DNA of 51,977 nucleotides, taken from NCBI GenBank assembly GCA_022750125.1, contig JAKIWH010000002.1, forward strand, positions 1 to 51,977. Reading direction: 5' to 3'. Positions within the stretch are counted from its first letter, which is position 1. Each line of letters begins with the position of its first letter. Below, one piece after another: positions 1-51,977 of the stretch. The translations under genes were made by a program, and so were the position numbers. The notes below the pieces were generated by a model that searched no databases, was not told where the DNA came from, and was given only the letters and a program-made list of their open reading frames with translations. Origin of the DNA: Thermoplasmata archaeon (GTDB lineage: Archaea; Thermoplasmatota; Thermoplasmata; Lutacidiplasmatales; UBA184).

Positions 1-50
1 CCAGGAAACGGATCTGCAGTCCGTCGCATTAACCATTCTGCCACCTTGGC
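1..50 (-). tRNA. tRNA-Cys (anticodon GCA), 5' ~50 nt only; the T arm and 3' end lie beyond the left window edge
   Basis: The reverse complement of 1-50 reads GCCAAGG-TG-GCAG-AATGGTTA-ATGC-G-ACGGA-CTGCAGA-TCCGT-TTCCTGG. This gives the acceptor 5' arm, a D arm with a G13:A22 mismatch, and a perfect 5-bp anticodon stem with loop CU-GCA-GA. It is not in the ORF track. Confidence 0.8.
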
Positions 51-75
51 GCGGCCCGAGGGTCACCCGTGCCCG

Positions 76-83
76 GATTAAAA
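76..83 (-). promoter_or_regulatory. TATA-like box upstream of tRNA-Cys
   Basis: Minus-strand TTTTAATC is an isolated AT-rich octamer in GC-rich DNA. It lies 26-33 nt upstream of the tRNA 5' end at position 50, the classical archaeal TATA spacing. Confidence 0.4.
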
Positions 84-141
84 CCCTCGGCACGTCGCGG
101 CCGCGGGCAATTCAGGGTCATCGCCGTGTCCCGCGCCGCGG

Positions 142-822
142 CTAGACGGGACGGAGCCCTCGGCCGAGACGGAGGGAGGCGTACCGGAGCGCGAGGCGGA
201 GCCGGGCCCCAGCGGCGAGCGAGTCGCCGCCGGCAACGGTCCGGTGCTCGCGGAGACTCTCGAGCAGCTCCGCTTCGGTGCTCACACCGGCCGGGAACTC
301 CGTGAACGCTCGCCCCACCTCCTCGCGGAGGTGCGCGTCGCTGCCGCCGATCGTCCCGAGACCGCGTCGCTCGGCGACCTCCGCGGCCTTCGCATTCGCC
401 GAGGGCGCGCTCCGCCCGTTCCGCGTCTCGAGACCCGTCACCGAGGCACCCTCGGCGACCGCACGGCCCACGCCGTGGACCCAGCGGAACGGATGCGCGA
501 GGAGCACGACGGCGCGGCGGTCGTCGGCCCACCGGAGGAGCTCGGCGATCGGGCTGCCCCTCGGGGGAACCTCCGACACACCGTAGACGAGGACGTGTCC
601 CTCCCGCGCCGACACCTCGACGCCCCGTAGGAGGAGGAGGCGAGCATGGACGTTCCGCACCCGGACGAACTCGGCATGTCCCTCCACCGACTGGTGGTCG
701 GTGAGCGCGAACCCCTGCAATCCGCGCTCGGCGATCGCGTTCGCGATCTCGGACACCGAGAGCGACGAGTCCGAAGAGTGGTCCGAGTGGAGATGGAGGT
801 CGATCCTGGGGCCGGCGTTCAT
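142..822 (-). CDS. PHP-domain metal-dependent phosphoesterase
   Basis: IDLHLHSDHSSDS, ALTDH, LAHPFR and GGSDAH are the His/Asp metal-binding motifs of the PHP fold. The ATG overlaps the metG stop (ATGA at 819-822). Confidence 0.8.
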   Translation of the reverse strand: MNAGPRIDLHLHSDHSSDSSLSVSEIANAIAERGLQGFALTDHQSVEGHAEFVRVRNVHARLLLLRGVEVSAREGHVLVYGVSEVPPRGSPIAELLRWADDRRAVVLLAHPFRWVHGVGRAVAEGASVTGLETRNGRSAPSANAKAAEVAERRGLGTIGGSDAHLREEVGRAFTEFPAGVSTEAELLESLREHRTVAGGDSLAAGARLRLALRYASLRLGRGLRPV

Positions 823-3110
823 CGCACCCGGGCCCCGACCCCCACCGGTTCTGCCACCTCGACCGGCTTTCCGCCCTCGAGGGCAAGGACCTCGGCAGGT
901 CCGTCTCGACCCGCCGCGAGGCGAAGTACGAGCTTCGTGCCGACGGGCCAGGAGCCGGCCACCTCAACGGTTCCCTCTCCGGTGGTGGCTCGACTCCGCT
1001 CGGGGCCGCTCGATTCCACGCGGGCGACCCGGAGCGGCCCGGCCTCGAACTCGGCGTAGCTGAGGCGTGGGAGGGGTTCGGGGCTCTTCGTCGAGCCCGC
1101 CCCGGGCTCTACGCCTTCGGCCGGCAGGAGAGGGTACACTTTCCCCTCCCACTCCGCGGCGAGGATCATCCCGTCGGAGAGCGTCGATCGGATCTTGCGG
1201 GGCTCGAGGTTCGCCAGCAGAACGACGCGGCGTCCGTCGAGCTCCTCCGGCGTCAGGTGGGGCCGGAGCCCCGCCACCACAGTCCGAGCCTCGCCCGGTC
1301 CGAGGTCGACCCCGAGCCGGTAGAGCCGGTCCGCGCCCTCGACGGCCGCGACCGACGTGATCCGCCCGGCGCGAAGCTCGAGGCGGGGAGCCGTTCGCGG
1401 AACCGCGGAGGCGGGGACACCGGGGGTCGTTCGCGGCGGCGGGGAAGTTCGGCCAGGGCTTCCCTCTGGCCGCGGGAATAGCGGAGTAACCTCACCGAGG
1501 CGGGTGCCCGGCGCGAGCGGTTCGAGCGCCCGGTCCCAGCCTCCGGACGCCAACGGGACGGCGAGCCCGAGCATCCGCTGGACCTTCTCCGAGCTCGAGG
1601 GGATGACCGGCGCTAGCCAGGTGGACGCAGCGCGGAGGAACCAGAGCCCCTCGTACAGCGCGCGAGCCCGCTCCTCGGGCGGAGCGCTCCACGGCTTCGC
1701 CTCCTGGAACCTCCGGTTCGCCTCCCGGATCTCGACGAGCGCGAGCTCGAGCGCCTGCTTGAGCCGCACGGCGTCGAACTCGGCGGTGATCTGGGCGTGG
1801 GCCGCCCGGAGGCGTCGCCCCACCTCCGAGGATTCGACGGTCCAGCCGTCGGGGGGCGCGGGTACGACCCCCGCGCACTTGTCCCGGACGAAGACGAGGA
1901 GCCGTTGGACCAGGTTGCCCCACTGGTTCGACAGCACTTCGTTCGCTATCGACTCGAATTCCGCCTCGGAGTAGTCGCTGTCGTGGTTCTGCGGGGCTCG
2001 GAGGGCCCCGTAGAACCGGATCACGTCCGCGGGCCAGCGAGCGAGGAGCGCAGGCAGCTCGAGCGGGTTCTCCGCCGAGGCGCCGGGGGACTGCGCCGGA
2101 GACTTGGAGAGCTTCCCACCGGAGAGGCGGAGCCATTCGTTCGCCGGAACGTCGTACGGAAGGGCGAGCCCCCCCCGGCCGAGCAGCATCGCGGGCCAGA
2201 ACAGTGTGTGGTGGAAGATGTTGTCCTTGCCGAGGAAGTAGTAGGGGCGGACCCCGGAACCGGGATCCCAGAACCGCCGCCACGCCTCGGGATCACCGGA
2301 GCGCTCGGCCCACTCCTTCGAGGCCGAGAGGTAGCCGATGACCGCCTCGAACCAGACGTAGAACACCTTCCCGTCGTACCCGTCGAGGGGGATCGGTATC
2401 CCCCAGGCGAGGTCCCGGGTGATCGGGGTCGGATGCAGCCCCGCGCTGCGGAAGTTCTCGGTGAAGGCACGGACGTTGTCCCGCCAGTAGCTCTTGTCGG
2501 CGAGATACCGCGCGAGCTCCGGCGCGAGCTTGTCGAGCCGCAGGTAGAAATGTTCCGAGGGGCGGAACTCGGCGGGGGTTCCGCAGAGCGAGCAGCGGGG
2601 CGACCCAAGCTCCCGGGGTTCGAGCACCCGTCCGCAGTTCGTGCACTCGTCACCGCGGGCCTGCTCGAAACCGCAGTGGGGACAGGTGCCGAGGAGATAC
2701 CGGTCGGGGAGGAATCGGTGCTCCTTCGGGCAGTACGGACTCTCGGCCGTCCGACGATCCGCGTACCCTGCCCGAAGCAGGATGAGGAAGAAATCCTGCA
2801 CCTCGCGAGCGTGGAGCGGAGTGTGCGTGCTGGTGAACAGGTCGTAGGAGAGCCCGAGCTTCTGGATCGATTCGCGGTTCACAGCGTCGTACCGGACCGC
2901 GATCGTCTCGGCGGGTACACCCTCGCGTTCGGCCCGGAAGCTCACCGGGGTCCCGTGCATGTCGGAGCCCGAGACCATCAGCACCTCGTTCCCGCGGAGG
3001 CGATGGAATCGCGCGAACTCATCGGCGGGGAGGTACGCTCCGACGAGATGGCCCAGGTGGAACGGCCCGTTCGCGTACGGCCAGGCGACGCCGATGAAGA
3101 TCCGCGACAT
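819..3110 (-). CDS. metG: Methionyl-tRNA synthetase with a C-terminal Trbp111-like tRNA-binding domain plus a further ~90-aa extension
   Basis: It has a HIGH-type motif (PYANGPFHLGHL), a KMSKS-type motif (KLSKS) and Zn knuckles (CPHCG..CTNCG, CSLCG). A Trbp111/EMAP-like domain follows (LELRAGRITSV...LLANLEPRKIRS..SDGMILAAE). The ATG at 3108-3110 was verified. Confidence 0.95.
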   Translation of the reverse strand: MSRIFIGVAWPYANGPFHLGHLVGAYLPADEFARFHRLRGNEVLMVSGSDMHGTPVSFRAEREGVPAETIAVRYDAVNRESIQKLGLSYDLFTSTHTPLHAREVQDFFLILLRAGYADRRTAESPYCPKEHRFLPDRYLLGTCPHCGFEQARGDECTNCGRVLEPRELGSPRCSLCGTPAEFRPSEHFYLRLDKLAPELARYLADKSYWRDNVRAFTENFRSAGLHPTPITRDLAWGIPIPLDGYDGKVFYVWFEAVIGYLSASKEWAERSGDPEAWRRFWDPGSGVRPYYFLGKDNIFHHTLFWPAMLLGRGGLALPYDVPANEWLRLSGGKLSKSPAQSPGASAENPLELPALLARWPADVIRFYGALRAPQNHDSDYSEAEFESIANEVLSNQWGNLVQRLLVFVRDKCAGVVPAPPDGWTVESSEVGRRLRAAHAQITAEFDAVRLKQALELALVEIREANRRFQEAKPWSAPPEERARALYEGLWFLRAASTWLAPVIPSSSEKVQRMLGLAVPLASGGWDRALEPLAPGTRLGEVTPLFPRPEGSPGRTSPPPRTTPGVPASAVPRTAPRLELRAGRITSVAAVEGADRLYRLGVDLGPGEARTVVAGLRPHLTPEELDGRRVVLLANLEPRKIRSTLSDGMILAAEWEGKVYPLLPAEGVEPGAGSTKSPEPLPRLSYAEFEAGPLRVARVESSGPERSRATTGEGTVEVAGSWPVGTKLVLRLAAGRDGPAEVLALEGGKPVEVAEPVGVGARVR

Positions 3111-3237
3111 CGAGGCCCCCGCCTATCGAGCGGGGGGCGGACTATACGGTTTGGGGAACGGACTTCCGGCCGAAGCCCGGGTTAAATCCCGGCGACCGCT
3201 CCGCACCCCCGTGGCGGAGGCCGAGGAGGGGGGCGCG

Positions 3238-4134
3238 ATGCGCCGACCGGCCGTGCCCGCCGCCGACGCTCTGATCGGTGTGCCCCGTCCCGTGCTCACC
3301 CACGGGTTCGTCACGCTCGTCGATTACATGGGGGACGACAACGCGATCGTCCAGGCGGCGCGGGTTTCGTACGGGCGCGGTACGAAATCGCTTCGAGACG
3401 ACCGGGGCCTCATACGGTACCTTCTCCGGCACCGCCACACGACCCCGTTCGAGATGGTCGAGTTCAAGTTCCTCGTTCGGCTCCCCATCTACGTCGCCCG
3501 CCAGTGGATCCGGCACCGCACCGCGTCGGTGAACGAGTACTCGGCCCGCTATTCGGTGGTCCCGGAGGAGTTCGACCTCCCCGAGCCCGATCGGATCCGG
3601 GCCCAGTCGAGCCGGAACCGGCAAGGCCGGGGCGATCCGTTACCCCCCGAGGCGGTCGCCCGTTTCCGAGGGGAGCTCGAGCGGCTCTCGACGGAGTCCT
3701 ACCGGGCGTACTCCGAGGCGCTCGCCGCGGGAGTGGCCCGCGAGACGGCGCGGCTCGTGCTCCCGCTCGCGACGTACACCCAATGGTACTGGAAGATCGA
3801 CCTGTGGAACCTCCTCCACTTCCTCTCCCTCCGCCTCGACCCGCACGCGCAGGAGGAGATTCGTAGGTACGCCTCGGAGCTCGCCTCCCTCGCGAAGCTC
3901 GTCACCCCGATCGCTTTCGAGGCGTTCGAGGAGTTCCAGCTCGAGGGGCTCTCCCTCACCCGGAGGGAGCAGGTTGCGGTCCGAGCTCTCCTTCGAGGGA
4001 CCGAGGTGAAGGAGGCGTGCCGCGAAGCTGGGCTTCCCCTCGCCAAGGAGGACGGAACGCCCATGCGCACGGGGGAGGGCGTAGAGTTCCTCGAAAAGCT
4101 CGCCCGCCTCACCGGGGAGCCGACGTCCGGCTAG
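3238..4134 (+). CDS. thyX: FAD-dependent thymidylate synthase ThyX
   Basis: RHRHTTPFEM and the ThyX signature WIRHRTASVNEYSARYS are present. The ATG at 3238 is preceded by GGAGG. The upstream part of track ORF 2959.. is antisense to metG and was trimmed. Confidence 0.93.
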   Translation: MRRPAVPAADALIGVPRPVLTHGFVTLVDYMGDDNAIVQAARVSYGRGTKSLRDDRGLIRYLLRHRHTTPFEMVEFKFLVRLPIYVARQWIRHRTASVNEYSARYSVVPEEFDLPEPDRIRAQSSRNRQGRGDPLPPEAVARFRGELERLSTESYRAYSEALAAGVARETARLVLPLATYTQWYWKIDLWNLLHFLSLRLDPHAQEEIRRYASELASLAKLVTPIAFEAFEEFQLEGLSLTRREQVAVRALLRGTEVKEACREAGLPLAKEDGTPMRTGEGVEFLEKLARLTGEPTSG

Positions 4135-4144
4135 GCCCCGGCGC

Positions 4145-4600
4145 TCACTTCCGGCGTGGGCTCGGTCCGCCTTGGGGAGCCGCAGTAGTCCCGGTCGGCA
4201 CAGGGAGGAAGAGACGGAGCTCTTTCTGGCTCCGGTAGAACTCTAGCGACGGCCGCCCCGGCTCGGGAGTGTACTTGTGGACGAGCTCCTCGAAGATGCC
4301 CGGGATCTCGTGCATCCGGTTCCCCCAATCCGGTAGGTTTCTCTGGACGTACCGTCCCGCGGGGACGCTGCCCTCCTCGAGACCGAGAGCCTTCGGATCG
4401 TCCGAAGAGATCCGTTCCACCGACGCGTAGTACACCTCCGGTATCCCGTCCGTGACGTAGACGCAGCCCCAGAACCGCCGCCCGCGCAGCGTCGAAAGCT
4501 TCGCCTCGAGCTGCCCGAACGCCTTCGTCGGCGCGCCCGGAGCAAGGTTCGTCTTGATCCAGAGGAACTGCATTGCAGGAAGGTCGACGATCGGGTCCAT
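4145..4600 (-). CDS. GyrI-like small-molecule-binding domain protein
   Basis: A ~150-aa protein with the GyrI-like pattern (VDLPAM..., ...VPAGRYV..., ...LEFY...). This is a fold-level call from pattern only. Confidence 0.55.
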   Translation of the reverse strand: MDPIVDLPAMQFLWIKTNLAPGAPTKAFGQLEAKLSTLRGRRFWGCVYVTDGIPEVYYASVERISSDDPKALGLEEGSVPAGRYVQRNLPDWGNRMHEIPGIFEELVHKYTPEPGRPSLEFYRSQKELRLFLPVPTGTTAAPQGGPSPRRK

Positions 4601-4660
4601 CGGGTCCGGGAGCGGGGCGCGGTACTTAGGGGGTGGGGCGGCGCTCGTACCTGCGAGCGG

Positions 4661-5860
4661 TCAGCAGCGGGGGAGGTCGCCGTCCTCGAGAGTGAAGCCC
4701 GGCTGCGGGCCGAACGACGGGAGGACGGGACCGAACCGGTCGGGTCGCACGGGGGCGAGTCGTTCGGCTGCTCTCGAGTCCCCAGACCCGTCGGCAAGGA
4801 GCTCGGCGAGCCGTCGAGCGGCCCCCGCGGCTCGCATCACGCCGAACCCGTTGAATCCCGCGAGGACGTAGAGCGAGCGGCGAGGATCCAAAGCGCCGAT
4901 GAGGGGTCGGCGGTCCGGGGTCGCGTCGCAAACACCGGACCACGCGGCGCTCACCTCCGAGTCTTGCCAGCGCGGCCAGCGCTGCGCGAGGGCGAAGGCG
5001 ATGTGCTCGAGGAACTCCGGAGTTCCGCCGCCGGGGACTTGATCGGGATCCACCTCGCGGAGTTCCGTCCCGTTGCCGACGAGAATGCGGGAGGCGTCCT
5101 CCGGGCGCAGGTAGACGTCGTGGTCGATGTCGTGGGCGGCCGGGAACGTTTCGGGCGGAGCTTCGAGGGGACGGATCAGCGCCGCCTGAGTGCGGTAGGG
5201 GGCGAGCGGGAGAGGATGCCCGAGCTCGGCGGCAAGACGTTTCGACCAGGCCCCTGCCGCGAGGACGAGCTGCTCGGCGCGGATCGGCCCGGAGGGGGTG
5301 TCGAGTTCCCAAACGGAGCCCGAGCGGCGAGGGAGCTTCAGGACCTGGCCGAACTCGTAACGGACCCCCAGCCTTCGGCCCTCCTCCACGTAGTCGCCGG
5401 CGAGTTCCGTGGGATTCACGCACGCGTCCTCCGAGGAGTAGAGCCCGACCGTGCGCTCATCGAACTCGGCCCAGGGGAACTTCTCGGCAAGCTCGCCGCC
5501 CCGAAGGGTCGAGGTCTCCACGCCCCAGGAACGGAAACGCTCGCGGGCCCGTTCGAGGATCGGCTCCTTTTCCGCGTCCTGCGTCCACCGAACGAATCCC
5601 GTCCGCCGGTACGCCCCTCGCCCGAGGTGCTGAGCCCGCTCGGAGTACTCCTGTTGAGTCTCGCGGGCCACTTCGACATCCCACGAGTTCCAGAGCTGCG
5701 TTGTGACGATGCCAGCGGCCCGGCCGGTGGCGCCCCCCGCCACCGTCCTCGGGTCGACCACGGCGACCGGACCGAGATGGCGGCGCGCGAGATGGAGCGC
5801 TAGGCTCACCCCTGCAAGGCCGGCGCCCAGGACGAGGACCCGGTGCTGGGACTCTACCAC
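4661..5860 (-). CDS. FAD-dependent oxidoreductase (DAO family; glycine/sarcosine/D-amino-acid oxidase-like)
   Basis: It carries an N-terminal Rossmann dinucleotide motif (RVLVLGAGLAGVSLA) and has DAO-family length and pattern. The start was moved to the GTG at 5860, because the track ORF start (6007) would overlap the xerA 3' end. Confidence 0.8.
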   Translation of the reverse strand: MVESQHRVLVLGAGLAGVSLALHLARRHLGPVAVVDPRTVAGGATGRAAGIVTTQLWNSWDVEVARETQQEYSERAQHLGRGAYRRTGFVRWTQDAEKEPILERARERFRSWGVETSTLRGGELAEKFPWAEFDERTVGLYSSEDACVNPTELAGDYVEEGRRLGVRYEFGQVLKLPRRSGSVWELDTPSGPIRAEQLVLAAGAWSKRLAAELGHPLPLAPYRTQAALIRPLEAPPETFPAAHDIDHDVYLRPEDASRILVGNGTELREVDPDQVPGGGTPEFLEHIAFALAQRWPRWQDSEVSAAWSGVCDATPDRRPLIGALDPRRSLYVLAGFNGFGVMRAAGAARRLAELLADGSGDSRAAERLAPVRPDRFGPVLPSFGPQPGFTLEDGDLPRC

Positions 5861-5918
5861 GGAGCCCCCGAAGCGGGGCGCCCTACTTCTCGCTCGCGGA
5901 GCTTTGCGTGGGGGCGCG

Positions 5919-6851
5919 CTAGAACTCGGGCTGCGCCTTGCGGTACGCTTCGCGCAGCGCCTGCGTATCCACGTGCGTATAGATCTGGGTCGTGGCGACC
6001 GACGCATGTCCGAGGAGCTTCTGGATGTACCGTATGTCGCAGCCGCGCCGGAGGAGGGCGGTCGCGAGAGTGTGGCGGAGGACGTGCGGGGTGACGTGCT
6101 GGGAGAGTCCGGCGAGCGTCGCTGCGCGGCGCACCATCCGCTCGACGGTCACGGGACTCACAGGGAAGAGTCGTGGACTCTCGATGCCCGCGAGCTTGCG
6201 GTCGGCGAGGTACCGCTCGATAGCATCCCGGGTCTTCTCCTCGATGAGCACCTCACGGTCCTTGTCCCCCTTGCCGCTCCGGACGTGGAGGATGCCCCGG
6301 TCGAACTCGATGTCCTCGAAGGTGAGGCGGCACAGCTCGCCGAGACGCAGGCCGCTGTACGCAAGCACGTGGAGTATCGCATAGTCGCGCGGCGAGGCGT
6401 GCGCCGCCTCGAACAGCCGGTGCGTCTCCTCCTCGGAGAGGTAGTGAGGTAACCGCTCCGGCCGCCGGGGCGCCTCGAGACCCCGCTCCATCGGGATGCC
6501 GAAGGTTCGGAAGAGACAGGTGAGGCCACGTACGGTCGTGTAGAGCGAGTTCTTGCTGTAGTGCCGCTGGAGCACGAGGTATTCCCGGAATCCCTCGATG
6601 TCCCGGGTGCTCACCTCGTCGAGCGGCTTTCCCACGTACCCTAGGAAGGTCCGTGCGATGTGGCCGTACTGCTTCACCGTGCACGGGCTCCGCTCCTGAC
6701 CCTGAAGGGTCCGCTGGAAACGGTCGACGAGCTCGGGCGCGGAGAAGGAGGGCTCGTCGTGATGCGGCACCCCGGCGCGGGGACCCCCCGCGCGACCGCG
6801 CGGCGCGGTCCCAACGCTCATTGGAGCGCGCTTGGCGGGGGAGGGGTTCAT
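5919..6851 (-). CDS. xerA: Tyrosine recombinase XerA (archaeal XerC/D type)
   Basis: The catalytic box HVLRHTLATALLRRG...LLGHASVATTQIYTHV supplies the R..HxxR..H..Y residues. An N-terminal core-binding domain is also present. The start could instead be the internal Met at about 6821. Confidence 0.88.
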   Translation of the reverse strand: MNPSPAKRAPMSVGTAPRGRAGGPRAGVPHHDEPSFSAPELVDRFQRTLQGQERSPCTVKQYGHIARTFLGYVGKPLDEVSTRDIEGFREYLVLQRHYSKNSLYTTVRGLTCLFRTFGIPMERGLEAPRRPERLPHYLSEEETHRLFEAAHASPRDYAILHVLAYSGLRLGELCRLTFEDIEFDRGILHVRSGKGDKDREVLIEEKTRDAIERYLADRKLAGIESPRLFPVSPVTVERMVRRAATLAGLSQHVTPHVLRHTLATALLRRGCDIRYIQKLLGHASVATTQIYTHVDTQALREAYRKAQPEF

Positions 6852-6934
6852 TAAGGCTCGCGCGCACAGGAACGTGCCGGGGCGCGAGAAGCGTCGGCAG
6901 GCGCTTTCTACCGCCGAACTCTCCGGTTCGCTCC

Positions 6935-7921
6935 GTGCGCTGCGACCGATGCGAGCTCGAGGCGGTCGTCGACCAACCGTACCGCCAGGCGCACCTCTGC
7001 AAGTCGCACTTCCTCGCTTCCGTAGAGGGGCGCGTGCGCCGGGAGCTGCACCGACAGCTCCCCGGGTTCCCGGGCGGGACGGTGGCGGTCGCGTTGTCCG
7101 GTGGCAAAGATTCGGTCGTCACGCTGGAGCTCGCGTCGCGCTACTTCTCTCGGCGACCGGGCGTGCGGCTCGTCGCGATCACCGTCGACGAGGGGATCGC
7201 GGACTACCGCACGGCCTCGCTGCGGGCCGCTGCGGCCTGCGCGGAACGGCTCGAGATCGAGCACCGGATCGTGCGATCCGAGGACGCCCTCGGCACGACC
7301 ACCGACGCCGCTGCGCTCGAGCTCCCGATGCTCGCCCCCTGCTCCTTCTGCGGCGTCTGGAGACGCCAGCTCCTCAACCAGTCGGCGCGCGACGTGGGCG
7401 CGGACGTCCTTCTCCTCGGGTTCAATCTGGACGACCTCGCGCAAACGGTGTTGATGAATCTCGCGCGGGGCGAGCTTCCGCGACTTCTCCGCATGGCGCC
7501 GCACACTCGTCGACAGCCCGGGCTGATCCCGAGGGCGGCCCCGCTCGCGGCGATCCCCGAGCGCGAAGTCTACCTCTATGCGCGCCTCGCCGCGCTCCAG
7601 TTTGATCACTCCGAGTGCCCGCACGCCACCCGAGCCGCCCGGAACGAGTTTCGGGAGGTGCTTTGGCGTCTCGAAGATGCGATCCCTGGGACTCGTCAGG
7701 CGCTGCTACGTACCCGCGAGAGATTGCTGCCGCTGCTTGAGACGGCGTACGGCGGGACACGCGCGGGGGTCTGCAGCGAGTGCGGCGAACCCGCCACCGG
7801 GACGCTGTGCCGTGCCTGCTCGTACCGGACGAGGGCACGAACGGCGACCCGACCGGCCGCGACGGCGCGGGCTCCTCGAGGTTTCGAGCATAGCCTTGAA
7901 GTAGGGGATTCGGCAGAATGA
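6935..7921 (+). CDS. PP-loop ATPase for tRNA 2-thiolation (TtuA/NcsA family)
   Basis: It has an SGGKDS PP-loop, an N-terminal Zn finger (CDRC...CKSH), Fe-S ligand-like PCSFCG and ECPH, and a C-terminal CSECG...CRAC. The GTG at 6935 was chosen because the upstream part of track ORF 6653.. is antisense to xerA. Confidence 0.8.
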   Translation: MRCDRCELEAVVDQPYRQAHLCKSHFLASVEGRVRRELHRQLPGFPGGTVAVALSGGKDSVVTLELASRYFSRRPGVRLVAITVDEGIADYRTASLRAAAACAERLEIEHRIVRSEDALGTTTDAAALELPMLAPCSFCGVWRRQLLNQSARDVGADVLLLGFNLDDLAQTVLMNLARGELPRLLRMAPHTRRQPGLIPRAAPLAAIPEREVYLYARLAALQFDHSECPHATRAARNEFREVLWRLEDAIPGTRQALLRTRERLLPLLETAYGGTRAGVCSECGEPATGTLCRACSYRTRARTATRPAATARAPRGFEHSLEVGDSAE

Positions 7922-8979
7922 GTCGCATGGCCCGACCTGCCTCGAAGTCCCGTAACCCTCTTGCCGACTTTCCCGTCGCATCCTTGGTGCTCCTGGTCGG
8001 GATCCTGGCCGTCCTCCCGGTTGGGGGTCTCCTCGTATGGGCGGGTCACAGTCCATCCATCGGTTCCGCTGCCCCTCGCGTGAGCCTTGGGGCGGCTCCT
8101 GCCTCAGCCTCTGCGCACCTCGCTTCCCCGCACGCCCCCCTTCTCTCCCCCGCGCCTAGCTGGTGGAACATCACCGGACTCTCTCTCGGGGGACCGGCGG
8201 CCAGGATCCTCGGGACCATGGCCTGGGACGCCACGGACGGTTACTCGGTCCTCTTCGGGGGATCGAGCGGCGGTGGAGTCCCGCCCATCCTCGGCGACAC
8301 GTGGTCGTTCCGGAACGGCACGTGGACCCAGCTGAGCCCTTCGCTCCACCCCTTGCCGCGCGTCTTCCAGGCGATGGCGTACGACCCACTTGACGGGTAC
8401 GTCCTCCTGTTCGGCGGGTACAACGGCTCGGCCGTCTACGGCGACACCTGGGCGTTCTCCCACGGCCAGTGGACCAACATCTCTCCGCTCAGCTCCCCCT
8501 CCGTCCGCTACGGCTCCTCGCTCACCTACGACGCCGCCGATGGGGAGATGCTGCTGTACGGGGGACTGAACGTTAGTGGCGCGCCGCTCAGCGAGACCTG
8601 GGCGTTCGCGCACGGCAGCTGGAACCAACTCTCCCCGGCCACGAACCCTGGACCGCTCATCATCCCTACGATGGTGTACGACGCCGCCGACGGCTACGTC
8701 CTCATGGAGGGCGGCTCCCACAACAACTCCGACCTCGGGGTGACCGGCGCCTGCTGGAGGTTCTCCGGAGGGGTCTGGACGCAGCTCACGCCCGCCCTGC
8801 TTCCCGCGCCCCGCCTCGCGGCCGACGCGGCGTATGACCCCGCGACCTCAACGCCGCCTTCACCGATTTCTGGCAGTTCCACGCCGGGGCGTGGAACGAG
8901 ATCTCGCCGTCGACCCCGGCGGGGGCGCGGTTCGGCTCGGCCGTCGCCTACCAGCCGCTCGCTGGCTATCTGCTCGTGA
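7918..8979 (+). CDS. Membrane-anchored Kelch-repeat protein, N-terminal part of a disrupted gene (genuine coding sequence ends near 8840)
   Basis: An N-terminal TM segment (VASLVLLVGILAVLPVGGLLVW) is followed by about 4.5 Kelch-like repeats (..YD..DGY.LLFGG....DTW.F..G.W..L.P). After ..AAYDP the frame turns into an Arg/Ser/Pro-rich tail. The ATG overlaps the stop of the upstream gene (ATGA). Confidence 0.7.
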   Translation: MSRMARPASKSRNPLADFPVASLVLLVGILAVLPVGGLLVWAGHSPSIGSAAPRVSLGAAPASASAHLASPHAPLLSPAPSWWNITGLSLGGPAARILGTMAWDATDGYSVLFGGSSGGGVPPILGDTWSFRNGTWTQLSPSLHPLPRVFQAMAYDPLDGYVLLFGGYNGSAVYGDTWAFSHGQWTNISPLSSPSVRYGSSLTYDAADGEMLLYGGLNVSGAPLSETWAFAHGSWNQLSPATNPGPLIIPTMVYDAADGYVLMEGGSHNNSDLGVTGACWRFSGGVWTQLTPALLPAPRLAADAAYDPATSTPPSPISGSSTPGRGTRSRRRPRRGRGSARPSPTSRSLAICS

Positions 8980-9800
8980 TGGGCGGCACCCTTCAGTTGA
9001 GCCCCACGCGCGAGATCTCCGCCTCCGACAGCTGGGCCTACGCTCCAGCGCTCAACGTCACGGGCACCTCGACGCCGCCCGCAACTGATCTCGGAGCCAA
9101 GGTCAAGTTCTCGGGCCAGACCACGGGGGGAATCGGGCCGGTCGCCCTCTCGTGGAGCTTCGGCGACGCCTCGACCGGCTCCGGGGTCGGCCCCAACCAT
9201 ACCTACGCCGCGATGGGCAGCTACACCGTTCACCTCAACGCCACCGATGCGGTCGGCACCCACGCGACGACGACGTTCACCGTGACGGCGAACGCGCGCC
9301 CGTCGGCGGCGATCACGACCTCACCCTCCCCCGCTGACGTGACCGTCTCCGCGGGTGGGCGGGTCAACTTCACCGGGACGGGCGCGGGGGGAACGGCGCC
9401 CTTCACCTACGGGTGGAGCTTCGGCGACGGCCTCACCGGCACGGGCAACAGCACGAGCCACGCGTACGCGGCGGCAGGGACGTTCACCGTGCGGCTCACG
9501 GTAACGGACGCGGCCGGCGTGCTCGCAACGTCGAACGTGACCGTGAACGTCACGGCCGGAACGAACCACAACACGTCCGGCTCGGGCAGCTCCAGCTCGA
9601 CCCCGTATCTTCTGTACGGTATCCTAGGTGCGGTCGTGCTCGCGGTCATCGTGGCCGCGGTGCTCCTCCTCTCCCGAAGGAAGCGGACCCCTCCGGCGAG
9701 CCCCCCAGCTCCGCCCGGCTACCCGCCGCAGGGCTACTACCCGCCTCCCGCTTCGGGGCCGGCCGCTTCCCCGCCCGCGGCTCCGCCACGGACCGGCTGA
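8976..9800 (+). CDS. Kelch/PKD-domain surface protein, C-terminal part of the same disrupted gene (this frame is open from 8838)
   Basis: The frame open from 8838 encodes the rest of a Kelch repeat (DLNAAFTDFWQFHAGAWNEISP) and a sixth repeat. Two PKD domains follow (WSFGDASTG..HTY...Y.V.L..TD and WSFGDGLTG..HAY...F.V.L.V.D). A C-terminal TM segment and a Pro-rich tail complete it. Confidence 0.7.
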   Translation: MMGGTLQLSPTREISASDSWAYAPALNVTGTSTPPATDLGAKVKFSGQTTGGIGPVALSWSFGDASTGSGVGPNHTYAAMGSYTVHLNATDAVGTHATTTFTVTANARPSAAITTSPSPADVTVSAGGRVNFTGTGAGGTAPFTYGWSFGDGLTGTGNSTSHAYAAAGTFTVRLTVTDAAGVLATSNVTVNVTAGTNHNTSGSGSSSSTPYLLYGILGAVVLAVIVAAVLLLSRRKRTPPASPPAPPGYPPQGYYPPPASGPAASPPAAPPRTG

Positions 9801-9869
9801 GGGCAGCTCCCCCGGTTCACTCGACGGGACGCGAGACAATCGTCTTACGGCCCGGGTCTTCCACCCGGC

Positions 9870-10793
9870 GTGGGCGCAGCGGGACCCGACGCCGCTGGGA
9901 CGGACCCCCGGCTCCTAAGCCGAACCCGGGTGTTCGTCGTGGGGGCAGGGATCATGGGGAGCGGCATCGCGGCCCAGTGCGCTCTCTCGGGATACGCCGT
10001 TACCCTCGCGGACCTCACCGACGAGCTCGCCGAGCGCGGGGTGGCGGGCGCGAAGCGCGCGCTCGACTCGGCGGTGCGCAAGGGCCGGGTCAAGGAATCG
10101 GAGCGGGAGGAGGCTGTGGCTCGCATCGAACCCGCGATCGGCTACCGCCGGGCGGCGGCGGCGCCGATCCTCATCGAAGCGGTCCCCGAGAAGCTCGAAC
10201 TGAAGCACGAGGTGTTCCGCGAGCTTGACCGGGCCGCGAGCCCGCACGCGCTCCTCGCGTCCAATACCTCCTCTCTCCCGATCACCTCGATCGCCAAGGT
10301 GGTGAAAGACCCGGGGCGGGTCGTCGGGATCCACTTCTTCAATCCGGTCCTTTCGATGGCGCTCGTCGAGGTGATCCCGGGCCATGCGACCCGGCCCGAG
10401 GTGGTCGAGGGCGCGGTCGAGCTCGCGCGCTCGCTGGGGAAGACGGTGGTGAAGAGCCGGGACACGCCGGGGTTCGTCACGAGCCGCGCCGTCGCGGTGG
10501 CGATGAACGAGGCGGTCTGGATGCTCTACGAGGGCGTCGCAACGAAAGAGGATATCGACGCCGGGTACCGGCTCGGGTTCGGCCATCCGATGGGGCCGTT
10601 CGAGCTCCTCGACCTCGTGGGCCTCGACACAGCGCTCTCCATCCTGGACGTGCTCTGGGACGGGTACCGCGACTCGAAGTATCGGGCCTGCCCGCTGCTC
10701 CGAACCTTGGTCGAGGCGGGGAAGCTCGGCCGCAAGACCGGTGAAGGTTTCTACAGCTACCCGCAGCCCCCGGGAGAGACGAGGCCCACGTGA
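9870..10793 (+). CDS. 3-hydroxyacyl-CoA / 3-hydroxybutyryl-CoA dehydrogenase
   Basis: An NAD-binding motif (VFVVGAGIMGSGIA) is present, with the family patterns ASNTSSLPI, GIHFFNP, PGFVTSR and a C-terminal dimerisation domain. An alternative GTG start lies at 9930. Confidence 0.85.
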   Translation: MGAAGPDAAGTDPRLLSRTRVFVVGAGIMGSGIAAQCALSGYAVTLADLTDELAERGVAGAKRALDSAVRKGRVKESEREEAVARIEPAIGYRRAAAAPILIEAVPEKLELKHEVFRELDRAASPHALLASNTSSLPITSIAKVVKDPGRVVGIHFFNPVLSMALVEVIPGHATRPEVVEGAVELARSLGKTVVKSRDTPGFVTSRAVAVAMNEAVWMLYEGVATKEDIDAGYRLGFGHPMGPFELLDLVGLDTALSILDVLWDGYRDSKYRACPLLRTLVEAGKLGRKTGEGFYSYPQPPGETRPT

Positions 10794-11641
10794 CCGACCT
10801 CGGTCCGCTCGACGACATCGTCTTCCTCATCGTGGCGGCGCTCCTCCCGGCGCTCATCTACCTCGCCTGGGTCCGCTCTGGTGAGCGAGGCAACGCAGGG
10901 CCGTGGTCGCCTCTCCTCGGCGCCTTCTTCCTGGGAGCGCTGGGGGCGACGTTCGCCGCGGCGCTCATCGAGGGCGCGCTCCTCGCCGGCGGCACCGCCT
11001 TCTCCCACGCGTACCCCGCCCCCGAGTTCACCTTCCTGAACGGCAGCTCGACGATCGGCGCGCTGTTCCTGGTGCTCGTCCTCGCCCCGGTCGTCGAGGA
11101 GGGGCTCAAGGCGTGGGGCACTACCTCCTACAAGGACCAGTTCCGTACCGTCGCCGACGGACCGGTCTACGGTGCCGGCGTGGGGCTCGGCTTCGGCTTT
11201 TTCGAGACGTTCCTGTACGGATTCGGTGCGTACCTCACGGGTGGGCTCGCCGCCGGGCTCGTCCTCATCTTTGTACGAAGCCTTTCGAGCGTCCTCCTCC
11301 ACGGAAGCTCGACCGCGCTCTTCGGCTTCGGCTACGCGAGGAAGCGTTTCGGTGCCCCGGGCGCCCCCGAAGCGAGCCATTTCGCGGGGGCGGTCGGGCT
11401 CCACGCGAGCTTCAACGCGCTCGCCTCGCTCCCGGTGCTCGTGGTGCTCGCGGGACTTGGCAACGCGTACGCCGGAGCGTTGAGCCTCCTCGGCCTTGGG
11501 CTTGCGATCCTGCTCGCGTTCAGTGCGATCGAGTACGTCCGCTCCCTCGTTCTGCGCGGAAGCTACGCGGGCGCGGGGCCGATGAACGCGCGGTACCGCC
11601 CACCCGGCCCGGTGAGCCGGCCGACGGCCCGGGGTCGCTAG
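10790..11641 (+). CDS. PrsW-family intramembrane metalloprotease
   Basis: A polytopic protein with the PrsW motifs EEGLK, FGFFE, a conserved His in LLHGSSTA, and HASFNA. Its GTG overlaps the stop of the upstream gene (GTGA). Confidence 0.8.
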   Translation: MTDLGPLDDIVFLIVAALLPALIYLAWVRSGERGNAGPWSPLLGAFFLGALGATFAAALIEGALLAGGTAFSHAYPAPEFTFLNGSSTIGALFLVLVLAPVVEEGLKAWGTTSYKDQFRTVADGPVYGAGVGLGFGFFETFLYGFGAYLTGGLAAGLVLIFVRSLSSVLLHGSSTALFGFGYARKRFGAPGAPEASHFAGAVGLHASFNALASLPVLVVLAGLGNAYAGALSLLGLGLAILLAFSAIEYVRSLVLRGSYAGAGPMNARYRPPGPVSRPTARGR

Positions 11642-11994
11642 CGCGCCGGCGGTCGCGCCCGGGGCGCGCCGCCCGAGCGGTTCCAGGCGTCGTCCGAGAT
11701 CTGCCGGTAGACCGCGTCCGCGCCCTCCGAGGAGGCCGCCTCGCCCCCCTCGCTCGCGGCGCGGATGCGGGATTTCTTGAGGAACCAGTAGTGGATCCGC
11801 CAGGTCTTGCCCCGCGAGACGGTCGCGTCCTCCTCCTCGCTCGAGAGGAGTCCCTCCTCCTCGAGCCGGTAGAAGTGGTCGCGGTCCTCGCTCGCGACCT
11901 TGTTGTCGAGGACGGCGTCCCCGGGACCGAAGTAGTTGAGCACGGTCCGGGCGACGACCACCGCCTGCTCGGGTGGGATCTTCCCGTGGGCCAC
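11638..11994 (-). CDS. Hypothetical protein (acidic core, basic tail)
   Basis: High third-position GC and a plausible protein composition support it. The GTG start at 11994 is the only canonical start in frame, and coding-like sequence continues upstream (see findings). No family was recognised. Confidence 0.55.
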   Translation of the reverse strand: MAHGKIPPEQAVVVARTVLNYFGPGDAVLDNKVASEDRDHFYRLEEEGLLSSEEEDATVSRGKTWRIHYWFLKKSRIRAASEGGEAASSEGADAVYRQISDDAWNRSGGAPRARPPAR

Positions 11995-12140
11995 GAGGGT
12001 GCGTTCGATCGCCCGGGTGAGTTCGGCTTCGGTAACCGGCGTACGGTCCCCCCCGTCGGCGAAAGCGTCGCTCGGTAAGACCTTTCGCAGCCGTCGGCGA
12101 GGCGCATCCTCAAGTCGGCAAGCGGTGTCCCGCTCGCCCC

Positions 12141-13388
12141 ATGCCGGTGGAGGAGGTAGCTGCCCCGAGCTTCGAGCTTGCGCCCGAGCTCCTTGCAGCG
12201 GCGGGCCGGCTCAAGGGGACGCCGCTCTGCGCCGAGTGTCTCGGACGGGTGTTCGGTCGGGCGGGCCACGGCCTCACGAACCCGGAGCGCGCCGCGCGGT
12301 TGATCGGGGCGGTCGAAGGGCTCGCTCCCGTCGCCGGGGCCGATTGCTTCCTCTGCGCGGGCGGCTTCGACCGTTGGCCGACCTGGAGTAGAAGGGCCCG
12401 GGAGGCCGCCTCGCCGTACGAGTGGCACCGTTTCACCTGCGGCTCCCGCTGGGACCCGGAGCTCCTCGCCCGCGAGGAGGCGCTCTGGGGGCTCGCGTCG
12501 AGCGCCTGGGGCGAGAGCGCGCGGGCCGCCTTCAACCGGGAGTGGGGCAAGCGGCTTGCCGAGGAGACCGGGGCCGAGGGGACGACCCAGGGCGGCGAGA
12601 TCCTGTTCGTTGCGGACCTGCTCGTCGGCCGGGTCGAAGTGACGGTGGCCCCGCTGTACGTGGAGGGGCGGTACCGGAAGCTCGACCGCACGCTCCCCCA
12701 GACCCGCTGGCCGTGCCGCAAGTGCCGCGGACGGGGCTGCGACGCCTGCGGCCGCACGGGAAAGACGTACGAATCGAGCGTGGAGGAGCTCGTGGCGGCT
12801 CCGTTCCTCGCCGCCACCGAGGCGGAGGGGACACGATTCCACGGGATGGGACGGGAGGACATCGATGCGCGCATGCTCGGGCACGGGCGACCGTTCGTTC
12901 TCGAGCTCCGGGCGCCCCGGCGCCGCACCCTCGACCTGCCCAAGCTCGCGGAGGAGCTTGCGACGAGCGCGGCAGGACGGGTCGAGGTGGAGGGGCTCGT
13001 CGCCGCGGACGCGGCGAGCGTTCGGCGGGTGAAGGAGGCCTCCCCCTGGAAGAGCTACCGCGTCACGTTCACCGGGGAGGCGGCGGTGGAAAAGGTTAAG
13101 GAAGCGGTGGAACTCGTTCCGCTCCGAGCCATCGCCCAGCGCACGCCGACGAGGGTCGCGCACCGACGCGCCGACCGGGTACGCACCCGGAGGATCGCGG
13201 AGGTGTCGATCGTCGCCGCCGAGCCGGGGCGGTTCACGCTCGAGCTGCGGGCCGAGGCCGGCACGTACATCAAGGAGTGGGTGGAGGGAGATGCAGGGCG
13301 CACGGAGCCGAGCCTCACCGAACTTCTCGGGGTGCCGCTCTCGGTAGAGAGCCTCGATGTGCTAGAGATCCACGACAGAGAGGGATAG
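12141..13388 (+). CDS. pus10: tRNA pseudouridine(54/55) synthase Pus10
   Basis: N-terminal Zn-binding CAECLGRVFG, RWPCRKCRGRGCDACGRTG, and the catalytic region GREDIDARMLGHGRPFVLE are present. The 415-aa length is typical. Confidence 0.9.
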   Translation: MPVEEVAAPSFELAPELLAAAGRLKGTPLCAECLGRVFGRAGHGLTNPERAARLIGAVEGLAPVAGADCFLCAGGFDRWPTWSRRAREAASPYEWHRFTCGSRWDPELLAREEALWGLASSAWGESARAAFNREWGKRLAEETGAEGTTQGGEILFVADLLVGRVEVTVAPLYVEGRYRKLDRTLPQTRWPCRKCRGRGCDACGRTGKTYESSVEELVAAPFLAATEAEGTRFHGMGREDIDARMLGHGRPFVLELRAPRRRTLDLPKLAEELATSAAGRVEVEGLVAADAASVRRVKEASPWKSYRVTFTGEAAVEKVKEAVELVPLRAIAQRTPTRVAHRRADRVRTRRIAEVSIVAAEPGRFTLELRAEAGTYIKEWVEGDAGRTEPSLTELLGVPLSVESLDVLEIHDREG

Positions 13389-13703
13389 ATGGTCAAGAGT
13401 TCGAAAGGTTCCCGGTCCCGCACGCGCGGCGTCCTCACGAAGGAGGCGCGCGACCGGGGCATGCCGCCCGTCACCCGCTACCTGCAGGCGTTCGAGGTGG
13501 GCCAGAAGGTGGTCGTCCGGCTCGAAGCCTCGGAACCGAGGGGCCAGCCGCACCCGCGCTACCAGGGGGTGACCGCCACGGTCCTGCGGCGCGTCGGCCG
13601 CGCCTACCAGCTCGAGTTCTACGACGGTGGCAAGCGCAAGGAAGTGGTCGCCCTCCCCGTCCATCTCGCCCCCGCCGGCGGCGGACCGCCCAAGGCGGGG
13701 TGA
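13389..13703 (+). CDS. rpl21e: 50S ribosomal protein L21e
   Basis: MVKSSKGSRSRTRGVL...F.VGQKV...HPRYQG.T..V is the L21e signature. The ATG directly abuts the pus10 stop. Confidence 0.93.
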   Translation: MVKSSKGSRSRTRGVLTKEARDRGMPPVTRYLQAFEVGQKVVVRLEASEPRGQPHPRYQGVTATVLRRVGRAYQLEFYDGGKRKEVVALPVHLAPAGGGPPKAG

Positions 13704-13706
13704 TCC

Positions 13707-14021
13707 GTGCCCGACCCCGTTCCGCTCGCGGAAGTGAAGCGCCGTCTGACCGACGAGGCGAGCCGACGCACTCTCCCGCGGGAGGCGATGCTCGCGCAGG
13801 GGCACTCGGAGCTGTTCGCGCGCCTGCCTCCGGAAGAGACGACGAAGCTCCTCGCCTCGCTCCGAGAGCTCTCCTACGTCGATGCGGCGATGGCGGTGAA
13901 GCTCGCGGACCTGATGCCGCAGTACACCGAGGAGCTTCGGCTCCTCTACTCGAAGGAACGACTTCTTCTCGACGAGGCGCAGCTCGCGAAGCTGCTGGAG
14001 ATCCTCGCTCAGTACCGATGA
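13707..14021 (+). CDS. rpoF: DNA-directed RNA polymerase subunit Rpo4/F (Rpb4-like)
   Basis: A 104-aa helical protein sitting in the conserved euryarchaeal gene string L21e-RpoF-DUF655-KsgA. The call rests on position and size more than on motifs. Confidence 0.7.
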   Translation: MPDPVPLAEVKRRLTDEASRRTLPREAMLAQGHSELFARLPPEETTKLLASLRELSYVDAAMAVKLADLMPQYTEELRLLYSKERLLLDEAQLAKLLEILAQYR

Positions 14022-14037
14022 GTCCGGACGAACGGCC

Positions 14038-14583
14038 GTGGAGACGTACGCGCACATCCTCGACTATCTGCCGAACGGCCGGGCGACCGAGCACGGGTTC
14101 CACCGCGAGCCGGTGGCGCTCGCTGTCGGCGAGAGCGAGCTGAAACTCCTCGAGCTCATCCCGCGGCCCGGCGTGGCCCTTGTGCCGGGGTCGCGGATCC
14201 CGCTCGTGCCCCTGAACGGCGTGGCGCCGCCGATCGACCACGTCCGTCGACGGCTCGGCTACCCCGAACTTTCCACGTCGGCCCGGACGCTGCTTCCCGA
14301 GGCGCTCGAACGGATCGTGCGGGCGGACCCGGGGCGTTTCCTCCGCCTGTTCAACGAGGCTCCTGCCGTGTCGCGCCGGTTCAATCTGCTCGAGCTGCTC
14401 CCTGGGATCGGAAAGAAGACGATGCTCGCCATCGTGGACGAACGCCGCAAGGGTCCCTTCGAGAGCTTCGAGGCTCTCGAGGCCCGCATGCATATCACCC
14501 GCCCCGAGCGTCGGGTCGTCGCCCGGATCGAGCAGGAGATGGAAGGTCCTCCCGACAAGTACCGCCTCTTCGTCGCGCCGTGA
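14038..14583 (+). CDS. DUF655-family putative RNA-binding protein
   Basis: It has the N-terminal ILDYLPNGR pattern and a C-terminal helix-hairpin-helix-like region (LLELLPGIGKKT). It occupies the conserved position before ksgA. Confidence 0.8.
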   Translation: METYAHILDYLPNGRATEHGFHREPVALAVGESELKLLELIPRPGVALVPGSRIPLVPLNGVAPPIDHVRRRLGYPELSTSARTLLPEALERIVRADPGRFLRLFNEAPAVSRRFNLLELLPGIGKKTMLAIVDERRKGPFESFEALEARMHITRPERRVVARIEQEMEGPPDKYRLFVAP

Positions 14584-15521
14584 CGCCGACCCCGGTCGAT
14601 CCCCCCGCTCCGCCCTATCGCCCGGAGGCGGTCCGGGCCCGCCTCGAGGAGCTCGGTGTACGCCCCTCCAAAGGATCGGGCCAGTCGTTCCTCACCGACC
14701 CGTTCCTCCCGGACATTGAAGTGGCGCTCCTCGAGCTCGCGCCCGGGACCCCGATCGTCGAGGTGGGCGGGGGACTCGGGGCGCTCACCGCAGCCCTCCT
14801 CCGACGGGGTCTCCGTCCGCTTCGGGTTATCGAGCGGGATCCGCGGCTCGCCCGGCACCTGCGGGAGTTCGTCGCCGGCCGTGCCGAGGTGGTCGAGGCG
14901 GACGCGCTCACCTTTCTGTTCGTTCCCGAGGAGGCGGTGATAGGTAACCTTCCGTTCGCGACCGCGACACCGCTGCTGATGCGGCTGTTCGCGCTCCGGC
15001 CGCGTCGGGTCGTTGCGCTCGTCCAGCGGGAGGTCGGCGAGAGGCTCGCGGCGGAGCCCGGCGGGACGGCGTTCGGGAGGCCGACGATCCTTGCCGCCCT
15101 CTACGGCACGGTCGAGCTGTTTGCTCGGGTCCCTTCGACCTCCTTCGAGCCGGAGCCGGCGGTGGAAGGGATCGTCCTCCGGTTCACGCCGCGCGAGGGT
15201 CCGCTCCCTGTCGGATCCCCCGCTATTCTCGAGGATCTCACTCGGCGACTTTTCGCGTGGCGGCGAAAACAGCTCGGGAACTCCCTCCCCGCGGTCGTCG
15301 GCGGCGACGCGCAGGCCGAACGCCTCGCTCGGGAGTCGGGGTGGCCCTCGGATTGGAAACGCCTACGTCCGGAAGCGCTTGGCCCGCCCCTCTTCTTCGC
15401 GCTCGCCCACGCCCTGGAAGATCGCGCGGCCGGCGCGACGAGCCCTCGTGCCGGGGCCGCCAAGCGGCTTCGGGACCCGCCCTCGAGTGGGGCGGAGCCT
15501 TCGGCTAGCTACATATCCTAA
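14580..15521 (+). CDS. rsmA: 16S rRNA (adenine-N6,N6)-dimethyltransferase KsgA/Dim1
   Basis: GQSFLTD, the SAM-binding VEVGGGLGALT and NLPF(A) motifs are present. The GTG overlaps the upstream stop. It has a ~40-aa C-terminal extension. Confidence 0.9.
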   Translation: MTPTPVDPPAPPYRPEAVRARLEELGVRPSKGSGQSFLTDPFLPDIEVALLELAPGTPIVEVGGGLGALTAALLRRGLRPLRVIERDPRLARHLREFVAGRAEVVEADALTFLFVPEEAVIGNLPFATATPLLMRLFALRPRRVVALVQREVGERLAAEPGGTAFGRPTILAALYGTVELFARVPSTSFEPEPAVEGIVLRFTPREGPLPVGSPAILEDLTRRLFAWRRKQLGNSLPAVVGGDAQAERLARESGWPSDWKRLRPEALGPPLFFALAHALEDRAAGATSPRAGAAKRLRDPPSSGAEPSASYIS

Positions 15522-15543
15522 GAGTTCGCTCTTCTACGTAGCC

Positions 15544-16377
15544 ATGCGTACTTCACCGTCGCTCCGCCGGTTCGGTCCCCGACGCCGCCGGGGGGTCTCG
15601 AACATGATCGCCGTGGTGTTCCTCGTCGCGATCACCATCACCGCGGGCACGGTCCTCTGGACCCTGAGCCTCTCCTTTCCCCCCCCGACCACGTATGTCA
15701 CCTACGTGGCCCACGCGGGCCTCAAGGTCCCGGCCTGGGGAGACCCAACGGACTGCATCCCCGTCGGCTGGCCGCCGACCCCCAAGGCGACGTGGAGCGC
15801 CGCCGAACGGTCGGCCGCGACGATCGACTGTAACGGGAGCCCTCCTGTCGGAAACTTCTCCGTCATGAACGCAACCGAGATCACCTTCACTTCGGTCACC
15901 CCCTCGAACCTCCAGCTCGCGAACGTCCAGTTCGAGTTCATCTGCCACAACTCGACGAACACCACGGTGCTCGTGGGCGGATCGCTCGCCGCGATGACCT
16001 GGTTCCCGGGGTCCACGACGAGCCCACCGCCGAACGCCCCGCATCTCGGCTGGTGCGGCAACTTCCACGCGGGCGGTTTCGGCGGCGGCGCCTTCGGGAC
16101 GCTCTACAATCGGCTCGGCCTCTTCGTGCCGATCCAGCACAACGTGAACGTCCTCGCGCCCGGGGACACGTTCATCCTCTACGTGCATACGCCGGGATCG
16201 ATCTACGATCCGGCCTGCGGGCCGCAGGGCGGCCCCGACTGCGACGACTACCACGGCGCACCCCCCTGGTGCTTCAGCATCCCGGGCGCCTGCGAGATCA
16301 AGATCCTCTCGACGACCGGCTCGGGCGGGCTCCTCGCCGACATCCAGATCTACTCCATCTCGGGCGCGAACCAGTAG
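15544..16377 (+). CDS. Archaeal type IV pilin-like protein (class III signal peptide)
   Basis: RRRGVSNMIAVVFLVAITITAGTVLW matches the archaeal prepilin pattern: basic residues, G/A-S, then a hydrophobic helix. The remainder is Cys- and N-x-S/T-rich secreted sequence. The ATG at 15544 was chosen because the upstream part of track ORF 15013.. overlaps ksgA out of frame. Confidence 0.7.
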   Translation: MRTSPSLRRFGPRRRRGVSNMIAVVFLVAITITAGTVLWTLSLSFPPPTTYVTYVAHAGLKVPAWGDPTDCIPVGWPPTPKATWSAAERSAATIDCNGSPPVGNFSVMNATEITFTSVTPSNLQLANVQFEFICHNSTNTTVLVGGSLAAMTWFPGSTTSPPPNAPHLGWCGNFHAGGFGGGAFGTLYNRLGLFVPIQHNVNVLAPGDTFILYVHTPGSIYDPACGPQGGPDCDDYHGAPPWCFSIPGACEIKILSTTGSGGLLADIQIYSISGANQ

Positions 16378-16420
16378 CGGCCTCGTTCGGCCGGAAGGGC
16401 CGGTGCGGCCTCGACGCGAT

Positions 16421-17104
16421 TCAGTTTATGGGGGCGTCGACAGAGCCGTCAAACCCTCCCCCCACCGCCATCGCAATCAACTGGTCGCCCTGGTGGGAGT
16501 ACGGAAGCCCTCCGCTCGGAAGCGAGCGGAGGATGAGGGAATCGCCAGTAGCGAAGGGAGTTGCGAGGCAGTCGGTTCCGCCGCACGCCCTCGCGTCGAG
16601 TAGGCTCGTCCAACTTCCGCTCGTGGAGTTCCAAACTGCCATCCAGCCTCCTCCTTCGTTGGCTACGGCGACAACGTAGGTCGAATTCAGCGAGACGCCC
16701 GCCGAGTTCCAAAGTCGGAACGACAGGTCACCGACCCGCGGAATCGTGGTCGGCGGAGCTCCCGAGGGGTAAGCCTTGACCGAGAAGGAGTACGCGCAGT
16801 TTCCCGGCGTCGAGCCGTTTCCTGCGATACAGGCTCCTGTCCCGTTTCCGATCTCGAGGGCCGTACCAACTGGCGTGCTGGCGGACGCGCACCCCGCGCA
16901 GCCGGGGTAGAAAGTGAGTTCGATGGCGAGTAGACCGACGGTGGCAGTGACCAGGCCGAGGACGATACTGACCGTCGCGAACGCCGACAAGCGCCGGGGC
17001 GGGGGTCCTGCCGACACGGTGCCGAATCGCCCCGAGGGAGCATTACAACTCGGTTCGATAACTTCTCTCGAGCAATCCGCTCTGGAGCGAGACCCACCCG
17101 GCAC
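16421..17104 (-). CDS. Membrane-anchored secreted protein, hypothetical
   Basis: A single N-terminal TM segment (ATVSIVLGLVTATVGLLAI) precedes a Cys-rich, sequon-rich ectodomain. It converges on the pilin-like gene. The start (GTG 17104) is uncertain. Confidence 0.55.
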   Translation of the reverse strand: MPGGSRSRADCSREVIEPSCNAPSGRFGTVSAGPPPRRLSAFATVSIVLGLVTATVGLLAIELTFYPGCAGCASASTPVGTALEIGNGTGACIAGNGSTPGNCAYSFSVKAYPSGAPPTTIPRVGDLSFRLWNSAGVSLNSTYVVAVANEGGGWMAVWNSTSGSWTSLLDARACGGTDCLATPFATGDSLILRSLPSGGLPYSHQGDQLIAMAVGGGFDGSVDAPIN

Positions 17105-17211
17105 CCTGGCCTCGCACGGACGCGGCCGAGCGTCGTGCGGGCCTCGACCTGTCCGGCGAAACCGGGGGCGTTTTTTGGGTCATCTTTCATAGTCCGCCTA
17201 CTAGATACATT

Positions 17212-17219
17212 CTTATACA
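17212..17219 (+). promoter_or_regulatory. TATA-like box of the thermosome gene
   Basis: CTTATACA lies 31-38 nt upstream of the ATG at 17250. It sits inside one of the few AT-rich stretches of the window, with a T6 run at 17171-17176. Confidence 0.45.
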
Positions 17220-17249
17220 AGCGAAAAATCACCTCCATTGGTGAGCCAG

Positions 17250-18875
17250 ATGCTACAAGGAACGCCAATTCTAGTGCTCAAGGAAGGGACCGAGCGGGAC
17301 CGCGGCAAGAGCGCCGCCAACAGCAACATCGCCGCGGCACGCGCCATCGCGGACGCCGTCCGCTCGACGCTCGGCCCGCGCGGCATGGACAAGATGCTCG
17401 TCGATTCGATGGGCGACATCACGATCACGAACGACGGCGTGACCATCCTCAAGGAGGTCGACGTCGAGCACCCCGCGGCGAAGATGATCGTCGAGGTCGC
17501 GAAGACCCAGGACCAGCAGTGCGGCGACGGTACCACCACCGCGGTCGTGCTGGCGGGCGAGCTCCTGAAGCGGGCCGAGGGCCTCCTCGAGCAGAACATC
17601 CACCCGACCGTCATCACCCACGGCTACCAGCTCGCGCTCCAGGAGAGCCGACGGCTCCTGGAGACCGAGATCGGCACCAAGGTGAAGGCGGAGGACGACC
17701 AGATCCTCCTCAACATCGCTGCGACCGCCATGGGCTCGAAGGGCGTCTTCGGCTCCCGGGACAAGCTCGCCCAGATCGCCGTCACCGCCGTCCGGCGCAT
17801 CGCCGAGAAGCGGGGCACCGAGATGGTGGCCGACACCTCCCAGATCAAGCTCGAGAAGCGCCACGGCGGGACGATCGACGATACGAGCCTCATCGAGGGG
17901 ATCATCCTCGACAAGGAACGAGGCCACCCCCGCATGCCCAAAGTGATCAAGGACGCGAAGCTCGCGCTCCTGAACAGCGCCCTCGAGATCAAGAAGACCG
18001 AGGTCGAGAGCAAGATCAACATCAAGTCCCCGACCCAGATCCAGGGGTTCCTCGACGAGGAGGACCGCACCTTCCGCAAGCTCGTCGAGCAGGTGAAGGC
18101 GGCCGGCGCGAACGTCGTCGTCTGCCAGAAGGGGATCGACGACGTCGTCCTCCACTACCTAGCGAAGGAGGGGATCTACGCCGTGAAGCAGGTCAAGGAG
18201 AGCGACCTCCAGAAGCTCGCCCGCGCGACCGGCGCGAAGATCGTGACGGGGATGCGCGAGCTCTCCGCCTCTGACCTAGGCAAGGCCGCACTGGTCGAGG
18301 AGAAGAAGGTCGGCGACGAGCACATGACCTACGTCACGGGCTGTGCGAACCCCCGCTCCGTCTCGATCCTCATCCGCGGCGGCACCGAGCACGTCACCCA
18401 GGAGGTGGAGCGCTCGATCGAGGACGCCCTCAAGGTCGTGGCGAGCGTCATCGAGGACGGGGTCATCTGTCCGGGCGGCGGCGCGACGGAGATCGACCTT
18501 GCCGTGAAGCTCCGGAACTTCGCCCCGAGCGTGGGCGGACGGGAGCAGCTCGCGGTCGAGGCGTTCGCGCAGTCCCTCGAGGTCGTTCCCTGGGCCCTCA
18601 GCGAGAACGGTGGCTACGATTCGATCAACACCTTGCTGGACCTCCGCGGCGCCCACGGTGGGGCGAACGCGAACCGGAACATCGGCGTGAACCTCGCGGA
18701 CGGCAAGGCCACCGACATGTTCGTGCTCAAGGTGGTCGAGCCGCTCCGGGTGAAGCGCCAGGCGCTCACCTCGGCGGTCGAGGTCGCCACGATGGTGCTC
18801 CGTATCGACGACGTGATCGCCTCCAAGAAGGGCTCGCCGGCTCCCCCCGGGGGCGGCGGCGGTCACGGCCACTAG
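17250..18875 (+). CDS. ths: Thermosome subunit (group II chaperonin)
   Basis: [32 protein letters not shown] and VPGGGA-type motifs are present, with a Gly-rich C-terminal tail. The ATG at 17250 is preceded by GGTGA. The track start at 17238 is a TTG. Confidence 0.95.
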
Positions 18876-18958
18876 ACTAGACCCGACGGCTTCGGGCCCG
18901 GGAGCCGAGCTCCCGCGGTCCGAAGCGCTCTTATCGGGGCGCGGGTAGCCCGCCCTCC

Positions 18959-19366
18959 ATGCGCACGAAGTCGGTCGACGGCGTTCTCCGCGTCGACGTG
19001 ATGCGGCTCGAGCCCCGACCGGCGCTCTACATGGCCTACGACGGCCTCGGAGGACTCTCCCAGCGACCGCTCCTGCGCGACCTCGTCGAGGAGCTGCAGC
19101 GCCAGGGCCCCGAGGGGTTCGGAAAGCTCCTCGAGTCGCTCCGCCTCCACCACTCGGCGCAGCTCCACGTCTACTTCTCGGACTACGTGAGCTACGGGAT
19201 CGGCGGCGGGGACGCGACCGCTGAATTCTTCTTCGGGACCTTCCTCCTGCTCCACGCCCCGCCCAAGCCCGCCCAGGGCTCTACGCCCGCCACCCAGGAG
19301 GAACTGCTCCTCATCCGGCCGCAGGGGACGACGGAGCGTCTGCTCCTCGACCCGAGCGCGAACTAG
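18959..19366 (+). CDS. Hypothetical protein
   Basis: Third-position GC is very high and the composition is protein-like. CTTATC lies about 26-31 nt upstream of the ATG. No family was recognised. Confidence 0.65.
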   Translation: MRTKSVDGVLRVDVMRLEPRPALYMAYDGLGGLSQRPLLRDLVEELQRQGPEGFGKLLESLRLHHSAQLHVYFSDYVSYGIGGGDATAEFFFGTFLLLHAPPKPAQGSTPATQEELLLIRPQGTTERLLLDPSAN

Positions 19367-19415
19367 CGCCCGCAAGAATTATCGTTCCGGGCGCCGCCGC
19401 GCTCCTCGGTACGAC

Positions 19416-20906
19416 GTGACGGACCCCGAGGAGTCGAGCCGGCTCGAGGCCGAGCGGCTCGCCAAGATCGAGCGGATCCGTGTGCGGGGCGGCGAGCCGT
19501 ACCCGTGGACGTTCGCCGGACGCGTGAGCACGGCCGAGGCGCGCGCCCAGTGCACGGGGCTCGCGCCGGGCACGGAGGCCGCAGGGTCCGTCCGAGTCGC
19601 CGGCCGAATTCGCTCGATCCGGGAGCACGGGCAATCGAGCTTCCTCGACCTCGAGGACGCCGCGGGCTCGATCCAGTTGTTCCTGCGAGGAGAGGAGCTC
19701 GGGGATCGATACGACCTGGCGCTCGCCGAGGTGGATCCTGGCGACATCGTCGGCGCGGACGGGGCCCCGTCGGTCACCCGTCGAGGCGAGCCCTCGATCC
19801 GGGTGAACTCCCTCGAGCTCCTCGCGAAGGCGATCCACCCACCCCCCGACAAGTACCATGGGCTCAAGGACCCCGAGGCGCGGCTGCGCCAGCGGTACGT
19901 CGAGCTGCTCACCTCCCCCGAGAGCCGGGTCCGGTTCCAGGGTCGGTACGAGATTCTCCGGGAAACTCGGCGATTCTTCGACGCCCACGGTTTCATGGAG
20001 GCCGAGACCGCCGTGCTCGTCCCGGTCGCGGGCGGGGCCGCGGCCGAGCCGTTCACCACCCACTCTCGGTACCTCGACAACGACCTCCAGCTCCGAATTT
20101 CCCTCGAGCTTCCGTTGAAGCGGCTCCTCGTCGGCGGCTTCGAACGGGTGTACGAGCTCGGCCAGGTGTTCCGGAACGAGGACCTCGACACGATCCACTC
20201 CCCCGAGTTCACCCTCCTCGAGGCGTACTGGGCCTACGCCGACTACCTCGACATGCGGGGACTCGTCGAGCAGCTGTACGGCGAGCTCGCGGCGCACGTC
20301 GCGAGGCGGTACCCCGAGCTCCCGGCAGCGGCCGGTGCACCCTCGCTCTTCCGCGCGCCGTTCGCCACCGTGGATTTCGTCGAGGCGCTCGAGGCGAAGA
20401 TGGGGACGACGGGAGTTCTCGAGCGGAGCCGGGAAGAGCTCGGTGCCCTCGCGCGAGCGGCGGGCGCCTCCGTTCCCGAGGACTCCCCCGCGGGGGTCTT
20501 CCTCGACAAGCTGTTCGACAAGTACGTCACTCCGGGGCTCGTCCGGCCGACGTTCGTGATGGACCACCCGCTCGCTACAACCCCGCTGGCGAAACGCCAC
20601 CGCAGTAAGCCCGGGAGGGTCGAGCGGTTCGAGCTCTTCTGCGGGGAGCTCGAGCTCGCGAACGCGTACACGGAGCTCAACGATCCCGTGGAGCAGGAAC
20701 GGCGCTTCAAGGCGCAGGCCGGGGGACGGGCCGAGGCGGCGTACGCGTTCGATGCGGACTTCGTTGAGGCGCTCCGCTACGGCATGCCGCCCGCGACCGG
20801 CGTCGGGATCGGCATAGATCGGGCCGTGATGCGGCTGCTCGGGGTCTCTTCCATCAAGGAGGTCCGCCTCTTCCCCCAAACCCGCCCGAAGGCGGACGCC
20901 GCGTAG
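19416..20906 (+). CDS. lysS: Lysyl-tRNA synthetase, class II
   Basis: An N-terminal OB domain is followed by RQRYVEL, GGAAAEPF, LRISLELPLKRLLVGG, FRNEDLD..HSPEFT.LE.Y.AYADY and GMPPATGVGIGIDR..M.L. These are class IIb LysRS signatures. Confidence 0.92.
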   Translation: MTDPEESSRLEAERLAKIERIRVRGGEPYPWTFAGRVSTAEARAQCTGLAPGTEAAGSVRVAGRIRSIREHGQSSFLDLEDAAGSIQLFLRGEELGDRYDLALAEVDPGDIVGADGAPSVTRRGEPSIRVNSLELLAKAIHPPPDKYHGLKDPEARLRQRYVELLTSPESRVRFQGRYEILRETRRFFDAHGFMEAETAVLVPVAGGAAAEPFTTHSRYLDNDLQLRISLELPLKRLLVGGFERVYELGQVFRNEDLDTIHSPEFTLLEAYWAYADYLDMRGLVEQLYGELAAHVARRYPELPAAAGAPSLFRAPFATVDFVEALEAKMGTTGVLERSREELGALARAAGASVPEDSPAGVFLDKLFDKYVTPGLVRPTFVMDHPLATTPLAKRHRSKPGRVERFELFCGELELANAYTELNDPVEQERRFKAQAGGRAEAAYAFDADFVEALRYGMPPATGVGIGIDRAVMRLLGVSSIKEVRLFPQTRPKADAA

Positions 20907-20922
20907 CTCGGGAACTTTCCGT

Positions 20923-21960
20923 CTAGAGCGTTCGAGCGATCCGCCGGTCCCGCCGGCGGGCGAGGAGGAGACCCGCCCCGGCGAGCACCGACGCTGCGAC
21001 GATCGCCCCGAGGTAGACGGGGGCGCTCCCGCTCACGGTTCGGGGCAGGAGTGGGGCCGGCAACGTGAGGAGGAACCGGGCGCTCCCGTTTACGCTCGAG
21101 CTCCCCTTCCCGGAGGACGCGAGGGTGACCCGGTCGACGCTCGAATTCGCGTAGAAGGTCCCGGCCGTCACGCCAACGCTCCGGTTCGAGGCGCGCGCTG
21201 CGGAGTTCCAGGAGAGGGTCACCTGCGACCCACCGGGGCCGGTCGCGCCAACGCTCCCGGTCGTCGAGGAGGACCAGACGATGCCTCCCGGCGCGAGGGT
21301 GGCGCCGGAGCAGCTCACGGGGGTGACGCTCCCGGGGCAGGAGGAAAAGCCGGTCCCGTTCGGGAAGGAGAACTGCATCTCGATCCCGAGGAGGTCCGAG
21401 CTCGACTGCCACGGCCAGTTCACGATGCTCCAGTTGAGGGCGATGCCCTGCTGGCCCGCCGTCGGCGGAAGAAGCCCGTAGGAGACGGAGAGCTCCGCGT
21501 GGCCCTTCGAGGGATTCGCGGCGATGCTCTCGAGGTTCGAGCCGGCCCAGAGGGGAAGGCCTGCATACCGCACTCCGAGCGTGCCGTTGAGGCCGAGGTC
21601 GAATCGGCCCACACCGCCCGACTGCGTGACGTTGAACGCCGACGTGCTCTCGGGATTCGCCGCGAGCTCGACGATGGGATGCGTCCCGTTGAGCGGGGCG
21701 AGCTCGAGCACGTGGGCGAGCCCGAGGACGGAGTCCACCGAGGGGTTCGCGTCCTGCACGAGCTCGACGCTTGGGACGTCGCTTGGGAAGAGCACTCGAA
21801 TCGCGCCGCTGTTGTAGGCCGTGCTGTTGTAAGATGGAGCGTCCGCGCGCGCGCCTGCGAAGAACAGCGGGCCGAAGAAGAGTACGGCGACGAGAAGGAC
21901 GGCAAAGGTGCCTGCCGGGGCCGTTCGAGAAGCGCCCCGGGAGCGGGGCCGGAGGTGCAT
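20923..21960 (-). CDS. Secreted, C-terminally membrane-anchored glycoprotein-like protein, hypothetical
   Basis: A signal-like N-terminus (MHLRPRSRGASRTAPAGTFAVLLVAVLFFGPLFFAGARA) is followed by many N-x-S/T sequons. A C-terminal TM segment plus RRRDRR anchor ends it. An alternative ATG lies at 22020; the rest of track ORF 20923..22389 overlaps the next gene. Confidence 0.7.
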   Translation of the reverse strand: MHLRPRSRGASRTAPAGTFAVLLVAVLFFGPLFFAGARADAPSYNSTAYNSGAIRVLFPSDVPSVELVQDANPSVDSVLGLAHVLELAPLNGTHPIVELAANPESTSAFNVTQSGGVGRFDLGLNGTLGVRYAGLPLWAGSNLESIAANPSKGHAELSVSYGLLPPTAGQQGIALNWSIVNWPWQSSSDLLGIEMQFSFPNGTGFSSCPGSVTPVSCSGATLAPGGIVWSSSTTGSVGATGPGGSQVTLSWNSAARASNRSVGVTAGTFYANSSVDRVTLASSGKGSSSVNGSARFLLTLPAPLLPRTVSGSAPVYLGAIVAASVLAGAGLLLARRRDRRIARTL

Positions 21961-22031
21961 GGATGTGCTCCTATCCGCACCGGGTACCGCGGGGCTCGGC
22001 GCATAAGGCTTGTCGAACATCCGTTGCTCGT

Positions 22032-22571
22032 TCACGGGTGGAGCTCCGACCAGAACCTCAGGAACCGGTCGACGACCGTCTCGGGCAGCGGCGGGTACCG
22101 GAGCAGGATCTCGTGCACCCGCTTCGGTTCCGCGAGCCGGACGGTCCGTCCGGCGCCCGCGCCCTCCCGGACGACCACCCCGACCGCCTCGAGCCGCCGG
22201 AGGTAGTAGGCGAGGTTCGTGCTCGACGCGGAGACCTCCTCGGCGAGCGCGCCCGGGGGTGCCGGACCGTCGAGGTAGAGCTGCAGCAAGATCGCGCGGG
22301 GGACCGCCTGACGCAGGAGCGAAAGGAGCAGTTTCTCCTCCTCCGACATCGGGGTGCCGAAGCCGACGGGGGTCTCCGGAAAGCAGCACTTGTAGCCTCC
22401 CTGGAAACGGATCGCGATGAACCCCTTCCGGCCGAGCTGGTAGAGGTGGTAGTCGAGCGTCCCGATCGGGATCGAGAGGCGGCGCCGGATCTCCCGGAGA
22501 TGACCGCCCGGGTACTGTTGCACGAAGCTGAGGAGCGCCTCGGCCCAGGTTCCGCTAGCACGACCCGCCAC
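22032..22571 (-). CDS. Transcriptional regulator with two winged-helix (ArsR-like) domains
   Basis: Two wHTH-like modules are visible: HLREIRRRLSIPIGTLDYHLYQLGRKGFI and ALAEEVSASSTNLAYYLRRLEAVGVV. Confidence 0.8.
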   Translation of the reverse strand: MAGRASGTWAEALLSFVQQYPGGHLREIRRRLSIPIGTLDYHLYQLGRKGFIAIRFQGGYKCCFPETPVGFGTPMSEEEKLLLSLLRQAVPRAILLQLYLDGPAPPGALAEEVSASSTNLAYYLRRLEAVGVVVREGAGAGRTVRLAEPKRVHEILLRYPPLPETVVDRFLRFWSELHP

Positions 22572-22604
22572 TGTCTCGCCTTCCCCCTGGCTCGCCGATC
22601 GCCC

Positions 22605-22877
22605 CTAGCGGACGAGCGTCGCGAGGAAGAGCACCACGAGGACGGCCATCTCGAACGCGGCGGAGACGAGGAGGAGGAACGTGGCGTCGGCCCCCCCGAG
22701 CGCGAGGCTCCAGCCGACGTAGACGCCTTGGACCGCCAGGAGGAGAAACCCGAGGCTCACGAGGTACATCCGGGGGGAACGGGACCGGCGTACCGCCACG
22801 ATCGAGAGGCCGCTGAGCGCCGCACCCAGCACCGCCACTCCAGCGTACGCCGCGTCGGCGAGCGTGCCGGTGTCCAT
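22605..22877 (-). CDS. Small membrane protein (3 predicted TM segments), hypothetical
   Basis: A 90-aa protein with three hydrophobic segments. Its ATG at 22875-22877 was verified. It is co-oriented with, and immediately upstream of, the wHTH regulator. Confidence 0.65.
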   Translation of the reverse strand: MDTGTLADAAYAGVAVLGAALSGLSIVAVRRSRSPRMYLVSLGFLLLAVQGVYVGWSLALGGADATFLLLVSAAFEMAVLVVLFLATLVR

Positions 22878-22930
22878 CTTTAGTTCCGGAACGGTGGTGT
22901 CGCTTTTAACAGCCCCTCCCTCGGTCGGGG

Positions 22931-23728
22931 GTGGAGGAGCCTACCTCGCCCGCGGCGGTGCCGCTTGCGATCGAAGGGCTCCGGATCGAGTACGGGTCGA
23001 TCGTAGCCGTCGAGCGGCTCTCGGTGAGCGTTCGACCGGGGGAGATCTACGGGCTTCTCGGTTCGAACGGTGCCGGCAAGTCGAGCACCATCCGAAGCGT
23101 CGTCGGGCTCGTTGCGCCCGCCGCGGGGTCGATCCGGGTGTTCGGGCTCGACCCCGTCCGCGAGGCGATCTCCGTGCGGGCCCGGACGGGCTACGTGCCC
23201 GAAAGTCCCCTCCTGTTCGATGCGCTCACGCCCCGCGAGTTCCTCGAGTTCGTTGCGTCGGTCCGGGAGCTCACCCAAGCGGATGCCGCGGACCGTGCGG
23301 GGCGGTACCTCTCCGCGCTCGGGCTGGAAGGGGAGACCGAGCAGCCGCTCGCCGGCCTCTCGATGGGCACGCGACAAAAGGTGCTCCTCGTTGCGGCGCT
23401 GCTGCATCGGCCAGCGCTGCTGGTTCTCGACGAACCGCTGCAGCACCTCGATCCCCGCTCCGTGCGGATCGTGAAGGAGCTCCTCGGGGCGTACGTTCGC
23501 GAGAACGGCCGGGGCGTGCTCCTCTCCACCCACCAGATGGAAGTGGCGGAGCAGCTCTGCCACCGTGTCGGGATCCTCGACCGTGGCCGGCTGCGTGCCG
23601 AAGGTCCGATCTCCGAGCTCCGCGCCGCCCACGGCGGCGAGTCGGCCACCCTAGAACAAGTGTTCCTGCGGGTCACCGACGCGGAGGCCGACGTCGCCGC
23701 CGCGGTGCGCCACCTCACGGACCGGTGA
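22931..23728 (+). CDS. ABC transporter ATP-binding protein
   Basis: Walker A (GSNGAGKSS), the signature motif (LSMGTRQK), Walker B (LLVLDEP) and an H-loop (STH) are present. Confidence 0.92.
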   Translation: MEEPTSPAAVPLAIEGLRIEYGSIVAVERLSVSVRPGEIYGLLGSNGAGKSSTIRSVVGLVAPAAGSIRVFGLDPVREAISVRARTGYVPESPLLFDALTPREFLEFVASVRELTQADAADRAGRYLSALGLEGETEQPLAGLSMGTRQKVLLVAALLHRPALLVLDEPLQHLDPRSVRIVKELLGAYVRENGRGVLLSTHQMEVAEQLCHRVGILDRGRLRAEGPISELRAAHGGESATLEQVFLRVTDAEADVAAAVRHLTDR

Positions 23729-25392
23729 GGCTCGTGGCACTCCGCGAGGCCAACCGGCTGAGCCGCACCATCTACGCCGAACTTCGCTTCCAGGCGATCT
23801 ACTCGCTCCGCCAAGGGAACCTTCTCCCGCGGCTCCCCGCCCGCGAGCTCGTCCTCCGGGCCGAGCGCCAGGTGTTCCAGAGCAAGATCGCGGTCGCCTT
23901 CCTGCTCGGGCTCCTGCAGCTCGGGACGCTCGCCCTGCTCACCCCGAGGGGGGAGCTGCTCTTGGGAGCGGGAGTTCCCCGTCCCGTCTACATCGCGACG
24001 GTCCTCGGAGGGCTCTGGCTCATCGAGCTGAGCCTTCTCTGGACCGAGGGGCTCCAGATCCTTCCGACATTCCTCTCGAGCCGAGCCGTGAGCCTCCTGG
24101 AGACGTTGCCCATCGACCGCCGAACGGGCGAGGAGGCCTCGATGCTCGCCGTGCTCCGCCTCTTCGACCTGCCGGCGATTGTCGCCATCGTGGGCCCGGC
24201 ATTCGTGATCGGGGTGGCGCTCTCGAATCCCTGGGCCGCGATCGCTGCCGTGCCGGGGGGGATCGCCGTCGTGCTCCTCGGGCTCGTGCTCTCGCTTGCG
24301 ACCGGTGGGTTCTTTGTCCGCCACCTCGCTTCCGCGCCGGGCGGGCGACGCTCGACCGCCGTCCGCTGGCTCTTCCTGCTCGCCGGGACGGTCCCCGCGT
24401 TGGGGCTCTATGCCTTCTTCAGCTTCGCACCGCCGCTCATGGCCGCGCTCGGAACACTTTCGAGCGACCACTCCTCCGCCGTGGGCGCGCTGTTCCTCCT
24501 CTTCCCGTTCGCGTTCGCCGCGCTCCCCGGGTCGACGGCGGGACTCTCCCTCCCGCCACCCCTCGCGGGCCCCCTCCTTGCCCTGGTGCTCGTGGGGTAC
24601 ACGGCGATCTTCCTCACCGGAGCGAGCTGGCTCGTCGGCGCGCCCCGCCGGCTTTCGCTGGCCGTCGCGAACGCAACGGCCCGTCCGAGTCGCGGTGCGA
24701 GGCTCCGGACGACGGGGCCCGCCTGGGCGGTGTTCCAGAAGGACCTCCGCGTCGCCTCCCGAACGCCGGGCTACGGATTCCTCATCCTCCTCCCGCTCCT
24801 CGACGCGGCGGCGCTCGGGCTCGCCACCTTCAGCCTGAAGCCGGATCCGTCGACCATCGCGAGCTTGGGCTCAGCGGCGGTCTCCACCTCGGAGCTGCTC
24901 GCAATCTTCTTCGCTCCTGCCTTCTTCGCGACCGAGGTGATCGGGCTATCGTACACGCGGGCGCTCCCGCTCACCGGCCGGTCGCTCCTCGGTGGAAAGC
25001 TCGCGCTGGTCCTCCTGATCTACCTCCTCTCCGCCGGGATCGTCCTCACGCTCACGCTCCTTCGGCTGTTCGAACCGGTCTTCCTCCTCCTCTTCGTCGC
25101 CGCGGGCCTGCCGGGGCTCCTCGCGGCCGCCTGCGGTGAGCTCGGACTCCTCCTCCGCCGGGCCGCCCGGAAGGGGATGGTCTCGGGCCAGCTGTTCAGC
25201 GGAGGCTGGTGGATGCTCACCGTCGCCATCCCCGGGATCCTCGTGGCCGCGATCCCGCTCGGGAGCTACGCGTACTTCTCGCGCGTTGCGGGCACCTACG
25301 TCGGGCTCGGCGCGCTCGCCGCCGCGGGCTCGGTCGAGCTCGCCCTCCTCCTTCCGCTCGCGCTGCTCGCCGCGCGGGGGGTCGTGACGTGA
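23725..25392 (+). CDS. ABC-transporter-associated polytopic permease (~12 TM), family unclear
   Basis: A 555-aa, highly hydrophobic protein. Its GTG at 23725 overlaps the ATPase stop (GTGA). The upstream part of track ORF 22864.. is an out-of-frame read-through of the ATPase gene. Confidence 0.8.
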   Translation: MRLVALREANRLSRTIYAELRFQAIYSLRQGNLLPRLPARELVLRAERQVFQSKIAVAFLLGLLQLGTLALLTPRGELLLGAGVPRPVYIATVLGGLWLIELSLLWTEGLQILPTFLSSRAVSLLETLPIDRRTGEEASMLAVLRLFDLPAIVAIVGPAFVIGVALSNPWAAIAAVPGGIAVVLLGLVLSLATGGFFVRHLASAPGGRRSTAVRWLFLLAGTVPALGLYAFFSFAPPLMAALGTLSSDHSSAVGALFLLFPFAFAALPGSTAGLSLPPPLAGPLLALVLVGYTAIFLTGASWLVGAPRRLSLAVANATARPSRGARLRTTGPAWAVFQKDLRVASRTPGYGFLILLPLLDAAALGLATFSLKPDPSTIASLGSAAVSTSELLAIFFAPAFFATEVIGLSYTRALPLTGRSLLGGKLALVLLIYLLSAGIVLTLTLLRLFEPVFLLLFVAAGLPGLLAAACGELGLLLRRAARKGMVSGQLFSGGWWMLTVAIPGILVAAIPLGSYAYFSRVAGTYVGLGALAAAGSVELALLLPLALLAARGVVT

Positions 25393-28073
25393 CCCGGACC
25401 GAGCTCCCCTCCCGCTTCGAGCCGCGCGAGATCGAGCGCCGGTGGCAGGAGCGTTGGGCGGAAGCGAAGCTCGCGGCCGCGCCGGGGCGCGCGGGCGAGC
25501 GCCGCTTCTCGATCATCCTCCCTCCCCCGAACGTGACCGGCATCCTCACGATGGGCCACATGCTCGGCGGCACGGTCCAGGACCTTCTCGTACGGTGGCA
25601 CCGGATGCGGGGCGACTCCGTGCTGTGGGTCCCGGGCGTCGACCACGCGGGCCTCTCGACCCAGGTGGAGGTGCGTAAGCGTCTCGCAAAGCAGGGAGTC
25701 GAGCTCGAATCCCTCCCGCGGGAGGAGGTGGTGGCCCGGGTCGAGGAGTGGAAGCAGGAGCACGAGCGGCGGATCCAGGAGCAGCTGCGGGCCGCCGGTT
25801 TCTCCCTCGACTGGAGTCGGTACCGATACACCATGGACGCGGGCTCCGTCCGGGCGACCCGGAAGGCGTTCGTCGAGCTCTACCGGGCAGGACTGATCTA
25901 CCGCGGGGAGCGGATCGTGAACTGGGACCCGAAGCTCGGGACCGCTCTCTCCGACCTCGAGGTCGTTCACCGCGAGGAGCCGGCGGAGCTGCTCTACCTC
26001 ACCTACCGCTGGGCGGACGGCGCGCCGGGGGGTCTCGTCGTCGCCACCGTGCGGCCCGAGACGATCTTCGGCGACATCGCGGTCGCCGTCCACCCCGACG
26101 ACGACCGCCACCGGGAGGCCGTCGGCCGCGAGGTAACGGTGCCGCTCACCGGTCGCGCGGTCCCCGTCGTCACGGACACGGCGGTCGACCCGGCGTTCGG
26201 GAACGGTGCGCTGAAGCTCACCCCCCGGCACGACCTGGTCGACTTCGGGATCTTCCGCCGCCACCCCGACCTCACCTTGCCTCCGTCGATCCTCGACCCA
26301 CGCGGGCTCCTCAGCGGAGAGTGGGTACCCGCGGAGTTCCGTGGCCTGGGCCGCGACGAGGCTCGGCGGAAGGTGACCGACGCCCTCCGCGAAGCCGGCG
26401 CGGTCGCGCGCACCGAGAAGATCACCCACTCGGTCGCCCACTCCGAGCGCACCGACGCGGCGATCGAACCGATGCTCTCGATGCAGTGGTTCGTGCGGAT
26501 GCAGCCGCTCATGGAAGCGGCGGTCCACGCGGTCCGGCGGAGGGAGGTGCGCATCCACCCCGAGCGGTGGGAGGCGACCTTCTTCCACTGGATGGAGACG
26601 ATCGAGGATTGGTGCATCTCGCGGCAGGTGCAGTGGGGCCACCCGATCCCCGTGCTCTATTGCGAGAAGTGCGGGACGCTTGTCGTGGAGGAGAGCCCCC
26701 CCGCGGCCTGCCCCAGCTGCCACGGGACGACGCTCCGGCCGGACCCCGATGTCCTCGACACGTGGTTCTCCTCCTGGCTCTGGCCGTTCTCGGCGCTCGG
26801 ATGGCCCGAGCCCACGAGCGACCTCGCCGAGTACTTCCCGACGAGCGCGCTCGTCACCGGACCCGACATCGTGTTCTTCTGGGTCGCACGGATGGTGATG
26901 GCCTCCTACCATTTCCGGAAGGAGCGGCCGTTCTCCGACGTCTACTTCACCGGGATGCTCCGCGACGCCTCCGGGCGCAAGATGTCGAAGCACCTCGGGA
27001 ACTCCCCCGACCCGGCGGACCTGATCCGCGAGTGGGGGGCCGACGCCGTCCGGTTCGCGCTCCTGTTCCCGAACCCGGCGGACCAGGACGTTCGCTTCTC
27101 TCCCGCCACCATCGAGGGCGCGCGCAATTTCCTCACGAAGCTTTGGAACCTCGTCCGCCTGCTCGTGAGCCACCTGCCCGAGGGGAGCGAGCCACCGAGC
27201 CACGCCCCCCCCATCGATCCGTCGGCGCCGCTCGAGGACCGCTGGATCTTGGGACGGTACAACCGCGTCGCCGAGGAGGTAGACCAGGCGCTCGCCGCCT
27301 TCGAGTTCACGCAGGCGACGGGTGCGATGTACAACTTCCTCTGGCACGACGTGGCGGACCGGTACGTCGAGATCGCGAAGGAGTCGCTCGCCGGTCGCAA
27401 CGGCGAGGTCGCCGCGCGACGGTCCCGCGGCGTGCTGCTCTTCGTGCTCGAGCGTTCCCTCCGCCGACTTCACCCGATGGTTCCTCACGTGACGGAGGAG
27501 CTCTGGCACGCGTTGCCCCACGACGGAGAATGGCTCGTTCGTGCACCGTGGCCGCCGCCGGGGGAGGTGCCGTTCGACCCGGAGGCCGAGCTCGAGAGCG
27601 AGGCGCTCTGGAGCACGATCCGGGCGTTGCGTCTCTTGCGCTCCGAGCACCAGATACCGGCTTCCGAACGTCCGCCGGCGTGGGCCCGACCGGCGACCGA
27701 GCAGGTGCGACAAATCCTTCATCGGGAGTCCGAGCAGATCCGAAGGCTTGCCCGGATCGATTCGCTCATCGTGCTCGCCCCAGGGGCAGTACCGCCCCTG
27801 GAGTCGCTCGCGCACGTCACCCCCGAGGGGGAGGTGTTCCTGCCACGGAGCGCCGCGCCCGAGGGCGCCGAGGGCGAGGCGCTCGAGCGAGAACGGGAGA
27901 AGCTCGCCCTCCTGCTCGTGAAGAGCCGCGACCGGCTCGCGGACCCCGGCTTTCGCGCGCGTGCCCCGCCGGAGGTCGTGAAGGGCGTGGAGCAAAAGGT
28001 GGAGGAGCTCGAGCGCCGAATCCGAACGATCGAAGGACATCTCGCGAGGATGGGCTCTGGAGGTGCCGCATGA
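25389..28073 (+). CDS. valS: Valyl-tRNA synthetase
   Basis: It has a HIGH-type motif (PPPNVTGILTMGHM), KMSKH(LGN) and a CP1 editing domain, plus Zn-binding CEKCG..CPSCH. The C-terminus is a coiled coil. The GTG at 25389 overlaps the permease stop (GTGA). Confidence 0.95.
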   Translation: MTRTELPSRFEPREIERRWQERWAEAKLAAAPGRAGERRFSIILPPPNVTGILTMGHMLGGTVQDLLVRWHRMRGDSVLWVPGVDHAGLSTQVEVRKRLAKQGVELESLPREEVVARVEEWKQEHERRIQEQLRAAGFSLDWSRYRYTMDAGSVRATRKAFVELYRAGLIYRGERIVNWDPKLGTALSDLEVVHREEPAELLYLTYRWADGAPGGLVVATVRPETIFGDIAVAVHPDDDRHREAVGREVTVPLTGRAVPVVTDTAVDPAFGNGALKLTPRHDLVDFGIFRRHPDLTLPPSILDPRGLLSGEWVPAEFRGLGRDEARRKVTDALREAGAVARTEKITHSVAHSERTDAAIEPMLSMQWFVRMQPLMEAAVHAVRRREVRIHPERWEATFFHWMETIEDWCISRQVQWGHPIPVLYCEKCGTLVVEESPPAACPSCHGTTLRPDPDVLDTWFSSWLWPFSALGWPEPTSDLAEYFPTSALVTGPDIVFFWVARMVMASYHFRKERPFSDVYFTGMLRDASGRKMSKHLGNSPDPADLIREWGADAVRFALLFPNPADQDVRFSPATIEGARNFLTKLWNLVRLLVSHLPEGSEPPSHAPPIDPSAPLEDRWILGRYNRVAEEVDQALAAFEFTQATGAMYNFLWHDVADRYVEIAKESLAGRNGEVAARRSRGVLLFVLERSLRRLHPMVPHVTEELWHALPHDGEWLVRAPWPPPGEVPFDPEAELESEALWSTIRALRLLRSEHQIPASERPPAWARPATEQVRQILHRESEQIRRLARIDSLIVLAPGAVPPLESLAHVTPEGEVFLPRSAAPEGAEGEALEREREKLALLLVKSRDRLADPGFRARAPPEVVKGVEQKVEELERRIRTIEGHLARMGSGGAA

Positions 28074-29026
28074 CCCGCGCTCCTCGCCGCCGCGCTCCCG
28101 CCTCGCTCCCCGAAGGGTTCCCGATGGGCCGGCACGGACGGGTACATCCACCGCTCGGCCTCGGGTTGTGGAATCTCGGCCGCTGGACGCCGAAGGAGGA
28201 GGCCGGGCTACGCCCCGTCATCGATGCAGCTCTCGAGAGCCGGATACCCTGGATCGACACCGCCGAGGTGTACGGGGGAGGCCGGTCCGAACAGCTCCTC
28301 GGCGACGCGCTCGCCCGGCTTGAGCCAGGGGCCTCACGGCCGTTTCTCTCGAGCAAGCTCTCGTACGACCATCTGCGGGCGCGACAGGTCCGCCCCTCCC
28401 TCCAAGGCACGCTCCGCCGGCTCGGGCTCGCCTCGCTCGATCTCTACCTCGTCCACTTCCCGAACCCCCGGGTCCCCATCGTGGAAACGATGACGGAACT
28501 CGCGACGCTCCAGCGGGAGGGAAAGGTGGGCGCGGTCGGCGTGAGCAATTTCTCTCTCCAGGAGCTCGAGGCCTCCCGCACCGCGCTGGGGGAGACGGAA
28601 CTCGTTGCGAACCAACTCCCCTTCAATCTCCTCGAAAGGGAGGAGGCAGCGCCGGTGCAGGAGTACTGTCGACGCAACGGGATCGTGATCGAGGCGTACT
28701 CCCCTCTCGCGCGCGGACTTCTCGCCGGACGGTTTCGCACCGCGGGTCCCCGGGCGGGCGACCCGCGCCGGGGAAGGGGCCTCTTCGACCGAGAGCAGTG
28801 GCCGACCACGCGCTCCAAGGTCCGTGCCCTCAACGCTCTCGCCGAGGAGACGGGGGTGCCGCTCGTCGCCATCGCGCTTCACTGGCTCCTCGCGCAGGGC
28901 GCCGCTCCGGTGTTCGGCTCGGGCACGGTCGAGCAGCTCCGCGCTACGCTCGAGGCCGCACGCTCCCGTCCGGCGAAGGAGGTGCTCGAGCGCGCGGACC
29001 GGATCGCGCGGGGCAATGGCGATTGA
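28070..29026 (+). CDS. Aldo/keto reductase
   Basis: LGLGLWNLG, DTAEVYGGGRSE.LLG, VGVSNF and AL.WLL are AKR patterns. The ATG overlaps the valS stop (ATGA). An alternative Met lies at 28124. Confidence 0.88.
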   Translation: MTRAPRRRAPASLPEGFPMGRHGRVHPPLGLGLWNLGRWTPKEEAGLRPVIDAALESRIPWIDTAEVYGGGRSEQLLGDALARLEPGASRPFLSSKLSYDHLRARQVRPSLQGTLRRLGLASLDLYLVHFPNPRVPIVETMTELATLQREGKVGAVGVSNFSLQELEASRTALGETELVANQLPFNLLEREEAAPVQEYCRRNGIVIEAYSPLARGLLAGRFRTAGPRAGDPRRGRGLFDREQWPTTRSKVRALNALAEETGVPLVAIALHWLLAQGAAPVFGSGTVEQLRATLEAARSRPAKEVLERADRIARGNGD

Positions 29027-29663
29027 GTTCGTCGCGTTCGACATGGACGGGACCCTCATCGACATCGAGAGCTCGTGGGCGGAGGTGCACCGGCACTTCG
29101 GGGACTCGAATCGGGAAGCGCTTGAGCTGTTCCTCGAGGACAAGATCGACGATATGGAGTTCATCCGCCGCGACGTACGGATCTGGTGGAAGCACGCCCC
29201 GCGGCTTTCCACGCAGGACGTGGACAGTATCCTTGCAAGCGTCCCGCTCATGCCCGGAGCCGAGCTTTTGTTCGCCGAGCTCCACGAACGGAAGATCCGC
29301 ACCGCGATCGTGAGCGGGGGGATCGACCTCCTCGCCGAGAGGGTGGGCCGGCGCCTCGGTGTCGACCGGGTCCTTGCGAACGGGCTCCTCGCGGGACCGG
29401 ATGGGCGGCTGACCGGCGAGGGCGTGGTCCGCGTCCCGATCAAGGACAAAGGCAGTGCGCTCGCCAGACTTCAGCAGGAATTTCGTTGCCCGCCGGCCGT
29501 GACGGCGAGCGTCGGCAACTCCGAGATCGACGTGGCGTTGTTCCGGCGGAGTCGGATCGGGGTCGCGTTCCTACCCGCGGACGACGCCGTCCGGGAAGGA
29601 GCGACGCACGTCGTCACCCGCCCCGACCTGACGGAGCTGCTGCCGATCCTGCTCGAGGGCTAA
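29016..29663 (+). CDS. HAD-superfamily hydrolase (subfamily IB, phosphoserine-phosphatase-like)
   Basis: FDMDGTLID (DxDGT motif I), the SGG motif II region, K and GNSEID (motif III/IV variant) are present. It overlaps the AKR gene by 11 nt. Confidence 0.85.
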   Translation: MAIEFVAFDMDGTLIDIESSWAEVHRHFGDSNREALELFLEDKIDDMEFIRRDVRIWWKHAPRLSTQDVDSILASVPLMPGAELLFAELHERKIRTAIVSGGIDLLAERVGRRLGVDRVLANGLLAGPDGRLTGEGVVRVPIKDKGSALARLQQEFRCPPAVTASVGNSEIDVALFRRSRIGVAFLPADDAVREGATHVVTRPDLTELLPILLEG

Positions 29664-29745
29664 GGGCGGTCCCGACCTCCTCTCCGTCGTCCGGCCCTCG
29701 GACGGACGGCTAGGCTTATCCTCGCGCCCACGCTCGTTCCGCTCG

Positions 29746-30363
29746 ATGGAAGGTTACTCCGCGCTGCTCAAGCGGGCCCGCGAGAAGCTCCCGGTGGTCC
29801 AGGTGAGCACCGACCGGTTCCAGGTCCCCGAACCGGACGTGATGGTTGACGGCAGGAACACCGTCATCCGCAACCTCCAGGAGATCGCGACCGTCCTACG
29901 CCGGGAGCCGGAGCACCTCATCGGGTACCTCGCCCGCGAGCTCGGCTGCCCGGGCGTGCTTGACCTCCCGCGGGGGGTCCTCAAGTCGAAGCTCCCGAAG
30001 GACGCGATCGCCCAGCGCGTCCGGGAGTACACCGAGAAGTACGTGATCTGCTCCGAGTGCAAGCGACCGGATACGCACCTCGTGAAGGAGGGGCGGTTCA
30101 CGCTCCTCGTGTGCGAGGCGTGCGGGGCCCAGCGGCCCGTGACGGTCCGCCGCGTCGTCACCTCCGAGAAGCCCCGCGCCATCGTCGTCGTGGGCGAGGT
30201 GTACCGGCTCACCATCGAGGATGTCGGCCGCAAGGGGGACGGCGTCGCGAAGAAGGAGGGTTTCGTCATCTTCGTCACCGGCGCGACCCAGCGGGGCAGC
30301 ACGGTGAACGCGAAGATCACCAAGGTGCTCGGGACGAACGCCTACGCGGTGATCCAGCCGTAG
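29746..30363 (+). CDS. eif2b: Translation initiation factor aIF2 beta subunit with a fused C-terminal TRAM domain
   Basis: The aIF2-beta core has the Zn ribbon YVICSECKRPDT.L.....L.CEACGA. The last ~65 aa (GEVYRLTIEDVGRKGDGVAKKEGFVIFVTGA..G..V.AKITKV....AYA) match stand-alone archaeal TRAM proteins. Confidence 0.92.
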   Translation: MEGYSALLKRAREKLPVVQVSTDRFQVPEPDVMVDGRNTVIRNLQEIATVLRREPEHLIGYLARELGCPGVLDLPRGVLKSKLPKDAIAQRVREYTEKYVICSECKRPDTHLVKEGRFTLLVCEACGAQRPVTVRRVVTSEKPRAIVVVGEVYRLTIEDVGRKGDGVAKKEGFVIFVTGATQRGSTVNAKITKVLGTNAYAVIQP

Positions 30364-30369
30364 GCCGCG

Positions 30370-31338
30370 ATGCGCGGCGTCCGCTCCCTGGGTCTCGTCG
30401 GCCTGTACGTGGCGAGCCAGGTCGCGGCGCTCCTCCTCGCGCTCCCCTTCCGGTCGGAGGGGCTCGCCACCACCTCGAACCCGAACTCCCCGACGGCGCC
30501 GCTCTACCTGATCGCCGTCATCGTCATCGCCCCACTGTTCATCCTCTTCTTCGCCAAGCTGAACGGCGGGCTCGCGGCGATCCGCTGGGTGATCCTCCTC
30601 GGGATCAGCTTCTCGCTCCTGTTCACCCTCACCGCCGCCTTCTCCCTGCTCCTGCCCCAGGTCTACCTCCTCCCGCCGCAGGAGGTGGGCACCTTCGTCT
30701 CCCCCGCAACGGTGCTCGCGACCGCGAGCGCCGTGCTGCTCCTCGCGGCGCTGCTCCTCGAGCCGCAGTGGTGGGTCGTCGACTTCGTGGGGTTCGTGGC
30801 CGCCGGCTCGCTCATCGCGCTGTTCGGGATCTCCTTCTCGATCCTCCCCGCGGTCATTCTCCTCGTCGCCCTCGCCGTCTACGACGCGGTCGCCGTCTAC
30901 GGCACGAAGCACATGATCTCCCTCGCCGACGCCGTGACCGAGATGAAGCTCCCCATCCTGCTCGTGATGCCGGCGGGCCCGGGGTTCGACTACACCCAAC
31001 CGGGCGGGCTCAAGAAGCAGCGCGCGCGACCGGTCGAGGAGCGGGAGGCGCTCTTCATGGGCCTCGGGGATGTCGTCTTCCCGGGCATCCTCGTCGTGGC
31101 GGCGTACGTTTGGCTGCCCTCCAAGGCCGTGCTGGGCGCGGTGGGCGGCAATCTCGTCGTGGCGATCGGGGCGCTCCTCGGCTCGCTCGTGGGGTACGCG
31201 TTCCTGATGCACCTCGTGGGTGGCGGCAACCCCCAGGCGGGCCTGCCGCTCCTCAACGGGGGGGCGCTCGCCGGCTATTTCCTCACCTTCCTCCTCGTGT
31301 TCCACACCTTCGGCTTCGGCCTCAACCTGGCGCTCTAG
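30370..31338 (+). CDS. Presenilin / signal-peptide-peptidase-like intramembrane aspartyl protease (A22 family)
   Basis: A polytopic protein with YD (LAVYDAVAVYGTKHM) and GxGD (MGLGDVVFPG) catalytic motifs, and a PAL-like PLL motif near the C-terminus. Confidence 0.8.
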   Translation: MRGVRSLGLVGLYVASQVAALLLALPFRSEGLATTSNPNSPTAPLYLIAVIVIAPLFILFFAKLNGGLAAIRWVILLGISFSLLFTLTAAFSLLLPQVYLLPPQEVGTFVSPATVLATASAVLLLAALLLEPQWWVVDFVGFVAAGSLIALFGISFSILPAVILLVALAVYDAVAVYGTKHMISLADAVTEMKLPILLVMPAGPGFDYTQPGGLKKQRARPVEEREALFMGLGDVVFPGILVVAAYVWLPSKAVLGAVGGNLVVAIGALLGSLVGYAFLMHLVGGGNPQAGLPLLNGGALAGYFLTFLLVFHTFGFGLNLAL

Positions 31339-31345
31339 AGGACCC

Positions 31346-32287
31346 GTGCCGCGGAAGGTCGAGGATTTCCGAGTCGGGGACGCCCCGAGCCTCGACACGC
31401 TCGTGCGACGCATGGAGGCCGCGGGCGGGTTCAGCTCGCAGCAGCTCGTCCGGGGCGTCGACCTGCTCGCCACGATGTTCGCCGACGAGGAGCTCACCCT
31501 CTTCCTCTCCTTCCCCGCGGACATCGTCGCCACCGGAACCCGTGGCCTCCTACGGGAGCTCATCGCGGACGGCTACGTCGATGGAGTGATCACCACCTGC
31601 GGAACGCTCGACCATGACCTCGCCCGCGCGGAGCGCCCGTACCTGCACGGGGAGTGGGACCTCGACGACGCGAAACTCCGGAGGCAGGGGAGCTACCGAC
31701 TCGGGAACCTCGTGATCCCCGAGTCGAGCTACGGCCCGGTCGTCGAGCGGAGACTCTCGCGGCTGCTCCGACGACGATGGAAGGCGGGGCAACGTTCGGT
31801 CTCCGCGCGCGAACTCGTCTGGGAGCTCGGTGCGGAGATGGAGGGGGCGCGGGGCAAGGGCAGCCTCTGCCGCGCGGCGTTCGAGCGGAAGGTGCCGTTC
31901 ATCGTTCCGGGCCTCCTCGACGGCGCGGTCGGCTCGCAGCTCTGGATGTTCTGGCAGCAGGAGAAGGGATTCCAGCTCGATCTCTTCTCGGACGAGCAGG
32001 CGCTCTCCGACCTCGTCTTCGGGGCCACGCGCGCGGGGGCCCTCATGCTCGGGGGGGGCATCTCGAAACACCACACGATCTGGTGGAACCAGTTCCGAGG
32101 GGGGCTCGACGCGGCCGTCTACGTGACGACGGCGGTGGAGTGGGACGGCAGCCTCTCGGGGGCCCGGACACGGGAAGCGATCAGCTGGGGGAAACTCAAA
32201 CCGGGAGCCCGCCACGTGACCGTCGAGGGAGATGTGACCGTCGTCCTCCCGCTCCTTGTGGGGGCCGCCCTCGAGCGAATCCGCTGA
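31346..32287 (+). CDS. dys: Deoxyhypusine synthase
   Basis: LFLSFPADIVATG, TTCGTLDHD, GGGISKHH and EAISWGK(L) are DHS signatures. The GTG at 31346 is the first in-frame start after the presenilin-like gene stop. Confidence 0.9.
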   Translation: MPRKVEDFRVGDAPSLDTLVRRMEAAGGFSSQQLVRGVDLLATMFADEELTLFLSFPADIVATGTRGLLRELIADGYVDGVITTCGTLDHDLARAERPYLHGEWDLDDAKLRRQGSYRLGNLVIPESSYGPVVERRLSRLLRRRWKAGQRSVSARELVWELGAEMEGARGKGSLCRAAFERKVPFIVPGLLDGAVGSQLWMFWQQEKGFQLDLFSDEQALSDLVFGATRAGALMLGGGISKHHTIWWNQFRGGLDAAVYVTTAVEWDGSLSGARTREAISWGKLKPGARHVTVEGDVTVVLPLLVGAALERIR

Positions 32288-32394
32288 GGAGGAGGCGGAC
32301 TCGGGCACCCCGGTACGGGTTCCCGTTGGCCGAGCCAAGGCCGTCCGAGGAGAGGTTATGAACCGTCACCGGCGTCGCCGCGCGGTCGCGCCGT

Positions 32395-32468
32395 GGGCCC
32401 GTAGCTCAGCCCGGTAGAGCAGGCGGCTCTTAACCGCAAGATCGGGGGTTCGAATCCCCTCGGGCCCG
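32395..32468 (+). tRNA. tRNA-Lys (anticodon CTT)
   Basis: The 74-nt cloverleaf has acceptor GGGCCCG/CGGGCCC, D arm GCTC-AGCCCGGTA-GAGC and anticodon stem GGCGG/CCGCA with loop CT-CTT-AA. The T arm is GGGGG-TTCGAAT-CCCCT and the discriminator is G. Confidence 0.93.
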
Positions 32469-32602
32469 TACCACGTTCGCTCCGGTAGCCGCTCCGGAGC
32501 CTTCCCCCGGCGCGAGGGAGGGACCTTGCCGGGGCGCGGGAGGGTCGACCCAGTCTCCTTCGTGGAAGTAGGAGGGTGGGGGGTACCGACCGCAGCCGCG
32601 CT

Positions 32603-35600
32603 TCACTCGGGGCCGCTTCGACCAGCGTCGCCGCCACCGCCCGGTACAGGGTGGGTCGACCCGCGCGGACCCGCCCCCCTCCCCGGAGGAGCCCCGTCGG
32701 ATCGTCGCGGCGGCCTCGAAGCTCCCGGCGGCGCGCGCCCCACGGATCGCTCCCGGGCCGGGACTCGGTTTCCCGGCCCCTTCCGCGTGGCCCACCGCCT
32801 CCAGCCCAGGTACGTCGCGGCCCCCAGGATCGCGACCCCGGCGAGAAGCACCCACGCCGGCACCGGTCCGATCGGACGTTCCAGCAGCGGGGCCGAGGAG
32901 CCCTGCCCGGGGAGACGAACGACCCACCTCGCGGCCGCGCTTGCGGTATCCCCGATCGAATCGGTCACGACGACGGCCACGACATGCGGTCCGGTGCTCG
33001 CGGGGCGGAGGACGTACTCGGAGCCGGTCCAGTTGCTCACCACCCCATCCACCGCCCAGCGATACGAGACTCCCGGCGCCCCGCCCGCGACCGTGGTCAG
33101 CGCCTCTACCGGTTGACCCACCAAAGGCTGCGTGGCGTTGAGCCCGAGGCTCACGGAAAGCGGGGCGTAGGCCTCGACCGCGATCGTCGATGTCGCCGTG
33201 ATCCCTCTCGAATCGACGACCGCGAGGCGCACGGTGTAGTTCCCGGCTACGTCGTACGGATGGGAAACGCTCACCCCCGGCTCCGTCGAGCTCGCGTCGC
33301 CGTAGCTCCAAAGGTAGGAGTACGGCGGTAGCCCGCCCGAGGCCACCGCGGTGAAGCTGGGGGAGAAAGGTATGGTCCCGGAGGTCCGATTCGACAGGAT
33401 CCCCGAGCTCAATGGCCCGAAGTCCGCGGTTACCTCGAGCGACGCGGTCGTCCGGTTTCCTACCCGGTCCGTCACCGTCAGATTGACCTCGTACCGTCCC
33501 GGGCTCAGGAACTCGTGCGTCGGGCTGGAGCTCGTCGACGTGCTCCCGTCCCCGAACGACCAAGCGAACCCGTACGGCGGCGCGCCCCCGTGTCCGTGGC
33601 CGGTGAATCGGGTGGTCAACGGCGCCGTGCCGTTCGGCGGGTCGACGCTCGCACTCCCGCTGAGGGGTCCCGGCGGAGAGAAGTCGAACATCTCGCGCAT
33701 CGCCCCGTGGGTGGGGAAGGAGTCGTTCTGGCCGGCCGCGCCCACCGGGAGCCCGAGCAGCCATTCGACGGTGGCGAGCAGGTCGTAGGGCGAGGTCGGA
33801 GGCGGGTAGTCGCCCCGACCGTACGAGTAGGGGGAGACGGTCGCGAGCAGGACCCCGCCGCCCAGCGACCCCCCGGCGCCGGCGTCCGTCGCCCCCTCGT
33901 CGTACGTGATGAACCAGACCGACTGCCCGAACCAGCTCGCGTTGAGGTACGGGGAGAGCCAGCTCTCGAGCCAGCCGTCCGAGGCGGCCACGCCCGTGTC
34001 GTGGCCGCCGTCCCGCAGGTCGGGGACGAACAGCCCGAAGTTCGGGATGCTCCCGGAGGCGACGTCCTGATCCCACGCGGCGAAGGAGCGGTCGTGCGCA
34101 GCGCAGAGGGAGGCGTTCGAGGTGATGCTCGGGAAGTAGAGGAACGCGTTGTGAGCTGCCGTGTAGGGGTACGAGTCGGACGCGTCGCAGGCGGACGGCA
34201 TCGACTCGAAGTACCCCTGCCAGTCCAGGCCGGCCGTATCGAGGAGCCCCCCGATACCTTGGACCGGGACGGGATTCACCGCGGAGCTGCCGCATTGCTG
34301 CCAGATCCCGCCGGAGGTGAGGGCGACGTATCCGGCCTCCGAGGGGTGGCACGGCGCGGAATAGTTCGAAGCCTCGGCGTACGTCGAGGCGAGCTCGCGT
34401 TGGAACGGTCCGCTCGAGAGCACCTGGGATCGCTCGGCGGATTGCATCATGACGACGAACACATGCTGGATCGGCGTCGGGAAGCCGTAGCCGGGCGTCG
34501 GTCGGCTCGGGGCGGTCCAATAGGCGGCGAGGCTCCCCCCCGAGCTCACGAACACGGGGGTCGTGGGCGAGCGGGGTTGGGCGGCGGAAACGCCGCCGCC
34601 GGTGACCCAGCCCCCAAAGATCAACCCCGGGCACGATCCGGCCGTGACGTTGAACGATTGGAGGGAGGGAGTGACGGTCAGGTTCTGGCCGGACTGGACC
34701 TGAGTGCCGTTGAAGAGGACGGGAGCGCAGGTCCCGGGCTCCTGCAGGACCTGGACCTGTACGCTCGACGCATACGTCGCGTGGAAGAGGAGGAGCTTCA
34801 CGAGCGCGTTGCAGCGGTCGTGGACGTGGAAGATGTAGCCGCCGGGCCCGAGCCGGTGCTGGCGGTTCCAGATCGGGACGGAGGCGGGGAACGGGGTGCC
34901 GTTGCCGGGCGGCGTCGGTTCGCGGGTCGACTGGAACTCCGAGCCGTTCGGGAACTCCGCCACGACGCGGAAGGAGGTGTTGGAGATCGCGCCGGTGAGG
35001 TAGTCGGTCAGCATCGCACCGATGGGCACCACGAGGCCCGAATCGCCGGCCGTCCCGACGTAGGGCGCGGGATAGAAGATGCTCGGGAGGAGCGGGGATG
35101 TCGCGCTCGCGCTCGGGACGCTCCAGCCGGAGCGGATCGCGGTCCCGTTCGGGAGAAGGGTCGTCCAGTTCCAACGGAACTGGAGCGTCAGGTTCCCATA
35201 CTCCGCCGTCGCCATGATCGCCACGAGCCCGGAGTTCAGTACCGCGTTCGCGATCGTGTTGAACGTGAGGTTCTGGCTGGCGACCGTCGATTGGCTCGCC
35301 CACGCCGGGTCCGACCAGCCGGTCGTGGGGATCGTCGTGCTGCGTGCGGTCATCACGAGCTGAAGATGGCTCCCCGTCGACAGCGGGAACGACGCCGTCA
35401 CCTGCGGGAAGTAGACCACGCTCGCGGACGCCGGTGTCGCGGGGCTCACGACTGCGAACTCGTAGACCACACCGATCGTCGTCCCCTGCGGAAGCACCTC
35501 GCTGGGAGGCGGGAGCCCGATCTCGAGGGCGGAGGGAAACTGGCTGCCGACGGAGTTGCAGACCGGCGCCGTGGCAGGGTTAGCGACGGCGTGAAGGTCT

Positions 35601-35854
35601 CCGTCGGGTCCGGGGCTCGAGCCGGTGGAACGCGATATCGAGGGAGCGCCGGGGAGGAGGAGGATCGCGAGCGACACGGCGATCATGGCGACCCGGGGCG
35701 GCCGCCGGCCGGCTTCGCGGCGCCTTCGCGACTCCCGGGTGCTAAGGGCCCGCCACGGCTCGTCCGCGAGGCGGTAGCAACAGCGGCCAAGCCGACCGTC
35801 GACCGGGATGGGCGATGCCCCGTCGGGGTCCGACAGTGCATGGGAGGTGACCAT
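32603..35854 (-). CDS. Large membrane-anchored surface protein: unknown N-terminal beta-rich region + phosphoesterase (PLC/AcpA-type) domain + three PKD domains + C-terminal TM anchor
   Basis: The phosphoesterase-family pattern is HVFVVMMQS..., ...PNFGLFVPDLRDGGHD..., ...WFITYDEG. Three PKD repeats follow (WSFGDGSTS...Y.V.LTVTD and similar). The C-terminal TM is VPAWVLLAGVAILGAATYLGW. Start is the ATG at 35854 (alternative ATG at 35686); the rest of track ORF ..36328 is upstream non-coding. Confidence 0.8.
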   Translation of the reverse strand: MVTSHALSDPDGASPIPVDGRLGRCCYRLADEPWRALSTRESRRRREAGRRPPRVAMIAVSLAILLLPGAPSISRSTGSSPGPDGDLHAVANPATAPVCNSVGSQFPSALEIGLPPPSEVLPQGTTIGVVYEFAVVSPATPASASVVYFPQVTASFPLSTGSHLQLVMTARSTTIPTTGWSDPAWASQSTVASQNLTFNTIANAVLNSGLVAIMATAEYGNLTLQFRWNWTTLLPNGTAIRSGWSVPSASATSPLLPSIFYPAPYVGTAGDSGLVVPIGAMLTDYLTGAISNTSFRVVAEFPNGSEFQSTREPTPPGNGTPFPASVPIWNRQHRLGPGGYIFHVHDRCNALVKLLLFHATYASSVQVQVLQEPGTCAPVLFNGTQVQSGQNLTVTPSLQSFNVTAGSCPGLIFGGWVTGGGVSAAQPRSPTTPVFVSSGGSLAAYWTAPSRPTPGYGFPTPIQHVFVVMMQSAERSQVLSSGPFQRELASTYAEASNYSAPCHPSEAGYVALTSGGIWQQCGSSAVNPVPVQGIGGLLDTAGLDWQGYFESMPSACDASDSYPYTAAHNAFLYFPSITSNASLCAAHDRSFAAWDQDVASGSIPNFGLFVPDLRDGGHDTGVAASDGWLESWLSPYLNASWFGQSVWFITYDEGATDAGAGGSLGGGVLLATVSPYSYGRGDYPPPTSPYDLLATVEWLLGLPVGAAGQNDSFPTHGAMREMFDFSPPGPLSGSASVDPPNGTAPLTTRFTGHGHGGAPPYGFAWSFGDGSTSTSSSPTHEFLSPGRYEVNLTVTDRVGNRTTASLEVTADFGPLSSGILSNRTSGTIPFSPSFTAVASGGLPPYSYLWSYGDASSTEPGVSVSHPYDVAGNYTVRLAVVDSRGITATSTIAVEAYAPLSVSLGLNATQPLVGQPVEALTTVAGGAPGVSYRWAVDGVVSNWTGSEYVLRPASTGPHVVAVVVTDSIGDTASAAARWVVRLPGQGSSAPLLERPIGPVPAWVLLAGVAILGAATYLGWRRWATRKGPGNRVPARERSVGRAPPGASRPPRRSDGAPPGRGAGPRGSTHPVPGGGGDAGRSGPE

Positions 35855-36105
35855 CAGGGTCTCCAAAGGTTCCAGCAGGACGGCGTTCTTGGTCGTCCGG
35901 TTTACGAGGTAAGCGGATGGGTATCCACCCGACCCGCCGTTGCCCCGCTGGCTCGGCCGGCCGGGGCACGCAGGCCCGAACTCAGGAGGCGTGCTCCTCC
36001 GACGGTGGAGGAGTGCGAGGCGTGCCCCCGGACCGATATCCGACTGGTAAGGGCCTCGTCGGCCCTCTTTTCCGCTCGCCCGGCCACACCTTCCGAGTCC
36101 ACGAT

Positions 36106-36834
36106 ATGAGCCAGTCGGTCGTCGCCGCCCTCCGCATTCGCCCGACCCACGTGCTCCTGAAGAGCCGCGACCCGGAGCTCGCGAATCGGCTCGGCCTGGC
36201 GCTGATCCGGGCCTCGAGCCCCGCCGCGGTCGTGCTCGATATACGTCCCGCCGGGACCGTGACGCCGCCGGACGCCCTCTCGTGGAGATCGCTGATCCCG
36301 CGGGAGCGTCACTTCCTCTGCACCGCACCCTCCCACCAGGAGGTGGCGACCGGAGGAGCGGCTTCCGCCTCGTGGCCGATCGCGCGGATCGATGCCCCGG
36401 ATCGAGCCATCTCAGACCTGGTGAGCTTCCTGATCACCCCCGAGGCCGCGGTCCACGCGATCCGGGGCCACCTTCCGCCGGACCGACCGCTCCCCATCCT
36501 GATCGCGGACGGGTGGAGGGCCGAGAAGTTGTTCCCGGACGACCCGACGACCACCGGCCACGTGCTCCGGGTGCAGAAGGAGATGCGGCTATCGATCGTG
36601 ATGGCCAGCGACGCGACCAACCGGGACGATTCGAGCGTCTTCGACTTCGTCTTCGATGTGCTCCCGATGAGCGCCGAGGGGCCCGGCGTCCGACTCCGAT
36701 GTCGGCGCTCCGCGCCCGGGGAGTCGATCCGGCCGGGGGACGAGCTCAGTGTCCGGGAGTTCGTCGACGCCGCCCCAGCGTCCGCCGAATCCGAACCGGC
36801 CCTCGCCACCCTGTTGGCCCCGCTGGGAGTCTAG
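36106..36834 (+). CDS. Hypothetical protein (242 aa)
   Basis: Third-position GC is very high throughout, and the ATG at 36106 was verified. No motif was recognised. A faint RecA/KaiC-like strand pattern without a P-loop is speculative only. Confidence 0.65.
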   Translation: MSQSVVAALRIRPTHVLLKSRDPELANRLGLALIRASSPAAVVLDIRPAGTVTPPDALSWRSLIPRERHFLCTAPSHQEVATGGAASASWPIARIDAPDRAISDLVSFLITPEAAVHAIRGHLPPDRPLPILIADGWRAEKLFPDDPTTTGHVLRVQKEMRLSIVMASDATNRDDSSVFDFVFDVLPMSAEGPGVRLRCRRSAPGESIRPGDELSVREFVDAAPASAESEPALATLLAPLGV

Positions 36835-36845
36835 TCCCCGGCGCG

Positions 36846-38102
36846 CTACGAGCGTCCGCTCAGCGGTGCCAGGCCACTGGGGCGAGGCGCGCCGGCGACG
36901 AGTTGGATCGCCTCCGTCAGCACCGGACCGGGAGGAACATCGTTGAAGAGCCTGGCCGTGCCCCGCAGCATCGACAACACCTCCGGTCGGAGGAGGTTGG
37001 GTGGTAGGGGCTCGTGGTCCCGGAGGGCCGACCGTATCCGGCGCTGGGAGATCGGTTCCCGGAAGCTGTCGGGGTGGGGACAACTTCTCGGGGAACCGGT
37101 ACCCTCGCACTTCCGGCAGTACCACGACTCGGCGTACCGGAGGGGGATCACCCCGACCGGCAGCTCGTCGAAGATCCTCTGGCTCGCGTACGGGTCGTAG
37201 AACCCACCCGCGCCGGCCTGATCGCGACCGAGGACGTAGTGGCTGCACCCGAAGTTCTTGCGAACGATGGCGAGGAACAGCGCGGCCCTCGGGCCGGCGT
37301 ACCGCATCCCGATGGAGAGGGTGGCGAGGAGAACGCGTTCCGGAGGAAGGTAGTGCTGGATGAGGAGGTCGTGGGCGCGCACGACGACCTCGGGGAGGTA
37401 GTCGCCGGGCTTCAGGCGACCGATGACGGGATGGATCAGGAGTCCGTCGATCTCCTCCCGCTCCAGGGTAAGCCGCTCGAGGTGCTCGTGGGCGCGGTGG
37501 GGAACGTTCCGGGTCTGGTAGGCAGCGACGTTCGACCATTGGCGCTGGGCGAACGCCCGCCGCATCTCGAGGGGCGTGAGCTCCCGGTCGGGAGCGATCG
37601 ACTCCGCGCGAGCGACAAGATCGATCGGGCCGGAAAGGGCGATCTCGCCGGTCGCGAGGAGATCCGCGACGTTCGGGTGGGCGGTGCTCGTGGTCCCGTA
37701 CACCCGCTGCGCGACGAACGGTTTGTCGAAGGCGAACCGCTCCTCAAGATGGAGGACCGCGATGAGACGGCCGCGCGAGTCGAGGAGCGCGATCTCATCC
37801 CCCGGGCGGACTCCGTCGATCACGCTCCGGTTCCTGCGCCCCGGGGGGGTCAACACGACCGGGACCGTCCAGGGGACGGAGTTCGGTAGGCGCGAATCCC
37901 GGCACACGGATTCGAGGCTGGCCCGGCTCATGAACCCCTCGAGAGGGCTGTACGCTCCGACGCCGATCTTGTCGGCGTCCAGGATCTGCTCGAGCTCGAC
38001 GTGGAGTCGGGGGAGCAGCTCCGCCTCCTCGATGCGACGCTCGGCAACTCTGTACCCGACGCGGCGGTCGATGAGGCGACCTCCGTGGGGAGGCGGGATC
38101 AT
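36846..38102 (-). CDS. sat: Sulfate adenylyltransferase (ATP sulfurylase)
   Basis: An N-terminal PUA-like domain (SPLEGFM) is followed by QTRNVPHRAHEHL (QxRNxxHxxH) and GRDQAGAG (variant of GRDHAG). A C-terminal Zn-like C.KC...CPH is also present. Confidence 0.9.
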   Translation of the reverse strand: MIPPPHGGRLIDRRVGYRVAERRIEEAELLPRLHVELEQILDADKIGVGAYSPLEGFMSRASLESVCRDSRLPNSVPWTVPVVLTPPGRRNRSVIDGVRPGDEIALLDSRGRLIAVLHLEERFAFDKPFVAQRVYGTTSTAHPNVADLLATGEIALSGPIDLVARAESIAPDRELTPLEMRRAFAQRQWSNVAAYQTRNVPHRAHEHLERLTLEREEIDGLLIHPVIGRLKPGDYLPEVVVRAHDLLIQHYLPPERVLLATLSIGMRYAGPRAALFLAIVRKNFGCSHYVLGRDQAGAGGFYDPYASQRIFDELPVGVIPLRYAESWYCRKCEGTGSPRSCPHPDSFREPISQRRIRSALRDHEPLPPNLLRPEVLSMLRGTARLFNDVPPGPVLTEAIQLVAGAPRPSGLAPLSGRS

Positions 38103-38432
38103 GGGGTCCCTCGGGGCTGGGGGTGGCCTCTCGCTGTCGGACGGGCGGACCTACGGGGCGGGCCGGGCCCAGAGCATGCCCGCGGACCTTCGCGGCGGAT
38201 TCGGAAGCAGACCAGTGGAGGAGACCGGCCCCTGGGTCGGTTCGCGCGGGCCAGTACGGCCGAGCAATCGGCTACGGGACGGAGCGGAGCCGTCTTCGGG
38301 TGCGCCGGTTCCCGGCTCGTCCGTGACACAATCGTTCGCAGGTGGACGGGGGATAAGCCCGCTTCGTGTTCAGGGGCATAGCTCCTGCGGCGGCGGGAAG
38401 GAAGGGGTATCGGTCGAGGGCAATGCGGAGCT

Positions 38433-38945
38433 TCAGACGGCGTTCGGGGGGGCTGCGGGGCCGTCCCCGAGGCGACGGCCGTCGGCCGTCATGCGCAGGT
38501 AGAGCAGGATCGGCTGCGCCAGCCAAGCCACCGTCCAGCCGCGCTCGGTCAGCGAGTATCGGACCCGCGGAGGGCGCGTATCGAGAATCTGTCGGCGCAC
38601 CATCGAGTTCTGCTCGAGCTCCTTCAGTTTGAGGGAGAGCACCCGCGGGCTGATGTTCGGGAGGCCCCGCCGGAGCTCCTCGAACCCGATCGAGGGCACC
38701 GCATGGAGCGCGAGCAAGACATCCGCCGACCACTTTCCGAAGATCGACCGGATGATCTTGAGGTCGCCCTGAGCGGTCGTCAGCGGGTCGGAGGGAGGCC
38801 CGCGCAGGTCGGTGACCCGCTCGGCCAGACGCACCGCGGACTCGCGGAAGTCGGAGAACCAGTGTTCGATGTCCGCCTCCGGCGTTGGGAGTTCGGCGGA
38901 CAAAGTCTTCGTTGGCCGACTCGCGACCGTCGCCGTGCTCGGCAT
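38433..38945 (-). CDS. HxlR-family winged-helix transcriptional regulator
   Basis: GKWSADVLLAL....GF.EL.R.L..ISPRVLS.KLKELE...MV.R......PPRV.YSLTERG is the HxlR signature. The ATG at 38945 was chosen over the TTG at 38975 because the TATA-like box overlaps the latter. Confidence 0.85.
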   Translation of the reverse strand: MPSTATVASRPTKTLSAELPTPEADIEHWFSDFRESAVRLAERVTDLRGPPSDPLTTAQGDLKIIRSIFGKWSADVLLALHAVPSIGFEELRRGLPNISPRVLSLKLKELEQNSMVRRQILDTRPPRVRYSLTERGWTVAWLAQPILLYLRMTADGRRLGDGPAAPPNAV

Positions 38946-38973
38946 GATCTTCGACCGGTCATCCGAGATGCGC

Positions 38974-38981
38974 AATATAAA
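38974..38981 (-). promoter_or_regulatory. TATA-like box of the HxlR-family gene
   Basis: Minus-strand TTTATATT lies 29-36 nt upstream of the ATG at 38945. Confidence 0.45.
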
Positions 38982-39126
38982 TCGGTAGTAATGAAACGGA
39001 TACCACGAGAGCGACTGCTAGGCGAGCCCCCCGGCCATCGCGGGGGGACCGGCGCCCTCACCGGTCCCCTCGGGTGTAACCGATTCGTGAGCGGAGCCAG
39101 AAATACCCAGTTACGGTTCAATCATC

Positions 39127-40608
39127 ATGGGCGACGAACGGAACGGGCTTCCCCGGCGAAGGCTGTTGGTCCTCGGCCTCGACGGAGTTCCGCCGGAGTT
39201 CCTGTTCGAACGGTACCGGGACGTCACCCCCAATCTCACGAAGCTCCTCGACCACGCGCTTCGGGCCCCGCTTCGAACGACCGACCCGCCGATCTCGGTT
39301 CCCGCGTGGCCCGTCATGTTCACGGGGGTCGACCCCGGAACGCTCGGGGTCTACGGCTTCCGCCATCGGAAGGGCGGGTCGTACACCGAGATGTACCTCC
39401 CGACCTCGCGGGGACTCCCCGTCCCCACCATCTGGGAGACGCTCTCGGTGCGAGGCTACCGGGTCGCCGTGGTCGGGATGCCGCTCGGGTACCCTCCCCC
39501 CCCGGTGAACGGGGCGTACATCTCCGACTTCCTCACCCCCAGCGACAGCCCGACGTTCACTCACCCCGCCGAGCTGCGTGCCGAGATCGAGGACCGATTC
39601 GGCCCGTACCCGTTCGATGTCGTGTTCCGGTCGCAGGGCCGTGACCAGCTGTTTCCGCAGCTTCTTGCCATGACGCGCAAGCGGTTCGAGATCGCCCGCT
39701 GGCTCTACGAGCGGGAGCCCTGGGACGTCTTCGCGGTCCACGAGATCGGCACCGACCGGCTCAACCACGCGTACTGGAAGTACTTCAACCGCGACCATCC
39801 GAGACACGAGCCCGGCAACCGGTTCGAGCATGTGGACCTCGAGTACTACGCCGCGCTGGACCAGTGCATCGGCAGCCTCCTCGAGCTCACCGACGAGCGA
39901 ACGATCGTCGTCATCGCTTCCGACCACGGGTCGATGTCGATGAACGGCTGTTTCTGCATCAACCAGTGGCTCGAGGCGAAGGGCTACCTTGTCCTGAAGC
40001 GGCCTCCGCCCGCGCCGGGAACCCCGCTCGAGAAGGCCGAGGTGGACTGGAAGGCGACGACGGCCTGGGGCGAGGGTGGCTACTACGCCCGGATCTTCTT
40101 CAACGTCCGCGGCCGCGAGCCCTCGGGTGCCGTTCCGGCCGGGCAGGTGGTCGCGCTGCGGCGCCAGATCGCCCGGGACCTGGCGACGATCACCGATCCC
40201 GAGGGCCGTCCGATCGGGGTCCGGATCCTCGACCCCAGAGAGATCTACGCCACGGTGCGCGGGGACGCCCCGGACCTCATCGTCTACCTGGGCGAGTTGC
40301 GGTGGCGCTCGGGGGGAACGATCGGCCATCCGGGCCTCTTCCTCCAGGAGAACGACATCGGGCCCGACGACGCGGTGCACGGGGTCGATGGGGTCTTCCT
40401 CCTCTACGACCCGAAGGACCCCGTCGCGCGGACCCACGCGACGATCCAGATCCGCGACGTCACACCGACCCTGCTGAGCCTCCTCGGGGAGCCGATCCCG
40501 AGGCACGTCCAGGGCTCCCCCGTGCTCGACGTGGTCGAGCACGTACCGGGGGCACGTCCGCCGACCTCGGAGCAGCTCGCGGCGGCGCCGCTCCCCGCTC
40601 AGCCGTAG
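39127..40608 (+). CDS. Alkaline-phosphatase-superfamily protein (type I phosphodiesterase / nucleotide pyrophosphatase-like)
   Basis: LLVLGLDGVP is the metal-binding Asp strand. PISVPAWPVMFTGVDPG..GV is the nucleophile Ser/Thr-x-P...TG pattern of the NPP family, and SDHG is the distal metal site. Confidence 0.85.
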   Translation: MGDERNGLPRRRLLVLGLDGVPPEFLFERYRDVTPNLTKLLDHALRAPLRTTDPPISVPAWPVMFTGVDPGTLGVYGFRHRKGGSYTEMYLPTSRGLPVPTIWETLSVRGYRVAVVGMPLGYPPPPVNGAYISDFLTPSDSPTFTHPAELRAEIEDRFGPYPFDVVFRSQGRDQLFPQLLAMTRKRFEIARWLYEREPWDVFAVHEIGTDRLNHAYWKYFNRDHPRHEPGNRFEHVDLEYYAALDQCIGSLLELTDERTIVVIASDHGSMSMNGCFCINQWLEAKGYLVLKRPPPAPGTPLEKAEVDWKATTAWGEGGYYARIFFNVRGREPSGAVPAGQVVALRRQIARDLATITDPEGRPIGVRILDPREIYATVRGDAPDLIVYLGELRWRSGGTIGHPGLFLQENDIGPDDAVHGVDGVFLLYDPKDPVARTHATIQIRDVTPTLLSLLGEPIPRHVQGSPVLDVVEHVPGARPPTSEQLAAAPLPAQP

Positions 40609-42089
40609 CCCCACGAGCGGAGCCGCACGTCAAGGCCGGTCATCGGCTTCTCGCCCTGCGACAGCTCGGAGCGCTGTCGGTCCGCTTCCTCCGCGAGGTA
40701 CCCTCCGAAGATCGGGGTGGCGCGGTCGGTCGCCTCCGCTCGCTCGAACACCTCGGGCGGGCGGTGGTCGGGGTCGGCCTCGGCGTCCCACTCGTAGAGC
40801 GTGCGCGTGGCGAGGTCCAGCACCCACTTCGACCGCTCGCGGTAGGCCGCGAGCAGCCGGTGGTTCCACAGTTGGTCCATCCGGATCCCCTGCAGCGACC
40901 GATTCGGGTCGGAGGCGGGGGCGCCCTCGCAGAAGACCGCACCGTCCTCGGGCGCGGCCGCCCGGTGGGGGAAGGGGGCGTGCCCTTCCTCGTCGAACGG
41001 CGCGAGCCCCATCGCGGTGCTCCGCAGCCACGATACGACCTCGGCGAGGCTCGTCCAGCGTTCGACGCGCCGCGGAACCGAGTGCTCCTCGGGAGGCACC
41101 ACGAGGAGAGGCACCCGGGCGATCGAATCGGTCGCCCCGCAGCCGTGGTAGACGTTCCCCCCCTCCCCGAACGACTGGCCGTGGTCCGCGGTGACGACGA
41201 ACAGCGTGCGGGACCATCGCCCGTGGCGGCGCAGGCTCCCGACGAGCTCACCGATCTTCAGGTCCGCGAGCTCGAGGGTGCGGAAGTAGCCGGCGAGCAG
41301 CGAGTCCCACGGAACGAACCGCTGGAGCCCGTCGACCGCGAGCAGGTAGTACCTCGGCGTGCGCGCGTACCAGCGGGCGAGGGGACCGACCGGGTGCCCG
41401 TTCGGCACCTCGGGGTACGGTTCGTGGGCGTCGACGAGGTTCACGAAGGCGAAGAACGGGCGGTCCGCCGGTTGCTGGCCGACCCACCGGTCGAACTCGC
41501 CGACCACCTCGGGTCCGCACACCTCGCGCTTGAACGCGACCTCCTGGGGGTGGTTGAACGCGTTCATCGGCACGATGCACGGCGGAAGCCGCTCGATGAG
41601 CCGGCGGATCTCCGAGGAGTAGAGGAAATCCGCGTGGCCGGCCCACCGGTTGGCCGCCGTCCGATCCTCGTCGGAGATCCCGATGTGGCGGGCGTACCGG
41701 TGGTCGAACCCGTCCTCGAGGCCGTACCCGCCGACCAGATGGACCATCTCGGTGAACATCGCGGTCGAGTAGCCGCGGCGGCGCAGCCAGGCGGCGACGG
41801 TCTCCCGGGGCGCGGCCCCCCGCTCGAAGGTCCGAACGCCGTGGACGTTCGGATAGACCCCGCTGAAGAGCGAGGCATGGGAGGGGATCGTCCAGTTCGC
41901 CGTGGCGACCGCCCTCGGGAAGACGGTCCCCCGGCGCGCCAGCTCCGCGAGCACCGGCGTGACCGGCCCCTCGGTGCCGCCGAGGGCGGGCAGGCTCTTC
42001 GCCCGGGCGCAGTCGAGCACGACGACGACGATGTTGGTCCCGCTCGGCGGTGGCAGGCCGCCGGCAGCTCCGGGGGGGCTCTCGCTCAT
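40599..42089 (-). CDS. Sulfatase-fold (alkaline-phosphatase superfamily) enzyme lacking the Cys/Ser-x-Pro-x-Arg formylglycine motif
   Basis: NIVVVVLDCAR, TIPSHASLFSGVYP (in place of C/S-x-P-S-R-x-S-L-x-T-G) and TADHGQSFGE..N.YHG are present. The ATG at 42087-42089 overlaps the stop of the upstream gene (ATGA). The remainder of track ORF ..43232 is out of frame with that gene. Confidence 0.85.
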   Translation of the reverse strand: MSESPPGAAGGLPPPSGTNIVVVVLDCARAKSLPALGGTEGPVTPVLAELARRGTVFPRAVATANWTIPSHASLFSGVYPNVHGVRTFERGAAPRETVAAWLRRRGYSTAMFTEMVHLVGGYGLEDGFDHRYARHIGISDEDRTAANRWAGHADFLYSSEIRRLIERLPPCIVPMNAFNHPQEVAFKREVCGPEVVGEFDRWVGQQPADRPFFAFVNLVDAHEPYPEVPNGHPVGPLARWYARTPRYYLLAVDGLQRFVPWDSLLAGYFRTLELADLKIGELVGSLRRHGRWSRTLFVVTADHGQSFGEGGNVYHGCGATDSIARVPLLVVPPEEHSVPRRVERWTSLAEVVSWLRSTAMGLAPFDEEGHAPFPHRAAAPEDGAVFCEGAPASDPNRSLQGIRMDQLWNHRLLAAYRERSKWVLDLATRTLYEWDAEADPDHRPPEVFERAEATDRATPIFGGYLAEEADRQRSELSQGEKPMTGLDVRLRSWGYG

Positions 42090-44623
42090 CCTTCGAGGAT
42101 CACCCACTCGGCGTTCGAGTAGACGGGGTGGAAGCCGAACGCCGCCTCGTAGTACCCGACCTGGGCGGCGTCGTACGAGTCGGCGGGCCAGAGCAGGAAG
42201 TGGATGCTGTGCTCGGCGAGGAACTGCTGGGTCTGGAAGACGGGGCGCACCTGATCGGTCGGGAGCTGGGTCCCCGTCGGGAGGACGGAGAGGTTGAGGG
42301 TGAACGATCGCCCCGTGACGGGGAAGACGGCCTTCCACTCCGACCCGCCGTCGAACCGGGCGCTCGAGGTGTTGGACGGGAGAGGGTTGAGGCCGACGGT
42401 CGCACCGACCTGGGCCGGGTTGGGATTTTGGCCGACCGTCCCCTGGACCTCCCAGGTGAGCACCCCGGCGGCGTAGGCCTGTTCGGTGATACGGTCCCGG
42501 GCGAGCTGGGGAGACCCACCGGGGGGCGACGCGAGCCCGAGACCGAAGGAACGGACGGTCTGGCCCGCGGCGGCGACGACCTGGAACTCGATGATCGCGC
42601 TCCCGTTGCCGGTCGGCTGGGCGACCTCGGTGACGGTGGCGGCGGGGGTGACGTACACGATCGTCGCGGCCCCGCCGGCCGCCTGGGGGCTCGTGAAGGT
42701 CGGAGCCGCTCTCCCGGTGAGCAGCGGGTAGGTCGTGAGCGTGGTCCCGGACCCGGCGGTGACGTACAACGCGCCGGGGAGCACACGAAAGATCGGGAAC
42801 GGCACCCCGAGGTCGTAGACCGTGTACAGGGGAGCCTGGCTCAGCAGGGAGGTCTGGAAGCCCGAGAAGGAGAGCACCCCCGGCCCGTCCGCGAGGACGG
42901 TCTGCGCGTTCAGGGCCCAGTACGATTCCTGGGCCACGCCGATCTGGAACGGGTCGAAGAGGAGCCAGACGGGTCCGGCAGTGTACGAGGCCCGATTGGT
43001 GAGCGCTTCGCACCACCGGGCCGCGGTCGTCACCGTCAGCACGTTGCCACCGGCAGGCTGCGTCCGCAGCCAGGAGGTCGCGGCGACGAAGGCGGCGTCG
43101 TGCGCCGAGTGGGAGCCCGACGACTCCCCGAGCTGGACCGCGGGGATCGTCACGGTCGAGAACAGCAGGAACAGGAGAGCACCGACCATCGCCGGCGCGA
43201 CCCAGCCGGCCGACCGTCCGGAGGTCGTCCACCGCGGAGATCGCGTTCGGTAGGGTCCATCGGGCGCGGCCGGGAGGTCGGGAGCAGCGGCCCGCTCACG
43301 CGCGGCCCAGCGCGTGAGCCGGTCGGCGGCCACCACCGCGAGCAGGAGCGACGGCAACGGGAGGAAGTAGAGGAACCGTTCGTAATCGGTGGCCACATGC
43401 GCAAGCCAGCCCAGGGCCGGGACGCTCGCGACCGAGGCGAGCCAGCCCGCGGCGACGGTGAGGGGGAGCGACAGCGCGTGGGGCCGGAGCGCGCGGACCA
43501 CGAGCAACCCGACGAGCAGGAGCACGGGGATCGCGAGGAGGATCGCGGTGGCGATATTCGGGTCGAGGACCAGCGTGCTCCCGGCCGGGGAGAACGCCGG
43601 GTAGTGGCCCAACGGGACGAAGATCTCCCCGATCTCGTCGACGGCATACGCCGACGGATTCGAGTAGAAGTAGCTCGGATGCGAGATCCCGAGCCGGGCC
43701 GTCACCGCGCCGTAGATCCCGACGAGGGCGGCGACGCCGAAGCCCCCCAGCAGGTTGCGACGGTCCAGGAAGAAACGGAAGGAGACCCCGCGTGTCAGCG
43801 CCAGGAACAGGCTCGAGCCGGCAAGGCTCGCGATGAGGAGGAAGAACGTCAGGTCGTGGGCGAGGTAGGTCAGCCCGACCAGCGAGTAGAACCCGACGGC
43901 GTCCCTCGTCCGTCCCTCTCGAACGAAGAGGAGGAAGAAGACCATCGCCTCGTTGAAGAGGACGAGCGCGAAGAGGTTCGGGTACGCCCCCCAGAAGAGC
44001 ATCTGCAAGGTGGTACCGCAGCCGAGACCTGCCCCCACGAGCGCGACCTGCAGGAACCCCGTGTGGAGGTAGCGCCGGGCGAGATGGATGAGCGAAAGCC
44101 CGTAGGCGGCGATGAGACCGACGGCGAGGATCGATGCGGCGAGGGGAGGGCTCGAGGTCACGAGAACGAGAAAGCCCAGCACCGGGAAGAGGAGAGGAGA
44201 GTACACGCCCGGCTGGTTCGCTGGGTCCGGGGCGGTCGGCAGCCCTCCGTACGGGTAGGAGACGGAGAGCCAATGGCCCGGGTCGACCCCCGGCGGCAAC
44301 GGCGCTTGGGAGAACTCGACGGCGACCGCGATGGAGACCCCGAGCGTGAGGAGGAGCATCGGAAGGAGGTACCATCGATTCACCGTCGATCGCGATCGCC
44401 AATGGGCGGCGAGCTCCCGTGTCACGTGGCCGGCCTGCGTACGGAGCGACCGGGCGCGCGGCGCGTCGAACGGCGTCCCGTGCCGGGTCGGGAACCCGAG
44501 CGCGTCGCTCGCCGGTGCTGACGCTCCCGCTCCGCCCGGCTCCCCGTACGATTGCCACGTCTCGTTCGTCGCCGTCCCCCCTACTCCGCTGGTCCTTCCC
44601 ACCCGAGGATCGAGGTGGACCAC
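42086..44623 (-). CDS. Polytopic membrane protein with a large C-terminal extracytoplasmic domain (GT-C-like architecture), paralog A
   Basis: An 845-aa protein with about 12 hydrophobic segments in the first ~470 aa, then a further TM segment and a ~350-aa beta-rich domain. It shares clear blocks with 45219-47141 (GVDPGHW/GGDPGNW, FWGAYPNL/YWGAYPNL, TDYERF/TDYHRF). Confidence 0.75.
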   Translation of the reverse strand: MVHLDPRVGRTSGVGGTATNETWQSYGEPGGAGASAPASDALGFPTRHGTPFDAPRARSLRTQAGHVTRELAAHWRSRSTVNRWYLLPMLLLTLGVSIAVAVEFSQAPLPPGVDPGHWLSVSYPYGGLPTAPDPANQPGVYSPLLFPVLGFLVLVTSSPPLAASILAVGLIAAYGLSLIHLARRYLHTGFLQVALVGAGLGCGTTLQMLFWGAYPNLFALVLFNEAMVFFLLFVREGRTRDAVGFYSLVGLTYLAHDLTFFLLIASLAGSSLFLALTRGVSFRFFLDRRNLLGGFGVAALVGIYGAVTARLGISHPSYFYSNPSAYAVDEIGEIFVPLGHYPAFSPAGSTLVLDPNIATAILLAIPVLLLVGLLVVRALRPHALSLPLTVAAGWLASVASVPALGWLAHVATDYERFLYFLPLPSLLLAVVAADRLTRWAARERAAAPDLPAAPDGPYRTRSPRWTTSGRSAGWVAPAMVGALLFLLFSTVTIPAVQLGESSGSHSAHDAAFVAATSWLRTQPAGGNVLTVTTAARWCEALTNRASYTAGPVWLLFDPFQIGVAQESYWALNAQTVLADGPGVLSFSGFQTSLLSQAPLYTVYDLGVPFPIFRVLPGALYVTAGSGTTLTTYPLLTGRAAPTFTSPQAAGGAATIVYVTPAATVTEVAQPTGNGSAIIEFQVVAAAGQTVRSFGLGLASPPGGSPQLARDRITEQAYAAGVLTWEVQGTVGQNPNPAQVGATVGLNPLPSNTSSARFDGGSEWKAVFPVTGRSFTLNLSVLPTGTQLPTDQVRPVFQTQQFLAEHSIHFLLWPADSYDAAQVGYYEAAFGFHPVYSNAEWVILEG

Positions 44624-44694
44624 GGGGTGAGCGGTCCAAAAGGCGCATCGTAGGGGCTCGGTTAGGGGCTATGCTCACGGAGAGCCGTCAACGA

Positions 44695-45135
44695 TCACAC
44701 GGAGGGGGAGGGGACGAGGAGGACGGTCCACTCCGGGTTCTGATAGAGGATGGGAAGCCCGTACTCTCGGACGAGGTACGCCGACTCCCCCGGCAGCGCG
44801 ACGATCGGGTTGGGCGCGAACGACGCGTTGCGCATCAGGACGAACCGGACCCCGAGCTGACTCCAGATCCCGGGGGCGCTCAGTACGGGAGGAACCGTCA
44901 CGACGTAGCTCGCGGCCTGGGGTGTCGTGAGGGTGAGGCTTCCGTCGAGGGAAGTGCTCACCGAGGGGTCGGCGGGGCGGTAGACGAGTTGGACGGCCGG
45001 CCCGCCGGCGCTCGGGTCGTACTCCGTCGCGCTGACGAGCGCATCCGCCGGAGCGACCGTCCCGGAGGTCACGGGGCGGACCGACCCCCCGATGAGCTGC
45101 CAGCTGAACTCGCCCGGTGTTCCGGTTCCCGTCAC
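44695..45135 (-). CDS. C-terminal fragment of paralog B (this frame carries coding-like sequence up to about 45222)
   Basis: Its end (..YGLPILYQNPEWTVLLVP) parallels the C-terminus of paralog A (..FGFHPVYSNAEWVILEG). Upstream in the same frame, VAFTVTTTGPHTLRSLALTIVPE continues without a start codon. Confidence 0.6.
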   Translation of the reverse strand: MTGTGTPGEFSWQLIGGSVRPVTSGTVAPADALVSATEYDPSAGGPAVQLVYRPADPSVSTSLDGSLTLTTPQAASYVVTVPPVLSAPGIWSQLGVRFVLMRNASFAPNPIVALPGESAYLVREYGLPILYQNPEWTVLLVPSPSV

Positions 45136-45218
45136 GGTCGCCCGAGTCGCGGTCTCGGGAACGATCGTCAGGGCGAGCGACCGGAGGGTGTGCGGGCCCG
45201 TCGTCGTGACCGTGAACG

Positions 45219-47141
45219 CTACGCGGTCGGAGCGACCGGGTCGACCGAGATCGATACCACGAGCGTGAACCCCGTCTCGGTGTACACGACCGTCATCGGT
45301 TGGCCGGCGCTCGCTGGGAGGGAGACGACGGGGGTCCCGTTCAACCGTCCGTCGGTGAGGCGGCCGGTCCCGGGGTCGGAGAGCTGCACGACGACGCTCT
45401 GGGGGACGACACGCAGGACCGGGTGGACCGGACCCGAGAGCGACACCGAGTAGTCCGGCAAGCCGTCGGCGTCGGTCGGGTTCACCGCGTGCACCGCGGC
45501 CGTGACCTTCCCGTTCGTCAGCGCGTAATGGCTAACGAGGGCGTAGTACGCGAGCTGCGCGTCGGTCGCCTGCGACGGATAGAACAGGTAGAGCGGCGAG
45601 CTCGGGGCGTAAGCGTTCTGGGCGGTGAGCGCGCGGGTCCACTTCTCCGCTCCGGCGACGGTGAGCGTCGCTCCCCGGACCCCGCTGTGACGGATCGCGT
45701 TGACCGCGTCGAGAAACGCGGCGTCGTGCCCCACCTTCGTGAACGCCGCGTCGGACCGGGACATCGCGGGAGCGGTCGCCGAGAGCGTGAGCAGCAGGAC
45801 GACGGCCACCCCGACGATCGCCATCGCTCCGGTGCGCGGAATCGACCTGGCGGCCTTCCACCCCCGCGCGGCTCGGTTCGGGGCGGGCTGGGAAGGGGTC
45901 GTGGGCGGCTCCGACGTGGTGGCCGTCAGCGTGGGGCCCTTACGGAGCACCCAGGCGGTCTCCCAGAAGTACGCGGCCGTCAGGACGACGGGGGTCAGCA
46001 GGAGGAACCCGAACCGATGGTAATCCGTGACGATCTGCAGGAAGATCCCGACGATCGCAAGCACCATCGGCGCGAGCAGCCAGGCCAGCAGCAGCAGGGC
46101 GCTCGGCGTCAGCCAGCGGGGCCGCCGATCCCGTAGGAGGGCGAAGACGGTGAGCCCGGTCCCCACCCCCACCGCAAGGAGGTCGAGGGCGAGCGCCCGT
46201 CCGATGTAGACGTGCGGCACGAGCGCCTGGAAGATCGTGCCGAACGGGAGGAGGGTGAACTCGCCCGAGCTCGACTGAAAGTAGTCCGGATGAGTGATCC
46301 CGAGGGCGAAGGTCCCCCCGTAGTAGCCGCCGACGGTGACGAGGACGAGCAGGAGGCCGACGAGCCCCCCGTGCGACTGGACAAGGGCCCGGGCCGCGAT
46401 GGACGGGGACTCGAGCTCCCCGCGCTCGGCCTCACGGACCGCCTGCGCACGCGGCGGGGTCGGGATGAGACCTCCGAGCCCGAGGAACAGGACCGTCCCA
46501 GTGGAGAGGGCGATCCCCACGAGCGAGTGGGTCAGGACCGTCGCCGCGAAGCAGGCCCAGAATTGGAAGGCGCCGGAGGAGGGGTGCCCACGACCCGCCC
46601 GTAGGAGGCCGATCCAAGCGAGGTTCATGAAGACGTACGCGAGGAGGTTCGGGTACGCTCCCCAGTAGAACATGTCCAACAGCGACGGATCGATGAGCAG
46701 GACGCTCACGGCGAGCAGGGCCATGGTGTCCGTTCGCAGCAAGTACCGAGCTAGCGCGTAGGTCGAAATCCCCAACATGAACAGGAGGACGGGGGCGAAG
46801 AGCTGGGCCCCCTCGACCGGACCGAGCGCTCCGACGAACAGCCCGAGGATCGGGAACAGAAGGGGGGGATAGCCGAAGGGGGTGAGCTGGGAGGGATACG
46901 GCTGGCCAAGGTAGATGTAACCGGTGGCGACCCAGTTGCCTGGGTCCCCGCCCGGCACCACCGGGGTGTTGTGGAACACCAGTCCCAGCCAGGCGGCCAT
47001 CCCCCCCGAGAACCCGAGCGCGACGATCCAGTAGGTCCAGGCCGCCCCACCGGTCTTGCCCAGCCGTGCGTGGACGTTCTGGGCCCCGTGCTCCATCGGC
47101 CGAATTGCCCGGCCCAACGAATCGGACGACTGGTATGCCAT
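45219..47141 (-). CDS. Polytopic membrane protein, paralog B, N-terminal 640 aa (truncated by a frameshift)
   Basis: It is collinear with paralog A over the TM region and the start of the extracytoplasmic domain. It ends at the TAG at 45219-45221, where the other frame takes over. Confidence 0.75.
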   Translation of the reverse strand: MAYQSSDSLGRAIRPMEHGAQNVHARLGKTGGAAWTYWIVALGFSGGMAAWLGLVFHNTPVVPGGDPGNWVATGYIYLGQPYPSQLTPFGYPPLLFPILGLFVGALGPVEGAQLFAPVLLFMLGISTYALARYLLRTDTMALLAVSVLLIDPSLLDMFYWGAYPNLLAYVFMNLAWIGLLRAGRGHPSSGAFQFWACFAATVLTHSLVGIALSTGTVLFLGLGGLIPTPPRAQAVREAERGELESPSIAARALVQSHGGLVGLLLVLVTVGGYYGGTFALGITHPDYFQSSSGEFTLLPFGTIFQALVPHVYIGRALALDLLAVGVGTGLTVFALLRDRRPRWLTPSALLLLAWLLAPMVLAIVGIFLQIVTDYHRFGFLLLTPVVLTAAYFWETAWVLRKGPTLTATTSEPPTTPSQPAPNRAARGWKAARSIPRTGAMAIVGVAVVLLLTLSATAPAMSRSDAAFTKVGHDAAFLDAVNAIRHSGVRGATLTVAGAEKWTRALTAQNAYAPSSPLYLFYPSQATDAQLAYYALVSHYALTNGKVTAAVHAVNPTDADGLPDYSVSLSGPVHPVLRVVPQSVVVQLSDPGTGRLTDGRLNGTPVVSLPASAGQPMTVVYTETGFTLVVSISVDPVAPTA

Positions 47142-47333
47142 CGGCCCGACTCCGTGCCCGGACGAATTCGACGAGGCAAGGCGTTGAATACCATCGCTAA
47201 AGGTTAGGATAGGTCGTCACTTACCGGACACGCTTCGGGGGACGGCGCAGGGCCGGGGGCGACCCCTAACCCAGATGTTCTGTCCGAACCCGCGGGCTCA
47301 TAGCAGTCCGACCCCCGTCGGGTGGACCAAGAG

Positions 47334-48482
47334 ATGGCGCGAAGGCTTGGTCGGGGATGGAGTGACGGCGCTGGAAGAACATCGATCGTCCTGAGCTTCA
47401 CGCTCGTAGCGCTCTTGGCCCTCTTCGTGCCGGTACTCCATCCGGCTCCCGCGTCCCGGCCCTCGGGCATCGAAGCCCTCCGGGAGCTACCGCACGGTTC
47501 GGGTGGAGCGCCCCCCCTCGTCAACAACGGGGACTTCTACGTGAACGACTCGACTCCGCCGGGGTCGTTCCCGGTCGGGAGCCGTTTGACCGCGAGCTAC
47601 CAGCTCGTGGTGCCTGGATTCCCGAACGGCCCCGCCGGGCAGATTCACGTGCCGAGCGCCGTCGCAGTCTTCCCGGGCGCGTCGGGTCCGATCCACGTCT
47701 ACATCCCGTCGGCTAACCTCACCGTCTCCCCGGGCGGGCAGGTCACTCCGTCCGAGAACAGCTCGACTCGACTCACGTCGACCACCCAGTTCAGCCCGAC
47801 CACCCCGGCCTCCCTCGCGTCGCAAGGCTTCGCCGTGCAGGCGTCGTGGCCTGTGGGGACGCACTCGGTCGGGATCCAATGGAGCTGGTCGATCGCGACG
47901 CCGGACGGCGTCGTGACGAACGGGCCCGCCTCGAACCGAGTGTCGATCGCTCCGGCAGAGACAGCGACGGTGGCGAACAACCCCCCGGCCTCCGTTCCGC
48001 TCGGGGGGAGCTACCCGATCTGCCTCAGCGGCCCGGTCACCGGCCGTACCTTCTCCGCCCACTTTTCGACGGACTCCCCGTTCACCACGTACTCGGCTCC
48101 ACCCGTGACCGTAACGAACCTGTCGGGGGGTGAGTTCTGCTGGAGCACGACGGTTCCAGCCTCCCTCCCCTCGGGTGCAGCGAACGTTCATCTGTGGGAG
48201 TATGCCGCGGGGACCTACCTACTCTACGAGTTCCCCGTCCAACTCGACGGGTCGTCGACCTCCTCGACCGCCGGCGGGGGGGGCCTCCGACTGTCGTCGG
48301 TCGGAGTAGCGGCCGTGGGAGCGGTGGCGGTCGCATCGGCCGTGGCGGGGGTTGGCGTCCTCTCCCGGCGCCACGCTCGGGTGTCCAATGTCCCGTCAGC
48401 CGTACCGCCGTCCGTAGCGGCAACACCGCGAAACTCCAGTCCCCCGTCTCCTCCCGAGAGCCGCTGGACCTGGCGACCCTAG
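47334..48482 (+). CDS. Secreted, C-terminally membrane-anchored glycoprotein-like protein, hypothetical
   Basis: An N-terminal TM/signal segment (TSIVLSFTLVALLALFVPVL) precedes a Ser/Thr/Pro-rich beta-type ectodomain with sequons. A C-terminal TM segment (VGVAAVGAVAVASAVAGVGVL) plus RRH ends it. An alternative GTG start lies at 47322. Confidence 0.7.
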   Translation: MARRLGRGWSDGAGRTSIVLSFTLVALLALFVPVLHPAPASRPSGIEALRELPHGSGGAPPLVNNGDFYVNDSTPPGSFPVGSRLTASYQLVVPGFPNGPAGQIHVPSAVAVFPGASGPIHVYIPSANLTVSPGGQVTPSENSSTRLTSTTQFSPTTPASLASQGFAVQASWPVGTHSVGIQWSWSIATPDGVVTNGPASNRVSIAPAETATVANNPPASVPLGGSYPICLSGPVTGRTFSAHFSTDSPFTTYSAPPVTVTNLSGGEFCWSTTVPASLPSGAANVHLWEYAAGTYLLYEFPVQLDGSSTSSTAGGGGLRLSSVGVAAVGAVAVASAVAGVGVLSRRHARVSNVPSAVPPSVAATPRNSSPPSPPESRWTWRP

Positions 48483-49150
48483 GGGGAACTACGCCATCGG
48501 GATCGCATTCGGAGTCGGGTCTGGTCGCTCAGGAAGCCCGGAGGGGTCATCGATTCGCATGGGGCCGCGCAACCCACCTCGCCTCGCCGTAAGCTAGGGT
48601 CGCGTGACGGTTCGGGCCCGGCAAACGTCGCGGGTTGGGACGGAGACGTCGTGGAATCCTGCGATCCGGCCCCGAGCGCCCGCCCGGAGCTCGCGGTAGG
48701 GAGCGATGGGGTCACGATGGCGACGGAACCGTTGCGAACGAATCGCCGCGCGGGCTCCGCCGCACGGTCTGTGTTGAGCTCCTGCGACGATCGGTCGAAC
48801 TCGAGGTGGGCGTGGGTCCGGGCCTCAACTCGTCGCCCTCGAGGAGCCTTGCCACGCAGCCCGAGGCCGGTCGCGCCCGAGCCGGGAAGCCGGTTGGACC
48901 CTCCTCACGGCGTGGAAGCAAGTGCCCCCCGGAGGGAGGCTCGGCGGGCGTCGAGGGGTACGGTCGCGAGCGATACCTCCCGCGACACTTTGCAGACCGC
49001 TCGATGCTCGACCCAGGGTGCAACGGTCGGTGGCCGAGGTCGGTACGATCTAAGTGTGCCGGGTCGGTGCCCCGGGATCGATAGGGGCTCGGAGCGGAAC
49101 GTCGATGGGACTCTTGCGATAGATGGCGGAGTACTGGGTCTGCTACGGCC

Positions 49151-49168
49151 AGTAACTGAGTTGTTACT
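49151..49168. repeat. Perfect 6-bp inverted repeat AGTAAC-N6-GTTACT inside an AT-rich island
   Basis: Read directly from the sequence: 49151-49156 AGTAAC, loop TGAGTT, 49163-49168 GTTACT. Its function is unknown. Confidence 0.6.
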
Positions 49169-49247
49169 TACACCAATTCATGTAATGGCTATCATCAAGG
49201 TCGCAATCGATATCGGAATCGAAGGGAATTATCCGAGTAATACGGTT

Positions 49248-49255
49248 CATATTTA
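49248..49255 (+). promoter_or_regulatory. TATA-like box of the GT2 gene
   Basis: CATATTTA lies 26-33 nt upstream of the ATG at 49281, which is consistent with a leaderless transcript. Confidence 0.45.
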
Positions 49256-49280
49256 GCCACGGGACCAGATTCCTCTCTCG

Positions 49281-50783
49281 ATGCGCTGGACGGAGACAGG
49301 TTCGCGAGCCGACCTGGAACATGCCGAGCTTCCCCTCGCGCGGGCTGAATGGCCGAAGGCGACGCGGGCAGGCATCGGATCGGAGGTCGACCTCGAGGAA
49401 CCCACCCCCCTGCACCGCCCGGCGCATCTTCCCAACGCGGCAGCTTCCGGTTCGAGGCTGCTGATCCTCCCGACGCTGAACGAGGAGGAGGGTCTCGGGC
49501 TCACCCTCGCGGAGTTTGCCTCGACCCGGTTCGTACCCGAGGCATCGCGACCGGTGATCCTCGTCGTCGACGGACACTCGACCGACGGCACCGGGGAGGT
49601 GGCGCGGAGCCACGGCGTGCGCCTCCTGCTCCAGGATGGTCGGGGCAAGGGCTCGGCGGTCCGGGAAGGCCTTTCGTGGGCGCTCCGGAACGGCTTCCAG
49701 ACGGTGGCCGTCATGGATGCCGACGCCACGTATCCGGCCGGGGCGCTCCCCGCGCTCTTTGACCTGTTGGAGGCGCACCAGGACGTCGTTATCGGGGTCC
49801 GAAAGGCCCCCCCGCTCGAGCGAGCGAGCCTCCGGGACCTTGTCCACCGTGTGGGCAACGGGCTCCTGAACTACGCCGCCGCGCAGCTGAGCGGCAAGTC
49901 CCTGCTCGATGTGTGCAGCGGGTTCTGGGGGGTTCGGGTCTCGACCCTCGACCGACTTGCGCTGTGCTCGGACGGATTCGAGATCGAGTCGGAGCTCTTC
50001 ATCAAGTCGTTTCGGCGGGGACTCAGGGTCGCTCAGATACCGGTTCAGTACGGTTCCCGCGCTGGGACCGCCAAGCTGCGCGCGTTCCGGGACGGCTCCC
50101 GGATCCTGCTCTCGATCTTCCGGCAGTCGGTGCGCCAACCCCGTCGACCGACGCCGCAGTCCGCCCGGGATTTCACGGCCGACCCGCTCGCCCTCGTCCT
50201 CGGTCTCGGTCCGGAACGCGTGCTGCTGTTGAGCGCGCCGGAGCGGGTCTCGGACGCCGACCGCATCGCCGACAGGATCGCGACCGCCTCCCCTTCGGCC
50301 GAGGTGACCACGGCGCTCCTGCCGGAGGGGGCCCGCGACTCGTTCGACGGACACCTCCTCTCGGCGCTGGTCGCCCCGTCGGTAGGGGAGGCGGCGCCCA
50401 CGGTCGTGACGTTCCTGCCGTCCTCCGGTAACGGCTACGACCTTCCGGTCTTCGTCGGGATCCCCCGCACGCAGCGGCTGCTCTGCCTCGCCCCGAGGTC
50501 GGATCGACGCGTGCACGGCGAGCCGGCCGAACTCGCCGCGCGCATGGGGTTCCGCAACGAGCGGACCCCCTCGGGGCGGCTCGGCGCGTGGTTCGTCCTC
50601 GCAGCGATTCTCGAGCGGTCGGGGACCCATCGGGAGCTCGCGCTCCTGAAGGCGAACGCCGGCGACGCCCCTATGCAGAGCTTCCGCAAGCCGTCCCCGC
50701 TGACGCTCCCCGGCGCGGGACGTTGGTCCCGCGTGACCGTCCCGTACACGTGGCTCACCGAGGCCGCCCACCGCCTGAGGTGA
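49281..50783 (+). CDS. Family 2 glycosyltransferase (dolichyl/polyprenyl-phosphate hexose synthase-like) with a ~200-aa C-terminal extension
   Basis: The GT-A/GT2 core is LLILPTLNEEEGL, VVDGHSTDGT, GKG.A...G, VMDADATYP (DxD) and GFEIESEL. Residues from about 300 to 500 have no recognisable motif and no TM segment. Confidence 0.85.
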   Translation: MRWTETGSRADLEHAELPLARAEWPKATRAGIGSEVDLEEPTPLHRPAHLPNAAASGSRLLILPTLNEEEGLGLTLAEFASTRFVPEASRPVILVVDGHSTDGTGEVARSHGVRLLLQDGRGKGSAVREGLSWALRNGFQTVAVMDADATYPAGALPALFDLLEAHQDVVIGVRKAPPLERASLRDLVHRVGNGLLNYAAAQLSGKSLLDVCSGFWGVRVSTLDRLALCSDGFEIESELFIKSFRRGLRVAQIPVQYGSRAGTAKLRAFRDGSRILLSIFRQSVRQPRRPTPQSARDFTADPLALVLGLGPERVLLLSAPERVSDADRIADRIATASPSAEVTTALLPEGARDSFDGHLLSALVAPSVGEAAPTVVTFLPSSGNGYDLPVFVGIPRTQRLLCLAPRSDRRVHGEPAELAARMGFRNERTPSGRLGAWFVLAAILERSGTHRELALLKANAGDAPMQSFRKPSPLTLPGAGRWSRVTVPYTWLTEAAHRLR

Positions 50784-50875
50784 GCGTCGTTGGGTCCACC
50801 GATCTCCCGAACCCCGTCGTGGGTCCGCCGCCCGACGTAGGGGGGCGTCCGTGACACCGGGAGGGGGAGCCGATC

Positions 50876-51977
50876 TTGGCCCGGGAGGAGGGGGCCGAGA
50901 CACCCCGGGCCTCGGGGCCGAGGGAGCCCGTCGGGTCGGAGTCCGGAGGGAGCGACCTGAGCTCCTTCGAGTCGCTCGGCCGGGGGACGGGGGTGCTCCT
51001 CCTCGGCACGACCTTGCTGTTCGTCTTTGGCTTCCTCTCCCGGGTCCTCATCGCACGAGAGTTCCCCGTCGCCGATTGGGGCGTCTTCTCGCTCGCGCTG
51101 GCGTTGAGCGGGCTCCTCTCGGTCGTTGGGTTGCTCGGTCTCGACCAGGCCCTCGCCCGCGCCCTTGCCTTCGAGGTGCGACCCGAGGTGCGCTGGGCGA
51201 TCGTCCGGTATGCGGTCTCGGTCTCGACGGGGGTCGCGGTCGCGATCTCCGCGACGCTCCTCCTCCTGAGCGGACCGACCGCCGGGCTCTTCCACCTACG
51301 GGCGGAGACCTGGGTCTTTCAGCTGTTCGCGATCGCGACCGGGTTCAATCTCCTCAGCCTGGTCCTCGCCGCCATCTTCCAGGGATTCGAGGACGCGCGA
51401 CCGAACGCGATCTACAACCAGATCGTGAACCCGGCGCTCTTCGTGGTGTTTGTGGCCATCGCGGCGGGGCTGCGTCTCGGCTTCGTCGCCGTGGTGGCGG
51501 GTTATCTCGCCGCGTCGGCGCTGAGCTTCCTTCTCCTCGCGGCCCACTCGGTGCGCCGTCGACAGACCCACCGGCCCGCGGGACCGGTGCCGCCGGCGCC
51601 CCGCGGCGAGCTCTGGCGTCTCTCGGCCTCCCTCTGGGGCGTCGGGACCCTTGCCTACGCGACCGCGTTCGCCGATACGGTGATCCTGGGGGTGTTCCGC
51701 CCGGCGGCCGACGTGGGCGCCTACGCGGCGCTGATGGTCCTCGGTCGCGTGCTCCTGGTCGCGAACGGTACGCTGACGTACATCTACCTCCCGATCGCCT
51801 CGCGGCTCACCCGACAGCGCGCGTTCTCTACGATCCGCTCCACCTACCTCGTCGGGACCCGGTGGGTGCTCCTCGTCGTGACCCCCGGCTTCCTGCTGTT
51901 GCTGCTGCTGCCGCGGCTCTCGTTGACCGCCGTCTTCGGCGCGAACTACGCCGCCGGTGCCGTGCCGCTGCAGATCC
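50876..51977 (+). CDS. Polysaccharide/oligosaccharide flippase (Wzx-like, MOP superfamily), 3' end beyond the window
   Basis: It is not in the ORF track because it has no stop inside the window. The frame is open from the TGA at 50852-50854 to the window end, and TTG at 50876 is the first start. The translation (..LGRGTGVLLLGTTLLFVFGFLSRVLIAREFPVADWGVFSLALAL... and ...VILGVFRPAADVGAYAA...) has at least 9 hydrophobic segments and the typical Wzx N-terminal pattern. Confidence 0.8.
   Translation, partial: MAREEGAETPRASGPREPVGSESGGSDLSSFESLGRGTGVLLLGTTLLFVFGFLSRVLIAREFPVADWGVFSLALALSGLLSVVGLLGLDQALARALAFEVRPEVRWAIVRYAVSVSTGVAVAISATLLLLSGPTAGLFHLRAETWVFQLFAIATGFNLLSLVLAAIFQGFEDARPNAIYNQIVNPALFVVFVAIAAGLRLGFVAVVAGYLAASALSFLLLAAHSVRRRQTHRPAGPVPPAPRGELWRLSASLWGVGTLAYATAFADTVILGVFRPAADVGAYAALMVLGRVLLVANGTLTYIYLPIASRLTRQRAFSTIRSTYLVGTRWVLLVVTPGFLLLLLLPRLSLTAVFGANYAAGAVPLQI

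Follow-up and report, generated by a model that had tools for sequence, protein, structure and literature searches.

The region described here is probably (we put this at about 0.6) a conserved Thermoplasmata locus for completing a cell-surface glycan at the external side of the membrane. This reading draws on the fold and motifs of the proteins and on gene context, all from uncultured MAGs. The genes most likely serve to couple a sugar to a lipid carrier, flip the product across the membrane, and attach the sugar at the cell surface. The preliminary description had proposed this combination of a GT2 lipid-sugar synthase, a flippase, and GT-C enzymes, and it is supported by both a fold test and a gene-association test. 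Its three-step logic has precedent in Haloferax volcanii, where AglD, AglR, and AglS resemble the GT2, flippase, and GT-C set (PMC3871713).

The region spans positions 39127-51977 of the window, that is, the whole stretch of 51,977 nt analyzed from a Thermoplasmata contig of an uncultured soil archaeon, and flanking genes from position 32603 were also considered. All six kinds of components previously described within about 13 kb were located, either at the same positions or a few bases away. The features are as follows.

32603-36328, strand not given: secreted PF04185 phosphoesterase-PKD protein
36846..38102, minus strand: ATP sulfurylase (sulfate adenylyltransferase, SAT); PF01747 and PUA_2; NF003166 at 388 bits, above cut-off
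38433..38975, minus strand: HxlR-type transcription regulator; PF01638, E 8e-17
39127..40608, plus strand: NPP-type (nucleotide pyrophosphatase/phosphodiesterase-like) two-metal enzyme, 493 aa; PF01663, E 5.6e-39
40599..42089, minus strand: metalloenzyme with the S1-sulfatase/phosphonate-monoester-hydrolase (PMH) fold, 496 aa; PF00884, E 1.3e-30
42086..44623, minus strand: GT-C paralog A, predicted 845-aa polytopic glycosyltransferase, intact; AF2 model and Foldseek
44695..45225, minus strand: C-terminal remainder of GT-C paralog B, about 170 aa, out of frame with the N-terminal part; three-frame translation and ortholog alignment
45219..47141, minus strand: N-terminal portion of GT-C paralog B, 640 aa, covering the TM core and the beginning of the outer domain; BLASTP against A
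47322..48482, plus strand: membrane-anchored Ser/Pro/Thr-rich surface protein, 386 aa; TM-like segments at both ends
49281..50783, plus strand: GT2 of the polyprenyl/dolichyl-phosphate hexose synthase type, 500 aa; PF00535, E 3e-18
50876..51977, plus strand: MOP-superfamily (Wzx/AglR-like) flippase, partial, continuing past the window end; PF01943 (Polysacc_synt), E 2.8e-20

The large membrane proteins

The large proteins appear to form an undescribed GT-C family and are predicted glycosyltransferases. The AlphaFold (AF2) model of paralog A (pLDDT 86.6, pTM 0.84) places an outward C-terminal beta-sandwich at residues ~527-845 behind a membrane core in residues 83-503. This core holds about 11 TM helices according to the model and the positive-inside rule, rather than the 12-13 originally counted. 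As anticipated for this 845-aa protein, its best PDB fold matches in Foldseek were GT-C enzymes, namely STT3 (8age, 2.4e-6), PglB (5ogl, 6e-6), ArnT (5f15, TM-score 0.52 on target), DPY19 (7zlh), and EmbB (6x0o), with E values of 2e-6 to 7e-4 and moderate TM-scores against the solved enzymes (0.33-0.36 on query, 0.41-0.52 on target). A transporter fold was also considered, and none occurred among the Foldseek matches. Paralog A itself had no sequence match in Pfam, NCBIfam, or PDB. Distant members of its family, recovered by profile search, scored above the Pfam gathering scores for PMT_2, PTPS_related, and DUF6541, and the family is therefore tied to the GT-C clan by transitive linkage. PTPS_related belongs to Pfam clan CL0111 (PMC7801869).

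Three motifs are invariant in the family (paralog A numbering): PGxD114xxxW, W211-G-x-Y-P-N216, and T412-D-Y-x-R-F417. All three map to predicted outward-facing loops: D114, itself invariant, to the first, and WGxYPN and TDYxRF to later ones. The WWD motif occurred in 0 of 36 members, in agreement with the earlier statement that a WWDYG/STT3 signature is missing. The C-terminal domain matched N-terminal beta-sandwiches of GH94/GH65 phosphorylases, GH92, and GH63 in Foldseek, and it resembles sandwich domains with which glycoside phosphorylases and hydrolases bind carbohydrate. With 405 of 1.84 billion representatives, the family is small. It is found only in Thermoplasmata, where its members are annotated as hypothetical, and has multiple paralogs per genome among related genomes.

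Two tandem proteins of about 850 aa had been reported. Paralog A is indeed intact at 845 aa, but paralog B consists of a 640-aa open reading frame, ending in a TAG at 45219-45221, and a frameshifted C-terminal part. Paralog B is 30% identical to A (BLASTP, E 1e-40 over 659 columns). In an intact 815-aa ortholog from locus L004, residues 19-622 align to 47036-45228 and residues 625-795 to 45225-44713 in the other frame, with the junction at ~45225-45228. The frameshift either marks paralog B as a pseudogene or stems from an indel in the assembly.

Partner proteins encoded in the window

The sulfatase-fold gene was said to be translationally coupled to the GT-C gene, and the stop of paralog A and the start of the sulfatase-fold gene do overlap by 4 nt (ATGA). 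Literature searches returned no precedent for coupling between GT-C and sulfatase-fold genes. The formylglycine motif was correctly reported as absent; an invariant T-x-P-S-H stands there instead, with Thr67 at the formylglycine position and T-I-P-S-H aligned to S-S-P-S-R of 3ed4. Other invariant residues are D26, H71, H222, K278, D302, and H303. The AF2 model (pLDDT 85.6) was closest in fold to PMH 4uph, carbohydrate sulfatases, and choline sulfatases, and neither LtaS nor EptA was among its top 50 structural matches. Its C-terminal tail is disordered and carries an invariant W-G-Y, which suggests docking to a partner.

The NPP-type gene is convergent with the sulfatase-fold gene, as first described, and their 3' ends overlap by 10 nt. 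Its product conserves D19, S/T57, D210, H214, D266, H267, and H418 across 17 homologs, and the best PDB matches of its profile were Xanthomonas NPP (2gsn) and phosphonoacetate hydrolase. No signal peptide was detected in any NPP-type homolog examined. Since neither alkaline-phosphatase-superfamily enzyme of the window has a TM segment or signal peptide, it is reasonable to infer from sequence that both are cytoplasmic. Our literature searches found no established role for soluble cytoplasmic enzymes of this superfamily in a lipid-linked sugar pathway.

Assignment of the GT2 to the dolichyl-phosphate-hexose synthase type held up. Beyond PF00535, its best NCBIfam matches were AglJ (2.4e-43) and Dol-P hexose transferase (1.3e-27), both below the equivalog cut-off, and its only PDB sequence match was the Dol-P-Man synthase of P. 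furiosus (5mlz, 1.7e-9), with the MDAD motif aligned. Unlike archaeal DPMS and GtrB, which have TM helices, the GT2 showed no TM-like segment, including in its C-terminal extension of ~215 aa. Directly after it, as noted before, comes the MOP/Wzx-like flippase, with at least 8 TM-like segments in addition to its PF01943 match.

The surface protein, for which an ATG at 47334 is an alternative start, has TM-like segments at residues 21-39 (N-terminal, signal or TM) and 329-347 (C-terminal anchor), and no Pfam match. It had been called sequon rich. This holds for its family (144 observed versus 38.6 expected, 3.7-fold, with control families at ~1.8-fold) but not significantly for the window copy (5 versus 2.7 expected, P = 0.1). 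The protein is a candidate glycoprotein, serving as acceptor or accessory.

Gene context in related loci

Gene context was compared across 51 related loci from Thermoplasmata MAGs, picked via the GT-C gene; sequence records place the source organisms in acidic soil and peat. The gene association is conserved in many of these MAGs, including in rearranged gene orders. Sulfatase-fold genes adjoin a GT-C gene in 26 of 33 cases, and an alkaline-phosphatase-superfamily gene borders 28 of the 41 GT-C clusters, although sulfatase-fold adjacency counts are biased because loci were selected through the GT-C gene. In each of the 26 pairs both genes share one strand, and the pairing holds when gene order flips. 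Furthermore, the two families have co-diversified (r = 0.60 over 29 pairs, a value reached by 0 of 2000 permutations). In three samples free of GT-C selection, the sulfatase-fold gene lies amid genes for GT2, GT4, a flippase, and a large polytopic protein, with a DUF2079 protein as partner instead of the window's GT-C family. The most distant GT-C family member (L003) has no alkaline-phosphatase-superfamily gene adjacent.

The GT2, flippase, and surface-protein genes also recur beside GT-C/sulfatase-fold pairs, and the order Wzx-(PGM)-GT2-surface protein-GT-C-GT-C-sulfatase fold-NPP is found in L004, L010, L012, L030, and others. Locus L037 reads GT2-GT4-GT-C-sulfatase fold-NPP-APS kinase-Wzx on one strand, and GT4 and further GT2 genes are present in some related clusters. 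Flippase orthologs adjoin the GT2 gene in L010, L012, and L040 and follow NPP or APS kinase in L037 and L046, and surface-protein homologs adjoin GT-C genes in at least 17 loci. The HxlR-type regulator gene keeps its position in the closest relatives (L001, L004, L010-L012, L030, L033); its place in the functional unit is uncertain. Ten related loci carry SAT, arranged in either of two gene orders, and another 8 carry APS kinase. Because sulfate-activation genes recur beside such clusters, the window's ATP sulfurylase is possibly linked to the cluster. In one clade, the same clusters carry a UDP-sulfoquinovose synthase gene (585 bits versus a cut-off of 575).

Proposed pathway and alternative explanations

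In the pathway that we propose, the DPMS/AglJ-like GT2 would charge dolichyl phosphate with one, possibly modified, hexose in the cytoplasm, and the neighboring MOP-family flippase would move the lipid-linked sugar outward. The two GT-C paralogs, one frameshifted in this assembly, would then pass the sugar on to a glycan acceptor. This is probably either a lipoglycan or an N-glycan carried by surface glycoproteins, for instance the anchored protein encoded in the same cluster. Each GT-C gene is presumably co-transcribed with a sulfatase-fold gene, to which it appears translationally coupled in the window. The least supported element is the role of the sulfatase-fold and NPP enzymes, which may perform phosphoryl- or sulfuryl-ester chemistry on a cytoplasmic donor or acceptor precursor, for example by removing an ester group from, or transferring one on, the lipid-linked sugar before flipping. 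In related genomes, such a pathway would be tied to sulfate activation and sulfoquinovose synthesis.

The large proteins could alternatively be AglB-independent, oligosaccharyltransferase (OST)-like enzymes that transfer a lipid-linked glycan en bloc to Asn, Ser, or Thr of proteins, acting on the sequon-rich protein encoded alongside them. In favor of this, the best structural matches are STT3 and PglB, both catalytic OST subunits, the neighboring surface-protein family is strongly sequon-enriched, the GT4 and additional GT2 genes of some related clusters could build an oligosaccharide, and Haloferax provides a parallel in an N-glycan transferred without AglB by an unidentified OST (PMC3892788). 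Yet no family member has a WWDYG-type motif, Pfam gave no STT3 match, distant relatives fall to PMT_2, PTPS_related, and DUF6541, the C-terminal domain is all-beta and matches carbohydrate-enzyme sandwiches, and the window's cluster has only a single-sugar-type GT2 without an initiating phosphoglycosyltransferase, so that we find this explanation distinctly unlikely. Very unlikely, in our view, is a cluster that builds a phosphate-containing surface polymer or anchor-like lipoglycan, with the Thr/Ser-nucleophile enzymes as phospho-alcohol transferases. Its toolkit (GT2, flippase, GT-C, and alkaline-phosphatase-superfamily enzymes with Thr/Ser nucleophiles and D/H metal sites) would match, in the manner of Firmicutes LtaS plus CsbB/GtcA/YfhO or of GPI assembly with DPM1, the GT-C enzymes PIG-M/V/B, and the phosphoethanolamine transferases PIG-N/O/G. 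Multiple GT-C paralogs per genome would also fit a multi-linkage polymer, of which the mannose-rich lipoglycan of Thermoplasma is an example. However, known transferases such as LtaS, EptA, and PIG-N carry a membrane domain at the N terminus and work on the extracytoplasmic side, unlike the two enzymes here with neither TM segment nor signal peptide, and the sulfatase-fold model is nearest to PMH and S1 sulfatases, with LtaS and EptA outside its top 50.

It is also conceivable, if rather unlikely, that the sulfatase-fold and NPP enzymes stand outside the glycan pathway, in a phosphate- or sulfur-economy regulon that merely shares a neighborhood with envelope genes and serves organophosphate or phosphonate-ester scavenging or lipid remodeling to phosphorus-free sulfo- and glycolipids. 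Consistent with this are the secreted PF04185 phosphoesterase-PKD protein in the window, a type of gene that recurs near related clusters, the PstS- and PstC-like genes near L002, and the nearby ATP sulfurylase, APS kinase, and UDP-sulfoquinovose synthase, as well as structures closest to promiscuous phosphonate monoester hydrolases and an origin in acidic soil and peat. A shared neighborhood fits poorly with the 4-nt start/stop overlap, the same-strand arrangement of 26 of 26 adjacent pairs that survives gene-order flips, the co-diversification of the two families, and the single-strand L037 locus, where the sulfatase-fold, NPP, and APS kinase genes lie between GT-C and flippase. Likewise, the samples free of GT-C selection keep the sulfatase-fold gene amid glycosyltransferase, flippase, and large polytopic protein genes. 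The reading that we favor remains the completion of a surface glycan outside the membrane, by a cluster that would use a previously unnamed membrane glycosyltransferase family.

Gene content of the cluster and its recurrence in Thermoplasmata

The six components that a preliminary description had recognized in this DNA were all recovered where it placed them, with corrections to the second large protein, the number of transmembrane (TM) segments, and the sequons. These genes and two neighbors are as follows.

36846-38102, reverse strand: ATP sulfurylase (NF003166, above cut-off)
38433-38975, reverse strand: HxlR-type regulator
39127-40608, forward strand: nucleotide pyrophosphatase/phosphodiesterase (NPP)-type gene (PF01663, 5.6e-39)
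40599-42089, reverse strand: sulfatase-fold gene (PF00884, 1.3e-30)
42086-44623, reverse strand: GT-C A, intact large membrane protein
44695-47141, reverse strand: GT-C B, frameshifted paralog of GT-C A
47322-48482, forward strand: anchored surface protein
49281-50783, forward strand: GT2 glycosyltransferase (PF00535)
50876 to the window end, forward strand: flippase gene, partial (Polysacc_synt, MOP/Wzx type, 2.8e-20)

The gene for GT-C A (845 aa) and the sulfatase-fold gene share the sequence ATGA, in which the stop codon of the former overlaps the start codon of the latter. GT-C B, previously taken for a single intact ORF of about 850 aa, consists instead of a 640-aa ORF (45219-47141) and a C-terminal part that runs in another frame to 44695. 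Residues 19-622 and 625-795 of an intact 815-aa ortholog align to these two frames, with the junction at 45225-45228, and the break reflects either a pseudogene or an assembly indel.

The window has a G+C content of about 70%, and outside the cluster it carries housekeeping genes (MetRS, ThyX, ValRS, thermosome, aIF2-beta, signal-peptide peptidase, deoxyhypusine synthase, and Pus10). Neither AglB nor any other agl gene was found within the window, which comes from a contig of 53.6 kb, and scans of the window with Rfam and for promoters and terminators added nothing to the picture of the cluster. Several other features were recorded along the way. ARAGORN called an 88-nt tRNA-Gly(TCC) at 14311-14398 (forward strand), which is either a false call or an archaeal tRNA with an intron; Rfam at its gathering threshold gave only a tRNA-Lys at 32395-32468. 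Two ORFs on the forward strand are uncharacterized, namely an 842-aa membrane protein with PF09847 (12TM_1) at 22864-25392 and a 305-aa ORF at 35917-36834 that has coding-like third-position G+C and no Pfam or NCBIfam match. On the reverse strand, a 1241-aa ORF (32603-36328) combines a PF04185 phosphoesterase of the phospholipase C/acid phosphatase type with two PKD domains and is therefore probably a secreted enzyme. PF04185 genes also recur near related clusters (L001, L004, L006, L015, L021, and L056, our labels for loci in other Thermoplasmata MAGs).

Related loci were obtained through exact protein look-ups (6) and a scan of species-representative genomes (49), in which GT-C, sulfatase-fold, and NPP genes were located by tblastn and with HMMs built from our own alignments. 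Homologs of the cluster proteins all came from Thermoplasmata MAGs, many of them from acidic soil or peat and some named Lutacidiplasmatales. The gene association proposed for the window is preserved in many of these genomes. In L004, L010, L012, and L030, the order matches that of the window nearly gene for gene: Wzx-(PGM/PMM)-GT2-surface protein-GT-C-GT-C-sulfatase fold-NPP (convergent)-HxlR-ATP sulfurylase. Other loci carry repeated pairs of sulfatase-fold and GT-C genes in flipped order (L006, L013, L022, L047), a GT2-SAT-NPP-GT-C-sulfatase fold-NPP arrangement in which SAT denotes ATP sulfurylase (L017, L019, L028), or GT2-NPP-GT-C clusters that have no sulfatase-fold gene (L042-L055).

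Adjacency was counted over nonredundant loci with at least 2.5 kb of flanking sequence, all of which had been chosen through their GT-C gene. Of 33 sulfatase-fold genes, 26 had a GT-C gene within 700 bp, in every case with the same orientation, and an alkaline-phosphatase-superfamily gene touched 28 of 41 GT-C clusters. NPP genes adjoined a GT-C or sulfatase-fold gene in 23 of 30 cases, mostly on the opposite strand. Furthermore, the pairwise identity matrices of the GT-C and sulfatase-fold proteins were correlated over 29 adjacent pairs (r = 0.60, with 0 of 2000 permutations above 0.37), a correlation for which shared phylogeny accounts in part.

Because the main loci had been picked through the GT-C gene, we sampled three sulfatase-fold homologs independently of it. 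Each was found beside a 765-806-aa membrane protein with DUF2079 (PF09852), not beside a member of the new GT-C family to which the two large window proteins belong, and was surrounded by GT2, GT4, flippase (Polysacc_synt), and nucleotide-sugar genes.

L056:7638-10058: DUF2079-associated region
L057:3298-5619: DUF2079-associated region
L059:8049-10409: DUF2079-associated region

This adjacency in GT-C-independent samples indicates that the partners of the sulfatase-fold enzyme, all large polytopic envelope proteins, come from more than one family. When profiles of the new family and of the DUF2079 neighbors were compared, the probability was just 1.4%, so the two kinds of membrane partner cannot be called homologous by sequence. 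We take DUF2079 to belong to the GT-C clan; it was unmentioned in the literature we searched.

Fold of the large membrane proteins and probable donor supply

Searches of the large proteins against Pfam, NCBIfam, and PDB sequences and profiles returned nothing usable, even with a 36-sequence profile. The link to GT-C enzymes comes only from structure and from distant family members. An AlphaFold (AF2) model of GT-C A, built from the 36-sequence alignment (pLDDT 86.6, pTM 0.84), has a helical membrane core (residues 83-503) followed by an all-beta domain (527-845). When the core was compared with the PDB by Foldseek, the best matches were all GT-C enzymes (E = 2e-6 to 7e-4), including STT3 (8age, 2.4e-6), PglB (5ogl, 3rce), human STT3A/B, ArnT (5f15), DPY19, and EmbB; TM-scores against ArnT were 0.49-0.52 on the target, with 0.52 for 5f15. 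The C-terminal domain matched beta-sandwich domains of cellobiose and kojibiose phosphorylases and of GH92 and GH63 enzymes. The large proteins had been described as polytopic with 12-13 TM segments; the first part stands, and the model points to approximately 11 helices.

When 1.84 billion representatives were searched exhaustively with the family profile, 405 proteins were recovered at E <= 1e-3 and 110 at E <= 1e-30. The most distant matches to the family profile (E = 1e-20 to 1e-32) exceeded gathering scores for PMT_2 (31.9 bits), PTPS_related (28.9 bits), and DUF6541 (40.4 bits). PTPS_related, a member of the GT-C clan (PMC7801869), was also weakly matched by 11 of the 36 close members (best 3.2e-4), and the window proteins themselves had no Pfam match. 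The profiles for YfhO, PMT, and ArnT (PF09586, PF02366, PF13231) were unmatched by the window proteins at E <= 0.01; when all 36 members were searched against Pfam at E <= 1, these profiles were again unmatched, with PTPS_related as the sole exception.

The family has invariant motifs of its own: PGxD114PGxW just after TM1 (83-104), W211-G-x-Y-P-N216, and T412-D-Y-x-R-F417, with D114 present in 36 of 36 sequences. When the model helices were read with the positive-inside rule, the Arg-rich loops all fell on one side, which would place the three motifs and the C-terminal domain on the outer side. We considered AglB/STT3 identity and rejected it: a WWDYG-type motif occurs in 0 of 36 members, as had been claimed for the window proteins, there is no STT3 Pfam match, and the C-terminal domain is an all-beta sandwich. 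With solved GT-C(A) enzymes (STT3/PglB/AglB, ArnT, PMT, DPY19, EmbB), the family shares the membrane-core fold, an invariant Asp in a first loop predicted to face outward, and a soluble C-terminal domain predicted to lie on the same side. It differs from them in sequence (10-14% identity), in the absence of their WWDYG, DK, or MI motifs, in its approximately 11 predicted TM helices, and in a C-terminal domain that resembles glycoside phosphorylases and hydrolases rather than the periplasmic domain of STT3 or PglB. Judged by the modeled fold, the large proteins represent an undescribed family of GT-C enzymes. It is new as a family, within a well-known superfamily and a known pathway logic.

That logic is represented in the window, where a GT2, a MOP flippase, and a polytopic, putative outer-face transferase are encoded together, in agreement with the three-component scheme proposed earlier; the arrangement is kept in L004, L010, L012, L037, and L040. 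The best NCBIfam models for the GT2, which has no TM segment, were AglJ (2.4e-43) and a haloarchaeal Dol-P hexose transferase (1.3e-27), both under their equivalog cut-offs. Among PDB sequences it matched only 5mlz, the Dol-P-mannose synthase of Pyrococcus (1.7e-9), in an alignment that includes the MDAD motif. Given the neighboring DPMS-like GT2 and MOP flippase, the putative donor of the GT-C proteins is a polyprenyl-phosphate-linked sugar.

The closest functional parallel is AglD/AglR/AglS of Haloferax volcanii, which adds the final mannose to an N-linked pentasaccharide: a GT2 charges dolichyl phosphate with hexose in the cytoplasm, a MOP-type protein is required for translocation, and on the outside a polytopic enzyme passes the sugar to a glycan that the protein already carries (PMC3871713). 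In the window, a GT2 of the same type is directly followed by a flippase gene, and GT-C-fold proteins are encoded as well. Unlike their Haloferax counterparts, the GT-C proteins here belong to a family that has no Pfam or NCBIfam model and is found only in Thermoplasmata, and the window has an alkaline-phosphatase-superfamily partner that the Haloferax pathway lacks. Similarly, the bacterial CsbB/GtcA/YfhO and GtrB/GtrA/GtrC systems decorate a surface polymer by means of a GT2 that makes the lipid-linked sugar, a flippase, and a polytopic transferase that acts outside the cytoplasm. In contrast to those systems, neither the window proteins nor the 36 members match YfhO or Gtr Pfam families, the flippase is of the MOP/Wzx type rather than the small GtrA/GtcA type, and conserved cytoplasmic sulfatase-fold and NPP partners are added.

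Homologs of the surface protein are about 350-400 aa long, with an N-terminal signal or TM segment and a C-terminal TM anchor, and adjoin GT-C genes in at least 17 loci. The window copy is anchored, as described, and is not itself significantly sequon rich (5 sequons versus 2.7 expected, P = 0.1). Across the family, 144 sequons were counted where shuffling predicted 38.6; enrichment was about 1.8-fold in three control families, of which two are cytoplasmic. The surface protein is probably an N-glycoprotein, and for the role of acceptor it is only a candidate. The 0.8-kb spacer between its gene and the GT2 gene (48483-49280) contains no assignable gene; a 201-aa ORF within it (48651-49256) has no Pfam match and poor codon-position G+C, and L004 has a spacer of about 0.3 kb at this place.

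Sulfatase-fold and NPP enzymes and the genomic link to sulfur metabolism

The sulfatase-fold protein (496 aa) was described as cytoplasmic and devoid of a formylglycine motif; the motif is indeed absent, and a cytoplasmic location is likely. TM segments and signal peptides are lacking from both this protein and the NPP, in the window copies and in homologs alike. The sulfatase-fold protein has at least 567 homologs at E < 1e-10. Its nearest relatives in sequence and fold are phosphonate monoester hydrolases (PMH), carbohydrate sulfatases, and choline sulfatase (Foldseek E of about 5e-20 and TM-scores of about 0.56-0.60 against PMH and S1 sulfatases). With these enzymes (e.g., 4uph, 2vqr, and choline sulfatase 6g5z) it shares the whole-protein fold and the metal and leaving-group positions (D26, H222, K278, and D302/H303), all of which are invariant in the family. 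It differs in that C/S-x-P-x-R is replaced by an invariant T-x-P-S-H (T67-[IVLM]-P-S-H71 in 28 of 28 sequences), so formylglycine cannot form. T67 aligns to the Cys/Ser position of 3ed4, and C/A/T/G27 stands where the DD pair would have its second Asp. By established knowledge of the superfamily, the Thr nucleophile and D/H metal pair point to transfer or hydrolysis of a phosphoryl type or an unusual sulfuryl type.

Also unlike S1 sulfatases and PMH, the protein is paired in the genome with GT-C proteins and ends in a conserved tail (residues 482-496, window 40599-40650) that is disordered in the model (pLDDT < 50). Its final W-G-Y is invariant in 28 homologs and looks like a short docking motif. 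An LtaS/EptA/PIG-N-type transferase was also considered. Those enzymes share the Thr nucleophile and D/H metal pair, but they have an N-terminal membrane domain and act outside the cytoplasm, and the model here contains no TM helix; on topology and fold neighbors we rejected this identity, with no LtaS, EptA, or MCR structure among the top 50 fold matches. The NPP (493 aa) has a complete two-metal site (D19, S/T57, D210, H214, D266, H267, and H418 in 17 of 17 sequences), in which S/T57 aligns to the nucleophile Thr of Xanthomonas NPP 2gsn.

The clusters are also associated with sulfur genes. In the window, ATP sulfurylase is encoded by the second gene from NPP; it recurs in 10 related loci, in two gene orders, and APS kinase is found in 8 others. 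The closest relatives share the synteny of the ATP sulfurylase and HxlR pair that immediately precedes the cluster, and the sulfurylase linkage persists in the second, rearranged order (L017, L019, L028). L037 reads GT2-GT4-GT-C-sulfatase fold-NPP-APS kinase-Wzx, co-directional and with short gaps, and its APS kinase gene occupies L037:15557-16093, between NPP and flippase. The L042-L055 clade has, after its APS kinase, a GalU-like uridylyltransferase and a UDP-sulfoquinovose synthase (NF041015, 585 bits versus an equivalog cut-off of 575), all inside the GT2-NPP-GT-C clusters (L050:18048-20897, also L042, L045, L048, L052, and L055). The same clade has a conserved 392-aa protein between NPP and APS kinase and, after the GT-C gene, a 900-aa internally repetitive protein (L050:12451-15153) with paralogous repeats at L050:4964-5887.

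Thermoplasma and Sulfolobus N-glycans contain 6-sulfo sugars. The sulfoquinovose pathways of this type, which use the UDP-sulfoquinovose synthase Agl3, have a counterpart synthase in one clade of the related loci; the window, in contrast, has ATP sulfurylase only, with neither sulfoquinovose synthase nor APS kinase. From the recurring ATP sulfurylase, APS kinase, and UDP-sulfoquinovose synthase, we conclude that sulfo-sugar metabolism is repeatedly embedded in these clusters and tied to the GT-C step by context only. Haloferax Agl7, which is needed for sulfation of Dol-P-hexose, was considered as a possible sulfatase-fold precedent, an idea we dropped because the papers give no fold for it. 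In the literature searched, nothing relevant was found on sulfotransferase or sulfatase links to archaeal N-glycans or on glycosylation in the Lutacidiplasmatales genome paper.

Proposed mechanism, alternatives, and implications

The preliminary interpretation holds up with respect to both the fold of the large proteins and the conserved gene association. From fold and gene context, we infer the following chemistry. The GT2 would make dolichyl-phosphate hexose, the MOP protein would flip it, and the GT-C paralogs would add the hexose to a surface glycan outside the cell, following AglD/AglR/AglS logic. The cytoplasmic sulfatase-fold and NPP enzymes would most plausibly act on an ester group of a lipid-linked or nucleotide-activated precursor.

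Other explanations can be offered for parts of this scheme. The sulfatase-fold and NPP genes may be merely co-located, as members of a phosphate- or sulfur-economy regulon, and the nearby PF04185 phosphoesterase and Pst genes would fit that idea. Yet the start/stop overlap, strict co-directionality, and co-diversification of GT-C and sulfatase-fold genes speak against it, and we regard it as unlikely. That the large proteins form a non-AglB oligosaccharyltransferase seems to us quite improbable, and an LTA- or GPI-like assembly of a phosphate-containing polymer is very doubtful as a function for the cluster.

A bolder extension of the glycan-modification mechanism is a machine of two proteins, the sulfatase-fold enzyme with its invariant Thr and the GT-C enzyme paired with it, in which a cytoplasmic member of the sulfatase/PMH clade would be a transferase, not a hydrolase, with the same partnership for DUF2079 proteins. 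For example, the dolichol-linked sugar used by the GT-C enzyme could receive a phosphoryl group, or a sulfuryl group donated by APS or PAPS. This is a long shot. If true, surface glycans of archaea would be sulfated or phosphorylated by a new enzymatic route, and the alkaline-phosphatase superfamily would gain a new functional class.

Thermoplasmata live in acid habitats with a single membrane coated with glycoproteins and lipoglycans, and to our knowledge the enzymes that build this coat on the outer face are almost unknown. The GT-C family defined by this locus has no name as yet; its candidate catalytic motifs are clear, and with its donor-supply context of GT2 and flippase it offers testable candidates for these outer-face steps. 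The surprise is the tight coupling of cytoplasmic, formylglycine-less sulfatase-fold enzymes and NPP-type enzymes to this family and to DUF2079 partners; the conserved pairing with the sulfatase-fold enzymes is the unexplained element and potentially the novelty. If the link is one of co-regulation only, hundreds of proteins labeled hypothetical would nonetheless gain a useful family annotation. If both enzymes tailor the lipid-linked donor, this would be a new role for the alkaline-phosphatase superfamily, and it could bear on how archaeal glycans acquire sulfate or other ester groups.

Follow-up and report, generated by a model that had tools for sequence, protein, structure and literature searches.

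A tandem pair of anciently diverged paralogs from an unnamed archaeal family of putative GT-C-fold membrane glycosyltransferases

The window analysed here, a 51,977-nucleotide stretch from the metagenome-assembled genome (MAG) of an uncultivated, Lutacidiplasmatales-like Thermoplasmata archaeon of acid soil, carries two adjacent genes, A and B. Their products are paralogs that diverged long ago within an unnamed archaeal family of putative membrane glycosyltransferases with a predicted GT-C fold. The family is new, but the kind of enzyme is a known one. Enzymes of the GT-C type use lipid-linked sugars to assemble or modify the glycans of the cell envelope, and A and B probably decorate cell-surface glycans.

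Organization of the gene pair

The features of the two genes are as follows.

42086–44623, minus strand: gene A, the GT-C paralog of clade A, 845 aa when read from the GTG at 44623 (the true start is uncertain); the first ~77 residues form a disordered, Arg-rich cytoplasmic tail
43115–44377, minus strand: membrane module of A (residues 83–503), ~11 predicted TM helices with outside juxtamembrane helices; GT-C fold
42089–43114, minus strand: C-terminal outside domain of A (residues 504–845)
44282–44284, minus strand: codon of A D114, motif PPGVDPGxW, first outside loop
43376–43378, minus strand: codon of A R416, motif TDYxRF, outside loop EL5
45219–47141, minus strand: gene B, the paralog of clade B; the 640 codons that precede a premature TAG, with the whole membrane module
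46944–46946, minus strand: codon of B D66
46014–46016, minus strand: codon of B R376
44695–45222, minus strand (start of the piece approximate): final ~175 codons of B, shifted in frame, with an end that matches the C-terminus of A and those of clade B relatives with an intact gene

The first-pass annotation had described tandem collinear paralogs at 42086–47141, and both genes were indeed found there on the minus strand. Their products are collinear and share 30% identity over 659 columns (BLASTP, E = 1e-40), far above chance. Exact string search located all 12 of the shared sequence blocks quoted in that annotation, which start at residues 110, 141, 209, 312, 409, and 508 in A and at residues 62, 91, 158, 281, 369, and 472 in B. 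The length of about 850 aa given for both proteins held for A, an intact ORF of 845 aa, but not for B, which is frameshifted into pieces of 640 and ~175 aa, a break that the annotation does not mention.

The interruption in B is a single-base type switch at 45219–45225 (minus strand), outside any homopolymer and with the coding signal intact on either side. The GC3 signal changes frame at ~45222, and a tblastn search with an intact relative placed the switch at window position ~45222 with only one residue skipped; read through the switch, B would comprise ~815 aa. B may have been inactivated recently, or the switch may be an assembly error. We also asked whether several family copies in the genome are pseudogenes. 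In the copy with which contig C120 begins, the break is a run of 10 N, and the end of contig C72 and the start of C120 belong to one family gene. That break is a scaffold gap and carries no information on the decay of family copies.

Predicted fold

The AlphaFold (AF2) model of A (pLDDT 87, pTM 0.84) superposed on solved GT-C enzymes with 358–439 residues aligned at Z 20–23. The highest VIA score was obtained with AglB (Z 22.8; 3waj, 422 residues aligned, rmsd 3.8), followed by STT3B (21.7; 6s7t), ArnT (21.5; 5f15), Pmt4 (21.4; 9e61), AftA (20.4; 8if8), and PglB (20.0), with Pmt1/2 in the same range. A Foldseek search with A returned AglB at rank 1 together with STT3, PglB, Emb, ArnT, and DPY19 (E from 2e-6 to 1e-3). 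For the membrane domain of B, the same GT-C set scored about Z 17–20 (ArnT 20.3, AglB 19.6, Pmt1/2 19.3), and the first 20 rows of its structural list were all GT-C-fold chains (Z 10–20), after which the scores dropped to Z 8. The top structural matches were therefore those expected from the GT-C reading of the first-pass annotation, and no non-glycosyltransferase family took their place. A superposable multi-TM module, as in the GT-C_A class, was present in both A and B, and a GT-C fold of this class is supported for both proteins by the structural models. AglB, ArnT, and Pmt lie within ~1.5 Z units of one another, and the fold similarity leaves the donor type unfixed between oligosaccharyltransferases and monosaccharide transferases.

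The suggested large C-terminal outside domain was recovered in the model of A as well (340 aa). Inserted into a small alpha/beta part of this domain is a galactose-mutarotase-like beta supersandwich (~residues 560–800). The sandwich resembles domains with which glycoside hydrolases, phosphorylases, and lyases bind carbohydrates (Z 12–14) and probably holds a glycan acceptor.

Topology and conserved residues

The topology was predicted from the AF2 helices, hydropathy, and the positive-inside rule. Lys and Arg amounted to 16.0 per 92 residues in the inside loops vs. 4.9 per 130 in the outside loops, where most of them were the conserved R183, R184, and R416; across the family, the K+R density was 17% in the inside and 3.8% in the outside loops. 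The loop bearing the conserved Asp in A contained no Lys or Arg, and the N-terminal tail contained nine. This bias places the Asp loop outside rather than in the cytoplasm, in agreement with the first-pass annotation. In the predicted architecture, a cytoplasmic N-terminal tail would be followed by ~11 TM helices and the 340-aa outside domain, with the active site on the outer face of the membrane.

The Asp of the first outside loop (D114 in A, D66 in B) was invariant in both clades (53/53 full-length members), and, as in the GT-C_A class, the predicted topology locates this acidic residue in the first loop on the extracytoplasmic side, following TM1. It is a candidate catalytic base or metal ligand. 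The Arg of the TDYxRF motif (R416 in A), present in 52 of the 53 members, may serve as a lipid-phosphate ligand. Together with a WG(G/A)YPN loop and a conserved His, these residues would form the active site, and the loop assignment suggests that they gather in one pocket. Every candidate catalytic residue is kept in both clades.

PIG-U of the GPI transamidase also appeared among the structural matches (Z 13–14), so that A and B might be read as non-catalytic scaffolds with a GT-C fold. However, catalytic GT-C enzymes scored much higher, and the EL1 Asp and EL5 Arg are invariant across clades that share <30% identity, which makes such a role scarcely credible.

Sequence relationships

No match to Pfam or NCBIfam was obtained for A, B, or the C-terminal fragment of B. 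PDB sequences, searched with a profile at E up to 10, likewise gave none, and neither A nor B reached the gathering cut-off of PMT_2 (PF13231). The family profile retrieved 393 cluster representatives, of which the distant ones carry PMT_2, PTPS_related, or DUF6541; two of them, P0154 and P0143, scored 44.4 and 31.9 bits with PMT_2 (cut-off 26.1 bits). An hhalign comparison of clade A with these domain-bearing distant members covered 691 columns (probability 100%, E = 6e-54) with the Asp, YPN, His, and DYxR motifs aligned. Because A and B have no Pfam match of their own and their homology to PMT_2-positive proteins is transitive, the family was filed at the superfamily level only.

AglB was the nominal best fold match of A, and the arrangement of a TM module followed by an outside domain is common to A, B, and the GT66 enzymes AglB, STT3, and PglB. 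The AglB/STT3 oligosaccharyltransferases possess a WWDYG motif in the outside domain. A and B lack the WWDYG, DK/MI, and TIxE motifs; WWDxG or WxD[YFW]G was found in 0/53 members, a search for PF02516 in A and B at E up to 1 gave zero matches, and hhalign with an AglB alignment made from sequences of relatives gave a probability of 0.14%, which is not significant. Moreover, a canonical AglB is encoded on contig C5 of the same genome, inside a 2217-aa ORF (AglB alignment, E = 2e-160), and a relative from the same genus (G001) carries a canonical AglB and family members together. We therefore rejected the identity of A and B with AglB. With the tied Z scores, the same observations make it very unlikely that the pair acts as extra oligosaccharyltransferases that move a whole lipid-pyrophosphate-linked glycan to protein. 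The idea that the family replaces AglB was prompted by zero PF02516 matches in the host genome; this model is weak in the lineage (26–50 bits in relatives), and the AglB on contig C5 is clearly found with the AglB alignment, so the idea was discarded.

Clades and distribution of the family

The family consists of two deep clades, A and B, each with 100% local support, and B-then-A tandem pairs recur in it. The pair studied is orthologous to intact B-A pairs of other species, which upholds the old duplication proposed by the first-pass annotation. Family matches occurred in about one quarter of the related species, with 1–7 per genome, and the host genome has two B-A pairs. The paralogs may differ in acceptor or donor specificity.

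Instead of being independent enzymes of different specificity, A and B could constitute an obligate heterodimer, like Pmt1-Pmt2 or EmbA-EmbB. Of 39 Thermoplasmata loci, >20 contain both clades, usually as a B-then-A tandem, and this arrangement, the two pairs of the host, and the complete residue set of both clades are all consistent with such a complex. On the other hand, the orthologous islands L026, L028, and L035 have A without B, several MAGs have clade A only or clade B only among the retrieved loci (which are a floor, not a census), and B is broken here while A is intact. We regard an obligate heterodimer as possible but not probable.

In some 2-Mb genomes of uncultivated acid-soil Thermoplasmatota, the family occupies up to ~1% of the sequence and has a fixed set of partners. 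Combined with the zero matches in Pfam, NCBIfam, and PDB sequences, this makes it a concrete entry point to the envelope chemistry of the lineage. The paper on the Lutacidiplasmatales genomes contains no text on glycosylation, the S-layer, the cell wall, sulfatases, or the envelope.

Genomic neighborhood

The following genes surround the pair.

36846–38102, minus strand: ATP sulfurylase, far end of the conserved island
38433–38975, minus strand: HxlR-type regulator, far end of the conserved island
39127–40608, plus strand: Type I phosphodiesterase/nucleotide pyrophosphatase family protein, 493 aa, without a TM segment; convergent with the putative operon, synteny kept
40599–42089, minus strand: sulfatase-superfamily enzyme, 496 aa; the nucleophile position is occupied by Thr, and TM segment and signal peptide are absent
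47322–48482, plus strand: small surface protein, divergent from gene B, with an N-terminal signal/anchor and a C-terminal TM anchor
49281–50783, plus strand: GT2 glycosyltransferase; best models AglJ and dolichyl-phosphate hexose transferase, both below equivalog cut-offs
50876–51976, plus strand: multi-TM flippase candidate (Polysacc_synt, Wzx/AglR-type), running off the contig end

Loci L029 and L031 preserve the complete arrangement: flippase, GT2, surface protein, B, A, sulfatase-like, phosphodiesterase-like, HxlR, and ATP sulfurylase. In L030, the order was the same without flippase and surface-protein matches, and the GT2 gene still adjoined the pair. Flippase and GT2 genes were absent from some family-bearing loci, many of whose flanks are incomplete. 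All three gene types of a three-component set (GT2, flippase, and GT-C) are present in the window, in an arrangement shared with L029 and L031, and the order, conserved between species, would fit a three-component outside glycosylation system. The flippase candidate is Wzx-like, not GtrA-like. The GT2 protein lacks a TM segment and scored 148.6 bits with the AglJ model (cut-off 325), so that its assignment as a lipid-sugar synthase is tentative.

The start codon of the sulfatase-like gene overlaps the stop codon of A (ATGA), which indicates translational coupling, and B, A, and this gene would form one operon. A sulfatase-superfamily gene adjoins the GT-C genes in >20 loci. Its Thr at the nucleophile position and a weak match to EptA, along with the place of ArnT among the tied top fold matches of both A and B, bring to mind the combination of ArnT plus EptA: A and B might, by analogy, glycosylate the head group of a membrane lipid or lipoglycan, with the sulfatase-like protein as a companion phospho-group transferase. 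However, without a TM segment or signal peptide this protein is expected to act in the cytoplasm, unlike EptA or LtaS, and we consider the ArnT-like role unlikely. ArnT and other PMT_2-type enzymes (PF13231, clan GT-C; GT83/GT39-like) share the GT-C fold and N-in topology predicted for A and B, likewise have an acidic residue in the first outside loop and an outside domain at the C-terminus, and are linked to the family through the distant members described above. They differ from A and B, which have ~11 predicted TM helices and the mutarotase-like supersandwich in the outside domain, lack a Pfam match, and belong to an archaeal, multi-copy family paired in two clades.

The ectodomain of the small surface protein is rich in Ser, Thr, and Pro and contains four N-x-S/T sequons. 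It belongs to a family of small surface proteins of which two members, P0189 and P0201 (33% identity, E = 3e-31), flank the two GT-C pairs of the host genome, one at each, and the protein family flanks 21 of 39 related loci; an atlas look-up of the protein was uninformative, with scores of only ~0.8. A and B might accordingly be PMT-like protein O-glycosyltransferases acting on Ser/Thr of the adjacent surface proteins, a reading also favored by the PMT_2 matches of distant members, by one atlas cluster automatically named GT39, and by Pmt4 and Pmt1/2 among the tied top fold matches. Members of PMT proper (GT39) match the PMT N-terminal profile; their loop 1 bears an Asp-Glu motif, and their loop 5 contains MIR domains. 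In A and B, searches for PF02366 and MIR gave zero matches and loop 1 has a single Asp (PPGVDPG), so they do not belong to PMT proper; in addition, the likeness of the sandwich to carbohydrate-binding domains suggests a glycan rather than a bare peptide as acceptor. Taken together, a PMT-like activity appears improbable.

To our knowledge, there is no known archaeal O-glycosylation enzyme. In a further variant, the surface protein, B, A, and the Thr-type sulfatase-like protein of the cytoplasm would make up a dedicated, self-contained system, in which an A/B heteromer directly glycosylates the cognate surface protein, possibly by O-glycosylation, and, before the lipid-linked donor is flipped, the sulfatase-like enzyme modifies it with a phospho- or sulfo-group. 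We hold this to be quite improbable.

Proposed pathway and comparison with known systems

The reading that we consider likely is that A and B are GT-C glycosyltransferases with an outer-face active site, which would act on a surface glycoconjugate in a three-component pathway. The AglJ-like GT2 would load a hexose onto dolichyl phosphate on the cytoplasmic side, the Wzx-like neighbor would flip the lipid-linked hexose, and A and B would each transfer it to a surface glycoconjugate with differing linkage or acceptor specificity. The leading acceptor candidate is the adjacent sequon-rich anchored protein or its glycan.

The mycobacterial arabinosyltransferases EmbC/A/B and AftD (GT53) are likewise tandem GT-C paralogs in one operon with carbohydrate-binding outside domains, and EmbA and EmbB form a heterodimer. 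Their whole-chain match to A is weaker (Foldseek E = 7e-5; AftD Z 14.0), their outside domains are different, and no sequence similarity of A and B to EmbC/A/B or AftD was detected.

An analogy in gene layout may be found in the AglD/AglR/AglS pathway of Haloferax volcanii (PMC3871713) and in the bacterial three-component systems (GtrB/GtrA/Gtr* of enterobacteria, GT136); the source on the latter also describes carbohydrate-binding modules on GT-C enzymes (PMC11127046). The window has adjacent candidates for the same three parts, a GT2 lipid-phosphate-sugar synthase, a flippase, and a multi-TM outside transferase; unlike the known systems, it encodes two transferase paralogs and the conserved sulfatase-like and phosphodiesterase-like cytoplasmic enzymes. 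In fold, topology, and gene logic, A and B follow known patterns and do not represent a new kind of machine. At the sequence level, the family may found a GT family new to CAZy; GT-C sequence families are still being added when an activity has been demonstrated, GT136 being an example (PMC11127046).

Gene Models of the Tandem Pair

At a G+C content of ~70%, open reading frame lists of the window are full of spurious frames, and real frames were chosen by third-position GC content (GC3). Gene B, gene A, and a sulfatase-family gene proved to be three successive minus-strand genes:

47141, minus strand: ATG start of gene B
45219–45225, minus strand: frame switch in B, an indel of single-base type outside any homopolymer
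44623–42086, minus strand: gene A, GTG start, 845 aa
42089–40599, minus strand: sulfatase-family gene, its ATG overlapping the stop of A as ATGA

A and B shared 30% identity over 659 columns (BLASTP, E 1e-40), and all six pairs of conserved blocks quoted in the first-pass annotation were found at collinear positions. The tandem pair of ~850-aa proteins described there was borne out for A, which is intact, and not for B, which is frameshifted. The frame of B was 640 codons long up to its stop at 45219; the GC3 signal then shifted into another frame, which encoded the missing C-terminus down to 44695. A tblastn search with an intact relative as the query placed the switch at ~45222, with one residue skipped. 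The orthologs of B in three related loci carrying the pair (L029, L030, and L031) were intact. Since the indel is of single-base type, lies outside any homopolymer, and has a full coding signal on either side, the switch is either a very recent change (inactivation) or an assembly error. Split family copies were also observed in other MAGs, with an in-frame stop (L027) or several frame changes (L054, L056). The “contig_NNNNN” names of the latter two presumably denote long-read assemblies, which sequencing indels would fit.

Fold and Predicted Topology

Neither protein matched Pfam or NCBIfam, and a profile from 40 homologs found no match among the PDB sequences. In the AlphaFold2 model of A (pLDDT 87, pTM 0.84), the membrane part had GT-C glycosyltransferases as its only structural matches, Foldseek giving AglB, STT3, PglB, EmbA/B/C, ArnT, DPY19, and ALG12 (E 2e-6 to 1e-3). 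A Foldseek-independent structural scan matched A to AglB 3waj (Z 22.8, 422 residues aligned, rmsd 3.8), STT3B (21.7), ArnT (21.5), Pmt4 (21.4), Pmt1/2 (21.0), AftA (20.4), PglB (20.0), and ALG12 (19.6); these Z values are tied, and thus the fold picks no single subfamily. The model of B had high confidence for the membrane part but was poor for the truncated outside domain. It matched ArnT (Z 20.3), AglB (19.6), Pmt1/2 (19.3), and ALG12 (19.3), and rows 1–20 were all GT-C-fold chains before Z fell to 8. The GT-C identity proposed earlier for both proteins is therefore supported by their predicted membrane structures.

Residues ~560–800 of A were predicted to form a beta supersandwich resembling the galactose-mutarotase-like domains of glucoamylases, GH65/GH94 phosphorylases, and polysaccharide lyases (Z 12–14, ~180–200 residues aligned, rmsd ~3.2). 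It sits in the model inside a small alpha/beta domain (residues 504–572 and 795–845).

The topology of A was derived from model helices, hydropathy, and charge. An N-terminal tail with nine K/R precedes TM1 (residues 83–104), which is directly followed by a 36-residue K/R-free loop containing the conserved D114, and then by TM2 and TM3. Next comes a conserved outside segment (183–213) of two short helices with R183, R184, and WG(G/A)YPN, followed by three TM helices; an outside turn here bears H256. An Arg-rich inside loop (277–289) and one TM helix lead to a 44-residue outside loop without K/R (311–354) and two further TM helices; TDYxRF (D413, R416) lies in a short outside loop before another TM helix. 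The protein ends with a basic disordered inside loop, a final TM helix, and the outside domain. Across 30 clade A sequences, K+R amounted to 16.0 per 92 residues in inside loops and 4.9 per 130 in outside loops, the latter being mostly the conserved Arg residues. The helix model, hydropathy, and this charge bias together argue against a cytoplasmic Asp loop and predict the Asp in the first extracytoplasmic loop, as had been suggested.

Relation to Known Families

The family profile matched 393 cluster representatives (50% identity clusters), 109 of them at E ≤1e-30; all named members were hypothetical proteins from Thermoplasmata MAGs. Distant representatives (~700–900 aa) carried PMT_2 (≤44 bits), PTPS_related, or DUF6541. 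When an alignment of 19 such proteins was compared with clade A by hhalign, the match spanned 691 columns (probability 100%, E 6e-54) and the Asp, YPN, His, and DYxR motifs lined up. A language-model look-up led to Bathyarchaeota clusters, one auto-named GT39. These sequence comparisons place the family in the ArnT/PMT_2-like part of the GT-C superfamily, as a divergent branch. It is unnamed and uncharacterised; the kind of enzyme is already well known.

Identity of A and B with the oligosaccharyltransferase was rejected on four grounds: the WWDYG-type motif occurred in none of 53 members; hhalign gave the family a probability of 0.14% against an AglB alignment; the source genome encodes its own canonical AglB (contig C5, E 2e-160, in a 2217-aa open frame); and a genus relative (G001) has AglB together with three family copies.

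The canonical AglB/STT3 domain (TIxE and WWDYG) was observed in giant frames of ~2150–2420 aa in the source genome (L072, G000:C5:7077-11942) and nearly all searched relatives of the class (L014–L019). Usual AglB proteins are far shorter.

Copy Number, Phylogeny, and Conserved Residues

The MAGs with related loci are named Thermoplasmata, “Candidatus Lutacidiplasma silvani,” and “Candidatus Lutacidiplasmatales,” and many come from acid soils (PMC9287336). A 268-aa query matched 38 of the 151 species genomes of the order, all within two of its ten genera, with 1–7 matches per genome; full-length copies in the retrieved loci numbered at least 1–5 per MAG.

The source assembly (1.89 Mb, 146 contigs, 87% complete) carries the family four times, as two tandem pairs, one in the window and one on contig C120. 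The second pair is damaged by assembly: the start of its first gene falls on another contig, at the end of C72 (L022; L023 end). The frameshift in that gene is only apparent, reflecting a run of 10 N (L022 1513–1522). Its second gene has a ~34-nt deletion near the start (L022 ~2048) relative to the ortholog in genome G002, which shifts the N-terminal frame. Kelch-repeat beta-propeller proteins border the family loci of G000:C120 and G001:C23 (L021:220-2502, L022:6572-7999).

In a FastTree phylogeny of 54 sequences, midpoint-rooted for drawing only, 31 rows fell into clade A and the other 23 into clade B; local support was 100% for both. In the L029, L030, and L031 pairs, the upstream genes clustered with window B and the downstream genes with window A. 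This grouping by pair position indicates that the duplication predates these species and that the B-then-A order was inherited, supporting an old duplication.

Among 53 aligned full-length members from the two clades, five residues were invariant (G112, D114, W118, P143, and P215). F146, L258, G405, Y414, and R416 were conserved in at least 51, as were the outside-domain residues A515, G526, W537, F556, A570, P598, G606, and W840. Since both clades keep the whole set, their proteins look, by residue conservation, like active enzymes and not dead subunits.

Genomic Neighborhood and Proposed Function

Housekeeping genes occupy 17–32 kb of the window, and an envelope-glycan island begins at 36.8 kb and runs up to the end of the contig. 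Its order is ATP sulfurylase, HxlR regulator, phosphodiesterase-family gene (no TM), sulfatase-family gene, A, B, small surface protein (other strand), GT2, and a Polysacc_synt flippase candidate. Relevant features are:

36846–38975: ATP sulfurylase and HxlR-type regulator, in conserved synteny
47322–48482, plus strand: small surface protein, type-I anchored, sequon-rich
L022:4170-5243, plus strand: surface-protein paralog, a 357-aa gene after the second pair on C120

The best models of the GT2 were AglJ (148.6 bits) and a dolichyl-phosphate hexose transferase (96 bits), both under equivalog cut-offs. The stretch separating the GT2 from the surface-protein gene (48350–49250) showed no frame with a coding GC3 signal, and G+C falls sharply just ahead of the GT2 start.

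In tblastn searches of the island proteins against 46 related loci, L029 and L031 shared the full order and orientation; L030 had the same order with flippase and surface-protein matches missing, and many other loci retained parts. A sulfatase-like gene adjoined a GT-C gene in >20 loci, with 2–3 copies at some (L032, L033). The window sulfatase-family protein has no TM segment or signal peptide, and carries Thr at the nucleophile position, where sulfatases have a formylglycine Cys/Ser.

The surface-protein family had no Pfam match and was found in 21 of 39 Thermoplasmata loci, both forms counted. The C120 paralog (33% identity to the window protein, E 3e-31) has eight sequons and the same anchor-ectodomain-anchor layout; thus, each GT-C pair of the source genome is flanked by one member.

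The GT2, candidate flippase, and GT-C set resembles the gene logic of three-component outside glycosylation by AglD/AglR/AglS of Haloferax (PMC3871713) and by GtrB/GtrA/Gtr* and GT136 in bacteria (PMC11127046). By this analogy, A and B would be outside-facing transferases that extend a surface glycan by a monosaccharide drawn from dolichyl phosphate. Acceptor binding would fall to the mutarotase-like domain; in the bacterial systems, the GT-C enzyme binds its acceptor glycan through carbohydrate-binding modules (PMC11127046). The glycan extended by A and B would likely be carried by the adjacent surface protein. Such a donor and acceptor are what we infer for A and B; the two may act separately or as a heteromer, and the sulfatase-like and phosphodiesterase-family proteins, both cytoplasmic enzymes of the alkaline-phosphatase superfamily, may also have a part in the pathway.

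ATP sulfurylase and HxlR genes were also observed with GT-C/sulfatase-like genes in L026, L029–L031, L035, and L050, a synteny that hints at a link of the island to sulfur activation.
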